Positions 1-64,000 of a stretch of 64,000 bases of DNA are shown here, piece by piece. The stretch lies in the IMG/VR virus record IMGVR_UViG_3300032030_000019; one strand, written 5' to 3'. This DNA is from a virus. Taxonomy: Duplodnaviria > Heunggongvirae > Uroviricota > Caudoviricetes. Positions within the stretch are counted from its first letter, which is position 1. The number at the start of each line of letters is the position of its first letter. The position numbers were made by a program, and so were the translations under genes. The notes under the pieces were generated by a model. It was not told the DNA's origin. It made no database searches and was given only the letters and a program-made list of their open reading frames with translations.

Positions 1-43
1 GAATGGTCATACATAGGCGGAATAGGGCAATCTTTACATCGCA

Positions 44-958
44 TTAGTTCCCCTGTATACTACCTGACTGAACAGGAATCGGCCCATAATTGTTTGTCGG
101 AACATATTTACCGTCCCACTTACTTATACGAGCTATCTCCTCTTCATGCTTCCACTCAGCCTTTTTCATCTCGGCTGCCTTTGCGAGCTGCTGTGCCATA
201 TAGAGATCCGCATCCGCCTTAACCTTTACTGCTTCTGCCTCCAGCTTCTTTGCCTCGAGGTCTGCTAATGCGTTCAACTTTTTAGCTTCCAAGTCAGCCT
301 TAGCAAGTGCCACTTTCTTTTGCGACTCGGTCTCTACGATCTTCAAATCCTGCTCTGCCTTCTTTGCTTCCTGAGCTGATTTCATTGTAGACTGTATTGA
401 CCTATCGAACTCCTCACTCCAGTCATAATTCGATACCGATACCTTTATAATAGATACAGGCATATTTAATTCGCTCATAATCTTTGCAAATTCGGCCTGT
501 ACTTCCGACGTAATTTTATCCTGGTTCGCAGTTACGTCGTATATACTGTATTTACCTATGACCGTTTTAATTGCAGGACTTAAGTTACGTTTAAACGTTT
601 CCTCAATGATACTATCACCAAAGTCAGTCGCAATTAACATAATACCACTTTCTTCATACCTATACGTGATATTAGCCTCAAGTCCGATTGATTGCATATC
701 CTTTGTTACAGCGGCATCACTTCCGAACGTGAATTTGATAGTTGAGTTCTTTGGTGCAATGCTATACGTTTTAATGTTACTCAAGAACGGCGTATGTAAT
801 TTCACGCCGGGCTGAATTACGTCTCCGTTCACACGTCCAAGAAAGTACTCTACGCCACGCTCACGTTGTTGAATAATTGAACATGAGTTAAAACCCAATA
901 TAATTACCAACAATATTATACCTGCTACTACAAATAAACCAATGTGTTTTTCTTCCAT
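44..958 (-). CDS. SPFH/band-7 (prohibitin/HflC-like) membrane-anchored protein
   Basis: N-terminal TM helix (LFVVAGIILLVIILGF), SPFH-like core, long Ala/Lys/Glu coiled-coil C-terminus (ADLEAKKL repeats). Confidence 0.6.
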   Translation of the reverse strand: MEEKHIGLFVVAGIILLVIILGFNSCSIIQQRERGVEYFLGRVNGDVIQPGVKLHTPFLSNIKTYSIAPKNSTIKFTFGSDAAVTKDMQSIGLEANITYRYEESGIMLIATDFGDSIIEETFKRNLSPAIKTVIGKYSIYDVTANQDKITSEVQAEFAKIMSELNMPVSIIKVSVSNYDWSEEFDRSIQSTMKSAQEAKKAEQDLKIVETESQKKVALAKADLEAKKLNALADLEAKKLEAEAVKVKADADLYMAQQLAKAAEMKKAEWKHEEEIARISKWDGKYVPTNNYGPIPVQSGSIQGN

Positions 959-1000
959 GTCTATCTCCTATTTTTTTGTTTTTTTTTACTTACATCCAAA

Positions 1001-1237
1001 TTAGTTCCATAAATCTTCCGACTCCCAACCCTGATGTAAGTGCATTCCTAACAACGTTTGAAACGTAAACCAAAGTGAGGCGTTACGTGGACCCCCATTT
1101 AACGTTTCACCAACAAAACATAAATTTTCCTGATGGGGCATACAATACAGACATTTAACCCGATATCTAGTCATATGTGATGTCAATACATCTATCGTGC
1201 ATGTATCCCCAACGTTTACATCATACTTTATCCCCAT
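1001..1237 (-). CDS. hypothetical protein (78 aa)
   Basis: minus-strand ORF; start ATGGGGATAA overlaps upstream stop by 10 nt. Confidence 0.4.
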   Translation of the reverse strand: MGIKYDVNVGDTCTIDVLTSHMTRYRVKCLYCMPHQENLCFVGETLNGGPRNASLWFTFQTLLGMHLHQGWESEDLWN

Positions 1238-1539
1238 ACGTCTGAATCACCAATGTTGTTCCACACGTAGGTCTGAAGTTTGGTGAGATTAGTATGCATG
1301 TTTTCAGCTAAATCCCAGTTCGTACCTTCGCACAAAACGACTTGAGAGTCATCATCTACATAATTATATAGTGCCTTAAACTCCCACTCATCTATTACGG
1401 CGAACCTATGTGGACTTTGTGCTAACTTTACTTGGATAATTCTACGTGTATCCCCTATACATAAAGTCCTATTTTTGCTCATTGTATTATTCCGCATTGA
1501 CGTAACGTGAAGAAGAGAACTACAATGCCAAATATACAA
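1228..1539 (-). CDS. hypothetical protein, 'D-x-D-x-W-G' tail family
   Basis: C-terminal ...GDSDVWG shared with 4905..5189 and 1656..1889; true start probably the internal Met at about 1482 (MSKNRTL) coupled by ATGA to a small upstream ORF. Confidence 0.4.
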   Translation of the reverse strand: MYIWHCSSLLHVTSMRNNTMSKNRTLCIGDTRRIIQVKLAQSPHRFAVIDEWEFKALYNYVDDDSQVVLCEGTNWDLAENMHTNLTKLQTYVWNNIGDSDVWG

Positions 1540-1628
1540 CCAGCCAAAATAAGTCTAGCTATATCAGCGGTCCCATCTTTCTCACTATCACTTTCAGGAA
1601 ATAATTCGATTATATACTTTCGTCCCAT
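1480..1628 (-). CDS. small membrane peptide (49 aa, below the ORF-track cutoff)
   Basis: manual translation: MGRKYIIELFPESDSEKDGTADIARLILAGCIFGIVVLFFTLRQCGIIQ; one TM helix; stop overlaps the next ATG (ATGA). Confidence 0.25.
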
Positions 1629-1655
1629 ACACGCCTCCAACGTTTACATCATAAT

Positions 1656-1889
1656 CTAATCCCATATATCCCTGTCATAGCTGAATTGCCCCCAACGGTA
1701 GGTATTAAGTTTGGACTCGTCACTATAGGCGTTACCACTTAAATCCCACGAGGCGGGTTCACACCAAGTCACAAGACCAAATGTATATTCATATTGAACT
1801 AAAGCCTTGAGTTCCCAGAAATTCTCTACTACAGGTGCGACGTTGTGTTTTACTCCACGTATTATCTGAATATCACCAATGTCCATCAA
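1656..1889 (-). CDS. hypothetical protein (77 aa)
   Basis: ORF in the one-strand gene chain; C-terminal ...YDRDIWD resembles the D-x-W tail family. Confidence 0.4.
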   Translation of the reverse strand: MMDIGDIQIIRGVKHNVAPVVENFWELKALVQYEYTFGLVTWCEPASWDLSGNAYSDESKLNTYRWGQFSYDRDIWD

Positions 1890-2431
1890 ATTATTTTACA
1901 TTGGCACGAACGCATAACCTCAAGTGCAGCCTCATGTTTTTCCTTCGTTAGCCCAGCACACGCATCGGCCACGATAGTTACGTCCACACCTTCGATGGCT
2001 TTTATGGCCAACGCATTGGAAACGACGCAAATGTCAGTGCACGTACCAACCATCGTAACTGTTGAATGCGGCTCAATGAATGCACCCCACTTATCATATC
2101 CGAAGTGGGATTTATTGAGAATTGTATCATCTAACATAGGTGCCAACTCTTTTGTAATCTCCCAACCTTTAGTCTGATAGAGACAATGCGGCACAGGAAG
2201 ATACGTACCCTCTAACGTATTCAAATAATCTTCCTTGTGCGTGTCACGTGTGTAAATAATGTGATCACCACGTTTACGCGCCTCGCTTAACAACGTTTTA
2301 ATTTTGGGGATAATCTTCACTGCGTCCTCATTTGCGAGTGCCCCCGTTGTAAAATCGTTCTGCATATCAATAACCACAAAATATGCAGACGGTGTGTTTT
2401 CCTTTTCACTGCTTACTTTTTTTGTAAACAT
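1886..2431 (-). CDS. pncA: nicotinamidase / isochorismatase-family hydrolase (PncA-like)
   Basis: VVIDMQNDF (D-x-Q-N-D-F), DTH, catalytic-Cys motif VGTCTDICV; start set at the internal Met (MFTKK) with GAAGGAG SD right after the nadD stop. Confidence 0.75.
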   Translation of the reverse strand: MFTKKVSSEKENTPSAYFVVIDMQNDFTTGALANEDAVKIIPKIKTLLSEARKRGDHIIYTRDTHKEDYLNTLEGTYLPVPHCLYQTKGWEITKELAPMLDDTILNKSHFGYDKWGAFIEPHSTVTMVGTCTDICVVSNALAIKAIEGVDVTIVADACAGLTKEKHEAALEVMRSCQCKII

Positions 2432-2432
2432 A

Positions 2433-3053
2433 TTAGGCTCCTTCTTCCCTAAGATTTTTCGCATAAATTTTCACTAACTTCACACTCGATACATCAATCA
2501 AGTGCTGTAGCGATTTCCTCACTTCCGTTGCGCTTCCATCGCCGACGTATGCTACGTGTTCAACGTTTGTGCGTATGTTAATATTCTCAGACGTATACCC
2601 TGGACGATCCACTACAAGAATATCAGACTCACGTAGAATAACTTCATGTTTACGCCATAAGTGTAACATCTCGAAAGAGTCACCACCTATAACTGTTGTA
2701 AACGTATATTCGTTGCCCCATTTTTTCTTAACATCAAGTAACGTGTCAGCGAATCCACGTGTCGTATCCCTCAAATACGCAATTTCCATATCATCCACAA
2801 CTACGTTGCCCCAATTATCCGTAGCCTCACGTAACATAGCAACACGTTCAATGAAGTCAAAATTATATTCGTCTTCATCCTGTTTTTTACGATGCCATGT
2901 TACTGTAGTCGGAATGACCACTACCTGATCAAACCGATCCTTAAGCATCTCAATTATGCCTATATGTGTGGATGTGACAGGGTTAAATGTCCCACCATAT
3001 ATTGCTATTTTCATTCTAGTCTCCTGTTTACCATAATTTCTCCTGTTTACCAT
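2433..3053 (-). CDS. nadD: nicotinate/nicotinamide mononucleotide adenylyltransferase (NadD/NMNAT family)
   Basis: GGTFNPVTSTH (GGTFxPxHxGH-like), VIGGDSFEMLHLW...VVDRPGY, GSATEVRKSL match the NadD signature blocks; an alternative start is the Met of MKIAIYGG at 3014. Confidence 0.8.
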   Translation of the reverse strand: MVNRRNYGKQETRMKIAIYGGTFNPVTSTHIGIIEMLKDRFDQVVVIPTTVTWHRKKQDEDEYNFDFIERVAMLREATDNWGNVVVDDMEIAYLRDTTRGFADTLLDVKKKWGNEYTFTTVIGGDSFEMLHLWRKHEVILRESDILVVDRPGYTSENINIRTNVEHVAYVGDGSATEVRKSLQHLIDVSSVKLVKIYAKNLREEGA

Positions 3054-3412
3054 GATTCGACTCCAAAACCTATTCCCGGGTTGTAATATCCGTAATTCTT
3101 TTGGACCCCATATAATTCTATAAATATACCCAAATGTTCTGAAATCAAGTGACCGTCACACAGGTTCAACACAACCTCGTCCCGTGCTTCCCCTAAAAAT
3201 TGTCTACTATCATCATAGACCACAATACTAGCAAACAAATAGGTACCGACTTCTATTTTTTTCTTCATGTATTTACGCCCATGTATCCGTTTGCACCTTA
3301 AATGCACGATACGTTTTTGATGGATGTACCATGTCCGTACGTACGTGATAACTTTCATGTGGAAACGACCATTGATTACTACAGTCAGGGAAACGTAACA
3401 GGCCAAATTCAC
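3047..3412 (-). CDS. small protein, NPG-x-x-F...E-x-W tail family
   Basis: C-terminal YYNPGIGFGVESW; 7-nt stop/start overlap (ATGGTAA) with nadD. Confidence 0.5.
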   Translation of the reverse strand: MNLACYVSLTVVINGRFHMKVITYVRTWYIHQKRIVHLRCKRIHGRKYMKKKIEVGTYLFASIVVYDDSRQFLGEARDEVVLNLCDGHLISEHLGIFIELYGVQKNYGYYNPGIGFGVESW

Positions 3413-3537
3413 CGATTATGTGTCCACAAAGTTCTGTATATCTATTCCATGAACGAAATAAGCATAGTAATGTAAAGTCAACCTTACTTCCATTGCATAA
3501 AATCTTACGTTGGTAATAATCACCTACGTCTTTTGGT

Positions 3538-4449
3538 TTACGTCCCACTTTCAAACTCCAACGTTACACCACAATGAGGACATGTATTCTGTTCTCCTGT
3601 AAACTTTCCACCACATTCAGGACATTCGTACTCTTCCTCCTCATCCTGTACCTCAATCATATCGCACAAGTATTCATACGTATTCGCCGACATATGTTCT
3701 TTACCCTTGCCATACGTAACCAAGTCGGCAAGATCGTCAGAAGAAAACAGGCGCGCACGTACAAGATCTGAGATGATGTGTATAGGAAATTCCTGATGAT
3801 ATATAAAATCATCCGCGAGTGCTTGTACACTGATCTTATAATCCAAGAGCTCCATAGCTAATCTTAGATTAACCCTATTTCGTCCTAACGTAATCCCCAT
3901 CATATCATTAGGTACGTGAACCAATGCATGACGTCTCCACTCATCTAGATCGACTCTCATTGGTAATGTTAAATTAAGTGCATCAAGTATAAGTTTTTCC
4001 TGTCTCTCATTACCTGTAATCTGAATAACATCCATCGCACGATCATGCAGTACTTCACACAGATGTTCTTTATTAGCACCCCACTTTCCAATGAACGCAC
4101 CCATGTCACCCATAACACTGATCTTTGATCGTTCTCCGGGAACACGTACGGCTTTATATACGGTTACGTCACCATTACGTACGCCATCAATATCTTGCGT
4201 TAGTTTCAACAGATAATCAACGTTTCTGTCTAAGCTCAACGTATATCCTGTTGGCGTACGTTGAATACCTGTTACAAGTACATCTATGCAACTTCCGGTA
4301 TCACGTTCACTGATATACGGGACGTGAGCTTTCGGAAGTAATCCATCGATCTTTTGGTGATGAAACAAGATTAACCACTTGTTATTAACGTCTTGTGCGA
4401 TCTCCCCCGTTAATACGTCGCCTACGTGTTTTTCCAAACTACTTTTCAT
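3538..4449 (-). CDS. NusA-like RNA-binding protein (S1 + KH + C-terminal Zn ribbon), paralog 1
   Basis: S1-like N-terminus (VGDVLTGEI...GLLPKAHVP...TLSL), KH GxxG motif (AFIGKWGANK...MDVIQITGNE), CPECGG...CPHCG zinc ribbon. Confidence 0.5.
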   Translation of the reverse strand: MKSSLEKHVGDVLTGEIAQDVNNKWLILFHHQKIDGLLPKAHVPYISERDTGSCIDVLVTGIQRTPTGYTLSLDRNVDYLLKLTQDIDGVRNGDVTVYKAVRVPGERSKISVMGDMGAFIGKWGANKEHLCEVLHDRAMDVIQITGNERQEKLILDALNLTLPMRVDLDEWRRHALVHVPNDMMGITLGRNRVNLRLAMELLDYKISVQALADDFIYHQEFPIHIISDLVRARLFSSDDLADLVTYGKGKEHMSANTYEYLCDMIEVQDEEEEYECPECGGKFTGEQNTCPHCGVTLEFESGT

Positions 4450-4479
4450 AACGTTATATCCCTCCCACGTTATAATAAA

Positions 4480-4914
4480 TTACAAGCATATAGACATATT
4501 GGTCATAGCGGGTTCATACTCATAATTTATGTTTCTATAGATATTTACTTGACACCATCCTATACATCCAAACTCGTCATCCTCGGTATCATCCCACTCT
4601 TCACCTATACGCAAAAAGTGGACTCCATAATCCTCGTTGTCTAAATCCCGCACCTTGTGCATATAGTTCGTGAGAAATTGCGAATAGAGCATGCAAGAAG
4701 GGTCCCATCTTACACAATCGAAACATAAACATATATGTGCAACATCTTCGGGTCTTGATACACCGCACTTTGTTATGTACCCGCTTTGTATAATTGACTC
4801 TATAGCCTGAGGATCAGTAGCTTTTGTTTTTCTCATTTCATCCAAAAGCAACTCATATGCCTTTGGGGTCATTTCTATTACTATATCATGAGTGTAGCCC
4901 ATAATCACCCCCAC
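4480..4914 (-). CDS. hypothetical protein (144 aa)
   Basis: minus-strand ORF; start overlaps upstream stop by 10 nt. Confidence 0.4.
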   Translation of the reverse strand: MGVIMGYTHDIVIEMTPKAYELLLDEMRKTKATDPQAIESIIQSGYITKCGVSRPEDVAHICLCFDCVRWDPSCMLYSQFLTNYMHKVRDLDNEDYGVHFLRIGEEWDDTEDDEFGCIGWCQVNIYRNINYEYEPAMTNMSICL

Positions 4915-5189
4915 ATGTCAGCATCATCAGTATTAAATCTAACTATATTATCGATATATCCTTGCTTATCCAGTCCCGTATGTACAAAGCATTCTCCGTC
5001 ATGATTTACCCTGCCTATTTCAGATATACAATACCAATAACCAGATTGATATAGAATAGTAGCAGGTAAAGTCGTATTATTCCATGCATGTACATACGTT
5101 ACCTTTCCTCCTACATCACTCTCATTATAACTCATACGTGTGTCCTTACACTTAACACACAACATATTTCGAATACGAACAGACCCCAC
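4905..5189 (-). CDS. hypothetical protein, 'D-x-D-x-W-G' tail family
   Basis: C-terminal ...TDDADMWG, same coupling geometry as 1228..1539. Confidence 0.4.
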   Translation of the reverse strand: MGSVRIRNMLCVKCKDTRMSYNESDVGGKVTYVHAWNNTTLPATILYQSGYWYCISEIGRVNHDGECFVHTGLDKQGYIDNIVRFNTDDADMWG

Positions 5190-5596
5190 GTTACTAAGAT
5201 CTGTCCAATATGTAGAGCTTGATCAGCAATTAAGTTAAGAACACCAAGGTTCGCCTTCGCATGGTCTATACGCGCATGTAAGTCCATATTTAAAAAGAGT
5301 GTACCGAGATATGCTATCCAAACGTACCATTCGTATATATGAAAATAAGCCAACGTTACTACGAATATTGGCAAGAAAATAAAACACGCCCACTCAAATG
5401 CGTGTAAGTACAAACACATTATGAAGTCATTTTTATACGTGGCGTAATTGCATCCAAGTTCGTTACACTTACGTTCCCACCAACTTGATTGTTTGAGATC
5501 GCAAAATATACCTTGTAGATGGAAGTCTGATATAATATGCAGTAAAAGTGACGAAAAAAGTGTTAAACCAAATACAATGATATCAAGTTGTTCCAT
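5132..5596 (-). CDS. integral membrane protein (about 4 TM)
   Basis: several hydrophobic helices (IVFGLTLFSSLLLHII, ACFIFLPIFVVTLAYF, IAYLGTLFL). Confidence 0.45.
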   Translation of the reverse strand: MEQLDIIVFGLTLFSSLLLHIISDFHLQGIFCDLKQSSWWERKCNELGCNYATYKNDFIMCLYLHAFEWACFIFLPIFVVTLAYFHIYEWYVWIAYLGTLFLNMDLHARIDHAKANLGVLNLIADQALHIGQILVTWGLFVFEICCVLSVRTHV

Positions 5597-5598
5597 TA

Positions 5599-5934
5599 CT
5601 ACATCTCCTCCTCAATATCATCATAATCTTCCTCATTCTCGTCGTCCTCGTCATCCTCGTTGCTCTCATCTTCATCGTCACCATACTCACTGACGAAGCC
5701 TTTATCCCAATCATCAAATTCATCTTTGAACATCTCATAAAACCCGGCTGGACCGTATTCTATAAGATCGAAGTAGTATTCCGTGGCTTTCTTGGGGGCA
5801 TTACACAAATCAGGATCTTCCTTACACATCTGGCGTACTTCATCCCAATCGTCTTCAGGAAGTCCACACTCGAAGTCCATCTTTACCCATTCCTCAATAC
5901 GACGTTTTTGTTCGGGGGTTAGCTGTTTACTCAT
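5599..5934 (-). CDS. highly acidic small protein
   Basis: C-terminal DDEDESNEDDEDDENEEDYDDIEEE; start moved to an internal Met just after the upstream stop (the track ORF begins 5' at 6021 inside the previous gene). Confidence 0.4.
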   Translation of the reverse strand: MSKQLTPEQKRRIEEWVKMDFECGLPEDDWDEVRQMCKEDPDLCNAPKKATEYYFDLIEYGPAGFYEMFKDEFDDWDKGFVSEYGDDEDESNEDDEDDENEEDYDDIEEEM

Positions 5935-6358
5935 TGTCTTCATCCTCCTCATCATTTTCATTCGCTTCATACTCATCACTATACTCTTCATTTGCCTCTT
6001 CTCGCTCACTGAATACCTCATAAAACGCGTAAGGTGCCATACAGCAACGCGCTATCACATCCAGGGTTTCCCAGGCTCCATCTCTTACGTCTTGCAAGAA
6101 TCGTTCTGCATCGCAAAATTCCCCATATGCAAACGCAACTGTGGGTAAATCAGATAACACACAATCTCGCGCCTCTCCGCTATTACAGAAGTACGACCCT
6201 GTCATATTGCCTGTGATCTCATCACTGTTCATAACCTCTTCTTCTATTTGCTCCTTAGTCATGTGCAAGCATTTCTCTTCGTTATTATCGAGCCATTCCT
6301 CAACGTCCGCTCGTACAGCCTCATAGTAATAATCGCTGTCTTCTGAAGGTTCAAACAT
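5927..6358 (-). CDS. acidic protein (143 aa)
   Basis: Asp/Glu-rich termini (EYSDEYEANENDEEDEDNE); coupled to neighbours. Confidence 0.45.
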   Translation of the reverse strand: MFEPSEDSDYYYEAVRADVEEWLDNNEEKCLHMTKEQIEEEVMNSDEITGNMTGSYFCNSGEARDCVLSDLPTVAFAYGEFCDAERFLQDVRDGAWETLDVIARCCMAPYAFYEVFSEREEANEEYSDEYEANENDEEDEDNE

Positions 6359-6974
6359 CTTGCTCCTCCTGACCGTTCATTGCTTCCCATAATGACGCAC
6401 GTAAAAGCGAAAGTTGCGATAATGCGTGTGTGACGTTGTACTTACGTTCATCCGTTTCCTCAAATACGTCAGCAAACTCATCATATGTCATTTCTATAAC
6501 TTCAATATCCTCTGCCTCATCTAATTTTTGATCACCCGCTTTTTCACATCCTAACGCACAGTAGATATATACGTTATTAGTTTGTATAGCTGGATTAACA
6601 CTGTATTTTCCAACGAAATGCCAATTATTACTCGTATATCCTGTTTCTTCAAGTAATTCACGTTTAGCTGCATTAAGTGCGTCTTCACCTTCTTCGATTG
6701 TACCTGCTGGCAATTCGTACGTAACTTCATTCGATCCTATACGATGTTGTTTTACGAATAACACACGTCCATCCTTTGTTTTTGCGTATATATGTACCCA
6801 ATCACTCATTTCAAGTCCTACAAACGTACGTGTAAGTTGTTTTGACGGTAAGTACGCTCTAATCTCGATTGTGTTAAATATACGATTATGTCCCATTGTG
6901 TTTACATCTTTTATCTGCCAGACGTGATTTTCAAACCCTTCTTTGTTTTTTGTGTTTTTATTATATCCGAACAT
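6351..6974 (-). CDS. NUDIX hydrolase
   Basis: Nudix box GTIEEGEDALNAAKRELLEETG (G-x5-E-x7-REUXEEXGU). Confidence 0.8.
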   Translation of the reverse strand: MFGYNKNTKNKEGFENHVWQIKDVNTMGHNRIFNTIEIRAYLPSKQLTRTFVGLEMSDWVHIYAKTKDGRVLFVKQHRIGSNEVTYELPAGTIEEGEDALNAAKRELLEETGYTSNNWHFVGKYSVNPAIQTNNVYIYCALGCEKAGDQKLDEAEDIEVIEMTYDEFADVFEETDERKYNVTHALSQLSLLRASLWEAMNGQEEQDV

Positions 6975-7054
6975 TCTTACTCCTTACTTAACACCCATAA
7001 ACAAACTGCCCCGGCTAACACAAGCACGAGGCAGCGAATTAATATTTCTTCCAC

Positions 7055-7510
7055 TTAGAACTGTTGAGGTGGCATCTGGAATGACGATGCCGGTACCGCC
7101 TGTGGTGCTACAGGTTGTGCATTACCTGTAGATTCAGGGTTGAAGTACGGGTTTGCCTCAGGTGCATAATGGTCAGTCTGAGGTGCTGGTTGCTGATCAC
7201 CCTTTGCCCGACTCAAAAACTGAATGTTGTTTACAATTACCGTCAGTTTACTATGCTTTGCCCCTGTTTGATCTTCCCATCGATCCTGTCGTAAGCTACC
7301 TTGTACACATACCTGCTGACCTTTCTGACAGTACTGATTAATAAGATTTGCCGTACCCTCAAACGCTTTACAATCAATAAAACTCACGTCATTTTCTTTC
7401 ATACCATTTACTGCCAATGTGAACGTAACCCGTGGATGTCCTGTCTGTGACATTGCATAATCAGGGTTTGCTGTTAATCGTCCAATAAGTCCTAAATTGT
7501 TGTAATCCAT
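7055..7510 (-). CDS. ssb: single-stranded DNA-binding protein (OB-fold SSB)
   Basis: NLGLIGRLTANPDY...RVTFTLAVNG...KLTVIVNNIQFL matches the SSB OB-fold; Gln/Pro-rich tail ending ...PPQQF. Confidence 0.85.
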   Translation of the reverse strand: MDYNNLGLIGRLTANPDYAMSQTGHPRVTFTLAVNGMKENDVSFIDCKAFEGTANLINQYCQKGQQVCVQGSLRQDRWEDQTGAKHSKLTVIVNNIQFLSRAKGDQQPAPQTDHYAPEANPYFNPESTGNAQPVAPQAVPASSFQMPPQQF

Positions 7511-7512
7511 CT

Positions 7513-7896
7513 TTATCTCCTGGAAAAATTGTCTTTAAGGGTACGATGAAGCACCCACATAAAATGATTCATCTCCTCTTCGGTCATATTATTTAATGAT
7601 AAAGTCTCAAACCACTCAGGCTCTGCCTTGTCCATATGAGTAGTGCATAGTAGATTATCATTCTCATCAACCCACGCATCACAAAAGTATTTTCTATCTG
7701 GGATCCATTCGCGAGTCTGTAAATAATAATCATCTATTCTATCTACTAATATCCCATGATCATCATCCAATTTTATTTTACTGTGAGGCTCGTTTTTGAT
7801 ATATATCTTTATATATTGTATAGCCTCACTTCTTGATTGATGACAATTCAGGATATGTTTCCACAGCAAGGCTGCTAAATCTTCAGCGCTTACCAT
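7513..7896 (-). CDS. hypothetical protein (127 aa)
   Basis: ORF in the gene chain. Confidence 0.45.
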   Translation of the reverse strand: MVSAEDLAALLWKHILNCHQSRSEAIQYIKIYIKNEPHSKIKLDDDHGILVDRIDDYYLQTREWIPDRKYFCDAWVDENDNLLCTTHMDKAEPEWFETLSLNNMTEEEMNHFMWVLHRTLKDNFSRR

Positions 7897-8123
7897 GCGT
7901 CACCCTCATCCAAAGGGTTGAACCCCGTCTCAGTACGCTTTACCGCATTCTCTTTGCCACTCGGGAATTCATACGCCTCGAAAGTCTGATCCTTATCCTT
8001 ACCATGAGCTATTTCGAATTTTGCGCCCAAATCTACAGTTAATGCTTTCTGTTCTTCTTCTGTAACAACTGTACTCATTTTACACTCCTTAAACAAAGTT
8101 ATCGATTGACATTTGATACCCAC
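7890..8123 (-). CDS. hypothetical protein (77 aa)
   Basis: ORF; 7-nt overlap with the downstream gene; tail ...EGDAW. Confidence 0.4.
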   Translation of the reverse strand: MGIKCQSITLFKECKMSTVVTEEEQKALTVDLGAKFEIAHGKDKDQTFEAYEFPSGKENAVKRTETGFNPLDEGDAW

Positions 8124-8658
8124 GATATTTCTGATCGTCGGTTACATCTCTGACGCCCCATTCAGGTACCTTGAAATTCTTAGCAGCCTCTTCACTAGGA
8201 AATTCCTGTTCACCTGTTATGATTGTTTTTCCATTCGGGAATCGGCGTACAAGGACAACACCCTGATCATTCTCCATTTTGTACACCGTGTTATACGTAA
8301 TCCCTATTAATTGGTCCTTGTGTTCCTGTAAGTAGTGATCAAAGAAAACCTTCGAGACCGTATCAGTCATTTCAAGACGTTTAGTTCCACTTATAGTCTT
8401 CTTTACCAACTTCTTATACGTATGCTTAGGATCTTTCTTACGTATATACTTATCTACCATACGTACTATTTCTCCGCCCACGTTGAAGTAATAGTGTTCT
8501 ACGTAATGTGAAAGTGTGCCATGTTTTTCCACGTCAGCCAAATTTTTACACAAATACGTACGTTCAATTTCCACCTCCTGTCTTTTTACGTTTACGGGTT
8601 TAGAACCCTTATTCTCAAGAAACCTCAATTCTTGTTCTTCTAGATCCAACGCCCCCAT
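8089..8658 (-). CDS. hypothetical protein; possible CYTH/triphosphate-tunnel-like fold
   Basis: E-V-E-I-E-R (ExExK-like) motif near the N-terminus and a size of about 190 aa; weak. Confidence 0.35.
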   Translation of the reverse strand: MGALDLEEQELRFLENKGSKPVNVKRQEVEIERTYLCKNLADVEKHGTLSHYVEHYYFNVGGEIVRMVDKYIRKKDPKHTYKKLVKKTISGTKRLEMTDTVSKVFFDHYLQEHKDQLIGITYNTVYKMENDQGVVLVRRFPNGKTIITGEQEFPSEEAAKNFKVPEWGVRDVTDDQKYRGYQMSIDNFV

Positions 8659-8668
8659 TAAAACCTCC

Positions 8669-8932
8669 TTATAACAGTAGCTTTGCGGCTTTAGGGTTGA
8701 TAATTATTGTGCCCACGGTTAACGCCACTGATAACAATGAGCAAATTCCGCATATGAGTTGAACAACCGCATGCGAATCCATTTTTCTTTTCACCATACC
8801 CTCTTGTTGTGGCTGTACCTGAACGACTTCTTGTGCACGTACGGGTGGTTTCTCTATCAGACCCAAACGTATTTTTGTAGCTAAAATTCGTTCATCCAAC
8901 TCTTTTAATCTCTGACGTTCCGCTATTGTCAT
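8669..8932 (-). CDS. hypothetical protein with C-terminal TM helix
   Basis: VVQLICGICSLLSVALTVGTIII hydrophobic stretch. Confidence 0.4.
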   Translation of the reverse strand: MTIAERQRLKELDERILATKIRLGLIEKPPVRAQEVVQVQPQQEGMVKRKMDSHAVVQLICGICSLLSVALTVGTIIINPKAAKLLL

Positions 8933-9109
8933 GTAGTCTCCTATCTCTCACGTGTAAACTTAATTACCTTTCCATCCTTAAATACAAGTACGTCATCGCG
9001 AATGTAAGGTGGAAGTGGGCATGTACGTTTAGGCTTACGTGTGCTTAACCATAATGTAACACTGCCTAATAAGCACGTAACAATGCCCGTGATCCAACGT
9101 TTCCACATC

Positions 9110-9391
9110 TTAAAAATGTTCCCTCACGTCTTCCCCATCTATGAAATGTACGTTATCGCCATCAACCTCATACGTTGCGATTACGTGTTCTTTGGGTACG
9201 AACCGAGCTAACTCAGGGCTTTCCCATGTTTTATTCCATTCATCTTCCTCATATTGAAAACCCCATTTGTCACCAAAACTCTTAAACATTGCGTTACGTG
9301 TTTCAGTATACGTACCATATATTCGGACAGCGTTACCACCTAAACGTTGTCCACTTCCAAATGTAAATATGTATGCTTTACGTTCATTCAT
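9110..9391 (-). CDS. hypothetical protein (93 aa)
   Basis: ORF. Confidence 0.4.
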   Translation of the reverse strand: MNERKAYIFTFGSGQRLGGNAVRIYGTYTETRNAMFKSFGDKWGFQYEEDEWNKTWESPELARFVPKEHVIATYEVDGDNVHFIDGEDVREHF

Positions 9392-9393
9392 AA

Positions 9394-9876
9394 TTACGCC
9401 TCCTTAATGCGCATATTCTCAGGTGGTAACGTCGGCTCGGAAATTGTTGAACAGTAATAGTCCATATAATCACCTCCGTACGCACGTGCGAGCACATTTG
9501 ACCACCCACGTAGCGAATATTCAAGGCGATACGTATTGTTTATTATGGGACAACCGAATTCACCATGTTGATGATAATCAGGATCAAACTTAATGTTCGT
9601 TGCCTTCAAATAATCAACAAGTACGTTTTCACAACTATCCATGAACAAACTTATGTCGCCACCTTTGTACCTATCCCAGTCTGTAAATTGCGTATCACCC
9701 CAATGCGTAAAACCGGTGACTTTGTACAATGGATCGGTAGCCTCTGTAACCTTACCGGTTGTCACATTAAATCCACAAGCTATGAGTGCGTTTTTTACGG
9801 AATTAAGATGATTATTGACTTCTTCCTTTGTTAAGTCATCAGGTATTTCACATTCAAAGATAATGTTTACATTCAT
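9394..9876 (-). CDS. hypothetical protein (160 aa)
   Basis: ORF. Confidence 0.45.
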   Translation of the reverse strand: MNVNIIFECEIPDDLTKEEVNNHLNSVKNALIACGFNVTTGKVTEATDPLYKVTGFTHWGDTQFTDWDRYKGGDISLFMDSCENVLVDYLKATNIKFDPDYHQHGEFGCPIINNTYRLEYSLRGWSNVLARAYGGDYMDYYCSTISEPTLPPENMRIKEA

Positions 9877-10058
9877 TATGCATCCCTTTTAAGTCTGATT
9901 ATTGTCTTCTTATTTTTAGTTGTCTCTTGATCTGTGTCGGTGTGTAATTGTGGAATATTTTTTGCTACTTCTTTCATATGTTCCCATCCAACAAGAACGA
10001 ACCCTACACATATACACCCACAGACAACAGAGATAATCGCACATATAATACTAAACAT
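9876..10058 (-). CDS. small membrane protein (60 aa)
   Basis: N-terminal TM (IICAIISVVCGCICVGFVLVGW). Confidence 0.35.
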   Translation of the reverse strand: MFSIICAIISVVCGCICVGFVLVGWEHMKEVAKNIPQLHTDTDQETTKNKKTIIRLKRDA

Positions 10059-10075
10059 CTTTACCTCCTTGTGTA

Positions 10076-10312
10076 TTAGTTCTTATCCTCCCAATCATCA
10101 AATACGCCTTCTTCTGTGCAATCCTCTTCCACCTCGATTGAGTCAAGGAAAAGCTTATCACTAATATCTACATTTTCGTGTATTATTTTCACTCTTGGCA
10201 GCTCATTCACGACTGCACGTTTTAATTCATTCTCTGTTACACCGTAAGGCGTACGTATTGCTAATGTTACATTAAAAACAATACCACCCTCTTGAACTCT
10301 AGATACATTCAT
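10076..10312 (-). CDS. hypothetical protein (78 aa)
   Basis: ORF. Confidence 0.4.
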   Translation of the reverse strand: MNVSRVQEGGIVFNVTLAIRTPYGVTENELKRAVVNELPRVKIIHENVDISDKLFLDSIEVEEDCTEEGVFDDWEDKN

Positions 10313-10326
10313 TTTTCACTCCTTTA

Positions 10327-10578
10327 TCATACCCTATGAGAGAATTCTTTATTTAATTTTGACCCATGTGCTGCAAGCATTTGTGCAATTTCATTGCGAT
10401 TATAATAGAGATGGTCCTCATACATCTCCTGTAAAAACGCTTCTGTCTCGCCATCTTCTTCAAGAGTACAAAACAGTGAAGTCCCTACGTCTTCTAATAG
10501 ATCATCCCTATCCACAATAGTCGGATAATCATGATCAGCCAAGTATTCCTCAATGGCTGATGCTACGTACCCGTTCAT
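10327..10578 (-). CDS. hypothetical protein (83 aa)
   Basis: ORF; ATGA overlap with the upstream gene. Confidence 0.4.
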   Translation of the reverse strand: MNGYVASAIEEYLADHDYPTIVDRDDLLEDVGTSLFCTLEEDGETEAFLQEMYEDHLYYNRNEIAQMLAAHGSKLNKEFSHRV

Positions 10579-11123
10579 ACATCGCTCCTTTTAAAACCCT
10601 TTAGTTCCCCTTTCATCCACTTGCATGCCTGTTCACAGATATTATCAAAGTCCTCCATGTATCTACAGATACGCCGCCACCAAGCATCATCTGCGATTAA
10701 CGTACATGTGTCAATGTGATGGAATTTATCAGGATTATTACCCCACGTAGCATCAATTCCAACTTTGTAGACACGGGGTGGATATGCTGAATTTGTATTT
10801 GGAAACAATACAAGATAATGCAACAATTGATCCGTTGTATTTAAATAAGTTTGAAGTCCTAAACCCACCTCACCATCAGATGGCAAAAAGAATGCCCATA
10901 GCGTTTCAGGAACCAAATAATGAAACTTCCCTTTGCCATTAGACATAAATTGCTCACATCTTTTTAGCAGTTCTACCAACTCGAGCAATGTAGCGTTGTT
11001 TTCCTTAGTCCAGGCACCCCATCTCTCCTCGCGCTCCAACAATTTCTTTTGATACTCTTTTTCTTCGTTATCTTTTGCCTCTTCGTATTCTTTCAGCATC
11101 GCATCTAATTCTTCGTCTAACAT
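10575..11123 (-). CDS. hypothetical protein (182 aa)
   Basis: ORF. Confidence 0.45.
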   Translation of the reverse strand: MLDEELDAMLKEYEEAKDNEEKEYQKKLLEREERWGAWTKENNATLLELVELLKRCEQFMSNGKGKFHYLVPETLWAFFLPSDGEVGLGLQTYLNTTDQLLHYLVLFPNTNSAYPPRVYKVGIDATWGNNPDKFHHIDTCTLIADDAWWRRICRYMEDFDNICEQACKWMKGELKGFKRSDV

Positions 11124-11134
11124 TTGTATCCCCC

Positions 11135-11392
11135 TTAACCAAATACGTAATACGGGTCACCAATTCTCGTAGCTATTTTATATACAGTACCACCTTCTGT
11201 ATTATCCTTATTAGCCATTTCTTCGTCTTCATACAAATGGTGTTTTATATCAAAATTATCTGACCAATTTTCACCATCAAAGAATTCCCATGTTTCCGCA
11301 TCGAGGCTTGCGTGTTTGTATATACGTGCAATCACGTACATTGTTTTGTTAAACTCACAATCCTTAATGTAACCATCAAATCTCCCTGCCAT
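11135..11392 (-). CDS. hypothetical protein (85 aa)
   Basis: ORF. Confidence 0.4.
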   Translation of the reverse strand: MAGRFDGYIKDCEFNKTMYVIARIYKHASLDAETWEFFDGENWSDNFDIKHHLYEDEEMANKDNTEGGTVYKIATRIGDPYYVFG

Positions 11393-11393
11393 T

Positions 11394-11660
11394 TTAAATG
11401 CCTCCTACTTCCACCCAAATGCTTCTGCGCTTATCAAAAGCTCCAGCACATAATACGTCAACAAATTCATGACTTCGTAGCCACTTCCAATCTGTAGCTA
11501 ACAATGCTCTTCCATTAACTCTTTCCTCACCAATTACTGATCCATTTGCTACAACCATAGACCCAGCAAAAAGAGCTGACCATTCATCAACGACATAATC
11601 ACAACCAATGTCTTTTAGTATGAATAGTCTCTTTGTTACAGGGGTTCCTTTTCTTTGCAT
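11394..11660 (-). CDS. hypothetical protein (about 88 aa)
   Basis: likely start ATG at 11660 (MQRKGT) with AAGGAG 8 nt upstream and a TAATG overlap with the preceding gene. Confidence 0.45.
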   Translation of the reverse strand: MQRKGTPVTKRLFILKDIGCDYVVDEWSALFAGSMVVANGSVIGEERVNGRALLATDWKWLRSHEFVDVLCAGAFDKRRSIWVEVGGI

Positions 11661-11878
11661 TACCACGTCTCCTTTTTAAATGGTAGTCCGGGGTTTAAGT
11701 ACCCACATGTGGGAGCTCCTATACCAACTATCCAATCCAAAAACTCTGTGATAATTACATTACGATGGTAATGCAACGACTTACTACAAAAGGATTGATC
11801 CCCACGCCAAAAGAGGGTGTGCTCATTATACAATTCAGTCAGATAGTATGATACTCCAATTTCTGAACTTGTTACCAC
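11660..11878 (-). CDS. small protein, NPG tail family (YLNPGLPFKKETW)
   Basis: conserved C-terminal tail; its Lys-Glu codons (AAGGAG) form the SD of the next gene. Confidence 0.5.
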   Translation of the reverse strand: MVTSSEIGVSYYLTELYNEHTLFWRGDQSFCSKSLHYHRNVIITEFLDWIVGIGAPTCGYLNPGLPFKKETW

Positions 11879-12087
11879 TTATCCTCCTTGAACCGAAAAC
11901 CCGGATTTAGAAAGCCATAAGCATGCTCGTTAGTAGCATACCTATGCGAAAACTCACCTATATACTCACTACTTTCAAGCTCTAAGAAAAAAGGGTCATC
12001 ATAGTCTATAGGAATACTATCATTACCTATTATCAAATCAATAAATATTGCTTGTAGATGCCATCTTGTGCCCACTTCCATCACCAC
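11872..12087 (-). CDS. small protein, NPG tail family (FLNPGFRFKEDKW)
   Basis: same tail and the same 7-nt overlap geometry. Confidence 0.5.
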   Translation of the reverse strand: MVMEVGTRWHLQAIFIDLIIGNDSIPIDYDDPFFLELESSEYIGEFSHRYATNEHAYGFLNPGFRFKEDKW

Positions 12088-12314
12088 ACCTCCGAGTCAA
12101 AGCTAAAGCCCGGATTGTAATGTGAGCGTTGTAGATTCATATGAAAATCGAACGTTTCATTGAACTCCAGGATAAATGACGAGCGGTTTTGATAGAGTAA
12201 GACGTCAATGTAATTACAATAAATGTAATAACAACCAAAGACGCCCTCTCCATCCTCAGACATGCTACGGCACAGATAGGAGTTACCAATTACGTTAGCG
12301 ATCACGTTTGTCAT
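12081..12314 (-). CDS. small protein, NPG tail family (YNPGFSFDSEVW)
   Basis: same tail; GGAGGTG SD and a TGATG overlap with the next gene. Confidence 0.5.
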   Translation of the reverse strand: MTNVIANVIGNSYLCRSMSEDGEGVFGCYYIYCNYIDVLLYQNRSSFILEFNETFDFHMNLQRSHYNPGFSFDSEVW

Positions 12315-13422
12315 TATTGCAACGTGAGCACAACATTTGGCAATTTTCTTCCACAGTACGTCCGCCCTTTGACCATGGCACTACGTGATCACCTTGCATG
12401 TCCTCAAACGTAAACTCACCACCACATATAGCGCACTTATGCCCCTGACGTTCATACATACGTCTCTTCATTTGTTCAGGGAACGTACGTATGGATAAGT
12501 ACTTCTCATCGTGAGTTGTACGTTCAGACAATATGTACGGAATTATACCTGTTTGTTTAGTTACATCCTCATCCATAACCAACTTATTTATGGTTTCACG
12601 TAATTCATTTGTGTTATATACGTGGCCATGATATTTGTTATAGAGTGTGCCCCAATCCTGATTCTCCGTTAACTTTTTCGGTACGTCAGGGAACATACGT
12701 TTGGCCCACGATATAACCTCTTGAAAGTACAACCACAATTCGTTGGCATCCACGTCATGCTGATGTAGGGCCATGTACTGTTCCAACGTTATGCCGTCAC
12801 GTTCAGCTATCCACGTCAATGCCTTTTCCAAATATTCCTGACGTATGGAGTTCGCCTTTACATACCCGTCTGACATTTGTGCCGCAGCGCACCCACGTTT
12901 ACTGAAATAACGTTTGGCGTCTGAGATGAACGTTCCGGCATACGTAGCGTTTAACAATTCTTGGTTTGTTAATGGTACACCTGCAATGTTTATAATCTTG
13001 AACCATGCCAAACGTTCCTCTGTTGTACCCTCACATATGTATACTGTAACCTCGTAATCAAGTATACGTTGCTGCTCAGTTTCGGTAAGGTTACGCATGT
13101 ATTTTTCATGTCCGTCAATTTTAATAGGGTACATATTCTCCAAATACTGACCTATTGAGATCGTACGTTGCTGTCCATCAATAACCTCATATTCTGAGTC
13201 TGACACTTTTGACCAATACATCGTGTTCAATGGGAAACCATTGTAAACTGAATTAATGACAGCTCTACGTTGTTGATCGTTATACACAAACTCACGCTGA
13301 TACATGGGGCGTACAGTTAACTTATGATCAGCATTGTAATACGTGAATACGCCATCATCTTTAAGATCTATATACCCCTCACATAGATCTCGTACTTTAA
13401 TTTTTGCTTCTGTTATCTTCAT
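12295..13422 (-). CDS. DUF262 (ParB/GmrS-like, DGQQR motif) + C-terminal HNH endonuclease fusion
   Basis: YQREF...VIDGQQRTISIGQYL (DUF262 hallmark) and C-terminal HKCAICGGEF...GDHVVPWSKGG...NCQMLCSRCNNDK (HNH); 26-nt overlap with the upstream methyltransferase. Confidence 0.7.
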   Translation of the reverse strand: MKITEAKIKVRDLCEGYIDLKDDGVFTYYNADHKLTVRPMYQREFVYNDQQRRAVINSVYNGFPLNTMYWSKVSDSEYEVIDGQQRTISIGQYLENMYPIKIDGHEKYMRNLTETEQQRILDYEVTVYICEGTTEERLAWFKIINIAGVPLTNQELLNATYAGTFISDAKRYFSKRGCAAAQMSDGYVKANSIRQEYLEKALTWIAERDGITLEQYMALHQHDVDANELWLYFQEVISWAKRMFPDVPKKLTENQDWGTLYNKYHGHVYNTNELRETINKLVMDEDVTKQTGIIPYILSERTTHDEKYLSIRTFPEQMKRRMYERQGHKCAICGGEFTFEDMQGDHVVPWSKGGRTVEENCQMLCSRCNNDKRDR

Positions 13423-14347
13423 CTTGTGCTCTCCTTTTAATTAAGATTCTAAAATACGGACATTGTCCATTAATGCTTAGATCTTTGTCATTGTTACCTT
13501 TACGAAATTTAATAATTTCAAATTGTTCAGGATTGTACTTATCTACAAAGGTGACGGGGACTCCCATAACTCCGTAATAATCTTTAGGAATCAGAGCTAT
13601 ATCTCCGACTCGTTCCTTCTTTTTGTTTGTTTTCCCGATATCAATGGCATCATAATTATCATATTTAGGGAATTTCATAGGGTCATATGTTTCCCATAAG
13701 ATGAGGTCTTCATGACGCTTTTGTATATCTAAGTTTGTAAACCAACGACATAACCCCGAAACTTTCTTTGTAGTTCCACTTGGTGTATCAAATTCATTAG
13801 GACTAGTATAACCTAACCATACTCGATTATCCTTGATTAACGGAAATATCTCTTTATAAGTTATGCTATTTTTATTTCCAACAATCAAAAACTTTTTATT
13901 ATATTTCATCAATAATTCTATATAGTCACGAAAAAGACTAAATGGTGGGTTAGTCACAATGATGTCAGCTTCCTTTAACAACTCAACACATTCTTCGCTT
14001 CTAAAATCTCCATTACCACTTAGAAACGATTGTGTACCAATATCAATATCATTATCATTACCGCCTTCGTATTCGAGTTTATATGAAAACTTATCGCGTT
14101 CATAATGCGTAGATATGAGTTTTTTTAACCCTAACAACTGAAATTTAAGGTGGAAGTATTTCCAAAAAGCAGATGTTGTTGGGTCATCGCAATTACAGAA
14201 TACGATCTTATTTTTGAAATGTTTGTCATAATGGCACAGTTCGTTGGATACATCATCTAATTTTGTATAAAATTCATCATTCTTTTCTTTCTTTGCCTTA
14301 TGTAAATTCTTATTACTCATGTTTATTACCCCTCCTATACTCACCAT
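13397..14347 (-). CDS. N6-adenine DNA methyltransferase, EcoRI-methylase-like
   Basis: IVTNPPFSLF (motif IV NPPF), KNDEFYT, KIVFCNCDDP, YYGVMGVPVTF...NPEQFEI; from memory this resembles M.EcoRI-family enzymes. Confidence 0.65.
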   Translation of the reverse strand: MVSIGGVINMSNKNLHKAKKEKNDEFYTKLDDVSNELCHYDKHFKNKIVFCNCDDPTTSAFWKYFHLKFQLLGLKKLISTHYERDKFSYKLEYEGGNDNDIDIGTQSFLSGNGDFRSEECVELLKEADIIVTNPPFSLFRDYIELLMKYNKKFLIVGNKNSITYKEIFPLIKDNRVWLGYTSPNEFDTPSGTTKKVSGLCRWFTNLDIQKRHEDLILWETYDPMKFPKYDNYDAIDIGKTNKKKERVGDIALIPKDYYGVMGVPVTFVDKYNPEQFEIIKFRKGNNDKDLSINGQCPYFRILIKRRAQDEDNRSKN

Positions 14348-14631
14348 GTCTCCTCATTAAATCTCCTAGCAGGATTATACCAACCAAGCCCATGTTTTAA
14401 GATACGGGAATCTAAGTAGAACTCACTACAGTACCACACATCAAAATCCCCACCCGCAGCTAAAGCTTCTGTAATACAATACAAAAGCTTCATGGGGATG
14501 TGGGGTTTAAGTATATACCATGTATCGTGATGATTCCATGCACTATGTTTTAGTAGTGAAGTACCAGGTTGTAGGATCTCCATGTGATTAAACGTATCCC
14601 CGACGTCCGCCATGATGTTTGTCTTACGCAT
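14341..14631 (-). CDS. small protein, NPG tail family (WYNPARRFNEETW)
   Basis: conserved tail; 7-nt overlap with the methyltransferase start. Confidence 0.5.
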   Translation of the reverse strand: MRKTNIMADVGDTFNHMEILQPGTSLLKHSAWNHHDTWYILKPHIPMKLLYCITEALAAGGDFDVWYCSEFYLDSRILKHGLGWYNPARRFNEETW

Positions 14632-14634
14632 GCC

Positions 14635-14997
14635 TTACGTACTCAAAACGTCTTCATTCACGTTTGCAAAATCGTCTGTACCATATGGACTACGTAAAGT
14701 AAAGTTTTTTCCGTTATACGTTTTTGCAGGACGTTTAGGTATATCCACATATTGCCAACGTTCTGCCCCATCGAATGACTGACGTTTAAGATACCAATCA
14801 TCCCCTACGATTAAAATATCATCCACAATCTCCTGTATGCCGTACCCACTATCATAATCAAGTACTGACGCGACATCCTTAAACGCGTCAATATCAAGTT
14901 CAATCTCACGTGTTCCAACCCAGCGTACATCATTCCACGTTTTGTGATTACGCGACAGCACATGATTTGTCTCGGTTAAAAAATTTATCATCTTCAT
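14635..14997 (-). CDS. hypothetical protein (120 aa)
   Basis: ORF. Confidence 0.45.
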   Translation of the reverse strand: MKMINFLTETNHVLSRNHKTWNDVRWVGTREIELDIDAFKDVASVLDYDSGYGIQEIVDDILIVGDDWYLKRQSFDGAERWQYVDIPKRPAKTYNGKNFTLRSPYGTDDFANVNEDVLST

Positions 14998-15177
14998 CTC
15001 CTTAATATATTGGATTACCCCATTGTGTGACGTCTATCTCGGCGTATTCAGATAAATCATGCATATTTGAACATATACCTCGAATGAGCTTCTCGAACTT
15101 CTCTTGATAAGATTCATCCTTCAGACCGTTATTCAGAATATCTTCATATAACTCATCGAATTCTTCATCTTCCATTT

Positions 15178-15483
15178 TTATACTCCTTCTGAAGGTGGTA
15201 ATGTCTTACATTTCAGTTTATTCTGAGTACATCCCTTACACGATTCACTACGTGTAGGATCGAGTTTGAGGTGTAGGTTAATAGGATCTTTAGCTGTGGT
15301 CATTCCTCGCAGACTCAGATATGGCACATCTTCTAAGTTAGGACTCCATGCCATTTTAACACCTAATCTCCGTAAATGTTGATCATCCACAAAACCTTCT
15401 ATCGTAACTATTTTTATAATCTCTTCTGTAAACGGACAATGTACATACAGATATATCATATTATGTCTCCTTAAAAAAAACAT
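15178..15483 (-). CDS. hypothetical protein (101 aa)
   Basis: ORF. Confidence 0.4.
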   Translation of the reverse strand: MFFLRRHNMIYLYVHCPFTEEIIKIVTIEGFVDDQHLRRLGVKMAWSPNLEDVPYLSLRGMTTAKDPINLHLKLDPTRSESCKGCTQNKLKCKTLPPSEGV

Positions 15484-15522
15484 ACGTTAGCGCCACGTAC
15501 GGCACTAACGTATATACACACG

Positions 15523-16509
15523 TCAGAACGAATAACGACCACTTGCTTCCATTTCACCCTTGATCCAATTACGAATACGGTGGAAATCATCTGAACCAAC
15601 GTAGGTCTCACGTAAGTTCTCAGGTACAGCCGACTCAAGTGAGAGGAACGTATTCATGATGTCCTGTGTATGTGAGAAGTATGCTGACGGACGTCCTTTC
15701 ATACCACCACGCTGTTCAGTCAGGAAGTCTATGATATCCTTACGTCGCTGCCAGAACTTATGCAAACGTTCAGCCTGTTCGTTTTCCAACAGTGAGCCCT
15801 CAAGTATCTCCTGTAAATGGTCAACCCAATACGTGTTCTTTACGTACAGACAATACAGAAGTACGCCTGTTTTGACATCATCGTATCGCCCAACGTTACG
15901 CCCAAACTTAAAGCTCAAGCCTGTTAACGTAAATGGCGACTCCGCGTTGTAACGTTCAAGTACCTCATACATTGCTTTCGTTACTGTCAACGGATCCCAG
16001 CCAACACGTGTGAACGATGCCACATTCTTAAGCACGGACGTCTCAGTCTGTGGCTTACGTAAGGCATCAGCAATTGAACGTTTACGCTGACGATCGATGG
16101 TCTCATATGCGTCATCACGTTCGCCCATACTTAATTGTACGACACACTCACCTGGTATATGTCCCCATACGTGTCGAATTGCCTCAAGACGATGCTGACC
16201 ATTCAACAGGACCCACGATTCTGATATTCCAATACCCTGCTCAGGTGCATATATCAATCCTGAGTTTACAAGACTATTTTCAAGTTTCTTTTTAGCATCT
16301 GCACTCATGGTACGATTAGCCTCATTACGTTCCAACAGTGCCTCGATAAGTGGAAGTGTCAGTTTTACAGCAGCCGTAACCACACCATTATACTCGGTTG
16401 CTATCCCATTTCCTGCATATTCCACTTTTTCGCCATCACAAAACAGTTCGGTGCCTCTTAACTCCAACTGATGTTTCTTAATGGTCTTTGAATTTCTAAC
16501 TACTCTCAT
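15523..16509 (-). CDS. DGQHR-domain protein (DndB/ParB-like nuclease-fold family)
   Basis: WVLLNGQHRLEAIRHVWG contains the (D/N)GQHR signature of the DndB/DpdB-like ParB-fold family. Confidence 0.55.
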   Translation of the reverse strand: MRVVRNSKTIKKHQLELRGTELFCDGEKVEYAGNGIATEYNGVVTAAVKLTLPLIEALLERNEANRTMSADAKKKLENSLVNSGLIYAPEQGIGISESWVLLNGQHRLEAIRHVWGHIPGECVVQLSMGERDDAYETIDRQRKRSIADALRKPQTETSVLKNVASFTRVGWDPLTVTKAMYEVLERYNAESPFTLTGLSFKFGRNVGRYDDVKTGVLLYCLYVKNTYWVDHLQEILEGSLLENEQAERLHKFWQRRKDIIDFLTEQRGGMKGRPSAYFSHTQDIMNTFLSLESAVPENLRETYVGSDDFHRIRNWIKGEMEASGRYSF

Positions 16510-16527
16510 TTTTGAGCTCCTTATATT

Positions 16528-16558
16528 AATTTATTTTATATTTTTTATTATATAACCC
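16528..16558 (-). promoter_or_regulatory. candidate sigma70-like promoter for the DGQHR gene
   Basis: minus-strand TATAAT at 16547..16552, about 30 nt upstream of AAGGAGCTCAAAAATG; weak -35 (TTCGGG). Confidence 0.3.
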
Positions 16559-16872
16559 GAATTTGATTCCCGAACACTATATCCGCCTTCTTCTAGCTCA
16601 TAGGCGTCCTCCTTTGATACAAAACCTCTGTATTCGATCTCGATAGGTTTATAGTGATCAGCCATATCAAGACAATTTTTTTAAACGTTCCCACACACTC
16701 ATGCTTGCCTCTTAAAAATTTTATCTATCCAACGTATCAGCTTGTCCAACCAACTTGCCTTGCCATATTTCCTACAACGGTTGATTCTGAATTCATCAAT
16801 AGACATCATTTTTTCTATTTTCCCTTTTGGTCTTTCTTGATACACTTGCATAGCCCCTCCTCATACAAGCTT

Positions 16873-17256
16873 CTATATCCACCTTTTCTTACGTGTCCAT
16901 GTCATCGGTCGTAAACACGGGAACGCCTCCGTGAACTGACTTAAATGTTTAGTTGTAGTAGCCGATAGATAACGTGGCCATAACGCGAGATCTGTATCCA
17001 CCCATAGCTCCGTTCCATCGCTATTTAAATGCCACTTATTTGACAGTGTGATGATAGGTGTGCTGTATGAAATTAATGTGACCTCTTCAGAACCCGTATC
17101 TTCTAACTGTCGTCTTTTCATAACAGCTTTTCGTCTGGCTCCGCCTGCTTCTTTCGTTTTGTATGTTTTAGTTTTCCAATCATATCTTTGGATATAAAAT
17201 GGCTCATACCCATACCATTTTGCCTCAGATAGCGTCCAATACATATACTGTCCCAT
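16873..17256 (-). CDS. hypothetical protein (127 aa)
   Basis: ORF with AAGGAG SD. Confidence 0.45.
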   Translation of the reverse strand: MGQYMYWTLSEAKWYGYEPFYIQRYDWKTKTYKTKEAGGARRKAVMKRRQLEDTGSEEVTLISYSTPIITLSNKWHLNSDGTELWVDTDLALWPRYLSATTTKHLSQFTEAFPCLRPMTWTRKKRWI

Positions 17257-17258
17257 AC

Positions 17259-17570
17259 CTACTCCTTTGGCCTGTTTTTATATTCTTTCCATTGTTGCAT
17301 ACGTTCTTCCTCCGTAAGTTTAACTTTTTCATCCGTAAGTTCAACGTTTGGATTTACGTGTTGCTTTGCTACGAACATATCACATAAATATGCGTCACCC
17401 ACGTAAGCATCTAAGTAATCACAACGTCCAAACATAATGTGATCACAATTCGCACAACACGTCGAACTACGCCTATAATGAACTTTGTCTTTTAATAAGG
17501 CTTCCACTTGCTGACGTAATCTCTCATTCTCCGCACGTAACTGTTCTATCGTTTCCATTATGCCCTCCAC
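17259..17570 (-). CDS. hypothetical protein, coiled-coil plus Cys cluster
   Basis: N-terminal coiled coil (IEQLRAENERLRQQVEALLK), then CCANCDH...GRCDY...LCD. Confidence 0.4.
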   Translation of the reverse strand: MEGIMETIEQLRAENERLRQQVEALLKDKVHYRRSSTCCANCDHIMFGRCDYLDAYVGDAYLCDMFVAKQHVNPNVELTDEKVKLTEEERMQQWKEYKNRPKE

Positions 17571-18190
17571 GTATCAGCATCCACATCAAACAATTGACGC
17601 TTATTCATTGGTCGTAATGTTGTTAATGTGTGTCCATCCACAAACTTATAGAACACATCCCCCAACGTCTCACTTACGAACAAACGTCTGCCATTATCCC
17701 CGTATTCATCCCCGTCAAACACATAGAGCACGTGCTGTTCGTAGTCTTCAAAATTATCCCACAACGTTGACATGCGTACACCAACGTCAAGCTCGTATAC
17801 GTATGGTGACATCGGGTCTACGTTGGCTGGACTTCCACAACGTTCGCTCTCACGCATCACGTCTAGTGTGTTGTCTATTGCATACTCTATATCACTATCC
17901 TCCAAAGATGAATAATTACTAAGTTCATCAGTGAGATCATCTAAAAACATTCGTTGTAAGTGTGGATTACTATGAAACTCGTCAATCTTAAATGGTAGGT
18001 CGTGATCTTCTTCATTATACCCATCGAAATATCTGTCTTCAAGTTCAGCCAGACAATCCGTAGCCACCCAATATTGATATGCAATAACATTCGGATGAAA
18101 CAGATTAATAGCGTTAGAGTTTTCTGATTTTTCTTGCACCCTCCATCCACTATCACCAACAGGGATTTGTTCTCGTTCCCATCTTGTCAT
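17558..18190 (-). CDS. acidic hypothetical protein (210 aa)
   Basis: GAGGAGG SD; preceded by the conserved intergenic motif. Confidence 0.45.
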   Translation of the reverse strand: MTRWEREQIPVGDSGWRVQEKSENSNAINLFHPNVIAYQYWVATDCLAELEDRYFDGYNEEDHDLPFKIDEFHSNPHLQRMFLDDLTDELSNYSSLEDSDIEYAIDNTLDVMRESERCGSPANVDPMSPYVYELDVGVRMSTLWDNFEDYEQHVLYVFDGDEYGDNGRRLFVSETLGDVFYKFVDGHTLTTLRPMNKRQLFDVDADTWRA

Positions 18191-18203
18191 ATCGCCTCCT
18201 CGC

Positions 18204-18227
18204 TCGGTGCTAAAAAATGACGAAAAG
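18204..18227 (-). promoter_or_regulatory. conserved intergenic motif (minus sense TTTTCGTCATTTTTTAGCACCGA), about 35 nt upstream of the 17558..18190 start
   Basis: near-identical 20-mer also at 29031..29055; related copies at 30671, 32098, 32336 and 36161. Confidence 0.4.
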
Positions 18228-18373
18228 AATAATCAGCCGAAATCCCGCATTAGAGCGAGAAGACGGCTGACTAATGGTATTAAGATTTCTTCGAAGCTAA
18301 CACATTAAATACAAATACGGCTGCCGTTGTTACCAACGTACCGACTGATTTAATGAGTTTACTGAGATCTTGA

Positions 18374-18691
18374 TTATCCATTTGCAGCCTCCTCATCAAT
18401 AATTTCTACATTACTGTTTACCAATTCTGTTCTACTATTGTCGACCAAAAGAACATCCTTGTTCTGTTGACTCAATGAAACTGCCGAAGCAACAATATCA
18501 GTTATTGCCTGGCCTCCTTGTGCAATTAGCGAAGAAACATTTGATATATGTTCCTCACGTAACTGTTTCTTTTTGGTCCTGTTCGACGATAATAAATTGA
18601 CGAGATTGGTTGTTGAAGAAGCTACCGAGATCCCAAGATCCAGCAACAATCGAATAGTACTTAACTTCATTAACTTCATACTATACCTCAC
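18374..18691 (-). CDS. hypothetical protein (105 aa)
   Basis: ORF. Confidence 0.35.
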   Translation of the reverse strand: MRYSMKLMKLSTIRLLLDLGISVASSTTNLVNLLSSNRTKKKQLREEHISNVSSLIAQGGQAITDIVASAVSLSQQNKDVLLVDNSRTELVNSNVEIIDEEAANG

Positions 18692-18824
18692 TAACCCATT
18701 GTACGTAGCATAAACTACGCATGCGCCTTAATGTTTTCACATTATGCGCCCATATTCTCGTCCACAATCGTCGAGGTTACGGTCCTAATATCATGTCGTG
18801 TACCTCCTACGTGAGAATTTGGTT

Positions 18825-19055
18825 TTACTTTTTTGGTTTCCACCCACGGTGTATTACAGGCGACCTGCTCGAAGTCGTGTGAAAATAACCACAGTGGGGA
18901 CACTTGTATATACGATCGGGAATACGTTTACCATAACGTTTTATTCTCGACCGTCTTCTTCTGTGTGCTATATTTACTACTCTCTGCGCCTCTTGAGAAG
19001 AGTAGCATACTTTTCCACTCGCGGGGCAGATTTCGTATTCGTTTTTGTCCTCCAT
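18825..19055 (-). CDS. small zinc-ribbon protein (76 aa)
   Basis: CPASGKVC...CPHCG pairs (C-x4-C ... C-x2-C), basic. Confidence 0.4.
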   Translation of the reverse strand: MEDKNEYEICPASGKVCYSSQEAQRVVNIAHRRRRSRIKRYGKRIPDRIYKCPHCGYFHTTSSRSPVIHRGWKPKK

Positions 19056-19157
19056 GACTATCCTCCGAATACCTTTCTTTCCATCCCATTGCGAGCCTTG
19101 TATTTTGTATATACATATATACTCCTTATAATTTTCTCTTTTCGCTCCCTCAAAAAA

Positions 19158-19958
19158 TTATTTCGTGAATTTACGTACAAAGTATTTTGCCAAATCAATT
19201 TTCTTTTTTCCGTATCTAAGGTAATACCTTGTTGGAATCCGTAAGTGAGCCTTACCCTGTTCATCCTTAAATGCTATAGGCGTTGTTTCGGATATTAATG
19301 TAAGGGTAGAATCTATCACCTTGAGTAGCGATTCGGATACCCCTAATACCTCAGTACCCTTTGTATGAATGAGGTATAGAGTTTTGATGTTGCCCCCCGT
19401 AGTGCGGCCTGTGATCTTAAATGTCCCAGCATGAAGAGACATCAAGCAGTGTGTGGCTAGAGGAGCAACCTTTTCCATTTCCTCCCATGCACTAAAGGGG
19501 TCTACGTCTTCAAATATAGCTCCTCCGTTTCTTGCAATGAACATACATTCGGATGTTCTCTTGCGATCCTCGCTATCTAGTCCCTGAGAATAATTCTTCA
19601 AGAGGAGGATCCATACGTTCTCTACATGATACCCTGATGGTGTAGGGTGTTTGTTTTGTGTGACCCACAAAATATGATCCTGTTCATCGCCCAGTTTCCC
19701 ATGACAAGTTAGTTTTAACCACTGAGTGCATTTTTCATGCTCTATCTCCATGATTTCAAACTCATCAGTATCGGGTGATCCAATCACAGGGATCAATACC
19801 GTTTCGCCAACCCTTGGATCAAATTGTACTAATTTCTCTTTCCCATTCCAAGGCAAATTATTCTCGATAATCCACCTTTTGTATAAGTTATGCAACTTCT
19901 GTTTATTTCCCCATTTCCATCCTAAAAACTTATTACTATTTACTTTACTATTGCTCAT
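19158..19958 (-). CDS. hypothetical protein (266 aa)
   Basis: ORF. Confidence 0.5.
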   Translation of the reverse strand: MSNSKVNSNKFLGWKWGNKQKLHNLYKRWIIENNLPWNGKEKLVQFDPRVGETVLIPVIGSPDTDEFEIMEIEHEKCTQWLKLTCHGKLGDEQDHILWVTQNKHPTPSGYHVENVWILLLKNYSQGLDSEDRKRTSECMFIARNGGAIFEDVDPFSAWEEMEKVAPLATHCLMSLHAGTFKITGRTTGGNIKTLYLIHTKGTEVLGVSESLLKVIDSTLTLISETTPIAFKDEQGKAHLRIPTRYYLRYGKKKIDLAKYFVRKFTK

Positions 19959-19970
19959 ACCCGGCCTCCT

Positions 19971-20375
19971 TTAGCCTACTAACAATGTTATAACCATCTT
20001 AAAGATCTCACCATCAAGATCTCCCAACTCCACGTCTGTCACTACGTTCGTTACGTCCCCATACGTAAGCGTATAATCCACACACGCAGGTTCCCCGTAA
20101 CCTTTGCTGTAAATACGTTTAATCTTACATTTAGCAACAACGTATTCGTCTTCGCCTTCGCCGGACGTTCCGAACGCTTTTGCCGGTACAGCTATACGTG
20201 TGTACAACGGACCGGTAAACGTATACTCTGATTGTGGTAAATTGTAGATACCGTCTGCGATGTCCTGAGCGATCTTTTTGTAATCGCTCTTAATTTCTGA
20301 GAAAGTTTTAATCATTTCAGCCTCCTTCTTAATAATATTCCCATATATCCTTATTTGGTGGAAGCTCGAGTACAC
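19971..20375 (-). CDS. hypothetical protein (134 aa)
   Basis: ORF. Confidence 0.45.
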   Translation of the reverse strand: MYSSFHQIRIYGNIIKKEAEMIKTFSEIKSDYKKIAQDIADGIYNLPQSEYTFTGPLYTRIAVPAKAFGTSGEGEDEYVVAKCKIKRIYSKGYGEPACVDYTLTYGDVTNVVTDVELGDLDGEIFKMVITLLVG

Positions 20376-20634
20376 CTCCTGTAACGAGCCCCCGTAATCC
20401 TAACAACTCAGTGTCTATAGCCGTTTGTTGTCTTGTTACATCCCTATTAACGCCGAACTCATTAACCCAGTAAGCTCCATAAGCCGTTTCCATGAGTTCA
20501 TCTAACACACGACCCGTAACTGTACAAGGTTCGAAGCAATGCAACGTTCCTGCTATACGTGACGGTTTAAACCGAGTTGTTATTTTCCATCCGATTCTCA
20601 TATATTGTGGGCCCAATTGAATAACGTACACCAC
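20329..20634 (-). CDS. hypothetical protein (101 aa)
   Basis: ORF; overlaps neighbours, so the start may be internal. Confidence 0.4.
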   Translation of the reverse strand: MVYVIQLGPQYMRIGWKITTRFKPSRIAGTLHCFEPCTVTGRVLDELMETAYGAYWVNEFGVNRDVTRQQTAIDTELLGLRGLVTGGVLELPPNKDIWEYY

Positions 20635-20984
20635 ACCATTGCTTCTACGTTATCAGGTAAGTGATCTACGTATGTCTCTACGATTACTCCATTAGTGGGT
20701 TCCTCGTATGAATCCATGTAGTCCTTCATTGGGAAAAAGGCTACACAAGCTTTCAACCGTGAGACGTCTGAACGGTATACAGATCGCACTTGACATATAT
20801 ACCAAGGTTCATCCGCAGAATACCCCTCGATTTCCTCAGCGATCTTATAATTCCCGTAGATATCTGTTGGAATATTCAATCCCATTGAATCGAATACATG
20901 ACAACGAGTGTCTTCAATCTTCGCTATCACATCCCGTTTCAATTCCTCATAAGATGCATGTACTTCATTCCATGTTTTGACCAT
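20598..20984 (-). CDS. hypothetical protein (128 aa)
   Basis: ORF. Confidence 0.45.
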   Translation of the reverse strand: MVKTWNEVHASYEELKRDVIAKIEDTRCHVFDSMGLNIPTDIYGNYKIAEEIEGYSADEPWYICQVRSVYRSDVSRLKACVAFFPMKDYMDSYEEPTNGVIVETYVDHLPDNVEAMVWCTLFNWAHNI

Positions 20985-21030
20985 TGTAAGCTCCTTTTAC
21001 TCTAAAAACAGCGAAAATTACGTATCCAAC

Positions 21031-21067
21031 AAAAAAAACCGACGCATATATAACATACACACGTCGG
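21031..21067 (-). terminator. rho-independent terminator after 21100..22125
   Basis: minus-strand stem CCGACG/CGTCGG with loop ..tatgttatatatg.., followed by T8. Confidence 0.55.
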
Positions 21068-21099
21068 CCTATCTAATATAAGGACACAATAATTTTAGC

Positions 21100-22125
21100 C
21101 TATTCCACTACCTCAAGACGATGTCCACACTTTGGGCATTTGAATGCGAGAACATTATCAGGCATTTCAATTTCCGTCCCACAATCAGGACATGTCGTCT
21201 CAATACACCCTTCTTTTCCCTCATCCTTTTCCTCATCATCCTGGAACTTAAAATCAAAAAGCCCCTCAATGATTCGGAATGTTTTATCGGGGATCCTTCC
21301 GTCAGGGTTGCCCGCATTTACGATCTCTGCGAGTTCCGCTGTTGTCTTAATCCCTTCCGCCAACAGATCATGCATACACGCTGATGGTAGTTCTTTGCCT
21401 AATTCAGGGAAATAGTTGGATTGCACATCTAATATTATTTTATACCCAACAAGTTTCTGAATCAGAGCTAAGTTCGTGCCCTTACGTCCGAGGATTTTGA
21501 ATACATCCTGACGTTGGCACGTTACGTGGGCTGTACGTTCAACCATATTCACGTTGATACTACTCACGTGAATATCATGTAAGGCGTTACGTATATACTT
21601 AGATACGTCAGCATCCCACATGATAAAGTCTATTGGCTGACGTATAACCTTTTCGATGTTGTACTTTTCAGCCGTACGTATTGCCGACGTTAGCACAGGA
21701 AATGGATCCGTATACCCATTTGACGTTATGGCTACTTTGATACCACAACCTTCATATACAAACCCCTTAATCTGAATATCACCGTCAGCAATAGGCGTAC
21801 ATATGCTGGCAAGAACGTACGGCAACTGTTTTCGTCCACGTGCCAACGTATAGACAACTTGTGTTTTATTGTCTACACTATTGAACAATTCTCCGATTAT
21901 TGTTGCCCATATTTTCTTGCCAACGTTTGTGTCTACGTCGGGCTTACATTTGTGCTGACGTCGACCCTTCTTTTCTTCCTTGGGTCTATTATCTTTCGGA
22001 ATGTTATCAGCTGGCAAAAAACCTATTCGTTTTCTACCAGCTTCAACGAAAGTACACATATATTGCCCTTTCGTCTCATTCCGAATTTCTGCTTCAACCG
22101 TTCTCCCAATTAGTCGTTCGCTCAT
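21100..22125 (-). CDS. NusA-like RNA-binding protein (S1 + KH + C-terminal Zn ribbon), paralog 2
   Basis: S1-like N-terminus (GRTVEAEI...RIGFLPADNI), KH motif VFKILGRKGTNLALIQKLVGYKIILDV resembling NusA KH1, CPDCG...CPKCG zinc ribbon. Confidence 0.55.
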   Translation of the reverse strand: MSERLIGRTVEAEIRNETKGQYMCTFVEAGRKRIGFLPADNIPKDNRPKEEKKGRRQHKCKPDVDTNVGKKIWATIIGELFNSVDNKTQVVYTLARGRKQLPYVLASICTPIADGDIQIKGFVYEGCGIKVAITSNGYTDPFPVLTSAIRTAEKYNIEKVIRQPIDFIMWDADVSKYIRNALHDIHVSSINVNMVERTAHVTCQRQDVFKILGRKGTNLALIQKLVGYKIILDVQSNYFPELGKELPSACMHDLLAEGIKTTAELAEIVNAGNPDGRIPDKTFRIIEGLFDFKFQDDEEKDEGKEGCIETTCPDCGTEIEMPDNVLAFKCPKCGHRLEVVE

Positions 22126-22249
22126 ACAGAGCCTCCTTATATAAAAAAAAAGAGGACGTTAACTGGCAATGTGACACGCACGTGCTGCTAACGTCCCTGT
22201 TCTATTAGGTACTTTGTTATTCTTAAGCTTCGCTCATTTTCATGCCTCC

Positions 22250-22468
22250 TTAGTAATCTTCATCTTTCCAACCCTCTATAACGAACACTCCTCCACCATT
22301 CCGTGTCATGGTAGCCCGTACGTTCGTTTCGCCGTTTTGGGGATATTCACTGTTTTGGGGATAGTTGATACGTACCGTAACCTCATCATCGGGACTATCA
22401 GCTAACTGTAAACATTCAATCAGGTCTTTCACAGTCATGGCCGTACCCACGTCCCCTCGAATACCCAC
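22250..22468 (-). CDS. hypothetical protein (72 aa)
   Basis: ORF. Confidence 0.4.
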   Translation of the reverse strand: MGIRGDVGTAMTVKDLIECLQLADSPDDEVTVRINYPQNSEYPQNGETNVRATMTRNGGGVFVIEGWKDEDY

Positions 22469-22701
22469 ATCGGAGCACCATTGTTAGAGTCCACTCCGAG
22501 GAATGTTACGTTTTCATAACATACTTCGTCATGCCAAGTGCTTGTTCCCCTCACATCACCATACGCATACTGATACGTAGTGGTAGTATTGGGTGCGTAC
22601 ACCGTCAACTTGGCTTTCGCCTTGTTGTACAAAAAGTTGTCTACGGCGGTGATTACGTACTCGTCACTATCCTTATCCTTTATCTTTAATACATGTGACA
22701 T
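22435..22701 (-). CDS. hypothetical protein (88 aa)
   Basis: ORF. Confidence 0.4.
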   Translation of the reverse strand: MSHVLKIKDKDSDEYVITAVDNFLYNKAKAKLTVYAPNTTTTYQYAYGDVRGTSTWHDEVCYENVTFLGVDSNNGAPMWVFEGTWVRP

Positions 22702-22720
22702 TTTATACCTCCTTTGTCAC

Positions 22721-23080
22721 TTACGCTGCTTTTTCCAAACCCATTTTTGCTCGAAGCTCTGACGGAAGCCCTACTAACGTGTATGCTTCGAAGTCCAAGT
22801 CAGGGCATCGATTATACACGACTGCATGATCTTTTGAGATAAGACGAACGTAGGACTTAAATTCCTTGCCACTCACGTGATTAACCTGTGTAAGGTATCT
22901 ATGAAAATCACCTAACTCACGTGCCTCGTATGAGTTAACCGTTCCCTCGTCTTTGAAGGACTTGTCGAAGTGTTCAGGATGTTCCATTACATACTGAAGG
23001 GCCTCGGGATACTTGTGCTGATCCTCGATTAATTCACCGTTTGTTTTCAACTCTTCTAACATTTTTCCAAACCATGTCAT
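22721..23080 (-). CDS. hypothetical protein (119 aa)
   Basis: ORF. Confidence 0.45.
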   Translation of the reverse strand: MTWFGKMLEELKTNGELIEDQHKYPEALQYVMEHPEHFDKSFKDEGTVNSYEARELGDFHRYLTQVNHVSGKEFKSYVRLISKDHAVVYNRCPDLDFEAYTLVGLPSELRAKMGLEKAA

Positions 23081-23164
23081 ATTATATCCTTTCGCGTACT
23101 TCTAGGGCTCGCGACACCACATAATAATTTAACTTCACTTATCCGTACGACACGCGCTAGATGG

Positions 23165-23208
23165 AAGTTAAAAAGAAATAAGCCCCTCACGTATAACGCA
23201 AGAGGCTT
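23165..23208 (-). terminator. probable terminator after 23236..23676
   Basis: imperfect stem AAGCC(c)TC/GA(g)GGCTT followed by ATTTCTTTTT. Confidence 0.35.
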
Positions 23209-23235
23209 ATCGTTATAATGACGAAAAACTTATCA

Positions 23236-23676
23236 TCAGAACTTCTTCTCGACAGCCACTACAAATCGAGAAAGGGATTCAGGGTCATCGCCCTTCAGTT
23301 CATCACCATTAATCCAATAAACAATAAGTTCATCACCTGACCCTTTAGGGAAATATCCTACATAATCAGGGAAAAGCACTACATTGTCATTTTCATCATG
23401 AAAGATGTACTTTGGGGCTATATACCGACCCTTACTTTGATCGAAACATACTGTAATAGTCTGACTCTGTGTACAATTTGCCACAACATGTCGTACTCCG
23501 TTTTTGAATTCGATCATTTCCTTAGACAGTAATACAAGCTTCTGACAATCAGGTGTCTTTAAGATAGGCGTACATAATGTCATTCCTATCTCGAGATTTT
23601 GCAACAGAAGCTTCTCCTGTCCTGGAATATTTTTTAATTTCTGATCCTTGATAAATTTTTCTGCCAATTTATGCAT
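23236..23676 (-). CDS. hypothetical protein (146 aa)
   Basis: ORF. Confidence 0.45.
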   Translation of the reverse strand: MHKLAEKFIKDQKLKNIPGQEKLLLQNLEIGMTLCTPILKTPDCQKLVLLSKEMIEFKNGVRHVVANCTQSQTITVCFDQSKGRYIAPKYIFHDENDNVVLFPDYVGYFPKGSGDELIVYWINGDELKGDDPESLSRFVVAVEKKF

Positions 23677-23739
23677 ATAGCTACTCCCTTTGAATAAATC
23701 TTCTTTGTATTGCCATATGCTCCCTCCTGTAATACTGGT

Positions 23740-25062
23740 TTATCCAGCTGGGAATACAACCTCAAACTGTTTATATGGGCATGTATCCATTATATTGTTT
23801 GTCAGAACAACAGTCTTGTCTTCAAACAACACAGGACTCCAATCAGTATAATTGTCTGTCATAATAACAATCAAATCAGGATCCATTCTATGGTCCTGTA
23901 CATATACGCTGATCGCACCCATATCTGTACCACCACCTTCTGTAGTAAGCACTTCGCTTTGACATACATCAAAGTCCTGTATTACACGACAAACAGCAGT
24001 GTCACATTCAAGGATAGTGACTTTAATCTCAAGATCATCGGAATCAGCTATTGATTTCATAATTCCATACATCTTTTCGGTTAAGCCACTCATACTCCCC
24101 GACACGTCCATTCCGATGACAAGATTTAATTCAGTGACATAATCTACACGTGCCGGATAAATTATGTTTTTAATTAAGCCTTGTAGTCTACGATTAGGTT
24201 TTCTGAATGTTCTATGCTCGAATCCATACTGCATCTGTGATGACTTCGTATGTAGCACAGCCTTGAATACATCCTCCCAATTGTAGACAATCTTTTCCAC
24301 TTTTTTCAATGCATCGCTCGGATTAGAACCCTTTCCTTGGGCTTGCGCTGCCGCGGATTCACATTCGCCTCTGAGCTTCTGCACGGCCGTCGTGGTTTTT
24401 CCATCCTTGTATCCTTTCATGCTTATATCCATACCATCAGGACCTAATGGTACACCTAATGGCACACAGTTCTTACACTGTGGATATTGGCTAGGATCGA
24501 AAGGCATAGGAATAGGATTCCCATTCGCATCTTTTGGACAATTCTTGCAATCTTTACAAGAAGATGCAGATTGAACCAAGAGTTCCAAATACTCCTCATA
24601 AGTTCGATACTCAGGGAACGGCCGACCATCCTTCAGCTTGTAATTACTTGGCATTTGTGGTGTTCTATGAGGATACTCAATATACTGATTTATCTCCATA
24701 TCTGCCGCAATATTATGCACGAGAAAATTTACATCCTGACGTGGGCTACGTTTGATACGCGTATGATGATCAAATATATAATGCATTAATTCATGCAGTA
24801 TATGACCACACAACTCTTGACTCACGACATTCTCTTTATCAGTGTTTGTCATTCCCGTACCTTGAGGCTTATACTTTTCATAAAGTTTCTTTACATATTC
24901 CCTATTAAAAGAATACTCAAGGTTCGCTGACATCGCACCTGTATCGAGTGTTTCGTTGTCTTCCGCATAGCGCATCTGTGTAATCACAGGTCCGTAAAAA
25001 GGATGATCTTTCGCAATCTTTCTCAAGGCAACCATGATCATATCGATTACTTCATCGACCAT
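23740..25062 (-). CDS. von Willebrand factor A protein with N-terminal HExxH metallopeptidase-like region (DUF2201-like), MoxR partner
   Basis: HILHELMHYIFDHH (HExxH), MIDAS motif LVIGMDVSGSMSG (DxSxS), adjacent to an AAA_5 ATPase. Confidence 0.7.
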   Translation of the reverse strand: MVDEVIDMIMVALRKIAKDHPFYGPVITQMRYAEDNETLDTGAMSANLEYSFNREYVKKLYEKYKPQGTGMTNTDKENVVSQELCGHILHELMHYIFDHHTRIKRSPRQDVNFLVHNIAADMEINQYIEYPHRTPQMPSNYKLKDGRPFPEYRTYEEYLELLVQSASSCKDCKNCPKDANGNPIPMPFDPSQYPQCKNCVPLGVPLGPDGMDISMKGYKDGKTTTAVQKLRGECESAAAQAQGKGSNPSDALKKVEKIVYNWEDVFKAVLHTKSSQMQYGFEHRTFRKPNRRLQGLIKNIIYPARVDYVTELNLVIGMDVSGSMSGLTEKMYGIMKSIADSDDLEIKVTILECDTAVCRVIQDFDVCQSEVLTTEGGGTDMGAISVYVQDHRMDPDLIVIMTDNYTDWSPVLFEDKTVVLTNNIMDTCPYKQFEVVFPAG

Positions 25063-25110
25063 GTTTACCTCCTTTTACTAACACACCATATTCTCCCATT
25101 GTCCCGTAAC

Positions 25111-26319
25111 TTACCAACCGATATAAGGCGATAATTCGTCGTATCCCTCTATCATGCTTGACAAATCAATACCTTTACCTTTCAATTCCTTCGGCTGAAT
25201 AATACCCTGTTCAATCAGGATATCAATATGACCGCGAAGGAACTTCATGATAAGAGTCGGGTATCCATGGTAATCACCGTATTTGCCATCTTTGTTATAG
25301 ATGACATTAATAACCTGAGCCCAAAGAGGTAAATACTTCTTAGGATCAAGCTGAAAGTAATATGCCATGGATGACATAATCTTGCTCACCTGGTCGTGTT
25401 CTTCTGGGTCTGGTAATTTGAAGTCTTTCTCATGACCGACGAAAGATGATAATTCGATACCGAGACCTTTGTAATCACGACAAAATGACAAGAAAAGCGG
25501 AGCCGCGGCAATACCTACTGTACCACACAATATCTCCAACAGGTAATCCGGTTCGTTCTGATCCAATGTTGCCATAATCTGAGTTGCAAGATCCCACGTT
25601 CTACCCGTTGGGAATGCTACATCGGTTTTCTTCACAATTGTCGTCGGCGTGATATTATGCATATCAGGATTCTGTTTAATGAAATCCACAGTTGCCAAAC
25701 GATATTGTAGAAGTTTCTTCCGACGTGTCTCAAGATCGTTGATGATCGGACGCTCGTAGCTCTGGAAGCCACTTACAAGTCCTTCACACCACTGCACCGG
25801 ATCAGGTTCTACAAACAAGTGTACAAGTCGATTCATCAATGCTGTACTCATCTGTTTGTTGCCTGCTGTATCCGTATAGTTTCCTGCTGCTACACGGAAT
25901 GTTGTCTCAGGGATACTAAACTCTCCATAATTACAATCCTGAATAATAGAGAGCAACGCTACCTGGATACTCATTGGACAAGTATTAATCTCATCAAAGA
26001 AGATGATACCATTTCGACACTTTTCCAACTGTTTGATGTGTAACGGAACAGAATATTTCATTTCCATTCGTCCATCTGCACCTGTATCCAAATACGGAAT
26101 ACCTCCGAGGTCCGTCGGGTCTGCCTTATTACCCGACTTGATATATGTGGGCACTTTTAAGATCTTGCCCATGAACTTTACGGTGGCTGTTTTACCACAG
26201 CCTGGCGTACTCCAAATCATTGTTGGGACACCTGCATGATACAGTCCCAACAGTAATTTAATTAAGGAGTTATGCTTTACCACTGGATTAACTCCACCGT
26301 CCACTTTCTTTTTTGCCAT
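25111..26319 (-). CDS. MoxR-like AAA+ ATPase (AAA_5 family)
   Basis: Walker A STPGCGKTAT, Walker B IIFFDEINTC, size and sensor region typical of MoxR/RavA/CbbQ-type ATPases. Confidence 0.8.
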   Translation of the reverse strand: MAKKKVDGGVNPVVKHNSLIKLLLGLYHAGVPTMIWSTPGCGKTATVKFMGKILKVPTYIKSGNKADPTDLGGIPYLDTGADGRMEMKYSVPLHIKQLEKCRNGIIFFDEINTCPMSIQVALLSIIQDCNYGEFSIPETTFRVAAGNYTDTAGNKQMSTALMNRLVHLFVEPDPVQWCEGLVSGFQSYERPIINDLETRRKKLLQYRLATVDFIKQNPDMHNITPTTIVKKTDVAFPTGRTWDLATQIMATLDQNEPDYLLEILCGTVGIAAAPLFLSFCRDYKGLGIELSSFVGHEKDFKLPDPEEHDQVSKIMSSMAYYFQLDPKKYLPLWAQVINVIYNKDGKYGDYHGYPTLIMKFLRGHIDILIEQGIIQPKELKGKGIDLSSMIEGYDELSPYIGW

Positions 26320-26379
26320 TTAAGGCTCCTTTTACTAACACACCATGTTCTCCCATTGTTAAAAAAAATATTCAAAACG

Positions 26380-26637
26380 TTATTTTACGTCATCTTTTGT
26401 ACCCTCCTTTGGCACATACATAGGCAGGTATGACCATTTCAAAACGTCTTCTACGTGGATTACGCCTGTGCCCTCGTATTCCCAATATCCAAAGACGTTA
26501 GAACGTTTATCATAATATCCAGCCACAGGTACGCCCGCGTTTACGTTTGCGTACGGCTGAATAATGATCGTCTCGTGATGGGGTGGTAATTTATCTTTAA
26601 GACTGTACCACTCCATAATTGGTTGCATGCCGCTCAT
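26380..26637 (-). CDS. hypothetical protein (85 aa)
   Basis: ORF. Confidence 0.4.
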   Translation of the reverse strand: MSGMQPIMEWYSLKDKLPPHHETIIIQPYANVNAGVPVAGYYDKRSNVFGYWEYEGTGVIHVEDVLKWSYLPMYVPKEGTKDDVK

Positions 26638-27175
26638 TTGTACCTCCTATCCTCTCGATTGGGGCTTCTTTTACCATAATCGAGAATTTCTCCATATCTA
26701 TAAAATCCTCCAATATCCCATTCTTGACAAATAAAATTGGGAGGATATTTATCTTCTCACCGTTCGGAAACTTCTTAATTGGCTGCCACGTAAGAAGCAT
26801 ATCCTTACGTTCATCTTTCAGGTCAGTATTATACGTACTACGTCTGTACTGATCTACAACCGATGGGGAGAAGAACCGACGTAGCTTCTCAACGTCGGCA
26901 GCATATGGCTGAACCTTTTCCCAATCGTAGGCAAACAGCACCACGACGTCTTGACATTCAAGCACCTCATGTATAACCATATTCTTGAATGTTCGTCGAG
27001 TAATACGGCTGATATGCTGGACCTCATTTCCGACTTTTACGCTTGCACCGACGTGAAAACCACCTATATGCGTGGTTTTAGGGTGCTCCTCGCTCATAGC
27101 CTCGCCCTGAAACCAGTTCGGCACGTATTTCTCGTCTATTTTTGCTAGCGTTATCACTCTTTTGTTCTCAACCAT
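26597..27175 (-). CDS. hypothetical protein (192 aa)
   Basis: ORF. Confidence 0.45.
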   Translation of the reverse strand: MVENKRVITLAKIDEKYVPNWFQGEAMSEEHPKTTHIGGFHVGASVKVGNEVQHISRITRRTFKNMVIHEVLECQDVVVLFAYDWEKVQPYAADVEKLRRFFSPSVVDQYRRSTYNTDLKDERKDMLLTWQPIKKFPNGEKINILPILFVKNGILEDFIDMEKFSIMVKEAPIERIGGTNERHATNYGVVQS

Positions 27176-27449
27176 TCTTAGCCTCCGTTTTTGTATTTTG
27201 GGATTTTAACTTATCCCTTAACTCACAAGCACGTGAATACTTAACTTGCCCACGTGCATACAACCATGCGACGTAATCGCCCTCATGCGAACCGTCGATG
27301 ATTTTTAATAACTTCGCATCATCGCGATGTTGTGCTTTCTGACCATTTACCCAGATTTTGCACAGACCATGATAATACTCTACCTCAATTGACCGTAATA
27401 TCATGACCCCATCTTCATTACTAACGTACGTATAAGCTCTATTCCTCAT
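27168..27449 (-). CDS. hypothetical protein (93 aa)
   Basis: ORF. Confidence 0.4.
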   Translation of the reverse strand: MRNRAYTYVSNEDGVMILRSIEVEYYHGLCKIWVNGQKAQHRDDAKLLKIIDGSHEGDYVAWLYARGQVKYSRACELRDKLKSQNTKTEAKNG

Positions 27450-27585
27450 ATATACTGCCTTGCCTTATACATACCACACACTGCCTCAGGACTATGTGAC
27501 TGTAGATCCCGAGAACACACAGGCATAATACTTGATCCACACCTGTATGCACAATTCTTACAACATTCGCTCATATGCAACCTCC

Positions 27586-27801
27586 TTACACGCCAAGAAA
27601 GAGTTTAACTGCACCTATCATGAAGATACAGAAACTCACACCCGTTATGATTGCTGACACCATACCAACGTATGCCGCAATCGTGGCAATTACGTCGGTT
27701 GTATCTTCCTTTCTCGCTGTTAACACGAGAGAAGATAGTATCGTTACAGCGACTGAAATTATCATTGTAACGAAAACCCAAAACAAGAACACCTTAAACA
27801 T
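27586..27801 (-). CDS. small two-TM membrane protein (71 aa)
   Basis: two hydrophobic helices (VFLFWVFVTMIISVAVTILSSLVL; VGMVSAIITGVSFCIFMIGAV); holin-like topology, unproven. Confidence 0.35.
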   Translation of the reverse strand: MFKVFLFWVFVTMIISVAVTILSSLVLTARKEDTTDVIATIAAYVGMVSAIITGVSFCIFMIGAVKLFLGV

Positions 27802-27866
27802 ATTGTACCTCCTTTAGAAATCTATATGTCCTTAATAAATTTTCTCTTTTCGAAACCCCACCAATT

Positions 27867-28988
27867 TTATCCTTTCAAAACCATTCTAGCTTGTTCTGCA
27901 TTTTCAAAGATGCACTCCTTGCCGTTTATGATTATCTTAACTTTATTGTTAGAAGAAGTATTGTTGACTTTTACATCTACATTTACTTCAATCTTTGGTT
28001 CTGACGTTTCCTCAGGTTTAACACGGAACTCGAACCTCTCATCGTCAAAATACTCAGGTTTTATAGTTACCATTTTAATCCCAGGACAAAGATCTCCCCA
28101 TTCATTCGTTGAGCTTCGTCGTATCTGAATAGGCTTGTCCTCCTTGAAATACGCCCATTTAACCTCATAGTTTGGGTCGTAGTAGGCGAATCTATAGTAT
28201 CCTGCGCTACCTTGAAGACAAAAGGGATACACATCGCTCTCTGAGTAGTGTGATAGTGTGCCCATCTCGCTAGGTCCTTTATGATGAATCGCCCTTTGAA
28301 GGGTTTCTATATAATCACCACAAAACACTTTTTTCCCACGCAACACCTCATCCCATTCAAAATGTACGAATTTTGAATTGTATAAGTTCACTTCTTTTCT
28401 CTTTTCGGTGTTGTTCGTTTCAGTCATATTAACCTCCTTTTTTGGTCTCCTAGTTATAGCACAATCAGAATCGACTATTCCTTCCGGTCTAATCTCTAAC
28501 TGTGCGGGTATTGAAATATTTTTCAGGTTAGAACAACCAAAGAATACATGGCTACCAATACTTGTTACGCTATCGGGTATCGTGATACGAGTTAGACTGT
28601 TGCAATACTTGAATGCTAGATCACCTATATTCGTCACACTGTCAGGTATAACCACATTCATCAAACTGTAGCAGTCTCTGAATGCATTATCGCCTATGTT
28701 CATCACGCTGTCAGGCATCGTCACACTCGTCAAGCCAGTGCAGCCATAGAATGCATAGTCACCAACAATTGTTACTCCGTCCTTTATTACGACTGACTCA
28801 ATCTGCTGACACCCGTAGAATAGGAAATCGGGAACCACGCTATTCTTGCCCGTATTTATGACTACTTCCTTGATGTCATAATACCCCACTAGACCATTAT
28901 AAGCTGGTCCACTAACACCTTCGAACGACCAGATTACTAGCCGATCATCGTCTATACAGAAATCGTTCTTTATTCTAAGAATACCCAT
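27867..28988 (-). CDS. BspA-type leucine-rich-repeat protein
   Basis: tandem units of about 23 aa (IPDSVTNIGDLAFKYCNSLTRIT / IPDSVTSIGSHVFFGCSNLKNIS); start set at MGILRIK with AGGAGG 6 nt upstream. Confidence 0.7.
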   Translation of the reverse strand: MGILRIKNDFCIDDDRLVIWSFEGVSGPAYNGLVGYYDIKEVVINTGKNSVVPDFLFYGCQQIESVVIKDGVTIVGDYAFYGCTGLTSVTMPDSVMNIGDNAFRDCYSLMNVVIPDSVTNIGDLAFKYCNSLTRITIPDSVTSIGSHVFFGCSNLKNISIPAQLEIRPEGIVDSDCAITRRPKKEVNMTETNNTEKRKEVNLYNSKFVHFEWDEVLRGKKVFCGDYIETLQRAIHHKGPSEMGTLSHYSESDVYPFCLQGSAGYYRFAYYDPNYEVKWAYFKEDKPIQIRRSSTNEWGDLCPGIKMVTIKPEYFDDERFEFRVKPEETSEPKIEVNVDVKVNNTSSNNKVKIIINGKECIFENAEQARMVLKG

Positions 28989-29030
28989 TTTACGCCTCCT
29001 ATTGCTACGCAACCGTTTCGCTCACGCTCA

Positions 29031-29055
29031 TCGGTGCTAAAAAAATGGCAAAATT
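29031..29055 (-). promoter_or_regulatory. conserved intergenic motif (minus sense TTTTGCCATTTTTTTAGCACCGA), about 45 nt upstream of the LRR gene start
   Basis: shares the GGTGCTAAAAAA(A)TG(A/G)C core with 18204..18227; lies between a terminator and the next RBS. Confidence 0.4.
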
Positions 29056-29096
29056 ATGTGTTAAACAAAAAAAAACCTGACGTACATATAACATAC
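29055..29096 (-). terminator. rho-independent terminator after 29135..29674
   Basis: 8-bp stem CTGACGTA/TACGTCAG, loop tgtatgttatatg (nearly the same loop as the 21031 terminator), then GTTTTTTTTT. Confidence 0.65.
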
Positions 29097-29134
29097 ATAC
29101 GTCAGATCTGATTGATATAAAAACAGGAAGTTTG

Positions 29135-29548
29135 CTATGCCACGTCAGACATATCAACCTTTAAGGTATACTGAAATGTATTTTTCGTCCCAGCCGTGGT
29201 TCTCTTCATGACAAAATTCGACTGTGAGCTGTTTATGTCATTTAAGATCATTTCAAGCTCTTTGTCATCTTTGATCTCATGACCTGTGATGACGACTGTG
29301 CCACGGACGAAATAGTTGTTCCCCTCTCGGTCAAGGTTTTTATAACCCTTATCTTTGAGCTGCCTCTTAATATCCGCCAACGCCGCATTCAGAAAAGCTT
29401 GACGTTTGGCATTTATCATCACCTTTGCTTCGCCGAGAACATCACCAATAGTCACTATCTCTTGACATGACTTAATACGGTCATTCGGATTGAATTTCTT
29501 CTCTGTTTCATATTTTCTCATTTCGGTTGGTTTAAATTCATCAAACAT
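29135..29548 (-). CDS. hypothetical protein (about 137 aa)
   Basis: ORF; start moved to the internal Met (MFDEFKP) just after the upstream stop. Confidence 0.4.
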   Translation of the reverse strand: MFDEFKPTEMRKYETEKKFNPNDRIKSCQEIVTIGDVLGEAKVMINAKRQAFLNAALADIKRQLKDKGYKNLDREGNNYFVRGTVVITGHEIKDDKELEMILNDINSSQSNFVMKRTTAGTKNTFQYTLKVDMSDVA

Positions 29549-30245
29549 TTTGTGCCTCCTCTTTGCACTCTGCTCGAAATGCCTTAATCTGTTCGGGCGT
29601 AAATCCAATACTCTGAAGCTCCTGATCTGAAAACGCATCCCCATTGTACTTAATCGTACCCGTTTTCTGATCATACGTACCTTTACTTTTAGGAATTATA
29701 TGAAGACACACTTCCCCATATATTTCCTTGTTAAAATGCCCTGCAACCCACGTCCACGGGATAATGTGGGGTACCTGTCCCCTATAATCAAGTAACCACG
29801 TTGACGGTTTATCCTCGTGGTACATGCAATAGAAGTACGGAGTACCCTGCACGCTTGCCCACGTAAAAAGATACGTAGCTTTTGCGTCCTCCCAAATTAT
29901 GTTCGTTACGCGGTCTTCGACACCTAACGTAACCACTTTTGGGGTAGACGTGACGGGGATAAGTTGGGGTGTCATAATCAATACGTCACCCATTTTGAGC
30001 TTTGTTGCCTCTGTAAAGGGCTCTTGAGGCAACTGATCACCGAAAAGGTCTTCGAATAATGGTTTTTCTTTTACCACTTTTCGTAAAAACTTTGGCTTAT
30101 TCCGTTCAATCTCTTTATCCCATTTCTTCTTCTTTGCCATGGCAGCTTTGTATTTGCGTTCCTGTTCCATGGCTTCCTCACGTTGAGCCTTTTCCCAACG
30201 TTCTTTTACCTCACGTGGGGATAAGGTTTGTTGTACATCGCTCAT
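29541..30245 (-). CDS. hypothetical protein (234 aa)
   Basis: ORF. Confidence 0.45.
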   Translation of the reverse strand: MSDVQQTLSPREVKERWEKAQREEAMEQERKYKAAMAKKKKWDKEIERNKPKFLRKVVKEKPLFEDLFGDQLPQEPFTEATKLKMGDVLIMTPQLIPVTSTPKVVTLGVEDRVTNIIWEDAKATYLFTWASVQGTPYFYCMYHEDKPSTWLLDYRGQVPHIIPWTWVAGHFNKEIYGEVCLHIIPKSKGTYDQKTGTIKYNGDAFSDQELQSIGFTPEQIKAFRAECKEEAQNV

Positions 30246-30394
30246 TTGTACCTCCTATTTTATTTCGATTCCGATCTGTTGAAACCAAATATCGGAATTC
30301 AATTCATACTGATATGTTCTTGTGCGTGGGTGTTCTACATTCCACGCCATCTACTCCAGTAGAACCTCGATCTGCATATCGATTTGCTTGTTTG

Positions 30395-30655
30395 TCATAT
30401 TGTCTCCTTATCTGCCGAACATGTCTTGCTATCCGTAATTTTTGTTGAGAGAACACCAGCTTGGAAAATATTATTGTAAACATAATCGGCTATTTCTAGA
30501 CTATTCTTGAAACCAGCCTGTTTACAAATATTCTCTAATAATGAGGCAGTCACCTTCTTATGTCTAGTTAATAACCGCTCCTTATACTCTGGCGAATCCT
30601 CATCTACATAAGGTTGAATTTCCTCAATGATTTTTACTACATCTATTGCGTCCAT
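30395..30655 (-). CDS. hypothetical protein (86 aa)
   Basis: AAGGAGG SD 5 nt upstream; preceded by the conserved motif and a terminator. Confidence 0.45.
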   Translation of the reverse strand: MDAIDVVKIIEEIQPYVDEDSPEYKERLLTRHKKVTASLLENICKQAGFKNSLEIADYVYNNIFQAGVLSTKITDSKTCSADKETI

Positions 30656-30672
30656 CTTAGCCTCCTTATACT

Positions 30673-30726
30673 AAAAAAAATGGCGAAAAAAAGAATCCCA
30701 ACAAACTTCGTGAAAAGCTGTTGGGG
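30673..30726 (-). terminator. rho-independent terminator after 30745..31170
   Basis: stem CCCCAACA/TGTTGGG, then ATTCTTTTTTTCGCCATTTTTTTT. Confidence 0.55.
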
Positions 30727-30744
30727 TCTAAGAAAGAAAAATAA

Positions 30745-31170
30745 TTAGAGTCTGTCGTGCAGGAGGCATGCTAATCGTAAGAACATGCACTGCTCGACGT
30801 CAGGGTGAAACTCAGGATGACGTGGATTCGGCGTTAACACATCACGTAACGCACGCTCGACGACGTCCCATGTTATCATGTCCCATGTTACGTCTTCGTC
30901 AGGTGCATCGATGAACGTCTTTACACACGTACTAAAATACGTCTGCCCGCACGTATCCATGACACGTAGGGCGAACGATACGTCTTCGTCCGTGGGTAAA
31001 TAGTCACGTAGGGCCCAAATCCAATCCTCCATTTCCTTCTTCCCCTGCTCTATTATTTTCTCTTTCCTAGAATCACTTCTCGCCAAAATCTCCCGATGAA
31101 CCTGTTCCTGAAGACGATCAAGAGAGTCGTCATCTAGGTTTTTAATATCAACCTTCAAGTCTTCGCTCAT
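30745..31170 (-). CDS. hypothetical protein (141 aa)
   Basis: ORF; terminator hairpin 20 nt downstream. Confidence 0.45.
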   Translation of the reverse strand: MSEDLKVDIKNLDDDSLDRLQEQVHREILARSDSRKEKIIEQGKKEMEDWIWALRDYLPTDEDVSFALRVMDTCGQTYFSTCVKTFIDAPDEDVTWDMITWDVVERALRDVLTPNPRHPEFHPDVEQCMFLRLACLLHDRL

Positions 31171-31396
31171 AAAGAGCCTCCTTTTGGGCTGATACCTTCT
31201 TGTTGTAGAGGTACCATACGAGAGCCTCTAGAATATTGAATAGGAGGAGTGCAGCGAAGGATATACCTAAGCCTATCCAACTCCACTTTACTGTTGCCCA
31301 TATCATTACGGCTAATTGCCACAATGCATGGAAAACATTCAAACAAATACTGAGTATCAGCGCCCAGTAAACGCTTTTGATAAATTTTAAGATCAT
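31148..31396 (-). CDS. small membrane protein (about 82 aa)
   Basis: start at MILKFIK with AAGGAGG SD; 2-3 TM helices (WALILSICLNVFHALWQLAVMIW; GLGISFAALLLFNIL). Confidence 0.4.
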   Translation of the reverse strand: MILKFIKSVYWALILSICLNVFHALWQLAVMIWATVKWSWIGLGISFAALLLFNILEALVWYLYNKKVSAQKEALYERRLEG

Positions 31397-31511
31397 TTTT
31401 AACCTCCTTTGATCTGAAAAACAATAAATAAACAGAGGAATATGTAAGAAGGAGTCAAAATACAAGTGGAGTAAATGGAGCTCACATATCCTCTGAATTT
31501 AACCACACACA

Positions 31512-31973
31512 CTACTTATTGGCCTTGAACTTCATCTCGCCTTTTATATCAAGGCTAGACTCCATTCCCCGGACTGCGTCAGCGAACTTAAGCAGCCGAT
31601 ACTCGTATCCGGAGAAATCGACGTCATTGCTGCGACCTACAAGATCCCAGTATTCGTCGTTTTCCCATTCCCATATAATCTCTGCTGCCGTCTTAATGAG
31701 ACCTCTTTTGAACGCCTCATACATTACTTCCCCGTATGGGCCTGTTATTTCATCATCAGAATCCCATACCCGAAGTTTGTACTGGTCTGGCCCGAGTCGA
31801 TACAGATCGAGCCAATCTCCAGTCATGGCTTTTGTTGCAATCCCTACACCTCCTTCCTTCATGGGCTCAAAGCCCGGTACTTTCTTCATCTCTTCTCGAA
31901 ATTCCGAAAGAGTCCCCTTCATAATCCGAACCATCTTCCCACTTTTCTTGTTAAAAATTTTGATGTCAATCAT
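31512..31973 (-). CDS. hypothetical protein (about 153 aa)
   Basis: start at MIDIKIF with AAGGAG 6 nt upstream. Confidence 0.45.
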   Translation of the reverse strand: MIDIKIFNKKSGKMVRIMKGTLSEFREEMKKVPGFEPMKEGGVGIATKAMTGDWLDLYRLGPDQYKLRVWDSDDEITGPYGEVMYEAFKRGLIKTAAEIIWEWENDEYWDLVGRSNDVDFSGYEYRLLKFADAVRGMESSLDIKGEMKFKANK

Positions 31974-32097
31974 TTGTGTCTCCTTATATATGAAATTACC
32001 AATAAAAGCGGACGTGAGGCTAACGTTGTGCAACACACATGTCGTCTCACGTCCTATTGATTATTCAAAGTTCACATTAAAGCCATTACGTTTAGCC

Positions 32098-32129
32098 AAA
32101 AAATGGCGAAAAAATGGCGAAAAAAAAAT
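32098..32129 (-). promoter_or_regulatory. tandem duplicated AAAATGGCGAAAA motif (plus-strand sense), iteron-like
   Basis: caaaaaatggcgaaaaaatggcgaaaaaaaaa; a third copy at 32336..32356. Confidence 0.4.
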
Positions 32130-32158
32130 TTCTGACGTAATCATGGTCATTACGTCAG
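32119..32158 (-). terminator. strong rho-independent terminator at the end of the structured non-coding island
   Basis: 10-bp stem CTGACGTAAT/ATTACGTCAG, 7-nt loop, followed by AAATTTTTTTTT. Confidence 0.7.
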
Positions 32159-32335
32159 ATAAGAAAAAGAAAATGCCAACGTCAATGCGTAATACAAAAA
32201 TATTTGGGGAGGTTGTACTACTATGAGCTGACGTAACGTTTAGGGTAATACGTACACAACATACGTAGGGGACGTTACGCCAACATGCGCATTAACGTTG
32301 GCATATATTTTTATCTTCTCGCCATCCTTACGTAG

Positions 32336-32356
32336 TGTAAAAAATGGCGAAAATAT
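32336..32356 (-). promoter_or_regulatory. third copy of the AAAATGGCGAAAA motif
   Basis: gtaaaaaatggcgaaaatat inside the structured non-coding island. Confidence 0.35.
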
Positions 32357-32505
32357 ATCCTCTGCTTACGCTTCGGATACACGTCTCGGGTTATGTCCTT
32401 GACGTCAGAATCCAGGTGGGTTACACGTACAACTTCCCCTGGACGGAAGTCATACGTGATGGGCCTTGCACCCATACGTCCTCATGCCCACGAATGGCTG
32501 ACGTA

Positions 32506-32841
32506 TTAGTACGTGAATCGTGTCACGCCTAAGATACGTCCACCCTCGTCTCGTACAGCAGTCTTACCTGTGTCAGGACATATAACGTCCTCACGTTCAG
32601 CAAGACCATCTTTAACGAGTCGGCTTACGACGTACATTACACCTTCTTCTGGTGTTGGAACGCCTTCAGCCTCACCAAAGACTGTACGAGCGAGAGTTGT
32701 GCCATTTACTTCGCCAACGATTTCCTCGCTTACGGCACGTCTTGCGACGTTACCTGATGTGGGGATCTCGTATGCAATCTCACCATCCTTGTAGATTGTG
32801 AGGGCATGCGGAGTCAAATTCACAAAACGGATTTCGCTCAT
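32506..32841 (-). CDS. hypothetical protein (111 aa) in a GC-richer island flanked by long non-coding regions
   Basis: ORF with ACGT-rich codon usage; flanked by about 350 nt of non-coding DNA on each side. Confidence 0.45.
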   Translation of the reverse strand: MSEIRFVNLTPHALTIYKDGEIAYEIPTSGNVARRAVSEEIVGEVNGTTLARTVFGEAEGVPTPEEGVMYVVSRLVKDGLAEREDVICPDTGKTAVRDEGGRILGVTRFTY

Positions 32842-33144
32842 TTTGCTTATCCGTGAGCCTTTTTACCGTTGCTCAGGGTCTAGTGTAGGATCAACCTCAA
32901 TCTCTGGTCGGATAACCATCAATGTATTAGTATTAGCTCAACAAGCTTTCACCTACTCCCGTCTGCTTTTGATTTGTTCAGGATGTACAGCTTCAACCTG
33001 AGGACCCGTCTTCGTTGACTTTTTTCAGATCAACGCCCTGAAATGGGTGGTCCTTTAAAATAGTGCCCCTACATAATAATACACGTGCGTACACACGTAA
33101 CGAGACCGCGGGCAAACAATCTCTTGTATTATTATTCATATATG

Positions 33145-33182
33145 AGTGTTTTAAGTAAATTTTTGTGCTTACTCAAAACACT
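33145..33182 (-). promoter_or_regulatory. near-perfect 14-bp palindrome/hairpin just 3' of 33190..33948
   Basis: AGTGTTTTAAGTAA-atttttgtgc-TTACTCAAAACACT; no U-tract follows, so it may be an operator or RNA structure rather than a terminator. Confidence 0.4.
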
Positions 33183-33189
33183 TATGATT

Positions 33190-33948
33190 TTACATGTACT
33201 TGTCATCCTCCTCTTCTACAGGAGGATCCTCGTGACAAGCCTCGGGGGTTCTGTCGATGATGGCCTGATTGGCCTCACGACAGGCTTCGACAGTACTATA
33301 ATAGGTACCGTCTAGGGCGAAATGTGGGCCGTCGTCATCCCACTTACTGTACCCGTTCATGAATACATCCTGTCTGAATGTATTCGCGACCTGCCTCTCG
33401 TATGGGGAGTTTTCTTTCCCCTCGAATATCCCCGACACTCCTTCAGAGGAAATCTCAGGCTCTTCAAGGGAGTCGTTGATTATCTGATACACTCGCCCTT
33501 CTTCAGGGGTGTATCCTTCGAGATCAGCGGGATGATATAACTTCCATCCCATTGCATCTACCAAGATCTGAATCAAATCAGGAAGAAACATTTTTATCCC
33601 TTCATTAAATTTTCCTGCTGAAGAGATGTGCAGCGAATCCCTGAACTGCCATCCAAATGGCGTCCAGGTAAAGATTTTGTGATCTACGCACCCGGACATC
33701 CCGTGACGAACCGACAATTTAATGGCATCATGTCTTTTATAAGACTTGATACAGTTAAAGATTACATCCCGAATTTCAGGGATGGCGATCACGTAATCCA
33801 GATCTACCTGGTCCAAAGCAACGCCTTTCAGCGTTGCAATGGTAATAGTCGGAGCGTCGCTTTCCGACCATGTTTTCGATAATGCGACACCAATCAGTGT
33901 CTTTTTAACTATTATATCATTATTTTTAACATTAACCTGAATTTTCAT
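33190..33948 (-). CDS. hypothetical protein (252 aa)
   Basis: ORF; strong palindrome right after the stop. Confidence 0.45.
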   Translation of the reverse strand: MKIQVNVKNNDIIVKKTLIGVALSKTWSESDAPTITIATLKGVALDQVDLDYVIAIPEIRDVIFNCIKSYKRHDAIKLSVRHGMSGCVDHKIFTWTPFGWQFRDSLHISSAGKFNEGIKMFLPDLIQILVDAMGWKLYHPADLEGYTPEEGRVYQIINDSLEEPEISSEGVSGIFEGKENSPYERQVANTFRQDVFMNGYSKWDDDGPHFALDGTYYSTVEACREANQAIIDRTPEACHEDPPVEEEDDKYM

Positions 33949-34104
33949 TTTTGTGTCCTTTCCTTATCTTTTTACAACTTTGGGCTGTTGTTTCGATTTT
34001 TTTGGTTCGTAATTACCGACATCCTTGTCAGATAACCACTTAAGCCCTTGCAACCTATAGGGCATTTTTCAGGATCAAGATAATAAGTCTTCTTCATACG
34101 AATA

Positions 34105-35340
34105 TCAACCTCTTGTCCCTTCAGCAAATCTATTTTTTTTAATATGCACTCTTTTCGGAAATGCATTTTCCCCGATTAATACTCCACTGGGTATAGTTAC
34201 ACTCGTCAGTTGAGTACAATCCTCGAATGCATAATCACCAATGCTCATTACACTGTCAGGTATTGTTACACTCGTCAGTCTGCTACAACACAAGAATGCA
34301 CCACTGCCTATGTCTGTCACGCTGTTACCTATTGTTACACTCGTCAGACCATCACAGCCACTGAATGCATAATCACCTATGCTTGTCACGCTGTCAGGTA
34401 TTGTTACACTCGTCAGACCATCACAGCCACTGAATGCATAATCACCTATGCTTGTCACGCTGTCAGGTATTGTTATGCTCGTCAGACCGATACAGCCACT
34501 GAATGCATAATCACCTATGCTTGTCACATTACTCGGTATCGTCACACTCGTCAGGCCGCTGCAGTTATAGAATGCATGGCTGCCTATGCTCGTCACACTG
34601 TCTCCTATCGTCACACTCGTCAGACCATCACAGCCACTGAATGCATAATCACCTATGCTTGTCACACTGTCAGGTATTGTTATACTCGTCAGACTACTAC
34701 AACCGTTGAATGCATGGTTGCTTATACTCGTCACGCTGTCAGGAATAATCAAGTCTGTAACAAGCTTTCCATCCACCTCAAGTTGGTAGGTGAAATTAAA
34801 AGGCCAAGGAGCCCAGTGAATGTGACACCATTGCTCGATAGTCCCCTTATATTTTATTAGGAGGGACTGATTTAACAATGCATTCTCCCCAATATAGCTA
34901 ACAGTATCTGGGATCACGACACTGTCATTTTTCATATATGAGATCAATCCAAAGGGTAGATACACAATCCCTTTCATGAAGACCTTGTATCTTTTTTCCT
35001 CAAACTTGGGGCCTTCATCCTTGTCCCAACCGAGGCTATTTACTTCCTTGACCTCTTGAAGATACTCATCCAGGATCTGGGTATCATTTAAAACATAATC
35101 CTTCCACTCTATTACATTGGAGTATGGAAGTTTGTATCTGTTTTTATAGAGGAGTCCCCAATTATACTCCTCAAGGTTTTGATGTTTTGCCCTGTTCATT
35201 ACAGAGAGAGCAGTGGTTCTGTTAATTGTCTCCATCTTTTGGATCTTGGCTTTTTCTTTGTCAAACTCCTTCATACCCGGCGTCCTCCTTAACAAACACT
35301 TACGTCCGACATAACGCAAGAGAGGTTTTACGGAACCCAT
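34105..35340 (-). CDS. BspA-type leucine-rich-repeat protein with near-identical tandem repeats
   Basis: at least 9 consecutive units of 23 aa (IPDSVTSIGDYAFSGCDGLTSVT) encoded by near-identical 69-bp repeats. Confidence 0.7.
   Translation of the reverse strand: MGSVKPLLRYVGRKCLLRRTPGMKEFDKEKAKIQKMETINRTTALSVMNRAKHQNLEEYNWGLLYKNRYKLPYSNVIEWKDYVLNDTQILDEYLQEVKEVNSLGWDKDEGPKFEEKRYKVFMKGIVYLPFGLISYMKNDSVVIPDTVSYIGENALLNQSLLIKYKGTIEQWCHIHWAPWPFNFTYQLEVDGKLVTDLIIPDSVTSISNHAFNGCSSLTSITIPDSVTSIGDYAFSGCDGLTSVTIGDSVTSIGSHAFYNCSGLTSVTIPSNVTSIGDYAFSGCIGLTSITIPDSVTSIGDYAFSGCDGLTSVTIPDSVTSIGDYAFSGCDGLTSVTIGNSVTDIGSGAFLCCSRLTSVTIPDSVMSIGDYAFEDCTQLTSVTIPSGVLIGENAFPKRVHIKKNRFAEGTRG
34190..34770 (-). repeat. 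69-bp near-identical tandem repeats (coding; LRR units)
   Basis: e.g. ccatcacagccactgaatgcataatcacctatgcttgtcac... recurs almost verbatim at a 69-nt period; this also explains the spurious plus-strand ORF 34210..34860. Confidence 0.8.
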
Positions 35341-35369
35341 ACGTACTCACCTCTACAAGTACGCACGGG

Positions 35370-36059
35370 TTAGAGACGAATCACATGATAGGGTCGTATC
35401 AAGTCCTTAAACTCTTCCGACTCTATCATTTCAATAAACCCCTCACTCATCTCCTCTATGAGAGGTTTACCCGTTCGTCCGATAATCTCCGCAGTAGCCG
35501 AACGGTCTTCACCACTGCGGATAGCCTCACGCACACGCTCTCGGCATAATTCAGAGTCGCGTGAGGCTGTTTCGAGAATTACGAAGATTGGTTCGTAGCC
35601 ATAGGCCAAAACCATCTCGAGCTCATCCCGAATACCCTGAAGCCAAAGGTGAGTTTCGCTGAGGTAGATGCCTCGCTCACCGAAAGACATCTCCCTACGG
35701 AGGAAGTGATGACACAGATCAAACACCTCCGCGTTCCTTGTTTGATCTGAGACTGAACCAGTACAAATCCGTCGAATCGCGTCTGGTTCAATCATTACAG
35801 AATTCACGAAGCGGGTCTCATGGAGGTAATTCTTCCCTGCCCCGCTAATACCAACAGGGAAGACAACTATGCGAGTTGCTGGGACAAATGCCGTATCCCA
35901 TCCGTAGGAACGGAGAGGGTTCTCTGTATGTCCCATGTAGTGAATCACCCACGTAAGTCCACTACTTAACTCACTGAGCTTGTATCGAATTTGGGTTACC
36001 TCAAACCCATTTCGACGCTGTTTTTGAATCCACAGCTGGATATCTTTCGGGTGTTTCAT
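35370..36059 (-). CDS. P-loop kinase, polynucleotide-kinase-like (AAA_33 family)
   Basis: VVFPVGISGAGKNYL (Walker A) followed by SVMIEPDAIRR resembles the T4 Pnk kinase N-terminus (TIGCPGSGKST...NRDDYRQ). Confidence 0.5.
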   Translation of the reverse strand: MKHPKDIQLWIQKQRRNGFEVTQIRYKLSELSSGLTWVIHYMGHTENPLRSYGWDTAFVPATRIVVFPVGISGAGKNYLHETRFVNSVMIEPDAIRRICTGSVSDQTRNAEVFDLCHHFLRREMSFGERGIYLSETHLWLQGIRDELEMVLAYGYEPIFVILETASRDSELCRERVREAIRSGEDRSATAEIIGRTGKPLIEEMSEGFIEMIESEEFKDLIRPYHVIRL

Positions 36060-36165
36060 GATACCTCCTTCATGCCCAAAAATTCAGTATATACAAAGGG
36101 GCAATCAATCTCTTTATATATACTTCAATAATGAGAATTTTAAGTATATTTTTGATCCATGGTAT

Positions 36166-36200
36166 TTTTGACGAAAAAAAAGTACCCCTCAAAAGAGGGA
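36166..36200 (-). terminator. rho-independent terminator after 36215..36424
   Basis: stem CCCTC-TTTT-GAGGG, then TACTTTTTTTTTCGTCA. Confidence 0.55.
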
Positions 36201-36214
36201 TAACTTTCTAAACA

Positions 36215-36424
36215 TTACGCAGACCAAAGTGCGAAATCGTTGTCCATTCCACATTGCCCACGTTCGAAATACGTACACTCACCTGATTGCCCACGTACGC
36301 ACGTAGAACAATCACGCGACGTATTCCTGTCTGCCTCATCGTATGCAAACTCGTCCTCATCGTTAAAGTCGACATTAGAAAAGTTTACGCCATGACTATC
36401 CAAATCACGATTATCAATATACAT
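36215..36424 (-). CDS. small Cys-rich protein (69 aa)
   Basis: CSTCVRGQSGECTYFERGQCG. Confidence 0.35.
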   Translation of the reverse strand: MYIDNRDLDSHGVNFSNVDFNDEDEFAYDEADRNTSRDCSTCVRGQSGECTYFERGQCGMDNDFALWSA

Positions 36425-36433
36425 ATGTACACC

Positions 36434-37153
36434 TCACAATAACGTATCTGACTCTATACGAACGTAAGTCAGATTGTCAGTATTAATTACACCGAAGTAC
36501 CCCAAATCAGGTTGACTAGGATAATGTTGATAAGGTGGGGATACAGAATAGTCTTTACCAATTACCTCACCATTATTATTCTTATGTGGGAACTCTACCG
36601 GCGAATGTATATCCCCAAAAATACCCAACGTATAATCCCCAATAGGTTCTTGACATAAGCCCAAAGAGACGTGACCAAGTGCAACATCACAGTCCGTAAA
36701 TTCAATTTTATCCAAAGGTTGCCAGTTCTTGAAATGAAACGTACGTCCCCCAAGTTCGAGATGTTCATCATGCATGTACGTAAAGTTTGGTCCGTTAAAC
36801 ATGCTTATGAACGTATCATTTACATCGATGGTCTCAACTTTCGCGTCCATGTCATGTTGCCCAAGTATATAGAACGTATTAAACTGCGTTGTTAATATTT
36901 CTATAAAACGTCGGCATGTATGTACGACGCGAGGTGAGGACCGAGGTTTATTGATTATGTCACCCAAAAGAAACAAATTGCTTATATTCTCACGTTTACC
37001 ATACTTAACTAAACCTTGAGCAAACGTCAGGCATTGATTGAGACGATAGTCTTCGATATTGCCTGTAAGATCAAGCTTATCATAGTCCTCACGTGAGGGA
37101 TTAAAGTAACGGTAGTCATCAATATGAACATCCGCAATACAACATATTTTCAC
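36434..37153 (-). CDS. calcineurin-like metallophosphoesterase
   Basis: CIADVHID (DxH), LLGDIIN (GD), ILGQHD (GNHD-like), further His residues downstream. Confidence 0.75.
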   Translation of the reverse strand: MKICCIADVHIDDYRYFNPSREDYDKLDLTGNIEDYRLNQCLTFAQGLVKYGKRENISNLFLLGDIINKPRSSPRVVHTCRRFIEILTTQFNTFYILGQHDMDAKVETIDVNDTFISMFNGPNFTYMHDEHLELGGRTFHFKNWQPLDKIEFTDCDVALGHVSLGLCQEPIGDYTLGIFGDIHSPVEFPHKNNNGEVIGKDYSVSPPYQHYPSQPDLGYFGVINTDNLTYVRIESDTLL

Positions 37154-38481
37154 GATGTGCTCCTGTCATAATACGTAGAGTAAGTTCTTAATATTTTCTC
37201 AGCTGATAATTCGGTAAAGTACTCGCAATGATTAACCGATTGAAATACACGTACCTTAGATGGATCCACAAGATGTACACGCATGAATATCGCAAGATCA
37301 CGTGCAAACACTTCCATATCCTCATTATCTTTGACGATTATATGGAATTCGTAATCCTTGAAGTAGAGATGAAAGTACCCCCAGTGATTAGTTCCATCCC
37401 CACCTTGTCTCAGGAAATCGAAGAAGTATCGGTCTAAGCGACCTTCCATTTTTATATACAGTGGCTCAGTATTCCCCTCGAGCTCATACCTGCATATTCC
37501 ATCAAAGACATACCCTAGTTCCGATTTCATATAGTTCGATACACCACCAGGCCCGTAATATAGCATTGGATTAAACCAAGCAGCAAAGACATCCTTAGAG
37601 AGAATGCGTTGGTAGTCCTGTTGAAGACAATAAGTCATCTTACCACCACCAAAGTCAGATGAGAATACGAAGCGAACCTTTTGATTCTTTGCCTTGTTTT
37701 GCAACTCGTATAGATTCACGGACGGATCAAACTCAATGGGCTCGAGTGCGTTGTTTTTAAAGCGAATTGTGCGTGTAGCGATCCAGGCGCGTTCATGCTG
37801 TTGCTCCTCAGGGGATTTTTCACGCTCCTCACTTAAGAGAATTATGGTTATATCTCCGTAGCAATCACAAATGTAGCAACGGCAAACATGGACGAACCAG
37901 GAGTTCAGCTGTAGTTTATTCGCGAGTTCCATCATATACACGAATTCATTCGACCCGTTTTTTTTGGCTTCGCACCCCTGTAGATAACAAGCATGCACGT
38001 GATTCTCAAATTCCTTCTCATTGAATGTGCACATATTGAAGTGTTCATTAAGATGCCGATATTGTCTTTCATCAGCCCCTGAATGATCAAACTTGATGAC
38101 TATTGGGGAATGTTCCTCATCAGTAATATAATGGTCAATGAAATCACGAAAGAATATCATATCCGTAAAGACTGGTATGGCATATCCAATATCACGTAAA
38201 GTCTTTTCAAGTATTGCCTTAATATTCGGACGATAATCCAATGTAATATCAAAGATTGCAATGATATTCATATCATTTTGAGGATACAGTTTGTGTAAAC
38301 GTAAAAACGTAATCATATCTTTCGTTACTGTTGCCAAGACTACACGTTTAGATTTGAGATAATCAATAGGCTTCCATAGCTCAGGGATATCCATTGTACA
38401 CCAATTAGTACAATTTGACTCCATAGGGTTCCAGGGAACAGGTGTTTGAGAGGACATTTCCTGTGGCTGTAATTCATTCAT
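37150..38481 (-). CDS. hypothetical protein (about 443 aa)
   Basis: start moved to MNELQPQ with GAGGAG 7 nt upstream and right after the upstream stop; central Cys cluster HVCRCYICDCYGD. Confidence 0.45.
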   Translation of the reverse strand: MNELQPQEMSSQTPVPWNPMESNCTNWCTMDIPELWKPIDYLKSKRVVLATVTKDMITFLRLHKLYPQNDMNIIAIFDITLDYRPNIKAILEKTLRDIGYAIPVFTDMIFFRDFIDHYITDEEHSPIVIKFDHSGADERQYRHLNEHFNMCTFNEKEFENHVHACYLQGCEAKKNGSNEFVYMMELANKLQLNSWFVHVCRCYICDCYGDITIILLSEEREKSPEEQQHERAWIATRTIRFKNNALEPIEFDPSVNLYELQNKAKNQKVRFVFSSDFGGGKMTYCLQQDYQRILSKDVFAAWFNPMLYYGPGGVSNYMKSELGYVFDGICRYELEGNTEPLYIKMEGRLDRYFFDFLRQGGDGTNHWGYFHLYFKDYEFHIIVKDNEDMEVFARDLAIFMRVHLVDPSKVRVFQSVNHCEYFTELSAEKILRTYSTYYDRSTS

Positions 38482-39184
38482 AAGATTGCTCCTCTTCATC
38501 CATTGGGTCACTTTTCCACTTAAACGCATACGGTATCTGTTGTTCAGAAAAACCAAGACTTTGTTTTTCTTTCTGATTTTTCTTGATAAGCTGTAGAATA
38601 TCAGTCGTAGTGAGCCCATATGGAGATAAGTATTGATTGCGAACTATGTAATACCCTGATTTAGGGTTCCATTTAAAATACTTCTTCAGATATTCCAATT
38701 CAATGTAAGCTCTGAAATCCTTATCCCCATAATCATCCTGTGTCAATAAAGCAAGAATACCAAGAATAGTAATATCATGTCTCTGGATCCGATATTTTTC
38801 TTGTTTCTTCTTTCGCTTATTCCCCTCGTTTTTCACAGATAACCCCGGATATTCAAGTAAACCTCGCATGCGCCCTGGTTTCGAAAACACGAGAACACCA
38901 TTGATCAAAATAAAGAACCTTCCGTAATCAGCACTAAAATCTAGACAATTCAGAGATGGATCTCCTTCGATAATGACCATTTGTTTCTGAAGATTATGGA
39001 TGTTTTCGAACGACAAGTCATATGGTCTGTATTCAACTCTTTTTTGACTAAGATCACTAAAATTAAATCGGCTAACATACGGCTCGTCATACGACATTGT
39101 GTGCCTGTCATTTGGATCATACAATACTCGCTTATCAAGAGTCGGATCCATCATATGATCCAGTTTTTCCAACAAATTCATCAT
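38474..39184 (-). CDS. hypothetical protein (236 aa)
   Basis: ORF. Confidence 0.45.
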   Translation of the reverse strand: MMNLLEKLDHMMDPTLDKRVLYDPNDRHTMSYDEPYVSRFNFSDLSQKRVEYRPYDLSFENIHNLQKQMVIIEGDPSLNCLDFSADYGRFFILINGVLVFSKPGRMRGLLEYPGLSVKNEGNKRKKKQEKYRIQRHDITILGILALLTQDDYGDKDFRAYIELEYLKKYFKWNPKSGYYIVRNQYLSPYGLTTTDILQLIKKNQKEKQSLGFSEQQIPYAFKWKSDPMDEEEQSYE

Positions 39185-39194
39185 TTCTTACTCC

Positions 39195-42100
39195 CTACCC
39201 TGCAAGTAGCTTATTAGCAATATCTACAGGATATATTTTTGATGGATTATCACGTATATGAAGACTCTGTTTATTTTGAGCCTTCTCCTCATCATCCTCC
39301 ATTCCTGGTATTAAATGTTCATCCCATCGCTTTACCTTGTCAAAATACGATGGAATACCCAATGGCTTTGTTGCAGTTTCAATACCACGTACGTGACGAT
39401 TTACCTTAAATTTTACAGTACGTATATACGGACTCAAAAACTCAGGATAATCACAAATATAATGTGGTTTCGCACGTGGCCCACCTGTTGGGTTCTTAAT
39501 GAACTCGCCGATAGGATCCACTAACCCTTTATCAGGATTATCCGTTATCTCATCCTCAAGTATTGTAATATCAGGCTCAGTCAAATATGTAAAGACATAA
39601 TCCACAGAACCTTTTGGACCTGAGATCTTACCTTCCATTGTCTCAACATCAAGAGAATACGACATATGCTCACATGAATTGTACAAAATATCCAAGTCAT
39701 ATTTAAAGTCGATGCCATACTTCTCGAAAATGTACTTGCGGAAGTAGTTGCGATAACATATGTCGGCTTCAAACAAGTCACGTATAGGCAAGTTATTCTG
39801 ATTTGAGTCATGTATAACGCTTTCAGCACTAACGTCAATATCCAACGCACGTATGTTCATAATAGACAATTCAAAGCCCTCGTTCGCAACAACAGACGCA
39901 TTTCCCTGATTACCATAATTAACGGCCGTCGTAAATGCGTCGTCTTTGTCTCCATGTAAACGATCCCCTAAGAACGTTTCAATTTCACCCGTTTGCTGTA
40001 AATAATGAAGTTTGTGCTGACGTAAACGGTCAACTTCCCTCCACGTACCAAACATAGCACGCTTCATCTCTGTCACACGTTCCGTAGTTACACCCGCACG
40101 TGCAGCTAACCCTGCATCTCCTTGCCCATATATCGATGAAATCATACATGTTTTGGCAATCCCTCGATATTTAGCTTTAAAGTCGGGGTCGTTAACGTGA
40201 TCAGGCCACGTAATCTTCGCAAGCTCCATATACGCATCTTTGCCTGAGTTGTATATATCCATAAATACAGGATCATGGGATATATAACAAATTGAACGTG
40301 GCTCCATTTGTGATACGTCGAAATACGTTTTTATACGTCCTGGCTCTACGATAAGGCACTTCATTGTGTCGCTGTGTGGCAAGAACGTATGGTAGCCTGA
40401 CGTACATCGCTTTGTTGCCAACGTATTCATCGCGAACGTTGGCACATACGTATCTTTCGGACCATTATCAGAAAAATAGCCTGAATGTACACCTGGATAA
40501 AAGATCTTATGTTTACCGTTAAGTATGTTTTTCAGGTACGTATTCAGCTCTTTACTTGCTACTGACGCAAAATCCGTAAGAAAGCCAAGTTTTGCAAGAA
40601 GTTGGTACGTATCATCAGGAAGTTCAGTCGTCATATTGTTACGAGGTTCATCAAATAAATACTGAAAATATTCCTCAGCAAAAGTAACCCCGTCGCTAAT
40701 AAACTCCTTTTTCCATACGGCTGGCTCACGTTTCATAATAGACACACGTCCACCTTCTTCGCGTGAGTAGTAACTTCCTATTTCTACTTCAGGCATAAAC
40801 AAGTCTAATGCATCTGACTGGTTCAGTAAGTCTATTTTACTTTCAAAGACGGTTAGTAGTTCACGTATCTTTTCAGGTGTACGTTCGACATTGTTCGCCT
40901 TGATGTATTGCCACGTAGAGTACATAACAAGATAGTTATCCCTATATTCGTGTTTCAACATAGCACCGAAGATCTCAGGAAATTGATCGTTCGAGCTGTA
41001 CTTACATACTTTCTCAAAATACAGCTTATCTCGTCCTTCATAGATTGTACCAACGAACGGGTCCTCTGTTACACGTATATGTTCATCAAATCTTGTAATT
41101 TCTTCAGCACACGCACGTAAACGCAAATAACGATATGCGGATATTTCAGGATGTGTAATGCCGTCAAACTCCTCTGCAACAGCTTTAGGCACAATAGTAG
41201 ATAGATCGAACTGTAAATAGTAATCATCATCTAAATCCCGTAAATCATAAACCTGAGCAAGAGTGGATACCTGTTTCTTGGGTTCAAATATGGTCACCTC
41301 ATTATGCACTTCCTCCAATAACCATCTCAAGTTATTTTCAGGTATGTCTTCCGCAACACCATGAGTCGTTACACCCAAATCTATACTCACTTTCTTAAAA
41401 CGTGAACATAACGTATCATATAACGTAACCGTCACATCTTTCTTGCCCCTCTTCGTTTGCGCCTCAATTTTCGTCCCGTACTTTTTATACCATGCACGTG
41501 CAACATCGATTGCGATCCATGCGTCTTCCATACGTATATACTTTTGTAAAGGCGACCACATATACGTTAAACCTGCGTTCTTAATATACTCTTTTAACGC
41601 AATATAAACGTCAGCCACTATAAATCGATTAAACGACTCCACAAGTTCAGACAAATGTATCATAGTCTGTATAAACTTACCGATAGGTTCAGCTGTCTTT
41701 TTCTTACGTGTATACGAATCAAGCCCCTGTGACATAGCTTCTTCGTCTAAAACAGAAGAAACCTCATCACTTACGTCATATCCGAACATGTCATTCAAGA
41801 ACGTACTCGGAATATTCCAGTCAGGCTTTTTCGGACACAGTCTTCCTAACAGTATCTTTGTGATCTTCATTGGATCAGCTTGGCATACCTCAGGATATTC
41901 GGCTATAATACGTAAAGTCTGTTTAGGTATCTCGATTGTACACCACTTATTCTGCTTCATATACGAACGTAGGAAGATCTTATTCAATAAAATCTCGTAG
42001 TTACTACATATGTTTTGGCAATATTTCGCATACTTTGTGGCTTTCTCAACATCTACCTTGATCCCTGACATTTTTAATTCCATGCCCAGATATTTATTGA

Positions 42101-43319
42101 ACAAGAACACAGGATAACAGTTAGAACCGTAAGCGGGGAATAACTTCTCTGCCAATTTCACACCATAAAAGGCATCATAGCAGCAATATACACCCAGTTT
42201 TTCAGGATCACAAGCATACCAATCAGAATACTCATCCCAATAGTTGCTAAGAAGGTTAAAGAGATGTCCATTGTTATTTTTTACATCCTGTACGTAAAAT
42301 TCGCATGCATCAATATACGTTTGTGGCAATTTCTCTTTCGGATCCAACACCTGTCTTACGTTATCCTCTTGATCTAAACAGAAGTACAACGCGGACTTAA
42401 ATGAAGCAAACGTAGGATGCTGCGCACGTATGGCTTTTATGTATGCCTGTTCAGTACTCAACGTATCATTCCATGATGGTGCATGTAGGTAATACTGTAC
42501 GTTATACTTAAGTGAGTGTTTTTGATCGTCAGCTGTTGTAAGGGCGTACGCATCCTGAATGTAGTAGAAACGTTGGTACATTCTGTACAGAACCATCATT
42601 TCAAACGCACAGTTATACGCCCATACGTTTGCAGCATGCGTATCCATATATTGTTTGAACTTAATCATGAATTGTGACGCAAAGAACATACTGTCAGGTG
42701 TTTGTTTGGACTCATCGTAATCGAAATCCTTACGAAAATCAAAGAAATATGCGGTATCTTTAAGTGATAACGCAAATCCTGAAATCCTAAAATCCTCATC
42801 TTCAGGAAATCCAGCTGTCTCAAAGTCCAATCCTACCCACGTAGTTTTATCGGGCATAAATACTGTCTCAATTATACGTGTGCCTTCCTTCAGCCCAACG
42901 CAAATCGTCTCAGGCAAGAACGTATGTCCACCTTCCACCCCATCAGACAAGAAGTATGTGTATTTTGAATCCACCAATACATCCTCATCTACGGAAGGTT
43001 TGGTTCCAAATACGAGTACGTTCTTGCCTATATGGATTGACGGTAGGGCTGTAAATGAGGCATATGTAAACTTACGTAAACCTATGTGTATTTTTAATGC
43101 CCGATGTAATTCCAATAGTTTATCATATATTTTACGCCCATACGCAAGGAATACGTTATTCTCAGACGTTTGTATTAAATTAAAAAACGTATCCTCATCT
43201 ATCAACTCAATTGTACCCTCAGGAAGAGTTGAATAATGATTTTTAATTCCTCGATGTAAACCTTGTTTATCTTTTACAATATAGCGCATGTTATAATCCT
43301 TTAGAAAAGTTGTGAGCAA
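39195..43319 (-). CDS. family A DNA polymerase with 3'-5' exonuclease domain (1374 aa)
   Basis: Exo I motif GLDFETAG; motif A DVSQMEPR; motif B RGIAKTCMISSIYGQG (R..AK....G..YG); motif C VIHDS. Confidence 0.85.
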   Translation of the reverse strand: MLTTFLKDYNMRYIVKDKQGLHRGIKNHYSTLPEGTIELIDEDTFFNLIQTSENNVFLAYGRKIYDKLLELHRALKIHIGLRKFTYASFTALPSIHIGKNVLVFGTKPSVDEDVLVDSKYTYFLSDGVEGGHTFLPETICVGLKEGTRIIETVFMPDKTTWVGLDFETAGFPEDEDFRISGFALSLKDTAYFFDFRKDFDYDESKQTPDSMFFASQFMIKFKQYMDTHAANVWAYNCAFEMMVLYRMYQRFYYIQDAYALTTADDQKHSLKYNVQYYLHAPSWNDTLSTEQAYIKAIRAQHPTFASFKSALYFCLDQEDNVRQVLDPKEKLPQTYIDACEFYVQDVKNNNGHLFNLLSNYWDEYSDWYACDPEKLGVYCCYDAFYGVKLAEKLFPAYGSNCYPVFLFNKYLGMELKMSGIKVDVEKATKYAKYCQNICSNYEILLNKIFLRSYMKQNKWCTIEIPKQTLRIIAEYPEVCQADPMKITKILLGRLCPKKPDWNIPSTFLNDMFGYDVSDEVSSVLDEEAMSQGLDSYTRKKKTAEPIGKFIQTMIHLSELVESFNRFIVADVYIALKEYIKNAGLTYMWSPLQKYIRMEDAWIAIDVARAWYKKYGTKIEAQTKRGKKDVTVTLYDTLCSRFKKVSIDLGVTTHGVAEDIPENNLRWLLEEVHNEVTIFEPKKQVSTLAQVYDLRDLDDDYYLQFDLSTIVPKAVAEEFDGITHPEISAYRYLRLRACAEEITRFDEHIRVTEDPFVGTIYEGRDKLYFEKVCKYSSNDQFPEIFGAMLKHEYRDNYLVMYSTWQYIKANNVERTPEKIRELLTVFESKIDLLNQSDALDLFMPEVEIGSYYSREEGGRVSIMKREPAVWKKEFISDGVTFAEEYFQYLFDEPRNNMTTELPDDTYQLLAKLGFLTDFASVASKELNTYLKNILNGKHKIFYPGVHSGYFSDNGPKDTYVPTFAMNTLATKRCTSGYHTFLPHSDTMKCLIVEPGRIKTYFDVSQMEPRSICYISHDPVFMDIYNSGKDAYMELAKITWPDHVNDPDFKAKYRGIAKTCMISSIYGQGDAGLAARAGVTTERVTEMKRAMFGTWREVDRLRQHKLHYLQQTGEIETFLGDRLHGDKDDAFTTAVNYGNQGNASVVANEGFELSIMNIRALDIDVSAESVIHDSNQNNLPIRDLFEADICYRNYFRKYIFEKYGIDFKYDLDILYNSCEHMSYSLDVETMEGKISGPKGSVDYVFTYLTEPDITILEDEITDNPDKGLVDPIGEFIKNPTGGPRAKPHYICDYPEFLSPYIRTVKFKVNRHVRGIETATKPLGIPSYFDKVKRWDEHLIPGMEDDEEKAQNKQSLHIRDNPSKIYPVDIANKLLAG

Positions 43320-43837
43320 ATGTCATTATACTCTTGCCATATTTTGGTATTATGTAAGGGCTTACGTAATGCCTCACATATGCCTTTGTAATACCACCCC
43401 TGATCCACTTTACCTCGGTTGAACTTGGTCCAAACTATATCACCTTTCGTGTTAACTTCTTTGAGTAATGAACGTACGTTAGATAATTTATCAGCTAAGC
43501 AAATCATCTGTACGTCATGACTTTCTTTAGGTAATTGTGAGATCGTATGCAATTTACGTTGCTCCCACGTTTTTGTTTTATCTTCAGACTCAGCTTGTAC
43601 TAACTGCAATACGTACGGTCCGAATAAGTTCTTGATCTGTGCTGACGTAGTAGACGTATCCTCAAGTGTGTCATGAAGTAAGCCCGCAATTTGCACCAAC
43701 TCAGGTTCACCATTCTCACGTAATATACGTGCCACCTCAAGTGGGTGCACAATATACGGCTCACCTGTTGACTTACGTTGTTGCCCTTTATGAGCTTCGG
43801 TAGCAAATTTTTCTGCTTTTATATATAAATCTGTCAT
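43301..43837 (-). CDS. RelA/SpoT-type HD-domain (p)ppGpp hydrolase (small alarmone hydrolase)
   Basis: EAHKGQQRKSTGEPYIVHPLEVARIL...IAGLLHDTLEDT, the canonical SpoT HD signature. Confidence 0.75.
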   Translation of the reverse strand: MTDLYIKAEKFATEAHKGQQRKSTGEPYIVHPLEVARILRENGEPELVQIAGLLHDTLEDTSTTSAQIKNLFGPYVLQLVQAESEDKTKTWEQRKLHTISQLPKESHDVQMICLADKLSNVRSLLKEVNTKGDIVWTKFNRGKVDQGWYYKGICEALRKPLHNTKIWQEYNDICSQLF

Positions 43838-43846
43838 ATATCCCCC

Positions 43847-43880
43847 GAAAAAAGAAAGGGGCTGAATAACTCAACCCCTT
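43847..43880 (-). terminator. rho-independent terminator after the 5'-3' exonuclease gene
   Basis: stem AAGGGG/CCCCTT, then TCTTTTTTCGGGGG. Confidence 0.55.
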
Positions 43881-43882
43881 AA

Positions 43883-44929
43883 TTAAATACTCTTGAATCC
43901 CTCAACAAAAGAAAAATAATTTTCAAACCCTGTATCTAAAAAGTTATCAAAACAATAATACGTGAATTGCCCAGGCTCATATGTGAAATGTTCAGGATCA
44001 ATAGCCTGTTTCACAAGATCCTCAGTATCATGTTTGTAAGTCTCTGTTGATCCGGGAACGGTGCCTTCAAGCATATTCATAGCATAATACGCATCATGAA
44101 GTAATTGATAATCTATTAAAGTAGTATCGCCATTCATAAAACGTGCAATAGCCTCTGGTCGCTTAATGTTACGATGCGACCATACGCATGCGTTATTGTG
44201 CGATTTATGCATTAATTCTTCCAAGATTCCATATTGGAATCTTAAAAGTTTACATGGTTTTCCATACAGTTTCTCAGAAGCATCATTGATTTTCGTATTG
44301 ATCTCTTCGAATTCTTCTGTGAGATTATAGTAGTTTGACCAGTTATACGTTGAAAGAAAGTCCACCCCAGGGAGTTGAAAGTTTGCCCAATCTTTATCAG
44401 CCGTTAATAAAACAGCATTATTCGACTCATCCTGTTTATACAATTCTGATATCTGACAGGATGCAAAGAATGCAAGATCATCCGCTTCGTACCCTTGTTT
44501 GATTAATGAGTGAAATCCGTATTTACTCATATCCTTAATAAACTTACTTTTAACATAACTCGTTGTCTCAAAATTTGCTTGATCTAACCGTATTTTTCTT
44601 TGTTGTTCAATTATCTCTATAAGACGTAGTGGGGACGCGGTAGCTTTTTCAGCTTCAAGTGCGTCGTACTCCTCATCTGTTCCTACCCATCTATCCGCCT
44701 TATAAGCCTGTAATGTTTTGAGCTTGTGATATGGCGATTTATCCCATATGTATAAGGGATACATACAATCGCCCTCGTACTTTAGCTTCATAAAAGACTG
44801 CAATACTGACGAGAAAAGTTCGTGACGTGGAATTGGTTCCTTATCATACTTACTCGCCAATATTGCTTTATTACGAAACAAAATGTAGTTTGCGTCAATC
44901 AAGCCCCATTTGTACGCATATTGATGCAT
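43883..44929 (-). CDS. 5'-3' exonuclease / flap endonuclease (T4 RNase H / T5 D15 / Pol I 5'-nuclease family)
   Basis: GYEADDLAFFAS and LLTADKDW (GxEADD and TxDKD motifs). Confidence 0.8.
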   Translation of the reverse strand: MHQYAYKWGLIDANYILFRNKAILASKYDKEPIPRHELFSSVLQSFMKLKYEGDCMYPLYIWDKSPYHKLKTLQAYKADRWVGTDEEYDALEAEKATASPLRLIEIIEQQRKIRLDQANFETTSYVKSKFIKDMSKYGFHSLIKQGYEADDLAFFASCQISELYKQDESNNAVLLTADKDWANFQLPGVDFLSTYNWSNYYNLTEEFEEINTKINDASEKLYGKPCKLLRFQYGILEELMHKSHNNACVWSHRNIKRPEAIARFMNGDTTLIDYQLLHDAYYAMNMLEGTVPGSTETYKHDTEDLVKQAIDPEHFTYEPGQFTYYCFDNFLDTGFENYFSFVEGFKSI

Positions 44930-46119
44930 TATGTATTACTCGTAGGCATTTGAAATCCTGGAGTAAAAGATGTCTGTTGTGCCTGTATTGGTTGTTGTGG
45001 CGTAAACGTTGTGCTCTGTTCCCATGGCGGTACCTCTGAACCCAATGGCATGGACTGCGACTGTTGCTGTTGTTGTACAGGCTGTGCCGATTGTGTTGTG
45101 GAAGTATTCTGATATTGTGAAGCATACCCTACGTTAATTGTGTTTGTTGTAGTAGTTTTAGGCTGTTCCAATGATGTATATGGAGGTGTCTGTAATGTAG
45201 ATACCCCATAAGTTTGTTTCTGTGCTTCCATAGCGTCATCAATGTAGCTTTGTATTCGATTCGTCAAAGATACATAATAATCAGCATTGAAGGTAGTCAC
45301 GTCGGCCATTTGTGCGTACAAATCAGTACACTTAGCAATATCGGCTTCCGTAATATCAAACGGAGCTACATCCATAAATTGGACATTATTAGAATAACCT
45401 TTAACTCCTCCCGGAGGATTCAGTACGGTATTGACTGACATTACCCCAGTAAATGTACCAGGAGTATGCCCCATGAACTTAGCTGTCCATGCACCATTGT
45501 CTCGCATAGCATCAGTTCGCATTCTCATTGCATTGGTCCATGTAGACAAGAAACCTGTACTTATATGTTTACATAGTTTAACAGTCGGCTCAGTAATAAT
45601 CGACTTGCCCTGAAGGTCAGTTGCTGAAAGGATTTTTGCCCAAAAGAGAATAACCTGACTTCGGAACTTAACCCCTAGTTTTGTCGGCGTCTGATCCTGT
45701 TTAATGACACCCGACTTCAACAATGACTCGTAATTTCTCAATACATCAACCAACTTATTCATAATTCCCATCTGTTCAGGTGAAAGTTTCAACAGATTGG
45801 AAACAAAGTTGGATTTTGTCGGGTCGGCAGTAGGAATTACCGTATTGGTATAATCCACCCAAGGTTTGCCCTCTTGCGTAACCTTTGGTGTACCATCAGG
45901 ATTGTAAACAGGAGTTGACTCGAATAACTCATAGCCATAAGAAATAATTCGATACGGCTTACCTAATTCATCAGTTATCGGTCGTAATGTTACTGTACCC
46001 TGATTTTTCTGTGCGCACATATTAAATAACAGTGCGTCATTCTTGCCACTAGATGCAGTCGTCATTGCGTCTACCTTTTGCTGCATCTGATTAAAATAAC
46101 CCATTACATTTTCATCCAT
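44929..46119 (-). CDS. hypothetical protein with Gln/Thr-rich C-terminal tail; candidate ssDNA-binding/annealing protein
   Basis: sits in the exonuclease-X-RusA recombination cluster; low-complexity Q/T/P-rich tail (QPVQQQQQSQ...). Confidence 0.4.
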   Translation of the reverse strand: MDENVMGYFNQMQQKVDAMTTASSGKNDALLFNMCAQKNQGTVTLRPITDELGKPYRIISYGYELFESTPVYNPDGTPKVTQEGKPWVDYTNTVIPTADPTKSNFVSNLLKLSPEQMGIMNKLVDVLRNYESLLKSGVIKQDQTPTKLGVKFRSQVILFWAKILSATDLQGKSIITEPTVKLCKHISTGFLSTWTNAMRMRTDAMRDNGAWTAKFMGHTPGTFTGVMSVNTVLNPPGGVKGYSNNVQFMDVAPFDITEADIAKCTDLYAQMADVTTFNADYYVSLTNRIQSYIDDAMEAQKQTYGVSTLQTPPYTSLEQPKTTTTNTINVGYASQYQNTSTTQSAQPVQQQQQSQSMPLGSEVPPWEQSTTFTPQQPIQAQQTSFTPGFQMPTSNT

Positions 46120-46170
46120 AAGCTTAAATCTCCAAAATATAAAAAATATAAACCAAAATAAAGAAAAAAA

Positions 46171-46707
46171 TTAATCTTCCAAGTCCACTACTTCCGTCGA
46201 TGTCTCTTGCGTTTGATTCTCAAGAGGGTGTTTCAGTGGACTTGTCATGAGATCACCCTTTGAAAACAAACAACCAAATACGTAGTCCTCAATTTCCTTA
46301 CGTATTTCATCAGGACAGGCATTAACAAACTCAGCTAAGTCTTTGTGACGTATACTGTACAAAAACATAATGAGTCGTTTAATGTCATTGTTCATTGCCG
46401 TACCGAAGAGACCACGATACGGCATACTATCACGAATGAGACGTTGCTCTGTAAAGTCAACAAACTCGGGACGTATTGTTAAAGTCATATCGAGTTTATG
46501 ATCGTACGGATCAACATTCTCATCCTGTAGCACTTTAAAAATGTAGTACTGATCATTATTGTAGTACTGATAGGCACCATAGTTGTTAAACTCAACGTAT
46601 ATACCTTCAGGTACACGTTTCATGTCATAATATTCAAACGTATACATAGGTGTATTCGTAGCATTTAGTAGCAACATATTGAACTCAAAATCGTTTATTA
46701 ATGACAT
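46171..46707 (-). CDS. hypothetical protein (178 aa)
   Basis: ORF. Confidence 0.45.
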   Translation of the reverse strand: MSLINDFEFNMLLLNATNTPMYTFEYYDMKRVPEGIYVEFNNYGAYQYYNNDQYYIFKVLQDENVDPYDHKLDMTLTIRPEFVDFTEQRLIRDSMPYRGLFGTAMNNDIKRLIMFLYSIRHKDLAEFVNACPDEIRKEIEDYVFGCLFSKGDLMTSPLKHPLENQTQETSTEVVDLED

Positions 46708-47138
46708 TATTTTTGCACTCCAAACTTTCCTATCAAAGTCTCCATATCTAATTTTTGGTCAGCACTTACATCTTCTTTAATACGGTAGAACAATAAATCT
46801 TCCTCACTACCCACCAAAGCACGTTTATATGTTTTGATAGAATACACACGATTATCGTTAAACCCATAATATTGTGACAATGTGTCTATAATGAATTTCA
46901 GACAATTGTCGAGGTCTTTTCGTCCAAGTGAGGTGTGTAAGTAAAAACCTAACTCGAGCGATAATTTCACCTTATCAGGTACTGTAGCCCCCACGTCGAC
47001 TTTACTCATTTGTGAGAATGCGTGCTCACGTATCGCAACACATTCGGGATTCATACATTTCCTACGATGTGCCAATATATACATCGAATTTACTGATGGA
47101 AAGTATTTTACCTTAAATACGCCTTGTACATCATACAT
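46707..47138 (-). CDS. rusA: RusA-family Holliday junction resolvase
   Basis: RKDLDNCLKFIIDTL matches the RusA D-x-D-N-x-x-K-x-x-x-D motif; size about 140 aa. Confidence 0.65.
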   Translation of the reverse strand: MYDVQGVFKVKYFPSVNSMYILAHRRKCMNPECVAIREHAFSQMSKVDVGATVPDKVKLSLELGFYLHTSLGRKDLDNCLKFIIDTLSQYYGFNDNRVYSIKTYKRALVGSEEDLLFYRIKEDVSADQKLDMETLIGKFGVQK

Positions 47139-47167
47139 TGGGAACTACACTCCATATAATAACAAAA

Positions 47168-47884
47168 TTATTCCGTTTTGTCAAGTACTTTTTCTTCTTT
47201 CAGTACTTTTTTCTTCTTTTTCGATTTGATTGGAACCTGTTCGTTTTGCAAGGCTCTTTTGTTTTCTTCGATCATTTCCTCGATTGTATCAACTTGCTTT
47301 ATCGGCGATGCAAAAACCTGTTCCGCTTCCTCAACCTTATTTAGAATAGCCTTTCCATCTTTATCAATTCCGCCAAATACTAATTTTTCTGTCTGAACTT
47401 CATTTCCGCCATTCTCAGATGGTATCTGTGTATGCCTATAAGTATCTTCCTCGTAGCGCTCACCCGCCCCCAAAACAGCATTGTTGTCTAAATCCACCAT
47501 ATGAGTACTATAATAAGCTCGTAAACGTGTATCAGCAGCCTTGTCAAGATCACCGTTGTAAGCTTCCTTGTCGTTCTCTAGTGCCTGATTAGTATAAGCT
47601 CGCCCAATACGTATGGAAGCATCTAGATCTTCTTTCTCATCATTATCTTTTGCTGCCTGTGCGTTTTTCTTTTTAGCTATTTTTTCTCGAAAACGTTTTA
47701 CCACAGGCTTAACCTTTGACTCATCTACGGGTGGGAACTCAACCTTACCATACTTCTCAAAGTCATGTCTCTTTTTGTCGAAGATTTTCTCTAGTTTCAG
47801 TTCATTGGTGTCTTTTTTAACCGCAAGTAACATGATAAAAATATAAGCCACTACAATCAAAAAGAAATTAACCATACTCAACAT
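47168..47884 (-). CDS. membrane-anchored Lys/Glu-rich protein
   Basis: N-terminal TM (FFLIVVAYIFIMLLAV), then a charged low-complexity region. Confidence 0.45.
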   Translation of the reverse strand: MLSMVNFFLIVVAYIFIMLLAVKKDTNELKLEKIFDKKRHDFEKYGKVEFPPVDESKVKPVVKRFREKIAKKKNAQAAKDNDEKEDLDASIRIGRAYTNQALENDKEAYNGDLDKAADTRLRAYYSTHMVDLDNNAVLGAGERYEEDTYRHTQIPSENGGNEVQTEKLVFGGIDKDGKAILNKVEEAEQVFASPIKQVDTIEEMIEENKRALQNEQVPIKSKKKKKVLKEEKVLDKTE

Positions 47885-47887
47885 AAA

Positions 47888-48454
47888 TTACTCCTTAGTT
47901 TTTTGTGCATTTGTTATTGCTATTTGAAAAGCTTCCTTGGTTTCAAACAATTCGCTTCCATTCCCATAAAAGACCACGTTATAGCGAAGCATTTCACGTA
48001 CGAGCGACGAACTAACGTACGCTATACTTGGGTCAGACATAATATATAACGTTTGTACGTACCCATTAAGCCTACGATTAATATGTTCGAGATTTTGTTC
48101 ATAACTCAAATCTGACACATCACGTAAGCCACGTATAAGCGCTTCAGCACCTACTTCAGCACAATATTGCATGGTCGTACGATTAGGTGCAAGCGTACGT
48201 ACGAACAACTTTTCCCTATGTGGCATATCCCCTTCTAACGACGCAAAAATAATATCCATGCGAACGTCCGTGCTAAACATAGGTGCTAACTTTCCAGGAT
48301 TAGACGCAACAAGAATATGCACTTCATCAAACACATCCAACGTCATGACTTTACGTATAATCTCCGTATGCCCCTTTGTAAACGGATCAAATGTACCTGG
48401 AAATACCGCTATCTTATTTTTACATTCTCTATCGGTAGACACATCGCTTGGCAT
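47888..48454 (-). CDS. coaD: phosphopantetheine adenylyltransferase (CoaD/PPAT)
   Basis: IAVFPGTFDPFTKGHTEII, LIRGLRDVSDLSYEQNLEHINRRL, SSSLVREM align block by block with bacterial PPAT. Confidence 0.85.
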   Translation of the reverse strand: MPSDVSTDRECKNKIAVFPGTFDPFTKGHTEIIRKVMTLDVFDEVHILVASNPGKLAPMFSTDVRMDIIFASLEGDMPHREKLFVRTLAPNRTTMQYCAEVGAEALIRGLRDVSDLSYEQNLEHINRRLNGYVQTLYIMSDPSIAYVSSSLVREMLRYNVVFYGNGSELFETKEAFQIAITNAQKTKE

Positions 48455-48466
48455 GGTCCCTCCTTG

Positions 48467-48952
48467 TTATTTTTCTTTAGACTGCTTCTCCCAAAACTCA
48501 ATAAGATATGGATACTCGTAGCTAAAATTCGTTTCAAGCCATTTTATAGTATCGAAATCATATTCCCTAAAACTTACTCTGTTTCTATCACGTACGTTTT
48601 CATTACTTAACCCACGTCCAGCCGCAGCACTTGATGCAAAGTTTGACGCACGTTTTCGCACCTCTATGGATGAAACGTCAGTGTTACGTATGGTTTCTTT
48701 AAAAGGTTCGAAACCTAAGTACACACTACGTATCCATCCAAAGTTGGTGCGTACCCATCCATCCGTTTGTAAACCTAACGTCATTACCAACGTATTTTGT
48801 GTTAGAATATGTAGCTTCAACGATTGTACATTTGGTTCGGAATATGTCACGGATTTACGTGGTAACACATACATTTCCTCACATAGGCTTACGTATGCGC
48901 TTATCCATAGTAAAAACGTAGAGATTAATGCCATTTTATATAATCTTTTCAT
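48467..48952 (-). CDS. secreted or membrane-anchored hypothetical protein
   Basis: N-terminal signal-like helix MALISTFLLWISAYVSLC. Confidence 0.45.
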   Translation of the reverse strand: MKRLYKMALISTFLLWISAYVSLCEEMYVLPRKSVTYSEPNVQSLKLHILTQNTLVMTLGLQTDGWVRTNFGWIRSVYLGFEPFKETIRNTDVSSIEVRKRASNFASSAAAGRGLSNENVRDRNRVSFREYDFDTIKWLETNFSYEYPYLIEFWEKQSKEK

Positions 48953-48960
48953 ATTTACCT

Positions 48961-50316
48961 CTATTTCGCTTTAAGAAGGGGTATGTTATTTAGATCTACT
49001 TCTTTATTAGAATCTGCACAGCCTGAACCGGGAAGTGTTACGGGGTCAAGACAGTTTTTGAGCCATTCGTAAAGATCGCGACTGATTTCCTCAAATCTCC
49101 CATTCTTGTCCATAAGATAATGTGTGCTAGCCAACATACCACCGCGGTACTTCGGCACATTGATAACCCCAATATGATTCTGTCCACCCTTAAAAGGAGG
49201 GAAGGAAATTGTAATCATATTATCCACAATTTGCTGCTTTCGGCTACTCTCATTACCCGACTCTAGAGGAAGTATTTCTTCACTGTAATAATTGGGTTTA
49301 GGCTGACATGCTACAAAGACCCATTTCCCTGGTCGGTCACTGAGGGCCTTGAGCTGATTGTATGTCGTTTCACCCTTTTGATACATTTCTTCCTCAGAAG
49401 CAAAGTTACTGTCATAATCAGCAATAAACACATCGTACTCATCATAATACCCCTTTGATTTAATAAATGAGATCCAGTTAGTACAAGATATCTGATCAGG
49501 CGTGAAATACTGTATCAAGAGGTTATCAAGCCACTTCATCTCAGGGTCATTCATAGCTTGAGTATATACGGTTCTGAAGGTAGTCGCAACACGCGTCATG
49601 GACATACGATATTGCTGGGCCAAAATACGTGTGACAAAATGGAATTCGTTCATATCCCCGAGAGCAAGATACAAGACTTTTTTGCCCTGTTTACAGAACT
49701 CACAGGCCTCCTGGATTAAGAACAGTGATTTACCAGATCCTGGCTTACCACTTACCATAGTTAATGTACGATCAATGTATCCACCGAGAGGTGAACAGTA
49801 ATTAATCATATTCATGGATGACTTCAATGCATTACCTGTCACTTCCTCTTCAAGCTTCGCAATATCGATCTCAGTAAACTTTGACTCTCTGTATATACGT
49901 TTATCCACGTCTTGTATGTTATCAACGTTAAATCCCTGAATTGCACGTACAAAGTCAATAGGTGAACTGAAGTTTTCACGTTTGCATTTATTTATAGCCT
50001 CATTCGTGATTACGTTAGATAATGCATTACGTACAGCATGCAATTCATCTTCAGTGTAGTTCTGCATCTTCTGAAACGCCTGATCCATAACCTGTATCAT
50101 ATCAGACGTATAAGATAAGCTAATCAAGTCATTCTGAAAAGTGGTCTCAGTGTAATTCCCCTGTGAGATAATATCATATTTATCATCAATTAACTTCAAT
50201 AATTTCTCGAATTCAGTATATCCAAAGTATTTCGACTTCAGATATTCCATATTCGATTTAGCTATTGAAGCTACACTTGGATTAAAACAAGAAATTATCA
50301 AATCTACTTCTTGCAT
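48961..50316 (-). CDS. replicative DNA helicase (DnaB / T4 gp41-like SF4)
   Basis: GGYIDRTLTMVSGKPGSGKSLFLIQEA (H1/Walker A); DVFIADYD (Walker B-like). Confidence 0.7.
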   Translation of the reverse strand: MQEVDLIISCFNPSVASIAKSNMEYLKSKYFGYTEFEKLLKLIDDKYDIISQGNYTETTFQNDLISLSYTSDMIQVMDQAFQKMQNYTEDELHAVRNALSNVITNEAINKCKRENFSSPIDFVRAIQGFNVDNIQDVDKRIYRESKFTEIDIAKLEEEVTGNALKSSMNMINYCSPLGGYIDRTLTMVSGKPGSGKSLFLIQEACEFCKQGKKVLYLALGDMNEFHFVTRILAQQYRMSMTRVATTFRTVYTQAMNDPEMKWLDNLLIQYFTPDQISCTNWISFIKSKGYYDEYDVFIADYDSNFASEEEMYQKGETTYNQLKALSDRPGKWVFVACQPKPNYYSEEILPLESGNESSRKQQIVDNMITISFPPFKGGQNHIGVINVPKYRGGMLASTHYLMDKNGRFEEISRDLYEWLKNCLDPVTLPGSGCADSNKEVDLNNIPLLKAK

Positions 50317-50325
50317 TTTAAACTC

Positions 50326-51354
50326 CTAAAAAGATACACAAATTTGCAATGGTTTAGTCGCATCAATCAGTTTGCAAGGTCTTGTCGTACAAACTTTATC
50401 AAAATTAACCCGAATTCCACTATCAAGACAATTCTTTATTCTTCGTCTAAACTCCTCTAATCCATATTGCATTAGAAGCTCTTCTGAATCGGCCCCTGAT
50501 GACGGTATTATGTCACTTTTAATTCCTTCACCCCGTAATTTTTTAACCACGTCATTCGATAATTTGGTCTCATCCATCATTGAATACACCTTACCGAATA
50601 AGCCCAAATGTTGTAATAACTGTATTTGATATGGAGTAGGAACCTTGCCTAAAAGCGCGACTACATTTACAGCGTCTCCTACTACTATCTTCAATGCGAT
50701 TGCTGTTAAAGCACCCTCAACCAAAATAGTTGTGCTTTTCTTCCCCCATTCAACATGCCCGTTAAAGTTGGGTACGATATAAACAGGTTTTTTATCTATC
50801 GGTGGATTAAAGTACTTCGACCCCGTCGGACTAAGGTTTACATCTATATACCTGAATTGGTAGTAATACGGCCTCTGATGTAAATCAAAATAAGGAATGA
50901 TTATTTTGGGAGCCTTAAACTTTAGTCTACAAAAATTCTGACGCACATCATAGAATTTATTCCGATTATGTATATAGACACCACCTGCATTCGCATTAGA
51001 CACAAATTCAGCACCATCGTACGCACGTGTGTCTATCCTACATAACTCAAACTCCTCTTCATCAGGTCCGGATAAAAGCACGTCTAGATCTACTTCTCTA
51101 CTTAATTCAGCTAATTTGTCCTTAAAAACAGCCTCACATCGAAAACATTTACCCCACGTACAGTCCTTATTTATACTGAGGTTCTTTTTATCATAACGTA
51201 AGTTGCCTCGTCGTTCATTACGTTCTTTACATCGTGGGCAAACGCAACGAACGAACTCACCACTGTCTACTACGTCTTCCGAACGTATTAAGTCCTGTAA
51301 CTCACCTTTCTCACATTCAATTACTTCAAAACCGTCTGTCTTGTTCCATTGCAT
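50326..51354 (-). CDS. DNA primase (DnaG-like: zinc-binding + TOPRIM)
   Basis: CPRC...C..C zinc ribbon; TOPRIM ILVEGALTAIAL ... GD. Confidence 0.7.
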   Translation of the reverse strand: MQWNKTDGFEVIECEKGELQDLIRSEDVVDSGEFVRCVCPRCKERNERRGNLRYDKKNLSINKDCTWGKCFRCEAVFKDKLAELSREVDLDVLLSGPDEEEFELCRIDTRAYDGAEFVSNANAGGVYIHNRNKFYDVRQNFCRLKFKAPKIIIPYFDLHQRPYYYQFRYIDVNLSPTGSKYFNPPIDKKPVYIVPNFNGHVEWGKKSTTILVEGALTAIALKIVVGDAVNVVALLGKVPTPYQIQLLQHLGLFGKVYSMMDETKLSNDVVKKLRGEGIKSDIIPSSGADSEELLMQYGLEEFRRRIKNCLDSGIRVNFDKVCTTRPCKLIDATKPLQICVSF

Positions 51355-52015
51355 GTTCTGCCCTTATTACATCCTTTACAAGTGTACGTCTATCAACATG
51401 TTTCTTGTATGGATAGATTTCTTGTTCAATATAGTTATAAAAATCAACAATAGACGCAGGTTGATGTGGTTTGACCTGTTTACGTGTTGCATATTTCATT
51501 TCTTCACACTCATTCGGAAATGAACTCAACATCAAATAAACCATGTCTGACGTTAAATATCCTGGATATCGTAAGTCGTCCATCATGACTCTAAACTTAC
51601 CACCATTGACTATTGTGCCTGTCAAGTCAAAATTATCTACGTCGTTATATATACAAAAATCAGGCTCAAATGAATCCAACGTTGTGCGTACACGTAAAAA
51701 GAGCACACGTTTGGCTTCTATTACTGTGATAAGGTTCCATAGCCCACGTGCCTCTAACGTTACGCCTACGTCAAATAATATTTCTTCGTTCAAAACCACG
51801 GCTGGTGTCATAACCAACGTAAACTTATAATTGTTATTACGTAAATACGACGCAAGTGCATAATTCTGTTCAGTCGTGGGTAGCGTGTACATGATGAAGC
51901 GTACGTCCTTATACTTAGCTAACATCATTTTATTCGCTTCAATGGTATCCACGTAGTCGTTTAGGCACGCACGTAGACCATCATGATACAAAATTACATC
52001 TAACATTAAAATCAC
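51326..52015 (-). CDS. hypothetical protein (229 aa)
   Basis: ORF. Confidence 0.45.
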   Translation of the reverse strand: MILMLDVILYHDGLRACLNDYVDTIEANKMMLAKYKDVRFIMYTLPTTEQNYALASYLRNNNYKFTLVMTPAVVLNEEILFDVGVTLEARGLWNLITVIEAKRVLFLRVRTTLDSFEPDFCIYNDVDNFDLTGTIVNGGKFRVMMDDLRYPGYLTSDMVYLMLSSFPNECEEMKYATRKQVKPHQPASIVDFYNYIEQEIYPYKKHVDRRTLVKDVIRAEHAMEQDRRF

Positions 52016-52167
52016 CTTTCAAAAAGAATGAGGGGTTTGCTTCTTACCTCAATCGGACAGGCCGAGAGCGACCGTGAAACCCCTCGAAAAACGTGGAGCA
52101 TTAAAGGAGGTGTAGGCTTTTTACGGAAACCTACAAAACCGTATTAAGAGGAATAAATGACTTAATA

Positions 52168-52602
52168 TTAAACCAATTCCTCGATCGGTGAGTTGTTTAA
52201 CCCATCTACGTATAATCGATCGTAAATGAGTGAACACCACTGAAGGAGTTTTTGAATTGATTTTGTATCAGAAAAAGTCATAATCATACCAATATCTTTA
52301 ACTCGTTCCTCAATCGGTTTTTTACCAGTTGGATCTGACTCCAACTTCACCAAAACGAGACCAGGGACGTCACTAAAATTAAGCTGCGTTACAGCCACGT
52401 CAGGCGAACTCATGTCTACCCCTACGACTGCGATTTTGCCTGTATTTGGGTCACGTCCCTCTTCCATCTTTGCGATTACAGCATCATTAAATCGCTGTAA
52501 AGCGGTTTTTTGTACTGTTGAGGCCCCCTGAGCGAGTTCTGCCTCATTCTTTACTACTTCGTCTTCCATTTCAGAATACTCCTGTTTCTTTTCCTTGTAC
52601 AA
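52168..52602 (-). CDS. hypothetical protein (144 aa)
   Basis: ORF. Confidence 0.45.
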   Translation of the reverse strand: MYKEKKQEYSEMEDEVVKNEAELAQGASTVQKTALQRFNDAVIAKMEEGRDPNTGKIAVVGVDMSSPDVAVTQLNFSDVPGLVLVKLESDPTGKKPIEERVKDIGMIMTFSDTKSIQKLLQWCSLIYDRLYVDGLNNSPIEELV

Positions 52603-53482
52603 CGTTCATGATGTCGTCCACACTAGGCATACGTACGATACTCGGTGATACGCCCAATGGTTTGAAATACGGCTGCGAATTTACTACATTTTTTGCACAA
52701 ATATTTTTATTGCAATTATATCCAAAGTGTTCGGGTTTTGTTTCGCCCCAAATAACTGTGATGTCTGCACCTACGCCTGTTGTCATGTGTTGTAATGACG
52801 AATCTGTACATATAATTTTATCAGCATACTTTGCCAATACGTGATATACTAGATACGGCATAACCATTTTGATAGCACCTTCATAAGAAGGTTCATTTTG
52901 TAATGCGTAATGCAATATGGAACGTCCTGGGTATGCTTTCTTCAGTGCATCAATCAACTCTTGACCTTTATGAAAATTCCTGTGGATCGGTTCAACGGTG
53001 TCATTATAGCCTTGCACTGGCTGAACGGGACTCTGACCACCACAGAACTGAACAATAATGAATTTTCCGAGTTGTTTCTTTACATCTGCTACTATAGCGT
53101 CAATATTAGGGATAGGCTTCTCAATCTGATCAAGAATTGGGACATAATCCATAGCAGGCTTACTCAATTCAATACCATACTCCTGCGCCCATGCATCAAA
53201 CAAATGACATTGTTTTTTGATAAACTTTTGATTGGAGTAGGGCTCTCTCCAAAGCACATCACACTCATCGTCAAGTACTAATTCTTGATATAACGATCCT
53301 TGTCCCATAGGGAATGCATCCGTGACCACGGAACATGCTTTGAATATATCTACATACGGTGAAACTACGTACAACTCTTCGTAGTATTTCGCTAAGTCGG
53401 GCAAGATTGAAGTAAGCATAACATTCTTGCCAACACCACCCTCTACTGTAATGAGGGCACGTTTATTTCTAAGTTCTGACAT
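52571..53482 (-). CDS. glycosyltransferase family 9-like (heptosyltransferase fold)
   Basis: C-terminal ICTDSSLQHMTTGVGADITVIWGET resembles the GT9 signature (NDSGxMHLAAAxGxPxVALFG). Confidence 0.5.
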   Translation of the reverse strand: MSELRNKRALITVEGGVGKNVMLTSILPDLAKYYEELYVVSPYVDIFKACSVVTDAFPMGQGSLYQELVLDDECDVLWREPYSNQKFIKKQCHLFDAWAQEYGIELSKPAMDYVPILDQIEKPIPNIDAIVADVKKQLGKFIIVQFCGGQSPVQPVQGYNDTVEPIHRNFHKGQELIDALKKAYPGRSILHYALQNEPSYEGAIKMVMPYLVYHVLAKYADKIICTDSSLQHMTTGVGADITVIWGETKPEHFGYNCNKNICAKNVVNSQPYFKPLGVSPSIVRMPSVDDIMNVVQGKETGVF

Positions 53483-53530
53483 TAATAACTCCTGTCATTA
53501 ATATAGAGGGGCATTTCACCCCTCTCATTG

Positions 53531-53725
53531 TTAATCTCGGCAAACATACCAATCTCGACTTATAGGCGTAATTGAGATAGGTGCTGTAAGATCTACTGAA
53601 GTTAAGTCTTCTTCGATTACCATTTTCATATTGTTGATTCGTAGAAGGTTCTTGTCGCCATCCTTTCTAAATCCCCAATCGATAGTCTCCATTACACTGT
53701 TTGTGTCTGCAATTTTAAAAATCAT
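53531..53725 (-). CDS. hypothetical protein (64 aa)
   Basis: ORF, ATGA-coupled. Confidence 0.35.
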   Translation of the reverse strand: MIFKIADTNSVMETIDWGFRKDGDKNLLRINNMKMVIEEDLTSVDLTAPISITPISRDWYVCRD

Positions 53726-54420
53726 TTATCTTCACCTTTCTTTTTCTTTACAACTTTAATTTTTTGTTTACCTTCTGAAGATACCACTTTCTTTTCCGAT
53801 GCTTTCTTAACAAGATCGGGTTTACCTTCGTCTGTGATGATTTTAGATACGAGTTCATCTATAAATGCTTCGGCAGCGTCGCCATCGCCATGAACAATCA
53901 CGGTAACACTACTGTCACCGTCCTCATCATCCTCATCGTCCTCATCATCTTCGTAATCCTCGTCGTCATCCTCGTCAACGTCGCCTGCAAATGGACAATC
54001 TGCGCAATCGCCATCACATATGTTGTCGTCATCTTCATCAACGTCTTCATCTTCATCGATGTCCTCATCCTCGTCAACGATTTCGAGTATGGCATCATCA
54101 TCTGTGAGGTTTCGGTCAGCGTCAAATACACACTCGTCAGGATCGAATTCACAACCCTCACATGTGTCTTTACTACACATAAATCCTGCAGCAGATGTTA
54201 ATTCCACACCGCTATCAAACGCTACGGTATCTTGTATGCGTGCTTGCAAAAGTTGTGCATACTGTGATAATGTGGCAATTTGAAGACTAATCAAGATACC
54301 TTCCATGGACTGTTGATGCTTCATTTTTGAGTAAATACATGATAAGTCATGGATTTTCTCCATAACCTTATCTTTTTCGTTCTTTAAATCGACTACTAAG
54401 TCAAATACTGCTTTTTCCAT
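53722..54420 (-). CDS. extremely acidic low-complexity protein (possible DNA mimic)
   Basis: about 80-residue run of Asp/Glu (DEDEDIDEDEDVDEDDD...DEDDDEDYEDDEDDEDDEDGD). Confidence 0.5.
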   Translation of the reverse strand: MEKAVFDLVVDLKNEKDKVMEKIHDLSCIYSKMKHQQSMEGILISLQIATLSQYAQLLQARIQDTVAFDSGVELTSAAGFMCSKDTCEGCEFDPDECVFDADRNLTDDDAILEIVDEDEDIDEDEDVDEDDDNICDGDCADCPFAGDVDEDDDEDYEDDEDDEDDEDGDSSVTVIVHGDGDAAEAFIDELVSKIITDEGKPDLVKKASEKKVVSSEGKQKIKVVKKKKGEDK

Positions 54421-54435
54421 TTTTGTTGTCTCCTG

Positions 54436-54630
54436 TTAAATTTTATATTCTTTTCGGTCCTCGAACTCTTGTGCTCTACCTTTGTTCCAATTTTTAATAG
54501 CCCGATAATACCCAACGATGCGAGAATATACCTCGGTCTCTTGGTCTCTCTTGCCATCAAGTATGTCTTTACGTCGTTGTTCTAGATCGGCTAAGCGATC
54601 TGTAAGTTCTTGTTTACTTGCTACTCGCAT
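54436..54630 (-). CDS. nrdD: glycyl-radical domain of NrdD encoded as a separate, overlapping ORF
   Basis: SRIVGYYRAIKNWNKGRAQEFEDR matches the RxxGYxxxxxxxNxGK glycyl-radical tail of NrdD, but lies in the -1 frame, overlapping the nrdD stop by 10 nt. Confidence 0.6.
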   Translation of the reverse strand: MRVASKQELTDRLADLEQRRKDILDGKRDQETEVYSRIVGYYRAIKNWNKGRAQEFEDRKEYKI

Positions 54631-57600
54631 TTGTTTGTTTCCTCCATTTCTCGTTTCTGAATAGCTTCTTTAACTTCACGAATTTGAGCATCCACTCTTG
54701 CAAGCTCCTCATCCCGACATTTAGGACAAAATTTTTGTTCACCATCCAAATATCCATGTTTGGGGCAAATAGAGAACGTTGGTGAAATCGTTAAGTATGG
54801 AAGTCTGTAATTAGTAAAAATTGTTTTTATAAGTTCAGCACACGCTTTCCAGTTGTGTATCCGTTCGCCTAAGTACGCATGAAACACAGTTCCACCTGTG
54901 TACTTTACTTGAAATTGATCTTGGATATCAAGAGCCTCGAAAATATCATCAGTAAAAGTAGCAGGTAACCAAGTGCTATTGGTATAATACGGATCTCCAT
55001 TATCATTTGCTGTGATAATATCGGGGTAGTTTTTCTTGTCATGTAAAGCAAATCGATACCCAGTACCTTCAGCAGGGGTTGCCTCTAGATTAAACAATAA
55101 ACCAGTCTCTTCTTGAAAATCAGATAACCTTGAATTAATGTAATCCATTAGTTCGTTTGTAAAGGCTTGCCCCCATTCATCAGTAATATCATGCTCGTCA
55201 TTAGTGAAGTTTCGTATACATTCATTGCATCCATTGATACCTATTGTATTAAAGAAGGTGTCATAAGACTGAACATAAACTTTACTGTACGGATAGAATT
55301 GTCCTTCAAGTAACTCTTCAATGGTCTTCCGCTTGATTACTAGAGACTCTTTGGCCATAACCAAGAGACAATCAAGCTCTTTATAGAACCCCTCTTTATC
55401 TCCCTTGAACCTATAGCCAAGTTGTGGTAAATTAATTGTAACAACACCAGTAGAACCAGTTTTTTCAGCAGCTCCAAACAGACCACCACCTCGCTTCATT
55501 AACTCTCTTTTATCGAGTCTGAGTCGGCAGCAATTATGTGTCAAGATATTATTAGCATAGAATGTATGTCCTAACGACTCACTTTGATTATAATCGTCGG
55601 GAGAGTCAACTTCAAGATCATAAACTAATCCATCATAATCAATCAGCTCGATAGATACTATTTCATCTCTATAATTGATGTAACCACGATATGAATCGTC
55701 ATTATTGCTTGGATCGAATACCAAAAGATTGTATCCTGCATTACGAATAACCTGATTCCAAGGCTTCTTTACGTATGGGGAATCCTCAATCTCATCATTA
55801 TAGTAACAATGTGTATCTCCTGAAAAATTAGTCTCTAATTCTATTACTAAATTCTTTGAGGGGATATAGAAATCCGCGATCCCAGTAAAGTTGCCATTAG
55901 AATCATTAATAACAAACTGATGCTTATACTCAAGCCCCAATGCGTCCAACTCTTTTCTGAATTTAAATTCCCAGTCAGAAGCTATGGTTGTGTGCCCATT
56001 AGTTTCTTGAACATGATCCCAATAGCCTTGTGAATGGATTGGGTTATTGGCTTTCCATCGTTCACTAGACGCTTTTCGACATTTTTCGCTAACTGGATGC
56101 CCCATACTAGTTTGTGATATTTTTTTCATGCGTTCACGGTTTTGTTCATCGGTCATGGTACGCATAGGATTGCTATTTCCTTGCCATCTACCAAGTCTTT
56201 TATTTCTATCGGAACACTTTTGTCGATAAAGTTTACCTTTTTCTTCACCGAAACGCTCTTCACATGTTTTACCACGATTCTTGTTATTCCACAACTGAAT
56301 AGTATTTTTCTCATATCTAACAGAGAATTTATCGCCAACTTTTAAGTCTTTTGCTTGACGAATGATCAATGATTTATCATTCTTATTTCTTTCTGCATAG
56401 ATTAAGTGCGGATGATCTGGTGTTGTAATGAGAATTTTACCAGATTGAGTTGTAAACTTGTACATCTTTCCAGAATACTTGATAACTATTTTCCTCTTGA
56501 TCGGATAGTATCCCCAACGTGTGAGAACTTTAATTTCATTCTCATCATAGTTATCGAATATATTCTTAATAGAGTCCTCTTCCCACTTACCATCTGGATT
56601 CAGAATTCTGATAACGGTATCAGGCATTATACACATGCTTCTTATATCACTTGGGCTTAGATCAGAATTGATGAAGTTCTGGAAATAAGGCATACCATAT
56701 TTACATGTTATTTCAAATAGCTTCTTGGCATTTGATGATTCCCAATCGAAATCCTTAGTTATGGAGTAAGTACAGATTGGGTAACTGTACAATCTGCCAT
56801 CTGCATCGCCCTTCTCGAACAAATCAAGAAGAACTTCATTAAACATATCCATCTCTTTCTGACAATCTTTATACTTGAAATCTACTTGTTTTCCACCGAC
56901 CCAACAATATGTTTCTGCTAAATCATTAGGAACAATCCAATCTAGAGTAAAGTTACTGAAGGGTGCTTGACTATTCGCCGATATAAATTCATGTCCATTA
57001 ATGTCTTGAAAGAATACTACGCCATTATCTGTTGTAGGGCACCAAACTTCTCCGTCATAAGGTATTTTCTCGACCTCAACTGGAATATTTATACGCTCAA
57101 TAGATTCAAATTTCGAGGTTAAACCAAACCCCTCATCTACGCTTAATGGAACAGTAAAATTAGCCTCTTCATCTAAGAACTCATATGCTCTGTGAATTTC
57201 TCCGTTACCAGTATATACCCGATGCTCATATGATACTATTTGCTCATAATTACAGTCTTTGTTATATAATTTAATCAAGAACTCTTTATCATTAAGCTTC
57301 CGAGTTATTTTCTTAACTGAGTTAAATTCAACTTTACGAGTCTTAGGATTTACCGTATATACCACATCTCCGATCTTAACTTCAGAACACTGTTTCCAAC
57401 CATCCTGTGTTAAGAGTCTTGTTGAGATCGGTACACACCCCCATCTACTACTACAATTGAGACCAAACAAAAGCGACTGAACACATTGATAAACCTCTTT
57501 GCGAGAAAGGTTATCTATTTTTATAAAAGGAGCCACATAAGTATCAACACTAGAATACGCCATGGCTCCAGAATTTTCGTTTTGTAGTAGGCCATTGTAG

Positions 57601-58199
57601 TTAACTAGCTGATTGAAGAGTGTGCTTAAATGCTTAGCTGGTTTTGATGTTATTTTGCCGGGCACACCACCAATACCTTCCCTGATTAAATCTAGGAAAT
57701 TATGTCCAACGCAATAACATGCCAACATACTTAAGTCATGTATATGAAACTTGCAAGCTCGATGTGCATCGCCTATCTCTTTGGGATATATCTTATTCAA
57801 CCAGTAGTTAGCCGTAACAGCCCCACTATTATTGAGAATCATCCCACCAAGTGAGAAACCCACAGACGCATTCTCCTTAACACGCCAATCACTTTCGTCT
57901 AGATATTTGTCAACCAAGTCTATCGGACGTATGCTACGTAACTGCTCACGATTATACCGATATTTGATGTATGCACGAGCGACGTTAGGATTGTACTTCA
58001 TCAGAACTTCTTCTATCATATCCTGAATCTGTTCTACGTTCATTTTGTCTACGAGCCTATCCTCTAATTCATGAAAAACAAAGTTTCCCATCTCAGGCTC
58101 ATTTGTTGCATGGCAGGCTTTATCGACGGCATCTTGTATTTTCAGACGGCTAAATTCGACTTCTCTACCATCACGTTTAATAACTGTTTTTAATTCCAT
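54621..58199 (-). CDS. nrdD: anaerobic (class III) ribonucleoside-triphosphate reductase NrdD precursor interrupted by two inteins
   Basis: N-terminal ATP cone; NrdD blocks (YSSVDTYVAPF, SQAPFSNFT, CCRLRLD...GGGLFG) and a C-terminal Zn ribbon; exteins total about 670 aa. Confidence 0.9.
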   Translation of the reverse strand: MELKTVIKRDGREVEFSRLKIQDAVDKACHATNEPEMGNFVFHELEDRLVDKMNVEQIQDMIEEVLMKYNPNVARAYIKYRYNREQLRSIRPIDLVDKYLDESDWRVKENASVGFSLGGMILNNSGAVTANYWLNKIYPKEIGDAHRACKFHIHDLSMLACYCVGHNFLDLIREGIGGVPGKITSKPAKHLSTLFNQLVNYNGLLQNENSGAMAYSSVDTYVAPFIKIDNLSRKEVYQCVQSLLFGLNCSSRWGCVPISTRLLTQDGWKQCSEVKIGDVVYTVNPKTRKVEFNSVKKITRKLNDKEFLIKLYNKDCNYEQIVSYEHRVYTGNGEIHRAYEFLDEEANFTVPLSVDEGFGLTSKFESIERINIPVEVEKIPYDGEVWCPTTDNGVVFFQDINGHEFISANSQAPFSNFTLDWIVPNDLAETYCWVGGKQVDFKYKDCQKEMDMFNEVLLDLFEKGDADGRLYSYPICTYSITKDFDWESSNAKKLFEITCKYGMPYFQNFINSDLSPSDIRSMCIMPDTVIRILNPDGKWEEDSIKNIFDNYDENEIKVLTRWGYYPIKRKIVIKYSGKMYKFTTQSGKILITTPDHPHLIYAERNKNDKSLIIRQAKDLKVGDKFSVRYEKNTIQLWNNKNRGKTCEERFGEEKGKLYRQKCSDRNKRLGRWQGNSNPMRTMTDEQNRERMKKISQTSMGHPVSEKCRKASSERWKANNPIHSQGYWDHVQETNGHTTIASDWEFKFRKELDALGLEYKHQFVINDSNGNFTGIADFYIPSKNLVIELETNFSGDTHCYYNDEIEDSPYVKKPWNQVIRNAGYNLLVFDPSNNDDSYRGYINYRDEIVSIELIDYDGLVYDLEVDSPDDYNQSESLGHTFYANNILTHNCCRLRLDKRELMKRGGGLFGAAEKTGSTGVVTINLPQLGYRFKGDKEGFYKELDCLLVMAKESLVIKRKTIEELLEGQFYPYSKVYVQSYDTFFNTIGINGCNECIRNFTNDEHDITDEWGQAFTNELMDYINSRLSDFQEETGLLFNLEATPAEGTGYRFALHDKKNYPDIITANDNGDPYYTNSTWLPATFTDDIFEALDIQDQFQVKYTGGTVFHAYLGERIHNWKACAELIKTIFTNYRLPYLTISPTFSICPKHGYLDGEQKFCPKCRDEELARVDAQIREVKEAIQKREMEETNKCE
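55533..56633 (-). mobile_element. intein 2 (367 aa) in NrdD with embedded Vsr/DUF559-like (PD-(D/E)xK) endonuclease
   Basis: starts CIMPDTVIRIL, block B TTPDHPHL, ends VYDLEV...GHTFYANNILTHN followed by Cys +1 at the CCRLRL active-site region; internal WEFKFRKELDALGLEY...GIADFYIPSKNLVIELE resembles DUF559. Confidence 0.75.
56973..57437 (-). mobile_element. mini-intein 1 (155 aa) in NrdD
   Basis: starts CVPISTRLLT (block A), TxxH-like block B (SYEHRVYT), ends YDGEVW...NGHEFISAN followed by Ser +1; parallels the end of intein 2. Confidence 0.65.
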
Positions 58200-58230
58200 A
58201 ACAAATCTCTATTATTCACAAAGTATAGTC

Positions 58231-58623
58231 TTACGCCAGCACAAACGTAATTGCATACGTTTTACCCAAGAAGAACGTAGGCGTTTGCGCATCACGTGAG
58301 GTAACAAGATTTGCACAAACGTATGAGCAACCATCTGTACTTTCTAAATCCATGAACGAATATACGAATCCGTTTTGGTCACCCACGTTTGCTTCAACGA
58401 GTTTGCCATGCACGTAAATTGCATCTGACGTTGGCGCCACACATGTCTCGTCGTCCTCGCCTTCAATGGCACACGTGAACTGTTGACCTAAGTATAAGTC
58501 AAAGTCAGGTATAGATGTTTGTAGGCTGAATGTATCGTGTGGGTTTGAGTTACTTGTGAGTGTCAGACTTACGTTATTATCTGACATAGACATATTAGTT
58601 AATGTTAAATACGAAAAATTCAT
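58231..58623 (-). CDS. hypothetical protein (130 aa)
   Basis: ORF. Confidence 0.4.
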   Translation of the reverse strand: MNFSYLTLTNMSMSDNNVSLTLTSNSNPHDTFSLQTSIPDFDLYLGQQFTCAIEGEDDETCVAPTSDAIYVHGKLVEANVGDQNGFVYSFMDLESTDGCSYVCANLVTSRDAQTPTFFLGKTYAITFVLA

Positions 58624-58632
58624 ATATGCTCC

Positions 58633-59307
58633 TTATTTATCCTCGAGAATTTCTTTTAATGTTCGTTCTTTTACTAAATCTAGTCTACCTGTCATAACAA
58701 TAGAGTTAGACCAGTACATATAAGATTCGTAATACGGTGTCTTTACGCCAATTTGAGACAATAGTTTGCTTACGTATTGTGCTGATGAGGCAATTTCAAC
58801 TTTCTTATAGTCTACTTTGTCAACTTCAGCATAGATTTTATCATTAATAGCCTCTACCGTCTTCGTTTCATGTCCCTTATAGAAATACATGATAACCTGT
58901 ATCACGAACGGTACACCCCAATTCAAATGTTTCATACCCAATGGCAGATGAGCTAAAGCACGTTTCATATATTCTGTCTTATACAACGCTAATTCAGGAT
59001 AATATGGTTTAATACCTGTGCTTACTTGATCCTTACGTGGGGGAAACATTGCGTTCAAACGTGCCAGCCCTGTAAGGTTACGTCCGAAAATGGGTTCACC
59101 TGTTGATCGGTCAAGTACCTTAAGCTCAATAACGTCAGCCTCATATTTACTTACGTCCAATGTGTTCATGGGCTCAAGCAGGGTGACGTATGATGGCACT
59201 ACAGCAACGTATTTCTTTGTAGCTTTGCCTAAGAATATCTTGAGGTTGTCCATGATATTCAAGCCATCGTATTGGTATTCATAAAAATCGATATCTTTGT
59301 TTTCCAC
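58633..59307 (-). CDS. hypothetical protein (224 aa), GTG start
   Basis: AAGGAG SD 6 nt upstream of GTG. Confidence 0.45.
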   Translation of the reverse strand: MENKDIDFYEYQYDGLNIMDNLKIFLGKATKKYVAVVPSYVTLLEPMNTLDVSKYEADVIELKVLDRSTGEPIFGRNLTGLARLNAMFPPRKDQVSTGIKPYYPELALYKTEYMKRALAHLPLGMKHLNWGVPFVIQVIMYFYKGHETKTVEAINDKIYAEVDKVDYKKVEIASSAQYVSKLLSQIGVKTPYYESYMYWSNSIVMTGRLDLVKERTLKEILEDK

Positions 59308-59317
59308 TAGTTACTCC

Positions 59318-59491
59318 TTAATAGACCGCATTAAACTCGTCAGATACACCTTCCTTGGATGACTTACGAGTTTTTGGAGGTCTTTCGTTTGCTTCTACGG
59401 GGATAGTCTCAACAGACTCATCCTCGTATTTTACATTGATCGTTATCTGTTTTATATCTCTTTCAGATTCTGCCTCAATCTTAAACTTCAT
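59318..59491 (-). CDS. small protein (57 aa, below the track cutoff)
   Basis: manual translation MKFKIEAESERDIKQITINVKYEDESVETIPVEANERPPKTRKSSKEGVSDEFNAVY; AGGAGG SD 6 nt upstream. Confidence 0.3.
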   Translation of the reverse strand: MKFKIEAESERDIKQITINVKYEDESVETIPVEANERPPKTRKSSKEGVSDEFNAVY

Positions 59492-59524
59492 TTGCATCCT
59501 CCTGCGAGAGGGAGTAGGAAGAAT

Positions 59525-60145
59525 TTAAAGAATAAGGCTGTCAGGCCCAAGAACAAGGTCACTCCTAGTCCGATTGCTACTCCAACTATCTTTTTTGTCA
59601 TTTAGGTCTCCTTCTACCCTGTACCATGGTCTTGACGCGATCATGTCAGCGTAATGTAAAATTACTATTTCCTCAGGCAATACATCAGCATTTGTGTCGA
59701 ATTCAGGATTATCAAAGCGCCCCATATGCGACTTAACAATCTCAGAAATAAAATTAACATCACATTTTAAGGTGCTGTCTTTGATTGTAGTTGCGACAAA
59801 AGACAATTCATCAGCCGCGCGTTTAGCATGATCTTTTACAGTCCACTTTGATGATGTGCTGTACTTCCACATATCATGTAGAATAGCTGCCGCGTAGAGA
59901 CAATCCCAATTCAATGATGGTCTAGCCTCTTGAATCGCCGTTAATATCTGTATCACTGCTTTTGTATGCCTCACCAATCCCCCATACCCCAACGCAAACG
60001 GAGGATGGTGTTTTCCTGTACTTGATGCTGGTTTCTCAAAATTGATAGGATTAACATAGTGATCAAGTACAGAGATAATTACGTCTCGAAGTTCTGATTT
60101 CTCAATCCTCTCGAGATCGTCCTTGAAAACTTCTGATCCTCTCAC
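59525..60145 (-). CDS. HD-domain phosphohydrolase
   Basis: KHHP ... H..AV ... AAILHDMWK (H...HD motif). Confidence 0.6.
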   Translation of the reverse strand: MRGSEVFKDDLERIEKSELRDVIISVLDHYVNPINFEKPASSTGKHHPPFALGYGGLVRHTKAVIQILTAIQEARPSLNWDCLYAAAILHDMWKYSTSSKWTVKDHAKRAADELSFVATTIKDSTLKCDVNFISEIVKSHMGRFDNPEFDTNADVLPEEIVILHYADMIASRPWYRVEGDLNDKKDSWSSNRTRSDLVLGPDSLIL

Positions 60146-60975
60146 AAAAGCTCCTTCTGGTGCAAGAAATTCACCATTTCCTTTGGTTTTATCGTGGAGA
60201 AGAGATAATTAGCGATCGTAGAGGGTAATTTATCATGTTTTTCTCGTGTAAATAGTGTTTTAAGCCACTTTTTAACGTTTCTTACCCACTTGACGATATT
60301 TTTTGCCCACTTAACGAAAAATAATGACTTTTTTGCATCGTTTTTCAAATCTTGTGCTTTTTCATCACTTTTTTTAGTTTTTTCGTCAATTTTTTGTGTT
60401 TTTTCCTGATTTTTTGGGATAATTTTGACTTTTTTCAGTTTTTTAGGACAATTTTTCATAACATATCCTAAAATATACGCGTTCCCAGGCTGATTGAGGT
60501 CTACTACAAGATAGTCATCCTGTTTCTTTAAGTAGTCATCAAAAAATGAGTACGTGTGCTGATTTAAAGTCTTTAAGATCGCCTTAATACCTTCTTTCTT
60601 ATTCCAGAAATGTCCGATGAAATCAAAATAGATAAATGAGAATGGGGCGATTTGGTTGTTCTTATCGTCCCATCCGTAAGTAAATTTATGGTGGTAACCT
60701 AACCAAAAGTAAAAATCTTCTTCAGGGACGCCCTTGCGATACACAATACTATTATCTGAAAGAAGATAACCTGCTGAAGACGCTTTCAATAAGTATTTCG
60801 CTTCTTTTTTTGATGGTTTAGTCAAAAAATTAGCGTATTCAGCATAAATCGAGCAAATATTGTGATACTTTTCGTGAACGGCGACTAAATGTCTTGGAAT
60901 CATTGCCGATAATAAATAGTACTTATACATGTGCTCTTCCTTTGGTAAATCCTTGTAAGTTACCGTCACGCCCAT
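60142..60975 (-). CDS. hypothetical protein with Lys-rich low-complexity C-terminus
   Basis: ORF; the K-rich segment (KIDEKTKKSDEKAQDLKNDAKK) is encoded by T-rich repetitive DNA at 60290-60450. Confidence 0.45.
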   Translation of the reverse strand: MGVTVTYKDLPKEEHMYKYYLLSAMIPRHLVAVHEKYHNICSIYAEYANFLTKPSKKEAKYLLKASSAGYLLSDNSIVYRKGVPEEDFYFWLGYHHKFTYGWDDKNNQIAPFSFIYFDFIGHFWNKKEGIKAILKTLNQHTYSFFDDYLKKQDDYLVVDLNQPGNAYILGYVMKNCPKKLKKVKIIPKNQEKTQKIDEKTKKSDEKAQDLKNDAKKSLFFVKWAKNIVKWVRNVKKWLKTLFTREKHDKLPSTIANYLFSTIKPKEMVNFLHQKELL

Positions 60976-60978
60976 ATT

Positions 60979-61227
60979 TTACTCCAATTCACCCTTGAAA
61001 TAAGCGATGATCTCTCCGTCACTAACAAAACGCTTAACTTCTTCGTTGTTGTCATCTAAAATGATTAAAGTAGGTGCTGCCTTTACTTTGTGATCAATGG
61101 CGAACTCTCTACCGTCATCTTCTGATGCATTTAGGATTTTAAGATCATTCACAGGGTTTTCATTCAAATACTTCTCTACTTCCTTGCATTTTCTACAAGT
61201 TTTGGATTTTATCAACACTTTTTGCAT
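60979..61227 (-). CDS. glutaredoxin/thioredoxin-like protein (NrdH-like redoxin)
   Basis: CRKC CxxC motif near the N-terminus of an 82-aa protein; sits near the RNR genes. Confidence 0.55.
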   Translation of the reverse strand: MQKVLIKSKTCRKCKEVEKYLNENPVNDLKILNASEDDGREFAIDHKVKAAPTLIILDDNNEEVKRFVSDGEIIAYFKGELE

Positions 61228-61363
61228 ATTCTATCCTCTTGTGGCATAATTAGCAACGACCATCGTCGCCCACTCCACCTGCACCCCATATAGGGCAAGT
61301 CATCTGAATTTTTCTCATATCCGTTACAAAACTCACGTATGGATTATTCATTTTCGACTCCTT

Positions 61364-61951
61364 TTACATCCATTCACATGGCCAGCTCACGAGTTCGTTT
61401 ATTTTATAACTAGAAGCGTAAATTTTTTCCATAGTTCGATCTAACTCTTCTATGCTCTTTCCACGGTTTCTACGTCCATAATTAAACAGAATATACTCAT
61501 CCTGACCTTTGAATTTATATACACAATCGTAGTGCCAAAAAGCAGGTTTCGCACTCAGTTCAGCATAACCACGAGTTTTACAGTACTCCAAGTCTTTTCC
61601 ATACATTGATTTAAGTTTCTGACAGATATAATGGCCTACATCATCACAGTCACCGAAATCAGTAAAAAACTCGATAGGGAAGTTATTATGATCAAATAAA
61701 CCCTTAGGGCCATCCCATTTGTACTGATAAACATTCTTGATGTATTCAGCTAACTCATTGTCATCGATCACTGAATTCCATCTCTCTACGTTGCCCTTGT
61801 ATCGTACGTAAGCCTGTTTATCCTTACGTATCAGCAACATGTATCTAACGTGTACAAAGAAACCGAATACGTTCGCCCAAATTACACGTAACCCATGATG
61901 CATATACCACATAAAGCCCTTTCTGATTGCTTTTATAAATTTATTTTGCAT
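61364..61951 (-). CDS. hypothetical protein (195 aa)
   Basis: ORF. Confidence 0.45.
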   Translation of the reverse strand: MQNKFIKAIRKGFMWYMHHGLRVIWANVFGFFVHVRYMLLIRKDKQAYVRYKGNVERWNSVIDDNELAEYIKNVYQYKWDGPKGLFDHNNFPIEFFTDFGDCDDVGHYICQKLKSMYGKDLEYCKTRGYAELSAKPAFWHYDCVYKFKGQDEYILFNYGRRNRGKSIEELDRTMEKIYASSYKINELVSWPCEWM

Positions 61952-61954
61952 CTA

Positions 61955-62479
61955 TCAATCCTCTTTCTTTTTCCGTTTACGTTTTTCGACTACGTAATGA
62001 TTAAGGAACATGGCATTGCAAAGAACGTGTGCGATATGTGGAAGACCTGATTCATCATCAAGTCCGTCAGGGTCATCCATGTACCGACACAAATGTCTTA
62101 ATAATGCGCCGATGTATCTGTCTGCGCTTACGCGTGTCCACGTCCAATCACCGTATTTTTCAGCACCTGACGTAAGCACGTCTCCAAGCGACTCATATAA
62201 AGACGTAGGTATAAGTTCCAAACGTCTCTTTCCTGCGTCTGTTTTCACACGTTGATCACGTTTGTTATTCGTATGTCCTTCTTCATGTACGATGTAATTT
62301 TCCGGAGGATTTTCAACCGGATTCTTTAGTTTTTCAAGCCCTTTCCACCACTCACCAACCTTCACTCCCAGTTCATCAGCGGCCCCCTCTATTTTGTCTT
62401 TTGCGTTTTTCAGAACCTCGCCGGTGAACTTAGGAATGTAGTTGGCAGGATTAAGGGTAGAGGTAGTTGTTTGTTCCAC
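61955..62479 (-). CDS. MazG-like / DUF550-type nucleotide pyrophosphohydrolase
   Basis: LELIPTSLYESLGDVLTSGAEKYGDWTW...RYIGALLRHLCRYM..DESGLPHIAHV resembles all-alpha NTP pyrophosphatases in phage dATP/dGTP pyrophosphohydrolase modules. Confidence 0.45.
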   Translation of the reverse strand: MEQTTTSTLNPANYIPKFTGEVLKNAKDKIEGAADELGVKVGEWWKGLEKLKNPVENPPENYIVHEEGHTNNKRDQRVKTDAGKRRLELIPTSLYESLGDVLTSGAEKYGDWTWTRVSADRYIGALLRHLCRYMDDPDGLDDESGLPHIAHVLCNAMFLNHYVVEKRKRKKKED

Positions 62480-62489
62480 ACCTTACTCC

Positions 62490-62705
62490 TTACGATTTCT
62501 TAGACTTTACGATGCCGAACATCATACCACCAAACAGGCATGAAATTACAACAAAAACAATATTAAATACCCATAAAGCATGAGCACTTCCCAATTTAGC
62601 TGTGGCATCGGCAATTGTAGCGCCAACCAATATCAGCGTATTCAGGATCTCTACGCCCAACGTAATTATTAACGTGAGCGGATGTTGAAAGAATTTTTTA
62701 AGCAT
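62490..62705 (-). CDS. small two-TM membrane protein (71 aa)
   Basis: two hydrophobic helices. Confidence 0.4.
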   Translation of the reverse strand: MLKKFFQHPLTLIITLGVEILNTLILVGATIADATAKLGSAHALWVFNIVFVVISCLFGGMMFGIVKSKKS

Positions 62706-62708
62706 ATG

Positions 62709-62996
62709 TTACTCCTCGATAATTCCCAAGATTTCTTTTGCCTCGATGATCCAGTATTTCTCACCCGTCTCATCTTCATATTCCTCGAAAGCTACATTTT
62801 TGTTGTAGTAGATCTTTGAGCCGACTTTTATAGCACTGAATTTATCTTCAATGCCAATGCCCACCGCCGTTACCTCAGCCTCGACAAGTGGTTTATAAGG
62901 TTTCTTAGATAAAACAAACCCTGAAGCTGTCTTATCATCCTCATCTTTCTCAATCGGCTGTTTTACCAATACTCTGTTTCCAAGTGGTTTTAACAT
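62709..62996 (-). CDS. groES: co-chaperonin GroES (T4 gp31-like function)
   Basis: MLKPLGNRVLVKQ...TASGFVL...VTAVG.G...IKVGSKIYY matches GroES block by block. Confidence 0.8.
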   Translation of the reverse strand: MLKPLGNRVLVKQPIEKDEDDKTASGFVLSKKPYKPLVEAEVTAVGIGIEDKFSAIKVGSKIYYNKNVAFEEYEDETGEKYWIIEAKEILGIIEE

Positions 62997-63033
62997 TCGT
63001 TACTCCTTATTCTGTACGTATTTACGAAATTCT

Positions 63034-63999
63034 TTATGCATTGACGAAGTTGATTGTAATAGTATTCTCAGCTCCAATGACTTTATCGCTGCCTTTCTCT
63101 GTTGCTTTGAATGTGATTATCTTCGGTGTCTCAGCAACAACTTCTGCTTTAATCCACAGAATAATATCACTTGTACCATCAATTCCAAGATCCTGTGCTG
63201 CAGTGTACTCTGACTGTGGTAAGATACTTCCGTTGTAATAAACATCAGCGTTATTTGCGTTGTATGTAGTATTTACGATAAGCGCAACCCATTTACCATC
63301 ACCCTGACTCGGATCTGACGATGTACTTGTTTGCAATGCCTCGAGGCTACCTGTAACCGTTACTGTAGCACCATCCTGAGTTACTGTTACGGCATCTTGG
63401 TTAGCCTTACAGACCCCCTCATTAGCGTCTTTTGGTGCATTAGCTGACGGTAACTTTGTGATTGTTACACCCAATACAGTCGGCTCGGTATCGCTACCAC
63501 TATCCTCACCCTTCAGTTCAGCGTACAATGCATCATCAATTTTAACTTTCATGCTACTTGACTTCTCAACGTCATCCAACGTAGCCGTAACCGTAATCAC
63601 ACCCGTCTGTGCCAACGTATCGCCCGACGTAAAGGACAATGTAGTACCACTTACGTTCCAGCCTTCGGTTTCTGTTGTAAGTACCAACGTAGCTCCACAA
63701 CCTTCCTCAAGTACCTGGATTATGTCAGCAAAATCAATACCGTCACTGTAATTATCTTTTGTAACTTTAAACGTATAATTTTTCTTGTTTCCCTTGAAGT
63801 CAACGCTAATCAGGTCATACACAACAGTTTCACCCTCAGGAATCGGCTCAAGTCGGTATACTTTCTCAACGTCCTTCATAAGTCTGTACAAAACAGGTTT
63901 TTCTGTGTTTGTTTTAGGGATCACGAAGCTCCAATTCGGTCGCATACATCTCTGATTTACAATTGCGTTAATCTTGTTGAAACGTACGTTCTTAAACAT
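63034..63999 (-). CDS. Thr/Val-rich beta-rich protein, probable virion structural component (possibly Ig-like domains); may be truncated at the window edge
   Basis: TVTVT/GVITVTATL beta-strand repeats; first Met at 63999, one nucleotide from the window end. Confidence 0.4.
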   Translation of the reverse strand: MFKNVRFNKINAIVNQRCMRPNWSFVIPKTNTEKPVLYRLMKDVEKVYRLEPIPEGETVVYDLISVDFKGNKKNYTFKVTKDNYSDGIDFADIIQVLEEGCGATLVLTTETEGWNVSGTTLSFTSGDTLAQTGVITVTATLDDVEKSSSMKVKIDDALYAELKGEDSGSDTEPTVLGVTITKLPSANAPKDANEGVCKANQDAVTVTQDGATVTVTGSLEALQTSTSSDPSQGDGKWVALIVNTTYNANNADVYYNGSILPQSEYTAAQDLGIDGTSDIILWIKAEVVAETPKIITFKATEKGSDKVIGAENTITINFVNA

Positions 64000-64000
64000 A

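Follow-up and report, generated by a model that had tools for sequence, protein, structure and literature searches.

The stretch of DNA analysed here (hereafter referred to as the window) comprises 64,000 nucleotides and is part of the JGI contig Ga0247609_10000077 (132,976 bp). A single coding strand serves all genes in the window. The record names suggest that the samples came from ruminant gut. On the minus strand, an open reading frame with an ATG start encodes 188 amino acids and matches exactly the interval 47888–48454, which the original prediction had assigned to a phage-encoded phosphopantetheine adenylyltransferase (PPAT; CoaD). The gene is surrounded by those for a primase, a DnaB-like helicase, a RusA-like resolvase, a FEN-type exonuclease, an HD_4 (SpoT-hydrolase-like) protein and a 1374-aa family-A polymerase (PolA). 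It combines a strong Shine-Dalgarno sequence with tight operon packing, its start lying 12 nt from the stop codon of the upstream gene and the next downstream gene beginning 3 nt past its own stop codon. We found no promoter- or terminator-like site separating CoaD from its neighbours, the sole strong minus-strand terminator near it being located at 43856–43880. Lacking a promoter and a terminator of its own, CoaD probably shares a transcript with the helicase-to-FEN block. The features discussed below are listed in Table 1.

Table 1. Positions of the CoaD/PPAT-like gene, its sequence motifs and other relevant genes in the window
Feature	Positions	Strand	Evidence or remark
Isochorismatase/PncA-like	1886-2464		PncA match weak, 35.8 bits, below cutoff
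NadD-like transferase	2433-3053		TIGR00482, 91.6 bits vs cutoff 112.45
NUDIX	6351-6974		Best NCBIfam match NudE, 59.6 bits vs cutoff 169
HD_4/SpoT-hydrolase-like	43301-43837		Family level
RusA-like resolvase, downstream edge of insertion slot	46707..47138	-	PHROG 34/11573
x238, downstream gene of insertion; N-terminal transmembrane-like segment, then K/E-rich region	47168..47884	-	
CoaD/PPAT-like gene, 188 aa	47888..48454	-	ORF, TIGR01510, PDB, AF2/Foldseek, omega
SSSLVRE, residues 148-154; equivalents of S128-S130 and E134, ATP phosphate-binding motif	47993..48013	-	Alignment
Residues 108-119, RGLRDVSDLSYE; equivalents of R88, G89, R91, D95, Y98, E99	48098..48133	-	Alignment
T93-T94 replacing E. 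coli L73-M74, pantetheine-arm loop	48173..48178	-	Alignment
K55 (E. coli K42), phosphate-binding lysine	48290..48292	-	Alignment, 100% conserved
Nucleotidyltransferase signature PGTFDPFTKGH, residues 19-29; T21 = T10, H29 = H18	48368..48400	-	Alignment
Shine-Dalgarno AAGGAGG, 4 nt upstream of CoaD ATG	48459..48465	-	Read from sequence
x161, upstream gene of insertion, hydrophobic N-terminus	48467..48952	-	Only in CoaD-plus relatives
DnaB-like replicative helicase, upstream edge of insertion slot	48961..50316	-	PHROG 19, E 7e-24
HD	59525-60145		Family level
MazG-like dGTP_diPhyd_N	61955-62479		Family level
Cpn10/GroES	62709-62996		Family level

Pfam placed the CoaD-like protein at the superfamily level only (PF01467, E 4.5e-13). 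The NCBIfam equivalog model for coaD, TIGR01510, gave 113.5 bits (E 9.2e-33) and thus passed its cutoff of 103.3 bits, by a modest margin of 10 bits; all four members of the clade described below scored above the same cutoff (108.9 bits for P0003 and 125.6 bits for P0004). The other specific NCBIfam families, NadD, NMNAT and archaeal-type PPAT among them, scored 22 bits or less. The best NadD/NMNAT models did not exceed 22 bits against cutoffs of 112–315, the archaeal-type PPAT model NF001985 reached 15.3 against a cutoff of 104, and the NCBIfam scan gave no match to GCT, RibF or CitC. With these scores, the use of a different nucleotidyl acceptor, which the original prediction had named as the finding that would speak against it, received no support. 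A sequence search of the PDB at E<=0.01 returned 34 matches, every one of them a PPAT, with S. aureus 4NAH as the best (6.8e-29). An AlphaFold2 monomer model built from a 40-sequence alignment had a pLDDT of 89 and a pTM of 0.85, and its best 50 Foldseek matches in the PDB were all PPATs (TM to target 0.83–0.91, rmsd ~2 A). The predicted fold is the single-domain PPAT dinucleotide-binding fold, with an expected core of ~160 aa. One protein, P0121, was considered as an informative fusion on account of its match to the clade profile (E 4.8e-53); in reality, it consists of two ordinary PPAT domains duplicated in tandem, and its score is high because it sums over both.

To describe individual residues, we used the numbering of the E. 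coli CoaD sequence, confirmed against 1B6T, and computed column conservation across 245 other PPAT homologues. The E. coli residues T10, H18, K42, R88, G89, R91, D95, Y98, E99, N106, S128–S130 and E134 are all kept in the window protein. Its equivalents K55, R108, R111, D115, Y118, E119, N126 and S148–S150 occupy columns that are 93–100% conserved among the homologues, and the columns of the signature around T21 and H29 are conserved at 98–100%. The statement that every PPAT block is present therefore holds: all the catalytic and ligand-binding residues of the E. coli enzyme are present in the window protein, and all columns that are at least 95% conserved in the 245 PPATs are kept in the clade. 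When the threshold was set at 80% or more, 32 columns qualified, and the clade fully retains 26 of them. Its departures are R24 to K, F96 to L, L73 to T, and P147 to E, G or A. The T93–T94 pair is invariant in all four clade members, at a site whose first position is L in 82% of the 245 PPATs. In the pocket for the pantetheine arm, L102 and E134 are retained and L73/M74 are replaced with T93/T94, the contacts there being made largely via the backbone. The clade also has one 2-aa insertion and one 6–11-aa insertion before strand 3, an N-terminus that is ~12 residues longer and carries a clade-conserved VSTD (‘xVSTD’) motif, and a remodelled C-terminal helix lacking the conserved P147.

We then compared the locus with other sequences. 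Neither tRNAs nor cellular housekeeping genes were found in the 64 kb window. Megablast found nothing matching the CoaD locus among 50,697 phage records, and tblastn with PolA against isolated phages gave identities of 24% or less. A profile search of genome contigs with P0277 for a host, as well as a metagenome-contig search with the helicase, returned no match, and the search of viral contigs with the clade alignment returned L011 as the sole match, other viral-contig searches being empty. Among the genes beyond the window end, a PHROG scan revealed no structural proteins. Judged from these comparisons, the window phage is an uncultured lineage of ~133 kb that has no cultured relative.

A database of 5.8 billion proteins contained just four close relatives of the window CoaD, with identities of 100, 88, 64 and 50%; all the remaining proteins were at most 41% identical to it. 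CoaD is flanked by the helicase and RusA-like genes in an ENA scaffold from another study (L003; 88% identical CoaD, 98% identical helicase) and in a second, 103 kb contig (L015; 50% identical CoaD). The slot is thus common to three related phage contigs, which came from JGI, ENA and Logan assemblies. Two more distantly related contigs, L016 and L017, whose helicases are 57–60% identical, have the RusA-like gene directly after the helicase and contain no CoaD-like sequence within 10 kb. The CoaD-plus phages have a three-gene insertion, x161-CoaD-x238, at this position. Taken together, these arrangements indicate that CoaD is an accessory gene, which came within the three-gene insertion in the CoaD-plus sub-lineage. 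Its dN/dS (omega) was 0.21 in comparison with L003 and 0.27 in comparison with the L006 copy of the L015-type gene, and the flanking replication genes had values of 0.006–0.09. The reading frame is intact at 50–88% identity. By these estimates, CoaD is under purifying but relaxed selection, as expected of an accessory gene.

The other two genes of the insertion, x161 and x238, have no Pfam, PHROG or NCBIfam match. The 5.8-billion-protein database contains seven x161 homologues, four of which have SH3_3 (PF08239), and the conservation of x238 with its L015 counterpart is limited to the first ~32 aa. We considered the two products as CoA-pathway partners and rejected them, as neither has a family match and x161 is envelope-associated with no CoA link.

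The replication-module context and the occurrence of the same slot in independent assemblies support the notion that CoaD is phage-borne, as read over a region without capsid or terminase genes. Over that same scope, the features of an auxiliary metabolic gene were found, namely location in a phage module, a shared slot, purifying selection and a non-universal distribution. The original assignment to a phage-encoded CoaD is borne out by the score above the TIGR01510 cutoff, the uniformly PPAT matches in the PDB and the slot shared among phage contigs. Sequence, residues, predicted fold and comparison thus all support the identification of the window gene as a phage-encoded phosphopantetheine adenylyltransferase.

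The departures of the clade raise the question of whether the PPAT scaffold has been neofunctionalised for another acceptor or nucleotide. The near-invariant L73 is T in all four members; these members also have the 6–11 residue insertion, the ‘xVSTD’ extension and the remodelled C-terminus; the clade is no more than 41% identical to anything else among 5.8 billion proteins; and its rate of evolution is roughly threefold that of the adjacent helicase. However, the side chains with which E. coli PPAT contacts the phosphates, the ribose and the pantetheine, including K42, N106 and E134, are kept, and L73/M74 touch the ligand mainly by the backbone and by hydrophobic packing. In addition, T at position 74 is seen in ordinary Bacteroidales PPATs, and the NMNAT, GCT, FAD-synthetase and citrate-lyase-ligase models gave no meaningful score. 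We therefore regard a change of substrate as unlikely.

The survey of phage databases proposed along with the original prediction was carried out by tblastn and returned CoaD-like ORFs in 64 of the 50,697 deposited phage records (~0.1%). Their identities were all below 60%, the top value among the matches listed being 41%, and many of the matches fell on short contigs lacking annotation or on records of bacterial genomes, whole Salmonella genomes included. Genuine phage CoaD genes occur, annotated as such, in Caulobacter Bertelyvirus (C1/C2/RB23), Brevundimonas vB_BpoS and Myxococcus Mx1, and also in uncultured huge phages; the Prevotella Lak phages have a CoaD-like ORF by tblastn in records that are unannotated. 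In Mx1, CoaD abuts the gene for an NMNAT-type transferase and lies 1.7 kb from Nampt. The PhiMa05/MaAM05 coaD (PMC8093824) was rejected as a phage precedent: it is doubtful and looks bacterial, because secE-nusG-rplK-rplA and tRNA-Trp adjoin it. None of the viral proteins in BFVD gave a structural match of PPAT grade; those that matched best were NMNAT/cytidylyltransferase-like (TM ~0.6, 8–18% identity). Both coaD and coaE are listed as viral auxiliary metabolic genes, whose purpose in lytic infection is stated as not known (PMC11097641). The view that CoA biosynthesis genes are not typical phage cargo thus agrees with the ~0.1% frequency of CoaD but needs qualification, since CoaD has already been annotated in several phages and included in lists of auxiliary metabolic genes. 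Phage CoaD is uncommon but already recorded, and the window gene is a divergent further case.

We also searched for CoaE, the dephospho-CoA kinase. Using tblastn with two phage CoaE queries, we did not find it in the window, L010 or relatives, and the precomputed annotation of the window contig contains no PF01121. Neither CoaE nor any other CoA-pathway gene was found in 71 kb (the 64 kb window and 7 kb beyond it) of the ~133 kb contig, so that the window phage has no CoaD + CoaE completion module within those 71 kb. The nearest non-clade relative of the window protein by profile search is P0122, encoded on an ENA STEW19 scaffold (L013) that is phage-like by its PHROG matches to families 22485 and 14336. 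L013 CoaD scores above the equivalog cutoff, and the scaffold encodes a CoaE passing TIGR00152 (82.1 vs 65.55 bits). The viral contig L011 (IMGVR_UViG_3300010882_000011), in which a neighbour gene matches PHROG 1735 (8e-203), has a CoaD of 134 bits, above the equivalog cutoff, that overlaps a kinase gene by 8 nt; the best match of this kinase is CoaE at 55.5 bits, below the cutoff, and we call it CoaE-like. From these gene pairs on two unrelated phage contigs, it appears that at least some phages encode both of the final steps in CoA synthesis. The pairing of phage CoaD with CoaE or a CoaE-like kinase therefore supports the canonical reaction, with CoA as the end product.

The original prediction had named NadD, PncA, NUDIX, a SpoT-type ppGpp hydrolase, MazG-like and HD phosphohydrolases and GroES as companions of CoaD. 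These identifications stand at the family level, but those of NadD, PncA and NUDIX fall below the equivalog cutoffs (Table 1). The extensive reprogramming of host cofactor and nucleotide pools that was read from this list is a fair summary of the gene content; as a statement on infection it is interpretative, and the genes are scattered over ~60 kb.

The best explanation of the locus, to which we assign a probability of about 0.68, is that CoaD is a catalytically competent PPAT, expressed with the replication genes, that boosts phage-controlled synthesis and salvage of CoA. The enzyme would convert ATP and 4'-phosphopantetheine to 3'-dephospho-CoA and PPi. Expressed together with the phage replication genes, it would give the phage control over additional capacity at the penultimate, regulated step in CoA synthesis and salvage, and the host dephospho-CoA kinase would complete the pathway, as no CoaE was found in the 71 kb of the window phage. 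The likely benefit would be that the CoA/acyl-CoA pool is upheld during the shutdown of host gene expression; this benefit would be conditional, since the related phages L016 and L017 do without the gene. In E. coli, PPAT acts as a secondary point of control over CoA synthesis and is subject to feedback inhibition by CoA. A precedent for phage interference with the CoA pathway is provided by LUZ19 Qst, which binds CoaC and shifts the levels of pantothenate and 4-phosphopantothenate (bioRxiv 10.1101/577908).

Several observations count against this explanation: the L73 to T replacement, the loss of P147, the modest 10-bit margin over the TIGR01510 cutoff, an omega above the values of the neighbours, which are 0.09 or less, the lack of CoaE and other CoA-pathway genes in the 71 kb, which would make the product dependent on the host enzyme, and the lack of CoaD in L016 and L017. 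Separately, the position in the replication module lends a metabolic role no support.

The gene product could also be a PPAT that serves a purpose other than bulk CoA, either the production of CoA-type 5' caps or the rebuilding of a pool attacked by a CoA-directed defence. We consider that such purposes, taken together, have a poor chance of being correct. According to the latter proposal, which is built on analogy, CoaD would restore an adenylated cofactor pool destroyed by host immunity, much as NARP1–3 restore the NAD+ depleted by defence (bioRxiv 10.1101/2024.02.11.579819; PMC13464706). The window phage also has a NadD-like/isochorismatase pair, Mx1 has its CoaD next to the NMNAT-type transferase and within 1.7 kb of Nampt, and a patchy accessory distribution such as that of CoaD is typical of anti-defence genes. 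However, our literature search for a defence system that depletes CoA or dephospho-CoA found none, and CoaD lies 45 kb from the NAD genes in the window phage. A role in counter-defence would thus be quite improbable.

The proposal on 5' ends retains PPAT chemistry and changes its purpose to RNA or primer modification, with dephospho-CoA used as a non-canonical initiating nucleotide or phosphopantetheine transferred directly to 5'-pppA transcripts to yield CoA-capped phage RNAs. The transcripts or primers concerned would be those made by the adjacent primase and polymerase machinery. In vitro, and apparently also in vivo, E. coli PPAT caps pppA-RNA whose 5' end has 4 or more unpaired nucleotides (PMC10761072; review PMC11253889), CoaD has genes for primase, helicase and polymerase as its neighbours and not metabolic ones, and the phage has a NudE-like NUDIX protein, a family that includes enzymes removing cofactor caps (PMC11253889). 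In contrast, equimolar ATP strongly inhibits RNA capping by PPAT (PMC10761072), CoaD has no recognisable RNA-binding extension, the CoaD + CoaE pairs in other phages point to CoA as the product, and an early/middle gene position in a phage is a weak guide to function. We judge an RNA-directed role to be very unlikely.

Finally, it is extremely improbable that CoaD is not a real phage gene but stems from contaminating host DNA, from chimeric assembly or from a passenger gene in decay: many GenBank ‘phage’ CoaD matches do look bacterial (MaAM05, small contigs and whole Salmonella records) and the sequence covered, which stops short of the contig's structural half, shows no gene for a capsid protein or terminase, but the gene has the same slot between the helicase and RusA/FEN/PolA on the JGI, ENA and Logan contigs, its frame is intact with an omega of ~0.2 at 50–88% identity, its identity to cellular PPATs does not exceed 41%, and the 64 kb around it are free of cellular housekeeping genes and tRNAs.

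Under the preferred reading of a PPAT boosting CoA synthesis and salvage, the question is why a lytic phage would need a PPAT of its own, and the window locus is a clean test case for it: three related phages conserve a divergent, fully equipped PPAT that their more distant relatives lack, and the phages having both CoaD and CoaE can be used for comparison. An active enzyme that does not respond to feedback by CoA would provide the phage with a bypass of a host regulatory checkpoint. If action on RNA 5' ends or counter-defence proved true, a new area would be opened; in the case of pool rebuilding, CoaD would do for CoA what the NARP reconstitution pathways do for NAD+.

Known systems resemble the window locus to different degrees. 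The NMNAT/NadR-type enzymes of NARP2 and NARP3 phages belong to the same HxGH superfamily and likewise adenylate a phospho-precursor, restoring a dinucleotide cofactor; they are of a different substrate family, and the anti-defence role has been demonstrated for NARP, not for CoaD. The phage contigs L013 and L011 are like the window phage in having a CoaD above the cutoff, but they add CoaE (L013) or a translationally coupled CoaE-like kinase (L011), whereas the window phage has none in 71 kb. In Bertelyvirus, Brevundimonas, Mx1 and Lak phages, CoaD is likewise a lone phage-borne CoA-pathway gene, there among hypothetical genes, and is 27–33% identical to the window protein. Their genomes are of 170–550 kb and their hosts are mostly Proteobacteria or Prevotella, whereas the window phage is an uncultured one of ~133 kb; Mx1 CoaD is clustered with NMNAT and Nampt, whereas the window CoaD is clustered with replication genes. 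Compared with the bacterial PPATs (TIGR01510; E. coli 1B6T/1H1T and S. aureus 4NAH), the window protein is just 30–41% identical, has an extended N-terminus, insertions and the changes L73 to T, F96 to L and R24 to K, lacks P147, and has its gene within the replication module of a phage instead of the setting of a cellular coaD. Nevertheless, it scores above the equivalog cutoff, its catalytic and ligand residues are identical to theirs, and it has the same predicted HxGH single-domain fold (TM ~0.9).

Two unrelated phage contigs outside the clade of the window phage (L013, an ENA STEW19 scaffold, and L011, IMGVR_UViG_3300010882_000011) were found to encode CoaD together with CoaE or a CoaE-like kinase. 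The CoaE of L013, which lies 5 kb upstream of CoaD, scored above the TIGR00152 cutoff, and the CoaE-like kinase gene of L011 overlaps coaD by 8 nt. These pairs would constitute a phage module for the final two steps of CoA synthesis; we found no description of a phage CoaD-CoaE module in the literature searched.

Genes and sites considered in the window and in related or CoaD-bearing phage contigs
Feature	Location	Strand	Remarks
PncA-like hydrolase	window 1886-2464	-	isochorismatase family
NadD-like adenylyltransferase	window 2433-3053	-	scores 91.6 bits with TIGR00482, short of its 112.45 cutoff
NusA-type KH domains and zinc ribbon (two proteins)	window 3538-4449, 21100-22125	-	precomputed Pfam, weak to moderate
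GmrSD_N/HNH-domain gene	window 12295-13422	-	
EcoRI-methylase-like gene	window 13397-14347	-	
LRR_5 (BspA-like leucine-rich repeat) proteins (two)	window 27867-29012, 34105-35340	-	
Family-A DNA polymerase (PolA)	window 39195-43319	-	1374 aa, unusually long
Stand-alone HD_4 gene	window 43301-43837	-	RelA/SpoT hydrolase-domain-like; between FEN and PolA
Shine-Dalgarno AAGGAG	window 47891-47897	-	
Shine-Dalgarno AAGGAGG	window 48459-48465	-	
NrdD (anaerobic ribonucleotide reductase) with intein	window 54621-58199	-	1192 aa; PF14890
Intein-free NrdD homologue	L003 1315-3792		825 aa
Intein-free NrdD homologue	L015 3159-5633		824 aa
CoaD and CoaE genes	L013 744-1247 and 6001-6507		
CoaD and CoaE-like kinase genes	L011 7382-8426		

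Deposited phage records also carry coaD. In the Myxococcus phage Mx1 record (OR576727.2, 3998-7628), coaD and the gene for a NadM/NMNAT-type 'cytidylyltransferase' overlap, and Nampt lies 1.7 kb from coaD; thus, CoA- and NAD-related adenylyltransferases are clustered there with a NARP2-like pair. The coaD of the Microcystis phage PhiMa05/MaAM05 has been published as a phage AMG (PMC8093824). In the MaAM05 record (MW495066.1, 32439-40840), this gene adjoins secE, nusG, rplK, rplA and tRNA-Trp. Because these surroundings are a canonical bacterial locus, they suggest a bacterial origin for the coaD-bearing stretch of DNA in this deposited 'phage' record.

The HD_4 gene is shared by the window and its relative L015 (79% identity) and is missing from the relative L003, where FEN is followed directly by PolA. 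It is a further presence/absence accessory gene of the module that contains CoaD. Polymerase profiles match only residues ~987-1172 of the window PolA, leaving ~980 N-terminal residues unassigned. While the window NrdD carries an intein, the window helicase is intein-free (451 aa), and those of several relatives are longer (609-624 aa; P0271, P0273, P0275 and P0279). The precomputed annotation records PF14890 for P0271 and P0275 only; P0273 (L015) and P0279 (the more distant relative L017) are likewise longer, with an insert.

Consecutive window genes are preceded by strong canonical Shine-Dalgarno sites. As Bacteroidota make little use of such sites, their strength argues against a Bacteroidota host, although rumen Prevotella PPATs are present among the cellular matches.

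Elsewhere in the window, the overlapping EcoRI-methylase-like and GmrSD_N/HNH-domain genes (12295-14347, minus strand) may form a phage DNA-modification or anti-restriction pair, and the two KH/zinc-ribbon proteins, which look paralogous, may serve the phage as RNA-binding factors or in transcription. Both LRR_5 genes lie in the non-replication part. The NadD-like and PncA-like genes, which overlap by 32 nt (1886-3053, minus strand), could represent a partial Preiss-Handler-type NAD salvage module; their pairing matches none of NARP1-3, the NAD+ reconstitution pathways so far described in phages (PMC13464706).

Follow-up and report, generated by a model that had tools for sequence, protein, structure and literature searches.

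Two overlapping open reading frames (ORFs) lie on the minus strand of the window, the 64,000-nt stretch of Caudoviricetes virus DNA analysed here. The large ORF opens with ATG and continues for 1192 codons without interruption; judged from its sequence, it is a phage class III ribonucleotide reductase (RNR) gene, nrdD, carrying two exact in-frame insertions. The enzyme it specifies is sensitive to oxygen and supplies the precursors of DNA. The small ORF, of 64 aa, encodes a putative glycyl-radical domain (GRD). The sequence-only reading had assigned positions 54436-58199 to nrdD, and the large ORF does lie inside this span, which also takes in the overlapping small ORF. Neither the minus strand nor the second ORF with its glycyl-radical motif was stated in that reading. 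The features of the locus are as follows.

54621..58199, minus strand: large nrdD ORF, a 1192-aa precursor of 138 kDa comprising the NrdD catalytic core and two predicted inteins
57438..58199, minus strand: N-extein (aa 1-254), with the ATP-cone, the beta-A Cys and the first half of loop 2 (SRWG)
57945-58187, minus strand: ATP-cone of the N-extein (aa 5-85)
aa 162-166, minus strand: beta-A Cys motif YCVGH of the N-extein
56973..57437, minus strand: intein 1 (aa 255-409), a mini-intein of 155 aa and 17.9 kDa without an endonuclease domain
56634..56972, minus strand: middle extein (aa 410-522), from the second half of loop 2 (SQAPF) to the finger-loop Met522
55533..56633, minus strand: intein 2 (aa 523-889), 367 aa and 43.2 kDa, with canonical class 1 termini
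55680..56288, minus strand: insert nested in intein 2 (aa 638-840), in which a PD-(D/E)XK-like core (SDWE ... ADFYIPSKNLVIELE) comes after basic repeats
54624..55532, minus strand: C-extein (aa 890-1192), with the finger loop C890-C891-R892, the remaining barrel, the Zn ribbon and the charged tail
C1145-x2-H1148 ... C1158-x2-C1161: Zn ribbon of the C-extein
54624-54716, minus strand: amphipathic charged tail of the core after the Zn ribbon (31 aa, aa 1162-1192)
54640..54645, minus strand: Shine-Dalgarno-like sequence GGAGGA, 9 nt 5' of the small-ORF ATG, within the end of the large ORF
54436..54630, minus strand: small ORF, 64 aa and 7.8 kDa, with an N-terminal amphipathic helix and a glycyl-radical loop

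The large ORF is matched by Pfam NRDD at E=8.7e-144, with the match split in three stretches, and by NCBIfam NF006126 at 906 bits, and the NrdD family profile aligns end to end with the solved NrdDs of P. copri and T. maritima (8p23, 4coi). NrdDs are defined by a ten-stranded barrel, a beta-A Cys and a finger loop bearing the radical Cys in an MGCR or MCCR motif (PMC9669993). These barrel hallmarks are present here as YC163VGH and, once spliced, as M522-C890-C891-R892. The collinearity of the three extein segments with NrdD, proposed from the sequence, is borne out by this end-to-end alignment and by intein-free homologues, in which the alignment gaps fall exactly at G254/S410 and M522/C890. 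Removal of the two insertions leaves 254 + 113 + 303 = 670 aa, so the NrdD of about 670 aa that had been expected is recovered as a collinear core; it is incomplete, with its GRD on the separate 64-aa ORF. Intron-like RNA families were looked for and none was detected.

Both insertions interrupt functionally critical loops, as mapped by profile alignment to the solved NrdDs together with published descriptions (PMC11226230, PMC9669993). Site 1 falls in specificity loop 2 (SRWG/SQAPF), equivalent to P. copri residues 304-311, including Arg305 and Gln309; Q411 of the middle extein is the alignment partner of the substrate-contacting Gln309. With its 8 residues, loop 2 senses the specificity signal and makes contact with the base (PMC11226230). 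Site 2 falls in the Cys-radical finger loop (M/CCR), where P. copri carries its radical Cys416 in MGCR, and by alignment C891 would be the radical Cys here. The earlier placement of both inteins at catalytic motifs needs narrowing, as site 1 is an allosteric, substrate-contacting loop and not strictly catalytic. Among the phage homologues, P0002, P0004, P0007 and P0076 are without intein 1, and P0001, P0004, P0007 and P0076 are without intein 2; intein 1 recurs in P0001 at 91% identity and was seen in these two sequences only (window and P0001). Such patchy presence among homologues that are 70-88% identical is the pattern that mobile inteins produce.

Intein 1 extends from SRWG/CVPISTRLLT to NGHEFISAN/SQAPFSNF. 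Both intein boundaries given by the sequence-only reading, and the residues it quoted, are all present in the ORF translation. The splicing motifs comprise Cys1 (C255), block B S323-Y-E-H326, block F V-W-C387 and the C-terminal S-A-N409, followed by the +1 Ser410. The usual penultimate His is indeed lacking, Ala taking its place, and block F position 4 is Cys in place of Asp. Queried alone, intein 1 has no Pfam match and a sub-threshold TIGR01445 match (E=0.0046). A five-sequence profile of its family has its best match among solved structures in the AceL NrdHF intein 6zgq (E=1.7e-7), with weaker matches to further inteins of solved structure, and this homology to solved inteins points to a Hint fold; the AlphaFold2 model from two-sequence input (mean pLDDT 32.7) is unusable. 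The AceL NrdHF-1-1 intein is likewise RNR-associated, but only the N-terminal half (blocks A-B) aligns, similarity is low, and the host protein and insertion site are different. By tblastn, intein 1 has matches in 225 phage records (best E=9e-5). The best matches listed fall under genes for the terminase large subunit or for DNA polymerase, and one match begins in register with an intein annotated in a DNA polymerase, with which intein 1 aligns collinearly and shares the block pattern.

Intein 1 and its nearest detectable relatives resemble those phage class 1 inteins whose penultimate residue is not His (PMC5050341, PMC2807308, PMC7664689). Together with its relatives in phage terminase and DNA polymerase genes, it has a non-His residue at G:6, Ser or Thr at G:5 and an invariant Cys at F:4. 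The F:4 Cys occupies the nucleophile position of class 3 (WCT) inteins; those inteins, however, have no N-terminal nucleophile and carry Trp at B:12, whereas in intein 1 a Cys occupies position 1 and a Val position B:12. Compared with the WCT triplet (B:12/F:4/G:5), intein 1 reads Val328/Cys387/Ser407, with the Cys alone exact. Class 3 membership was rejected, as Cys255 at position 1 is invariant in the family alignment. The full W, C and T set occurs together with Cys1 in a related intein, that of the DNA polymerase of phage PaulScherrer.

Intein 2 (IRSM/CIMPDTV...TTPDHPHL...HTFYANNILTHN/CCRLRLD) has a complete set of splicing residues: C523, T593-P-D-H596, VYD861LEV, H888-N889 and the +1 Cys890. 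A Hint fold is predicted from its matches to Pfam Intein_splicing (PF14890; 47.6-49 bits, cut-off 35.8) and TIGR01445 (34-41 bits, cut-off 24.5); the AlphaFold2 model from single-sequence input (mean pLDDT 35.2) is unusable. The searches turned up no close homologue of intein 2, and close relatives of either intein were undetectable in the phage collection. The basic repeats of its nested insert resemble, in weak matches, the DNA-binding repeats of phage homing endonucleases. The core of the insert follows the pattern SDWE ... ADFY ... IELE (ExE, not ExK) and aligns weakly with the D...DxK strand of exonuclease 3k93 (E=0.029). PHROG matches comprise phrog_22215 (1.5e-7, function unknown), phrog_559 ('HNH endonuclease', 3.6e-4) and phrog_5715 (exonuclease, 3e-3), tblastn matches have E of at least 0.02, and Pfam and NCBIfam gave no match. 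These similarities weakly suggest a putative homing nuclease of the PD-(D/E)XK type. The C-terminal blocks of the two inteins had been described as clearly related; BLASTP of intein 1 against intein 2 returned E=1.4, which leaves only generic block F/G resemblance, and the two elements do not appear to be specifically related.

The small ORF carries the radical loop ETEVYSRIVG40YYRAIKNWNKG (Gly40 codon, 54511-54513) and matches the last 33-35 positions of NrdD models. It lies in the -1 frame relative to the large ORF, with a 10-nt overlap (ATGCGAGTAG) across the large-ORF stop codon. The large ORF itself is without a C-terminal GRD (RVxGY): beyond the Zn ribbon it continues as a helical tail and stops. 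The R[IV]xGY motif is absent from 119 of the 120 closest NrdD homologues, which finish in a charged tail, and a small GRD gene lies 3' of the core in all six loci examined, including Treponema. The junctions across these loci measure -10 nt (frame -1), -14 nt (frame +1, two loci), +80, +122 and +240 nt, and at the +240-nt junction the GRD gene is preceded by its own ttgaca/tataat-like hexamers. In an exhaustive GRD search, 148 of the best 150 representatives were at most 317 aa long. The Treponema socranskii GRD protein is a 184-aa version found in complete genomes. The Treponema version of the small radical subunit is fused to a redoxin.

The locus is probably (at roughly 75%) a two-gene phage class III RNR cassette, made up of a core split twice by inteins and a separate glycyl-radical subunit. 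One or both inteins might instead be splicing-dead relics in an nrdD that decays as a pseudogene harbouring selfish elements. In intein 1 neither the penultimate His nor the block F Asp of class 1 is present; a search for close homologues of intein 2 found none, which confines the estimates of selection to intein 1 and the flanking exteins; the window gave no tblastn match to NrdG (queries from Treponema, phiCTP1 and the Oceanotoga phage); and degenerating, intein-laden phage RNR genes have been described (Dwivedi 2013, PMC3653736). Decay is nevertheless improbable in view of the unbroken frame of 1192 codons, the presence of all nucleophiles (C255, N409, S410, C523, H888, N889 and C890), the retention of every invariant NrdD residue of a six-sequence alignment, and dN/dS values of 0.13 for intein 1 (versus P0001) and 0.04-0.09 for the flanking exteins. 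A non-His penultimate (G:6) residue is, moreover, normal and common in phage class 1 inteins, and a Gly to His change at this position impaired splicing (PMC5050341). It is very unlikely that aa 255-409 form a lineage-specific accessory domain retained in loop 2 of the mature enzyme, as might be supposed from the missing Pfam match, the lack of a confident AlphaFold fold and the occurrence in just two sequences. The segment starts with Cys and ends with Asn followed by Ser, its family profile finds solved inteins, and it is collinear with an annotated phage intein; 155 aa within an 8-residue specificity and base-contact loop would also be hard to square with function (PMC11226230).

The separation of the radical domain has its own alternatives. 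Programmed frameshifting could join the two ORFs into a fused NrdD of the conventional type, in which a helical insertion of 60 aa would precede the radical loop; the 10-nt overlap, the -1 frame of the small ORF and an A-rich stretch (aaacaaacaaatg) could be cited in its favour. An X XXY YYZ slippery heptamer is absent, however, and GGAGGA precedes the small-ORF ATG at 9 nt. In the closest relatives the small ORF lies in the +1 frame with a 14-nt overlap, and other loci have spacers of 80, 122 and 240 nt; such varied frames and spacers make frameshift fusion impossible for most members. Frameshifting as the explanation is thus quite unlikely, although fusion of the two ORFs at a low level may occur and is compatible with the sequence. 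Metagenome assemblies often contain single-base indels in A-rich runs, and the gene could in principle be a normal fused one whose break before the radical domain arose by faulty sequencing or assembly. This is effectively refuted by the comparative data: the window sequence is 100% identical over 8469 nt in the assembly of an independent run, the arrangement is kept at five other loci with differing junctions, 119 of 120 homologues end in the same way, and about 60 extra residues (core tail plus small-ORF head) are missing in fused relatives.

Phage nrdD inteins are of an already known kind. Inteins or introns split nrdD in Clostridium phages c-st and D-1873 (intein), Lactococcus phage 949, T4 (group I intron) and the gut Jug phages (PMC3653736, PMC12880540), and these genes have in common with the window's gene that a class III RNR gene serves as a refuge for self-splicing mobile elements. 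In a 2013 survey, nrdD was the phage RNR gene most often split (PMC3653736), and 95 of 104 Jug phage genomes have it in fragments, with inserts that include Intein_splicing proteins (PMC12880540). The window's gene differs in combining two unrelated in-frame inteins in one continuous ORF, where they sit at loop 2 and the finger loop. Fused NrdDs, from related phages (phiCTP1, Oceanotoga phage vB_OteS-UFV02, MT835493) as well as from T4, T. maritima and P. copri, have the same barrel and ATP-cone or N-terminal region, and share the MCCR/MGCR finger loop, the Zn ribbon and the radical loop (E/T)VY.RI(T/V)GY. Their radical loop follows 4-6 residues past the Zn ribbon in one chain, and a small NrdG gene adjoins; in the window, the two are separated by about 60 helical residues and a stop/start, with no NrdG nearby.

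Small stand-alone GRDs paired with a large barrel are also known from GrcA/YfiD, the 'spare part' of pyruvate formate-lyase (PFL) (PMC8683613). GrcA belongs to another enzyme family and stands in for the domain that oxygen has cleaved in a full-length PFL, an enzyme with its own radical domain, whereas the window's core never has a GRD to be replaced; the small protein was accordingly not classed with GrcA/YfiD, and it would be an obligate subunit. The split class II NrdJa/NrdJb of Pseudomonas aeruginosa (PMC4520616; PMC9669993) likewise places a C-terminal functional module on an adjacent second gene, but that module is a Cys-rich, Zn-finger/IscU-like one for reduction, in contrast to the radical-bearing domain of class III found here. 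RNR splitting has been treated as a strategy possibly distinct to class II (PMC9669993), and a split NrdD radical subunit appears to be undescribed in searchable recent surveys of RNR extensions and glycyl-radical enzymes.

In the proposed working of the cassette, gene 1 would yield the 138-kDa precursor, which must be inactive because both interrupted loops contact substrate or carry the radical, and two autocatalytic splicing events would release a 77-kDa, 670-aa core. Gene 2 would be translated from its own ribosome-binding site into the 7.8-kDa GRD protein. Heptad spacing and the co-occurrence of tail and head suggest that the small-subunit helix may pair with the 31-aa core tail and so bring Gly40 beside C891. 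An NrdG activase would generate the glycyl radical; as none is present in the window, the host, or another part of the 133-kb genome, would have to supply it. Intein 2 may spread by nuclease-driven homing at the DNA level, and intein 1, without a nuclease, may move by co-conversion or recombination with its flanks.

Tentatively, the separate GRD may serve as an exchangeable 'radical cartridge' for re-arming the reductase after oxygen cleavage, a doubtful but possible role. If so, the oxygen-labile glycine would sit on a cheap 7.8-kDa subunit tethered to the 77-kDa core solely by the helix pair, and a swap of the small subunit by the cell or the phage would spare resynthesis of the core and, here, double re-splicing. 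The redoxin fusion of Treponema would then deliver radical and reducing equivalents in one small protein, and the arrangement, found widely among spirochaetes and their phages, would be a principle of organisation new to glycyl-radical enzymes.

By themselves, the two inteins add a further case in which the best-conserved loops of an essential enzyme of nucleotide metabolism are the target of selfish elements; their sequences are new, very divergent and useful, and in one of them Cys1 is combined with Cys at F:4. The gene architecture is the more consequential point: an entire clade of class III reductases, with those of oral Treponema among them, appears to carry its radical on a separate small protein. 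If confirmed, it would offer a natural system for the study of radical-domain docking, NrdG activation and exchange after oxygen damage, and it would correct the annotation by which 700-aa and 64-184-aa proteins are alike named 'anaerobic ribonucleoside-triphosphate reductase'.

The genes around nrdD, the gene of the class III ribonucleotide reductase (RNR) NrdD, lie on the same strand throughout and include those for a family A DNA polymerase, a DnaB-like helicase, a primase, an exonuclease and several HNH endonucleases, so that the window represents a phage replication module. The window is part of the 132,976-bp JGI metagenome contig Ga0247609_10000077, and 8469 nt of the locus were assembled at 100% identity from an independent sequencing run, which excludes an assembly artefact; a megablast of the locus against phages returned no match. 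Elsewhere in the window, a 1374-aa ORF (39195-43319, minus strand) matches family A DNA polymerase at aa ~987-1147 only, and no intein signature is reported in it by Pfam. The features considered here are as follows:

54621-58199, minus strand: nrdD large ORF, 1192 aa
54436-54630, minus strand: small ORF, 64 aa, overlapping the large ORF
53722-54420, minus strand: 232-aa extremely acidic protein with long D/E runs, CxxC and CxxxCxxC, directly downstream of the small, radical-domain ORF

The large ORF matches the Pfam model NRDD in three separate stretches (E=8.7e-144), with an ATP-cone at aa 5-85 and an Intein_splicing domain spanning aa 542-870, and scores 906 bits against the NCBIfam model NF006126 (ribonucleoside triphosphate reductase). 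Each residue string quoted in the sequence-only reading is found at its stated position, and that reading, of an NrdD carrying two inteins, is essentially right as to the inteins. Its gene model does not hold, as the large ORF contains no radical loop and would be one part of a two-subunit reductase. In the large ORF, the Zn ribbon is followed only by a 31-aa amphipathic, charged tail; the radical loop, ETEVYSRIVG40YYRAIKNWNKG, is borne by the overlapping 64-aa ORF, whose ATG is preceded by GGAGGA 9 nt upstream and whose product aligns with the C-terminal 33-35 positions of PF13597, TIGR02487, NF006358 and NF006126. The last of these, which the large ORF matches to position 674, was considered as a model without the radical domain and rejected, because its positions 648-682 match the small ORF; it is thus of the fused type, and its alignment with the large-ORF tail is spurious.

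An error or a frameshift site was also weighed as the origin of the split, and was rejected since the arrangement recurs with differing junctions. Two homologous loci (L001 and L002) encode a 63-aa glycyl-radical-domain (GRD) homologue in another frame with a 14-nt overlap, a third (L012) encodes a 55-aa homologue after 80 nt, and a Spirochaetales genome has the order NrdR, NrdD, a 122-nt gap, a 76-aa GRD protein and NrdG, the activase. In Treponema socranskii, a 240-nt spacer with ttgaca/tataat-like hexamers separates NrdD from the GRD gene (L003 6358-6912), whose 184-aa product consists of a helix, the radical loop and a CPNC redoxin and is followed by NrdG; this protein is present in complete genomes and is named 'anaerobic ribonucleoside-triphosphate reductase' by NCBI. 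The R[IV]xGY motif is missing from 119 of the 120 best NrdD homologues, and these 119 proteins close with a charged tail, which likewise argues against an error. With the 64-aa protein as query, an exhaustive phmmer search yielded 1795 representatives; 148 of the best 150 are 42-317 aa long, and 14 of the 20 small ones inspected have a Met start and a helix before the radical loop, a few small representatives being fragments of fused genes. Unlike the window, the nearest GenBank phages (phiCTP1, an Oceanotoga phage and MT835493) carry an ordinary fused NrdD with NrdG adjacent.

Hydrophobic residues recur at a spacing of 3-4 both in the large-ORF tail, aa 1162-1192 (L1166, V1169, I1173, V1176, I1180), and in the N-terminal helix of the small protein (L9, L13, L16, I23), and both elements are confined to split forms. 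From this spacing and restriction we infer that the two helices would pair and so tether the radical subunit to the core. Bacterial forms of the stand-alone radical-domain protein usually have a glutaredoxin/thioredoxin-like domain with CPNCP fused at the C-terminus (L003, P0128, P0131, P0145, P0154, P0156 and P0160), and the phage window has a separate 82-aa thioredoxin-like gene upstream (60979-61227, minus strand). In P0003, a fused NrdD-redoxin homologue of 942 aa, a ~170-residue internal duplication (HDLSMLTGYC...KKEMDMV twice) is probably an assembly artefact.

A homology search and a CxxxCxxC motif scan found no NrdG homologue in the 64-kb window, whereas phiCTP1 and the Oceanotoga phage encode NrdG directly after nrdD; the phage may use a host activase or encode NrdG elsewhere. 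The 232-aa acidic protein, a candidate on account of its CxxxCxxC, was rejected as non-radical-SAM. Conserved counterparts in L001 and L002 carry the label PF21825, and the window copy has a weak crAss001_48-related match (E=0.0038).

The boundaries of the insertions were determined by comparing presence and absence among the homologues nearest to the joined exteins. Of the two insertions, P0001 (821 aa, encoded by L001) has intein 1 alone; P0002 (822 aa, encoded by L002) is occupied at the second site only, by a different small intein; and both are absent from P0004 (665 aa) and from many Treponema proteins (698-712 aa). The alignment gaps fall exactly at G254|S410 and M522|C890, and a profile built from this alignment is collinear with the solved NrdD enzymes of Prevotella copri (8p23) and Thermotoga maritima (4coi), so that the outcome which the sequence-only reading had named as refuting it, exteins out of line with NrdD, did not arise. 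SRWG|SQAPF aligns with SRGG|NQVV of 8p23, that is, with loop 2 (residues 304-311, allowing for a four-residue numbering offset). Through this loop the active site receives the specificity signal, and Arg305 and Gln309 in it act on the substrate (PMC11226230). M522-C890-C891-R892 aligns with M-G-C416-R, the Cys-radical loop, so that intein 2 has the first Cys of the pair as its +1 nucleophile and C891 is, by alignment, the predicted radical Cys; two finger-loop motifs dominate in class III RNRs, and the MCCR double cysteine is one of them (PMC9669993). Both insertions would necessarily inactivate the precursor. An intron of group I or II, or some other RNA element, was considered in place of the inteins and set aside, as 54000-58600 has no Rfam match.

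Intein 2 (aa 523-889) has canonical class 1 residues (C523, TPDH, VYDLEV, HN|C) and exceeds the curated thresholds of PF14890 and TIGR01445, and a word-indexed homology search with it gave no match. Its splicing halves are separated by a 203-aa insert (aa 638-840). This insert first shows basic repeats similar to those with which phage homing endonucleases bind DNA; the stretch after them, SDWE...ADFYIPSKNLVIELE, can be aligned, weakly at E=0.029, to the D...DxK strand of a phage exonuclease of the PD-(D/E)XK type (PDB 3k93). The insert matches PHROG families weakly (phrog_22215, of unknown function, 1.5e-7; phrog_559, 3.6e-4; phrog_5715, 3e-3), matches no Pfam or NCBIfam model, and finds nothing better than E>=0.02 by tblastn against phages. 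It is tentatively regarded as a putative nuclease of the PD-(D/E)XK type.

Intein 1 (aa 255-409) alone is almost undetectable by domain libraries; phmmer against PDB gives chance matches only, such as StayGold, a viral-contig scan found no relatives, and a word-indexed search found no match but also missed the 91% identical copy in P0001, and is hence a poor gauge of rarity. Several lines beyond the libraries nevertheless identify this segment, on sequence grounds, as an intein. A tblastn search against phages returned 225 records (best E=9e-5), the best of the matches listed falling under terminase large subunit or DNA polymerase genes, and one match begins in register with the annotated DNA polymerase intein of phage PaulScherrer. 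Three such phage inteins are collinear with intein 1, share invariant C1, H72, C133, T136 and N155, and have in common with it the ending ...C..T...(S/T)(G/A)N; the resulting five-sequence profile matches the solved AceL NrdHF intein (E=1.7e-7), with other solved inteins weaker. Relative to the P0001 copy (91% identity), dN/dS is 0.13, which argues for maintained function. At block F position 4, which is Asp in class 1 inteins, intein 1 has Cys. The class 3 nucleophile occupies this position (PMC5222942, PMC7664689); since intein 1 retains Cys1 and has Val at B:12, it falls outside class 3. It also lacks the penultimate His, an absence usual in phage class 1 inteins (PMC5050341).

The two inteins had been described as clearly related, a claim rejected for want of support from BLASTP (E=1.4); their resemblance is, on this comparison, generic block F/G similarity. 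AlphaFold2 models were unusable, with pLDDT 35 for intein 2 (single sequence) and 33 for intein 1 (two sequences), and we infer a Hint fold for both.

The window nrdD and P0001 (L001 6001-8466) differ in a mosaic pattern. Over about 1.4 kb in the centre (aa ~130-980), covering intein 1 and both insertion sites, nucleotide identity is 90-93% and dS 0.33-0.54, whereas synonymous sites in the flanks are saturated even at 93-100% protein identity. This pattern fits, and suggests, recent recombination or co-conversion around the intein sites, short of proof of homing. P0002 (L002 6001-8469), P0012 and P0254 carry a different ~150-aa mini-intein in the finger loop (SMC-PIPGD...ITKN-CRL), with a block F Cys (LYC) and a Thr two residues before the terminal Asn; MCCR is restored only with a start at Pro, after the first Cys, so that this element would be an intein without an N-terminal nucleophile. 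P0171, a 674-aa fragment of an NrdD with fused radical domain and redoxin, bears another intein exactly at the M|CC site (SM|AIMP...THQ|CCRL), beginning with Ala (AIMPWQ) and ending in THQ, with C-terminal Gln instead of Asn. With several different inteins in it, the finger loop is a multi-allele intein hotspot. Free-standing HNH endonuclease genes occur in the window (12295-13422 and 23740-25062, both minus strand), and L001 has an extra RRXRR+HNH gene (2035-3282) that is not at the same place in L002. These genes suggest additional movement of homing endonucleases among these phages, through which intein 1, having no nuclease of its own, might be mobilised in trans.

Nothing relevant on archaeal NrdD inteins came from the literature searched. 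The NrdD of Methanocaldococcus jannaschii presumably carries two inteins. Phage nrdD genes are well known to harbour inteins and introns (PMC3653736, PMC12880540), and RNR is one of the most frequent hosts of inteins (PMC4760082); the two inteins are new, yet of an already known kind. One study of RNRs takes up splitting for class II alone (PMC9669993), and a 2026 review of glycyl-radical enzymes mentions in this respect only the PFL spare part (PMC13450708). The literature searched, of incomplete coverage, does not describe any class III RNR whose radical domain is encoded separately, so that the term 'undescribed' is provisional. On that provisional footing, the split radical subunit would make the locus a previously undescribed version of the class III RNR architecture, in which the phage gene model becomes that of a two-subunit reductase.

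Follow-up and report, generated by a model that had tools for sequence, protein, structure and literature searches.

The usual teaching is that a glycyl-radical enzyme consists of one chain, whose C-terminal radical domain has to flip out of the barrel for activation. To our knowledge, every solved or described NrdD carries its radical loop after the zinc ribbon on the same chain, and stand-alone radical domains are known only from GrcA and Y06I, which serve as spare parts for PFL. The class III enzyme of Neisseria bacilliformis is reportedly a single chain as well. According to a review of June 2026, the formate lyases are the sole class of glycyl-radical enzymes (GREs) with known spare-part proteins. 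A precedent for an autonomous glycyl radical cofactor encoded by a phage is the PFL-type protein Y06I of phage T4 (Wagner et al., 2001, as cited in PMC13450708). Split RNR genes are common in phages. The catalytic chain of an RNR is distributed over two genes in the class II enzyme NrdJa/NrdJb of P. aeruginosa (Crona et al., 2015, as cited in PMC9669993) and in NrdA-a/NrdA-b of Aeromonas phage Aeh1 (PMC3653736); in both cases, the two gene products reassemble without splicing. A description of an NrdD radical domain acting in trans was not found in the open-access literature.

The class III RNR investigated here is encoded on the minus strand of a 64,000-nt stretch of phage DNA, which is referred to as the window in its entirety. 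It resembles the canonical class III NrdDs used for comparison (phage T4, E. coli, T. maritima, P. copri, and S. thermophilus; PDB 1H78, 4COI/4U3E, 8P23, and 9D3X) in possessing an ATP-cone, an NRDD barrel, finger-loop cysteine(s), a C-terminal zinc ribbon, and an RxxGY loop with the NWN.GK motif. In the canonical proteins, the radical loop follows the zinc ribbon in one chain, whereas the phage loop is located on a second polypeptide, and each of the two phage pieces contains an extra helix of about 30 aa. The distribution over two genes is shared with NrdJa/NrdJb and NrdA-a/NrdA-b, but these belong to other RNR classes, are split at other positions, and do not separate the radical-bearing element. 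The Aeh1 split originated from the insertion of a homing endonuclease (PMC3653736), whereas the NrdD split is both ancient and widespread and comes with dedicated helices. The split of nrdD is real, and we consider it likely that the phage class III RNR consists of two separately translated polypeptides, the helices of which pair and the smaller of which carries the radical.

The nrdD gene of the large subunit (54621-58199, minus strand) encodes 1192 aa with matches to the Pfam NRDD and ATP-cone families. After removal of two inteins, whose boundaries were derived from alignments, an extein of 670 aa remains, comprising the ATP-cone (aa 5-85, 57945-58187, minus strand; PF03477, E 4e-20), the catalytic barrel, the MCCR finger loop, and the zinc ribbon. 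The match to Pfam NRDD (PF13597) is highly significant (E 8.7e-144) and extends up to position 539 of the 562 positions of the model; the NrdD of the close relative L005 is matched by NCBIfam NF006126 with an E-value of 4e-281. Intein 1 (aa 255-409, 56973-57437, minus strand; CVPIS...FISAN, +1 Ser) was delimited by alignment to the intein-free NrdD of the relative L012. It is a mini-intein of 155 aa, which is also present in the relatives L005 and L008. Intein 2 (aa 523-889, 55533-56633, minus strand; CIMPDT...ILTHN, +1 Cys; PF14890 Intein_splicing, E 7e-13) is restricted to the lineage of the window and interrupts the catalytic finger loop between RSM and CCRL. Both inteins are located at canonical splice junctions, and the Pfam intein matches in nrdD are limited to aa 542-870. 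Once the intein is removed, the RSM-CCRL finger loop, a feature of the class III NrdD barrel, is regained. The double-cysteine MCCR loop is also found in the NrdD2-type, thioredoxin-dependent class III RNR of N. bacilliformis (Wei et al., 2014, as cited in PMC9669993 and PMC13450708); the putative assignment of the phage enzyme to the NrdD2 subtype is based on this motif only. The canonical part of the large subunit ends with the zinc ribbon C-P-K-H ... C-P-K-C (ICPKHG...FCPKC, aa 1145-1161, 54717-54767, minus strand), a motif present in all homologues. A glycyl-radical domain is absent. The ORF ends 31 aa past the zinc ribbon with the C-terminus CPKCRDEELARVDAQIREVKEAIQKREMEETNKCE and a TAG stop codon at 54621-54623, and these 31 aa (RDEELARVDAQIREVKEAIQKREMEETNKCE, 54624-54716, minus strand) form a C-terminal tail helix according to AF2 and heptad conservation. 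A split intein joining the two chains by trans-splicing was also considered and rejected: the tail after CPKC starts with RDEEL, and no HN[CST] precedes ETEVY in the small ORF.

The radical glycine is encoded by a small ORF of 64 aa plus stop codon (54436-54630, minus strand), whose translation, MRVASKQELTDRLADLEQRRKDILDGKRDQETEVYSRIVGYYRAIKNWNKGRAQEFEDRKEYKI, comprises a heptad helix followed by an NrdD-type glycyl-radical segment. The N-terminal helix (aa 5-25, SKQELTDRLADLEQRRKDILD, 54556-54618, minus strand) was assigned from AF2 and the conserved heptads, the glycyl-radical segment (aa 31-64, ETEVYSRIVGYYRAIKNWNKGRAQEFEDRKEYKI, 54439-54540, minus strand) from its match to positions 530-562 of 562 of Pfam NRDD with an E-value of 1.3e-9. 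The two ORFs thus map to consecutive stretches of the same model. The glycyl-radical motif is ETEVYSRIVGYY, with Gly40 as the radical glycine (codon 54511-54513). The segment aligns with residues 616-644 of T. maritima NrdD. This protein was matched only weakly when the profile of the small subunit was compared with PDB (E 0.03); matches to GCN4 zippers were not significant, and the C-terminal 156 aa, used as a query against the PDB sequences, yielded no match at E <= 0.01. At the same threshold, PF13597 NRDD was the only family matching the small peptide, without any match to the Gly_radical domain of PFL, and all NCBIfam matches were NrdD models. In the homologues, T32, E33, Y35, R37, G40, Y41, R43, and N49 are invariant. 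Among the known phages of INPHARED, neither megablast nor blastn detected a match to the window DNA, and tblastn with the small ORF matched only three continuous NrdDs, none of which is a close comparator.

The ATG of the small ORF lies inside AAATGCGAGTAG of nrdD, and the 10-nt overlap ATGCGAGTAG (54621-54630, minus strand), as read from the sequence, contains the start of the small ORF as well as the stop of nrdD. Relative to nrdD, the small ORF is read in the -1 frame (frame difference 2). A sequence-only reading of the region had placed the radical motif in a separate -1-frame ORF overlapping the nrdD stop, which is borne out by the coordinates, the overlap, and the division of the Pfam match. 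Judged from the nucleotide sequence, this arrangement of overlapping start and stop codons is one of translational coupling. A Shine-Dalgarno sequence GGAGG (54641-54645, minus strand) is located 10 nt upstream of the ATG, within the Met-Glu-Glu codons of the nrdD tail, and GGAGGAA or AGAGGAA is kept before the small ORF in L005, L126, and L008. For comparison, 44 of the 63 long ORFs of the window are preceded by an SD-like 4-mer, which occurs at 12% of random positions.

The frames of the two ORFs are one nucleotide apart and their overlap amounts to just 10 nt, which would also be compatible with a 1-nt indel introduced into a normally continuous nrdD by a sequencing or assembly error; in some long-read contigs elsewhere, for example L015, nrdD is indeed found in several pieces. 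This explanation, one of those offered by the sequence-only reading, is hardly tenable, since an independent Logan assembly (L124) and a 133-kb JGI contig (L125) show exactly the same bases throughout the junction. The comparison with related phages, which had been proposed at the same time, revealed that diverged relatives retain both ORFs. Relatives with 94%, 84%, and 63% identity in the small ORF keep them with overlaps of 8, 8, and 14 nt, respectively. The -1 relation is found in the window and in L012, whereas L005 and L126 (8-nt overlap) and L008 (14-nt overlap) exhibit a +1 relation. Apart from the identical junction in L124 and L125, three further lineages, each represented by three to four independent assemblies, have two ORFs with other overlaps. 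Because the same small ORF, at 52-100% identity, recurs in many independent assemblies, the split cannot be attributed to chance. In isolate genomes of Treponema, the two genes are up to 346 nt apart, and a fusion of the phage frames would add about 60 residues that are absent from all 30 continuous NrdDs. A programmed -1 frameshift or transcriptional slippage, which would yield a full-length NrdD possibly besides the separate products, appears very improbable. Upstream of its ATG, the frame of the small ORF comprises exactly 13 open codons before a TAA is reached at 54670-54672, in agreement with the earlier estimate of about 13, and the region is A-rich (GGAAACAAACAAATG). However, this stretch contains neither an X_XXY_YYZ heptamer, the absence of which had already been pointed out, nor a homopolymer run of 4 or more. 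No Rfam element was detected, and the predicted folding of the downstream RNA was no better than that of shuffled sequences (z = -0.03). Close relatives would need the opposite (+1) shift, the genes of the Treponema homologues are spaced by -26 to +346 nt in any frame, with long gaps that contain stop codons, and the pair of Shine-Dalgarno sequence and ATG is conserved instead. The suggestion of a recoding event is therefore rejected. A reassignment of the stop codon, considered on account of a weak crAss-like match, was rejected as well, because readthrough of the TAG leads into the wrong frame and to the next stop, and relatives use TAA or TGA. No Rfam match that would point to an intron or ribozyme was obtained in the window junction, in L003, L013, and L015, or in the Treponema gaps.

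The two inteins in nrdD and the lack of an activase gene nearby could also be taken as signs of a decaying gene, in which the small ORF is the non-functional remnant of a pseudogenized nrdD. This is very doubtful in view of the purifying selection acting on the small ORF, which was evident from a dN/dS of 0.16 in comparison with L005; relative to the saturated relative L008, pN (0.27) was far below pS (0.95). Both ORFs are conserved and under selection. The radical motif is invariant in alignments of 17-143 homologues, neither the catalytic MCCR loop nor the zinc ribbon is damaged, and the inteins occupy canonical splice junctions. In addition, the layout is conserved from phages to cultured Treponema, in which nrdG follows. 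Of the explanations put forward by the sequence-only reading, the two-piece NrdD is thus supported by the retention of two ORFs in relatives, by purifying selection, and by the separate Shine-Dalgarno sequence of the small ORF.

The split is not confined to phages. Both genes were identified at 55 Treponema/Spirochaete loci with gaps ranging from -97 to +346 nt and in all three frames. These loci include cultured isolates, and nrdG is usually the next gene. The RefSeq proteins QNL97588.1 and QNL97589.1 are an example of such a neighboring pair; in one bacterial contig, the two genes overlap by ATGA. In a homologue search with the full-length query, 119 of the 120 nearest full-length NrdDs were devoid of a radical domain and ended 23-31 aa past the zinc ribbon. 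An index-free profile search returned 4090 matches, the best 150 of which were all short stand-alone proteins with the motif match at the N-terminus. Of the 148 proteins newly returned among these best 150 of 4090, 147 started with Met and only two contained a CxxC upstream of the Gly motif. The homologue search with short queries appears to list no proteins longer than about 1.75 times the query, and the shortness of its matches was not counted as evidence; gene contexts, the index-free profile search, and the full-length query were relied on instead. About 40% of the best 150 of the 4090 small proteins were fused to a glutaredoxin-like domain. This glutaredoxin/thioredoxin-like CPNC domain of bacterial small subunits is absent from the phage small subunit, and no redoxin gene was found in the 64-kb window. 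The presence of a redoxin-like domain on the bacterial small subunits fits a protein reductant. The radical loops of phage and Treponema are nearly identical. nrdG is located downstream in the bacterial split operons; neither a plausible CxxxCxxC radical-SAM ORF for the NrdG activase in the 64-kb window nor a radical-SAM activase in the 10-kb loci of related phages could be detected.

In all 30 continuous NrdDs, exactly 8 residues separate the last zinc Cys from RxxGY. In the split forms, two heptad helices of about 30 residues each are found in place of these 8 residues, and the C-terminal tail helix is absent from all 30 continuous proteins. The linker of about 65 aa, which had been predicted for a hypothetical fusion, was estimated correctly; it is made of the two heptad helices and occurs only in split forms. 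The heptads of the tail are conserved in 59 homologous tails, with hydrophobic residues at +8, +12, and +15 in 100% and at +22/23 in 64-85% of the sequences; the corresponding hydrophobic residues of the window tail are L5, V8, I12, V15, and I19. In 143 sequences of the small subunit, 66-96% of the residues at -6, -9, -13, -16, -20, and -23 are L, I, V, M, or F, represented in the window by L9, L13, L16, I23, and L24. The heptad registers of the two helices mirror each other. In an AF2 model of an artificial fusion, the tail helix spans residues 637-664 (pLDDT about 80-86) and the small-subunit helix residues 676-695 (pLDDT 67-86). With an MSA, the barrel of the fusion reached a pLDDT of 72, while the zinc ribbon, the finger loop, and the radical loop remained below 50; the single-sequence prediction of the fused extein and small subunit was poor (pLDDT 37.5). 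The tail and the small-subunit helix probably associate in antiparallel orientation as a coiled coil and thereby tether the radical peptide; this is inferred, as neither pairing nor docking has been demonstrated. Between the two paired helices, net charge is negatively correlated (r = -0.64, 56 pairs), which is only suggestive; the pairs are phylogenetically non-independent. Charge complementarity is not universal, since both helices of L005 carry a net charge of -4. The split lineages L013 and L015 do not possess obvious paired helices, and therefore a coiled coil is not needed for every split NrdD.

According to the proposed mechanism, the large subunit would, after excision of its two inteins, consist of the ATP-cone, the barrel with the MCCR loop, and the zinc ribbon, followed by the amphipathic tail helix of 31 residues. 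The 64-aa small subunit would be translated from its own Shine-Dalgarno sequence and ATG, coupled to the nrdD stop, and contribute a matching amphipathic helix and, behind it, the ETEVYSRIVGYY glycyl-radical loop. The two helices are inferred to pair as an antiparallel, hairpin-like coiled coil, which would be rooted where the zinc ribbon and the radical loop adjoin in ordinary NrdDs, so that the radical loop could enter the barrel facing the finger-loop cysteine. NrdG, presumably that of the host, would generate the radical at Gly40 in the small peptide. A possible benefit is that the radical domain may swing out or dissociate for activation; moreover, after cleavage by oxygen at the glycyl radical, the 64-aa peptide alone might be replaced instead of the whole enzyme. 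Physical pairing and association of the chains, radical formation on the peptide, enzyme activity, activation in trans, and replaceability are inferences without experimental support so far.

The small protein might instead be an exchangeable spare part in the manner of GrcA, activated by NrdG in the free state and then loaded onto a large subunit, possibly that of the host. Orphan small radical ORFs, which at 13 of 28 viral loci lack an NrdD body within a distance of 3.5 kb, and phage contigs with a large subunit but no small ORF within 3 kb (L003 and L004) would agree with such a role, as would Y06I as a phage-encoded autonomous radical protein and the close similarity of the phage and Treponema loops. 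We regard it as unlikely, because the genes of the window are translationally coupled and both products possess matched helices, and biochemical data are lacking. Since the partner itself is devoid of a radical domain, nothing would be spared, and the small protein seems to be an obligate subunit and not a spare part. The coupling and the matched helices in the window suggest a stoichiometric complex. The analogy to GrcA/YfiD drawn by the sequence-only reading holds only in part. Like GrcA/YfiD of E. coli and Y06I of phage T4, the phage peptide is a small stand-alone radical-loop protein that would enter a large barrel in trans; it is, however, of the NrdD type and not of the PFL type. GrcA is homologous to the C-terminus of PFL and rescues an enzyme that normally has its own radical domain, whereas the partner of the phage peptide never has one. 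As a speculation, which we put forward as tentative, the small protein may be a detachable and replaceable cartridge, which is activated by NrdG off the enzyme, docked via the coiled coil, and swapped alone after oxygen damage. Phages would exploit it either with the full pair or with an orphan peptide that re-arms or takes over the host's large subunit, and the bacterial subunit would additionally bring the reductant via its glutaredoxin-like domain. If this were true, the pair would represent a glycyl-radical enzyme that naturally consists of two components, and the access of activases to the buried glycine could readily be studied with it.

If a conserved class III RNR has its radical glycine on a peptide of its own, 64 to about 200 aa in length, this peptide would be a minimal natural substrate for NrdG, through which the long-standing question of activation and domain flipping could be approached. 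Such an enzyme would also suggest a cheap repair where oxygen causes irreversible cleavage. In Treponema, radical supply and reductant supply would be joined on one accessory subunit. Surveys of phage RNRs that require a full-length NrdD or drop truncated ones would miss or misjudge split genes, and the recognition of the split would correct the database annotation of both subunits. Small subunits are currently named glutaredoxin, thioredoxin, hypothetical protein, or "anaerobic ribonucleoside-triphosphate reductase", and split large subunits are annotated as though they were complete.

The window harbors a phage member of a widespread two-subunit class III RNR, which apparently has not been described so far. 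Its nrdD gene (54621–58199, minus strand) encodes a large chain of 1192 amino acids ending in FCPKCRDEELARVDAQIREVKEAIQKREMEETNKCE, with the stop codon TAG at 54621–54623. The radical motif is located in a second ORF of 64 codons on the same strand (54436–54630), whose ATG lies inside AAATGCGAGTAG and which encodes the peptide MRVASKQELTDRLADLEQRRKDILDGKRDQETEVYSRIVGYYRAIKNWNKGRAQEFEDRKEYKI. The two ORFs, both read directly, overlap by 10 nt, with the small one shifted to the −1 frame. Upstream of its ATG, this frame is open for 13 codons, a stretch in which neither a slippery heptamer nor a homopolymer run was found. In Pfam, the large ORF matches NRDD up to position 539 of 562, in addition to an ATP-cone and an intein, and the small ORF matches positions 530–562 of 562. 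Since direct reading and Pfam mapping agree, everything reported as observed in the sequence-only reading is correct, namely the radical motif in a separate −1-frame ORF overlapping the nrdD stop, the approximately 13 open codons upstream of the ATG, and the lack of a slippery heptamer.

Three explanations had been offered for this arrangement: a genuine two-piece NrdD, a recoding event, or a 1-nt indel that interrupts a continuous frame. An indel caused by sequencing or assembly is excluded, because the junction is the same in an independent Logan assembly (L124) and a 133-kb JGI contig (L125), within 3194 identical bases, and because diverged relatives also keep two ORFs. The proposed comparison with relatives showed that the details of the overlap vary. 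It comprises 8 nt (ATGCGTAA) in the +1 frame in both L126–L128 (small-ORF identity 94%) and L005–L007 (84%), 14 nt in the +1 frame in L008–L011 (63%), and 4 nt (ATGA) in the −1 frame in the bacterial-looking contig L012 (identity not given). Where the sequences differ by 1 nt immediately before the ATG, the large ORF is affected in its final residues alone, and a GGAGGAA...ATG element is kept. This varying frame also rules out recoding, as do the missing slippery site, an Rfam scan of the junction without a single matching family, and an RNA folding no better than that of shuffled sequences (z = −0.03).

The two-piece reading is upheld by the conservation of both ORFs in relatives and by the constraint on the small one. 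Compared with L005, the small ORF shows purifying selection (dN/dS 0.16); compared with L008, pN is 0.27 and pS 0.95, and for the 31-residue C-terminal tail of the large chain the values are 0.16 and 0.84. Shine–Dalgarno sequences precede 44 of the 63 long ORFs of the phage (about 70%) versus 12% of random positions, and a GGAGG is located 10 nt upstream of the small ORF, as in neighboring ORFs. Separate translation and functional constraint of the two chains are thus well supported.

A profile of the small ORF was searched exhaustively against 1.84 billion representatives and yielded 4090 matches at E ≤ 1e-3 (967 at E ≤ 1e-10). The top 150 of these 4090 are all short proteins (51–317 amino acids) with the matched region at the N-terminus. 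Among the 148 newly returned ones in this set, 147 start with Met and only two have a CxxC ahead of the Gly motif; 63 of the best matches carry a C-terminal CxxC domain, named Glutaredoxin in Pfam. With one genome scanned per species, at least 597 stretches matched; the top 80 belong mostly to Treponema and other Spirochaetes, including the cultured species T. socranskii, T. lecithinolyticum, T. pectinovorum, and T. bryantii. The 108 classified viral and genomic loci included 77 with a short stand-alone ORF and 29 with a continuous NrdD. The typical split operon begins with an nrdD of approximately 700–720 amino acids ending in CPKCKAEKE..L..KL..LE.EK..L... before the stop. The small ORF follows at a spacing of −97 to +346 nt in any frame, starts with M..TLEEIE.EI.ETK.EL..VHGTETEVYARIVGYYRAV.NWNKGK, and continues into a CPNC redoxin domain; a CxxxCxxC (nrdG) gene comes next. 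When the 670-residue extein was used as the query, 119 of the best 120 full-length matches (55–88% identity) lacked the radical domain and ended 23–31 amino acids past the zinc ribbon. The sole exception, P0292 (942 amino acids), combines barrel, ribbon, radical loop, and redoxin domain in one chain and looks like the unsplit counterpart.

Several variants were seen besides. Small subunits fused to a glutaredoxin/thioredoxin-like CPNC domain occur in Treponema/Spirochaete genomes (L044–L122). In L013 (3001–3654) and L015 (3001–3854), a radical ORF of 50–66 amino acids lies 130–310 nt downstream of an NrdD fragment, followed by nrdG, without obvious paired helices. C-terminal NrdD fragments that stop 4–57 amino acids past CPxCDEE without a radical motif made up 113 of 120 (P0018–P0137). 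The contigs of such fragments (L013, L015, P0018–P0137) are attributed to Proteobacteria and other phyla; split NrdDs may reach well outside the Spirochaetes. A different split point was found in L054, L060, L061, L066, and L117 (Methanosarcinales, Woesearchaeota, Nanoarchaeia, Bilamarchaeaceae, and Termititenax contigs), where the large ORF stops within the second zinc knuckle (e.g., GEHFECPEVKK) and the small ORF starts with MKCGKETEVY. The fourth zinc ligand would therefore be the small subunit's, and zinc might bridge both chains. L012 (2491–2877) and L015 (1236–1631) have a separate ORF of approximately 130 amino acids immediately ahead of the split nrdD; it contains only an ATP-cone and comes in addition to the one within NrdD.

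In all 30 continuous NrdDs among the loci, exactly eight residues lie between the last zinc cysteine and the Arg of RxxGY. A fused product of the window would have approximately 60 extra residues, in line with the unusually long linker (about 65 amino acids) noted before. In split forms, the extra sequence consists of the tail of approximately 30 residues on the large chain and a leader of approximately 25–30 residues on the small chain. Both are confident helices in AF2, even where the remainder of the model is poor, and both display strict heptad periodicity. With positions numbered backward from the Glu of EVY, 143 small subunits have LIVMF at −6, −9, −13, −16, −20, and −23 (66–96%); 59 distinct tails have Leu/Ile at +8, +12, and +15 (100%) and at +22/23 (64–85%). 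The helices of the window match this pattern (tail L5, V8, I12, V15, I19; small subunit L9, L13, L16, I23, L24). Measured from the normal junction of ribbon and radical loop, one register mirrors the other, as expected of an antiparallel, hairpin-like coiled coil severed at its tip. The net charges of paired helices are anticorrelated (r = −0.64, 56 phylogenetically non-independent pairs), with the signs +/− in Treponema and −/0 to + in the phage; L005 is an exception. Because the helices are restricted to split forms and show these heptads, registers, and charges, we infer, without having shown it, that they are a heterodimerization module replacing the covalent link. There is good reason to propose that a coiled coil tethers the small subunit, but proof is lacking.

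Every NrdD structure solved so far shows a single chain. Spare parts are known for PFL-type enzymes (GrcA/YfiD, T4 Y06I; PMC13450708), and according to a June 2026 review, no GRE class other than the formate lyases has known proteins of this kind. Split RNR genes of phages differ in that they are caused by introns, inteins, or homing endonucleases at other positions (PMC3653736); a split class II RNR is known as well (PMC9669993). No description of an NrdD radical domain acting in trans was found in the open-access literature. NCBIfam contains no model for the small subunit, and RefSeq names it inconsistently, as in Treponema (WP_021331198.1, WP_033421600.1, WP_021687827.1, EPF26969.1, QNL97589.1): glutaredoxin, glutaredoxin family protein, thiol reductase thioredoxin, hypothetical protein, or "anaerobic ribonucleoside-triphosphate reductase" (184 amino acids). 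The large subunit lacking the radical domain is listed as "ribonucleoside triphosphate reductase", as though complete.

Coupled translation would yield the two polypeptides, and both inteins would be spliced from the large chain. The tail and leader helices could then zip, so that the radical loop enters the barrel as in canonical NrdD, and an NrdG would place the radical on Gly40. No activase gene was found in the 64-kb window. A host-supplied activase is plausible by inference, since Treponema has a nearly identical radical loop and an nrdG downstream of its small gene. Thioredoxin-type (NrdD2) chemistry is suggested by the MCCR finger loop and fits the redoxin fusion of bacterial small subunits. 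In contrast to these, the phage peptide has no redoxin domain, and no redoxin ORF was found in the window. That the radical peptide is replaceable remains a hypothesis.

Unpaired pieces were also observed in viral contigs. The intein-containing NrdDs of two IMG/VR contigs of 196 and 160 kb (L003, 949–3852, and L004), 57% identical over the C-terminal part, end directly past the zinc ribbon with CPLCDEEIIAKYSE. Neither a glycyl radical motif nor an Rfam intron was found in the 3 kb downstream, and the radical subunit may therefore be encoded elsewhere or be missing. Conversely, 13 of 28 viral loci (L018, L019, L022–L028, L034, L041–L043) contain an orphan NrdD-type radical ORF (46–116 amino acids) without an NrdD body within approximately 3.5 kb on either side; these peptides may serve a distant or host large subunit.

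Of the two inteins, both encoded on the minus strand, the mini-intein (155 amino acids, 56973–57437) is shared with L005 and L008, and the second (367 amino acids, 55533–56633) is confined to the lineage of the window. The latter is inserted in the finger loop (RSM|CCRL), exactly ahead of both cysteines of the catalytic MCCR. The gene directly downstream of the small ORF (53722–54420, minus strand) encodes an extremely acidic protein of 232 amino acids with a CX3CX2C motif within a D/E-rich stretch and a weak Pfam match to crAss001_48 (E 0.004); Pfam excluded it as a radical-SAM activase. Genes of similar size (209–238 amino acids) occupy this position in L005, L008, and L126, a likeness judged by size and position only. 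The window is phage-like, with PHROG matches to a DNA primase and a dNTP pyrophosphohydrolase-like protein, and 59 of its 63 ORFs of at least 120 amino acids lie on the minus strand. Its nearest NrdD homologues are from Treponema (55–57% identity). The weak crAss-like match notwithstanding, this hints at a host among the spirochaetes and not the Bacteroidetes.
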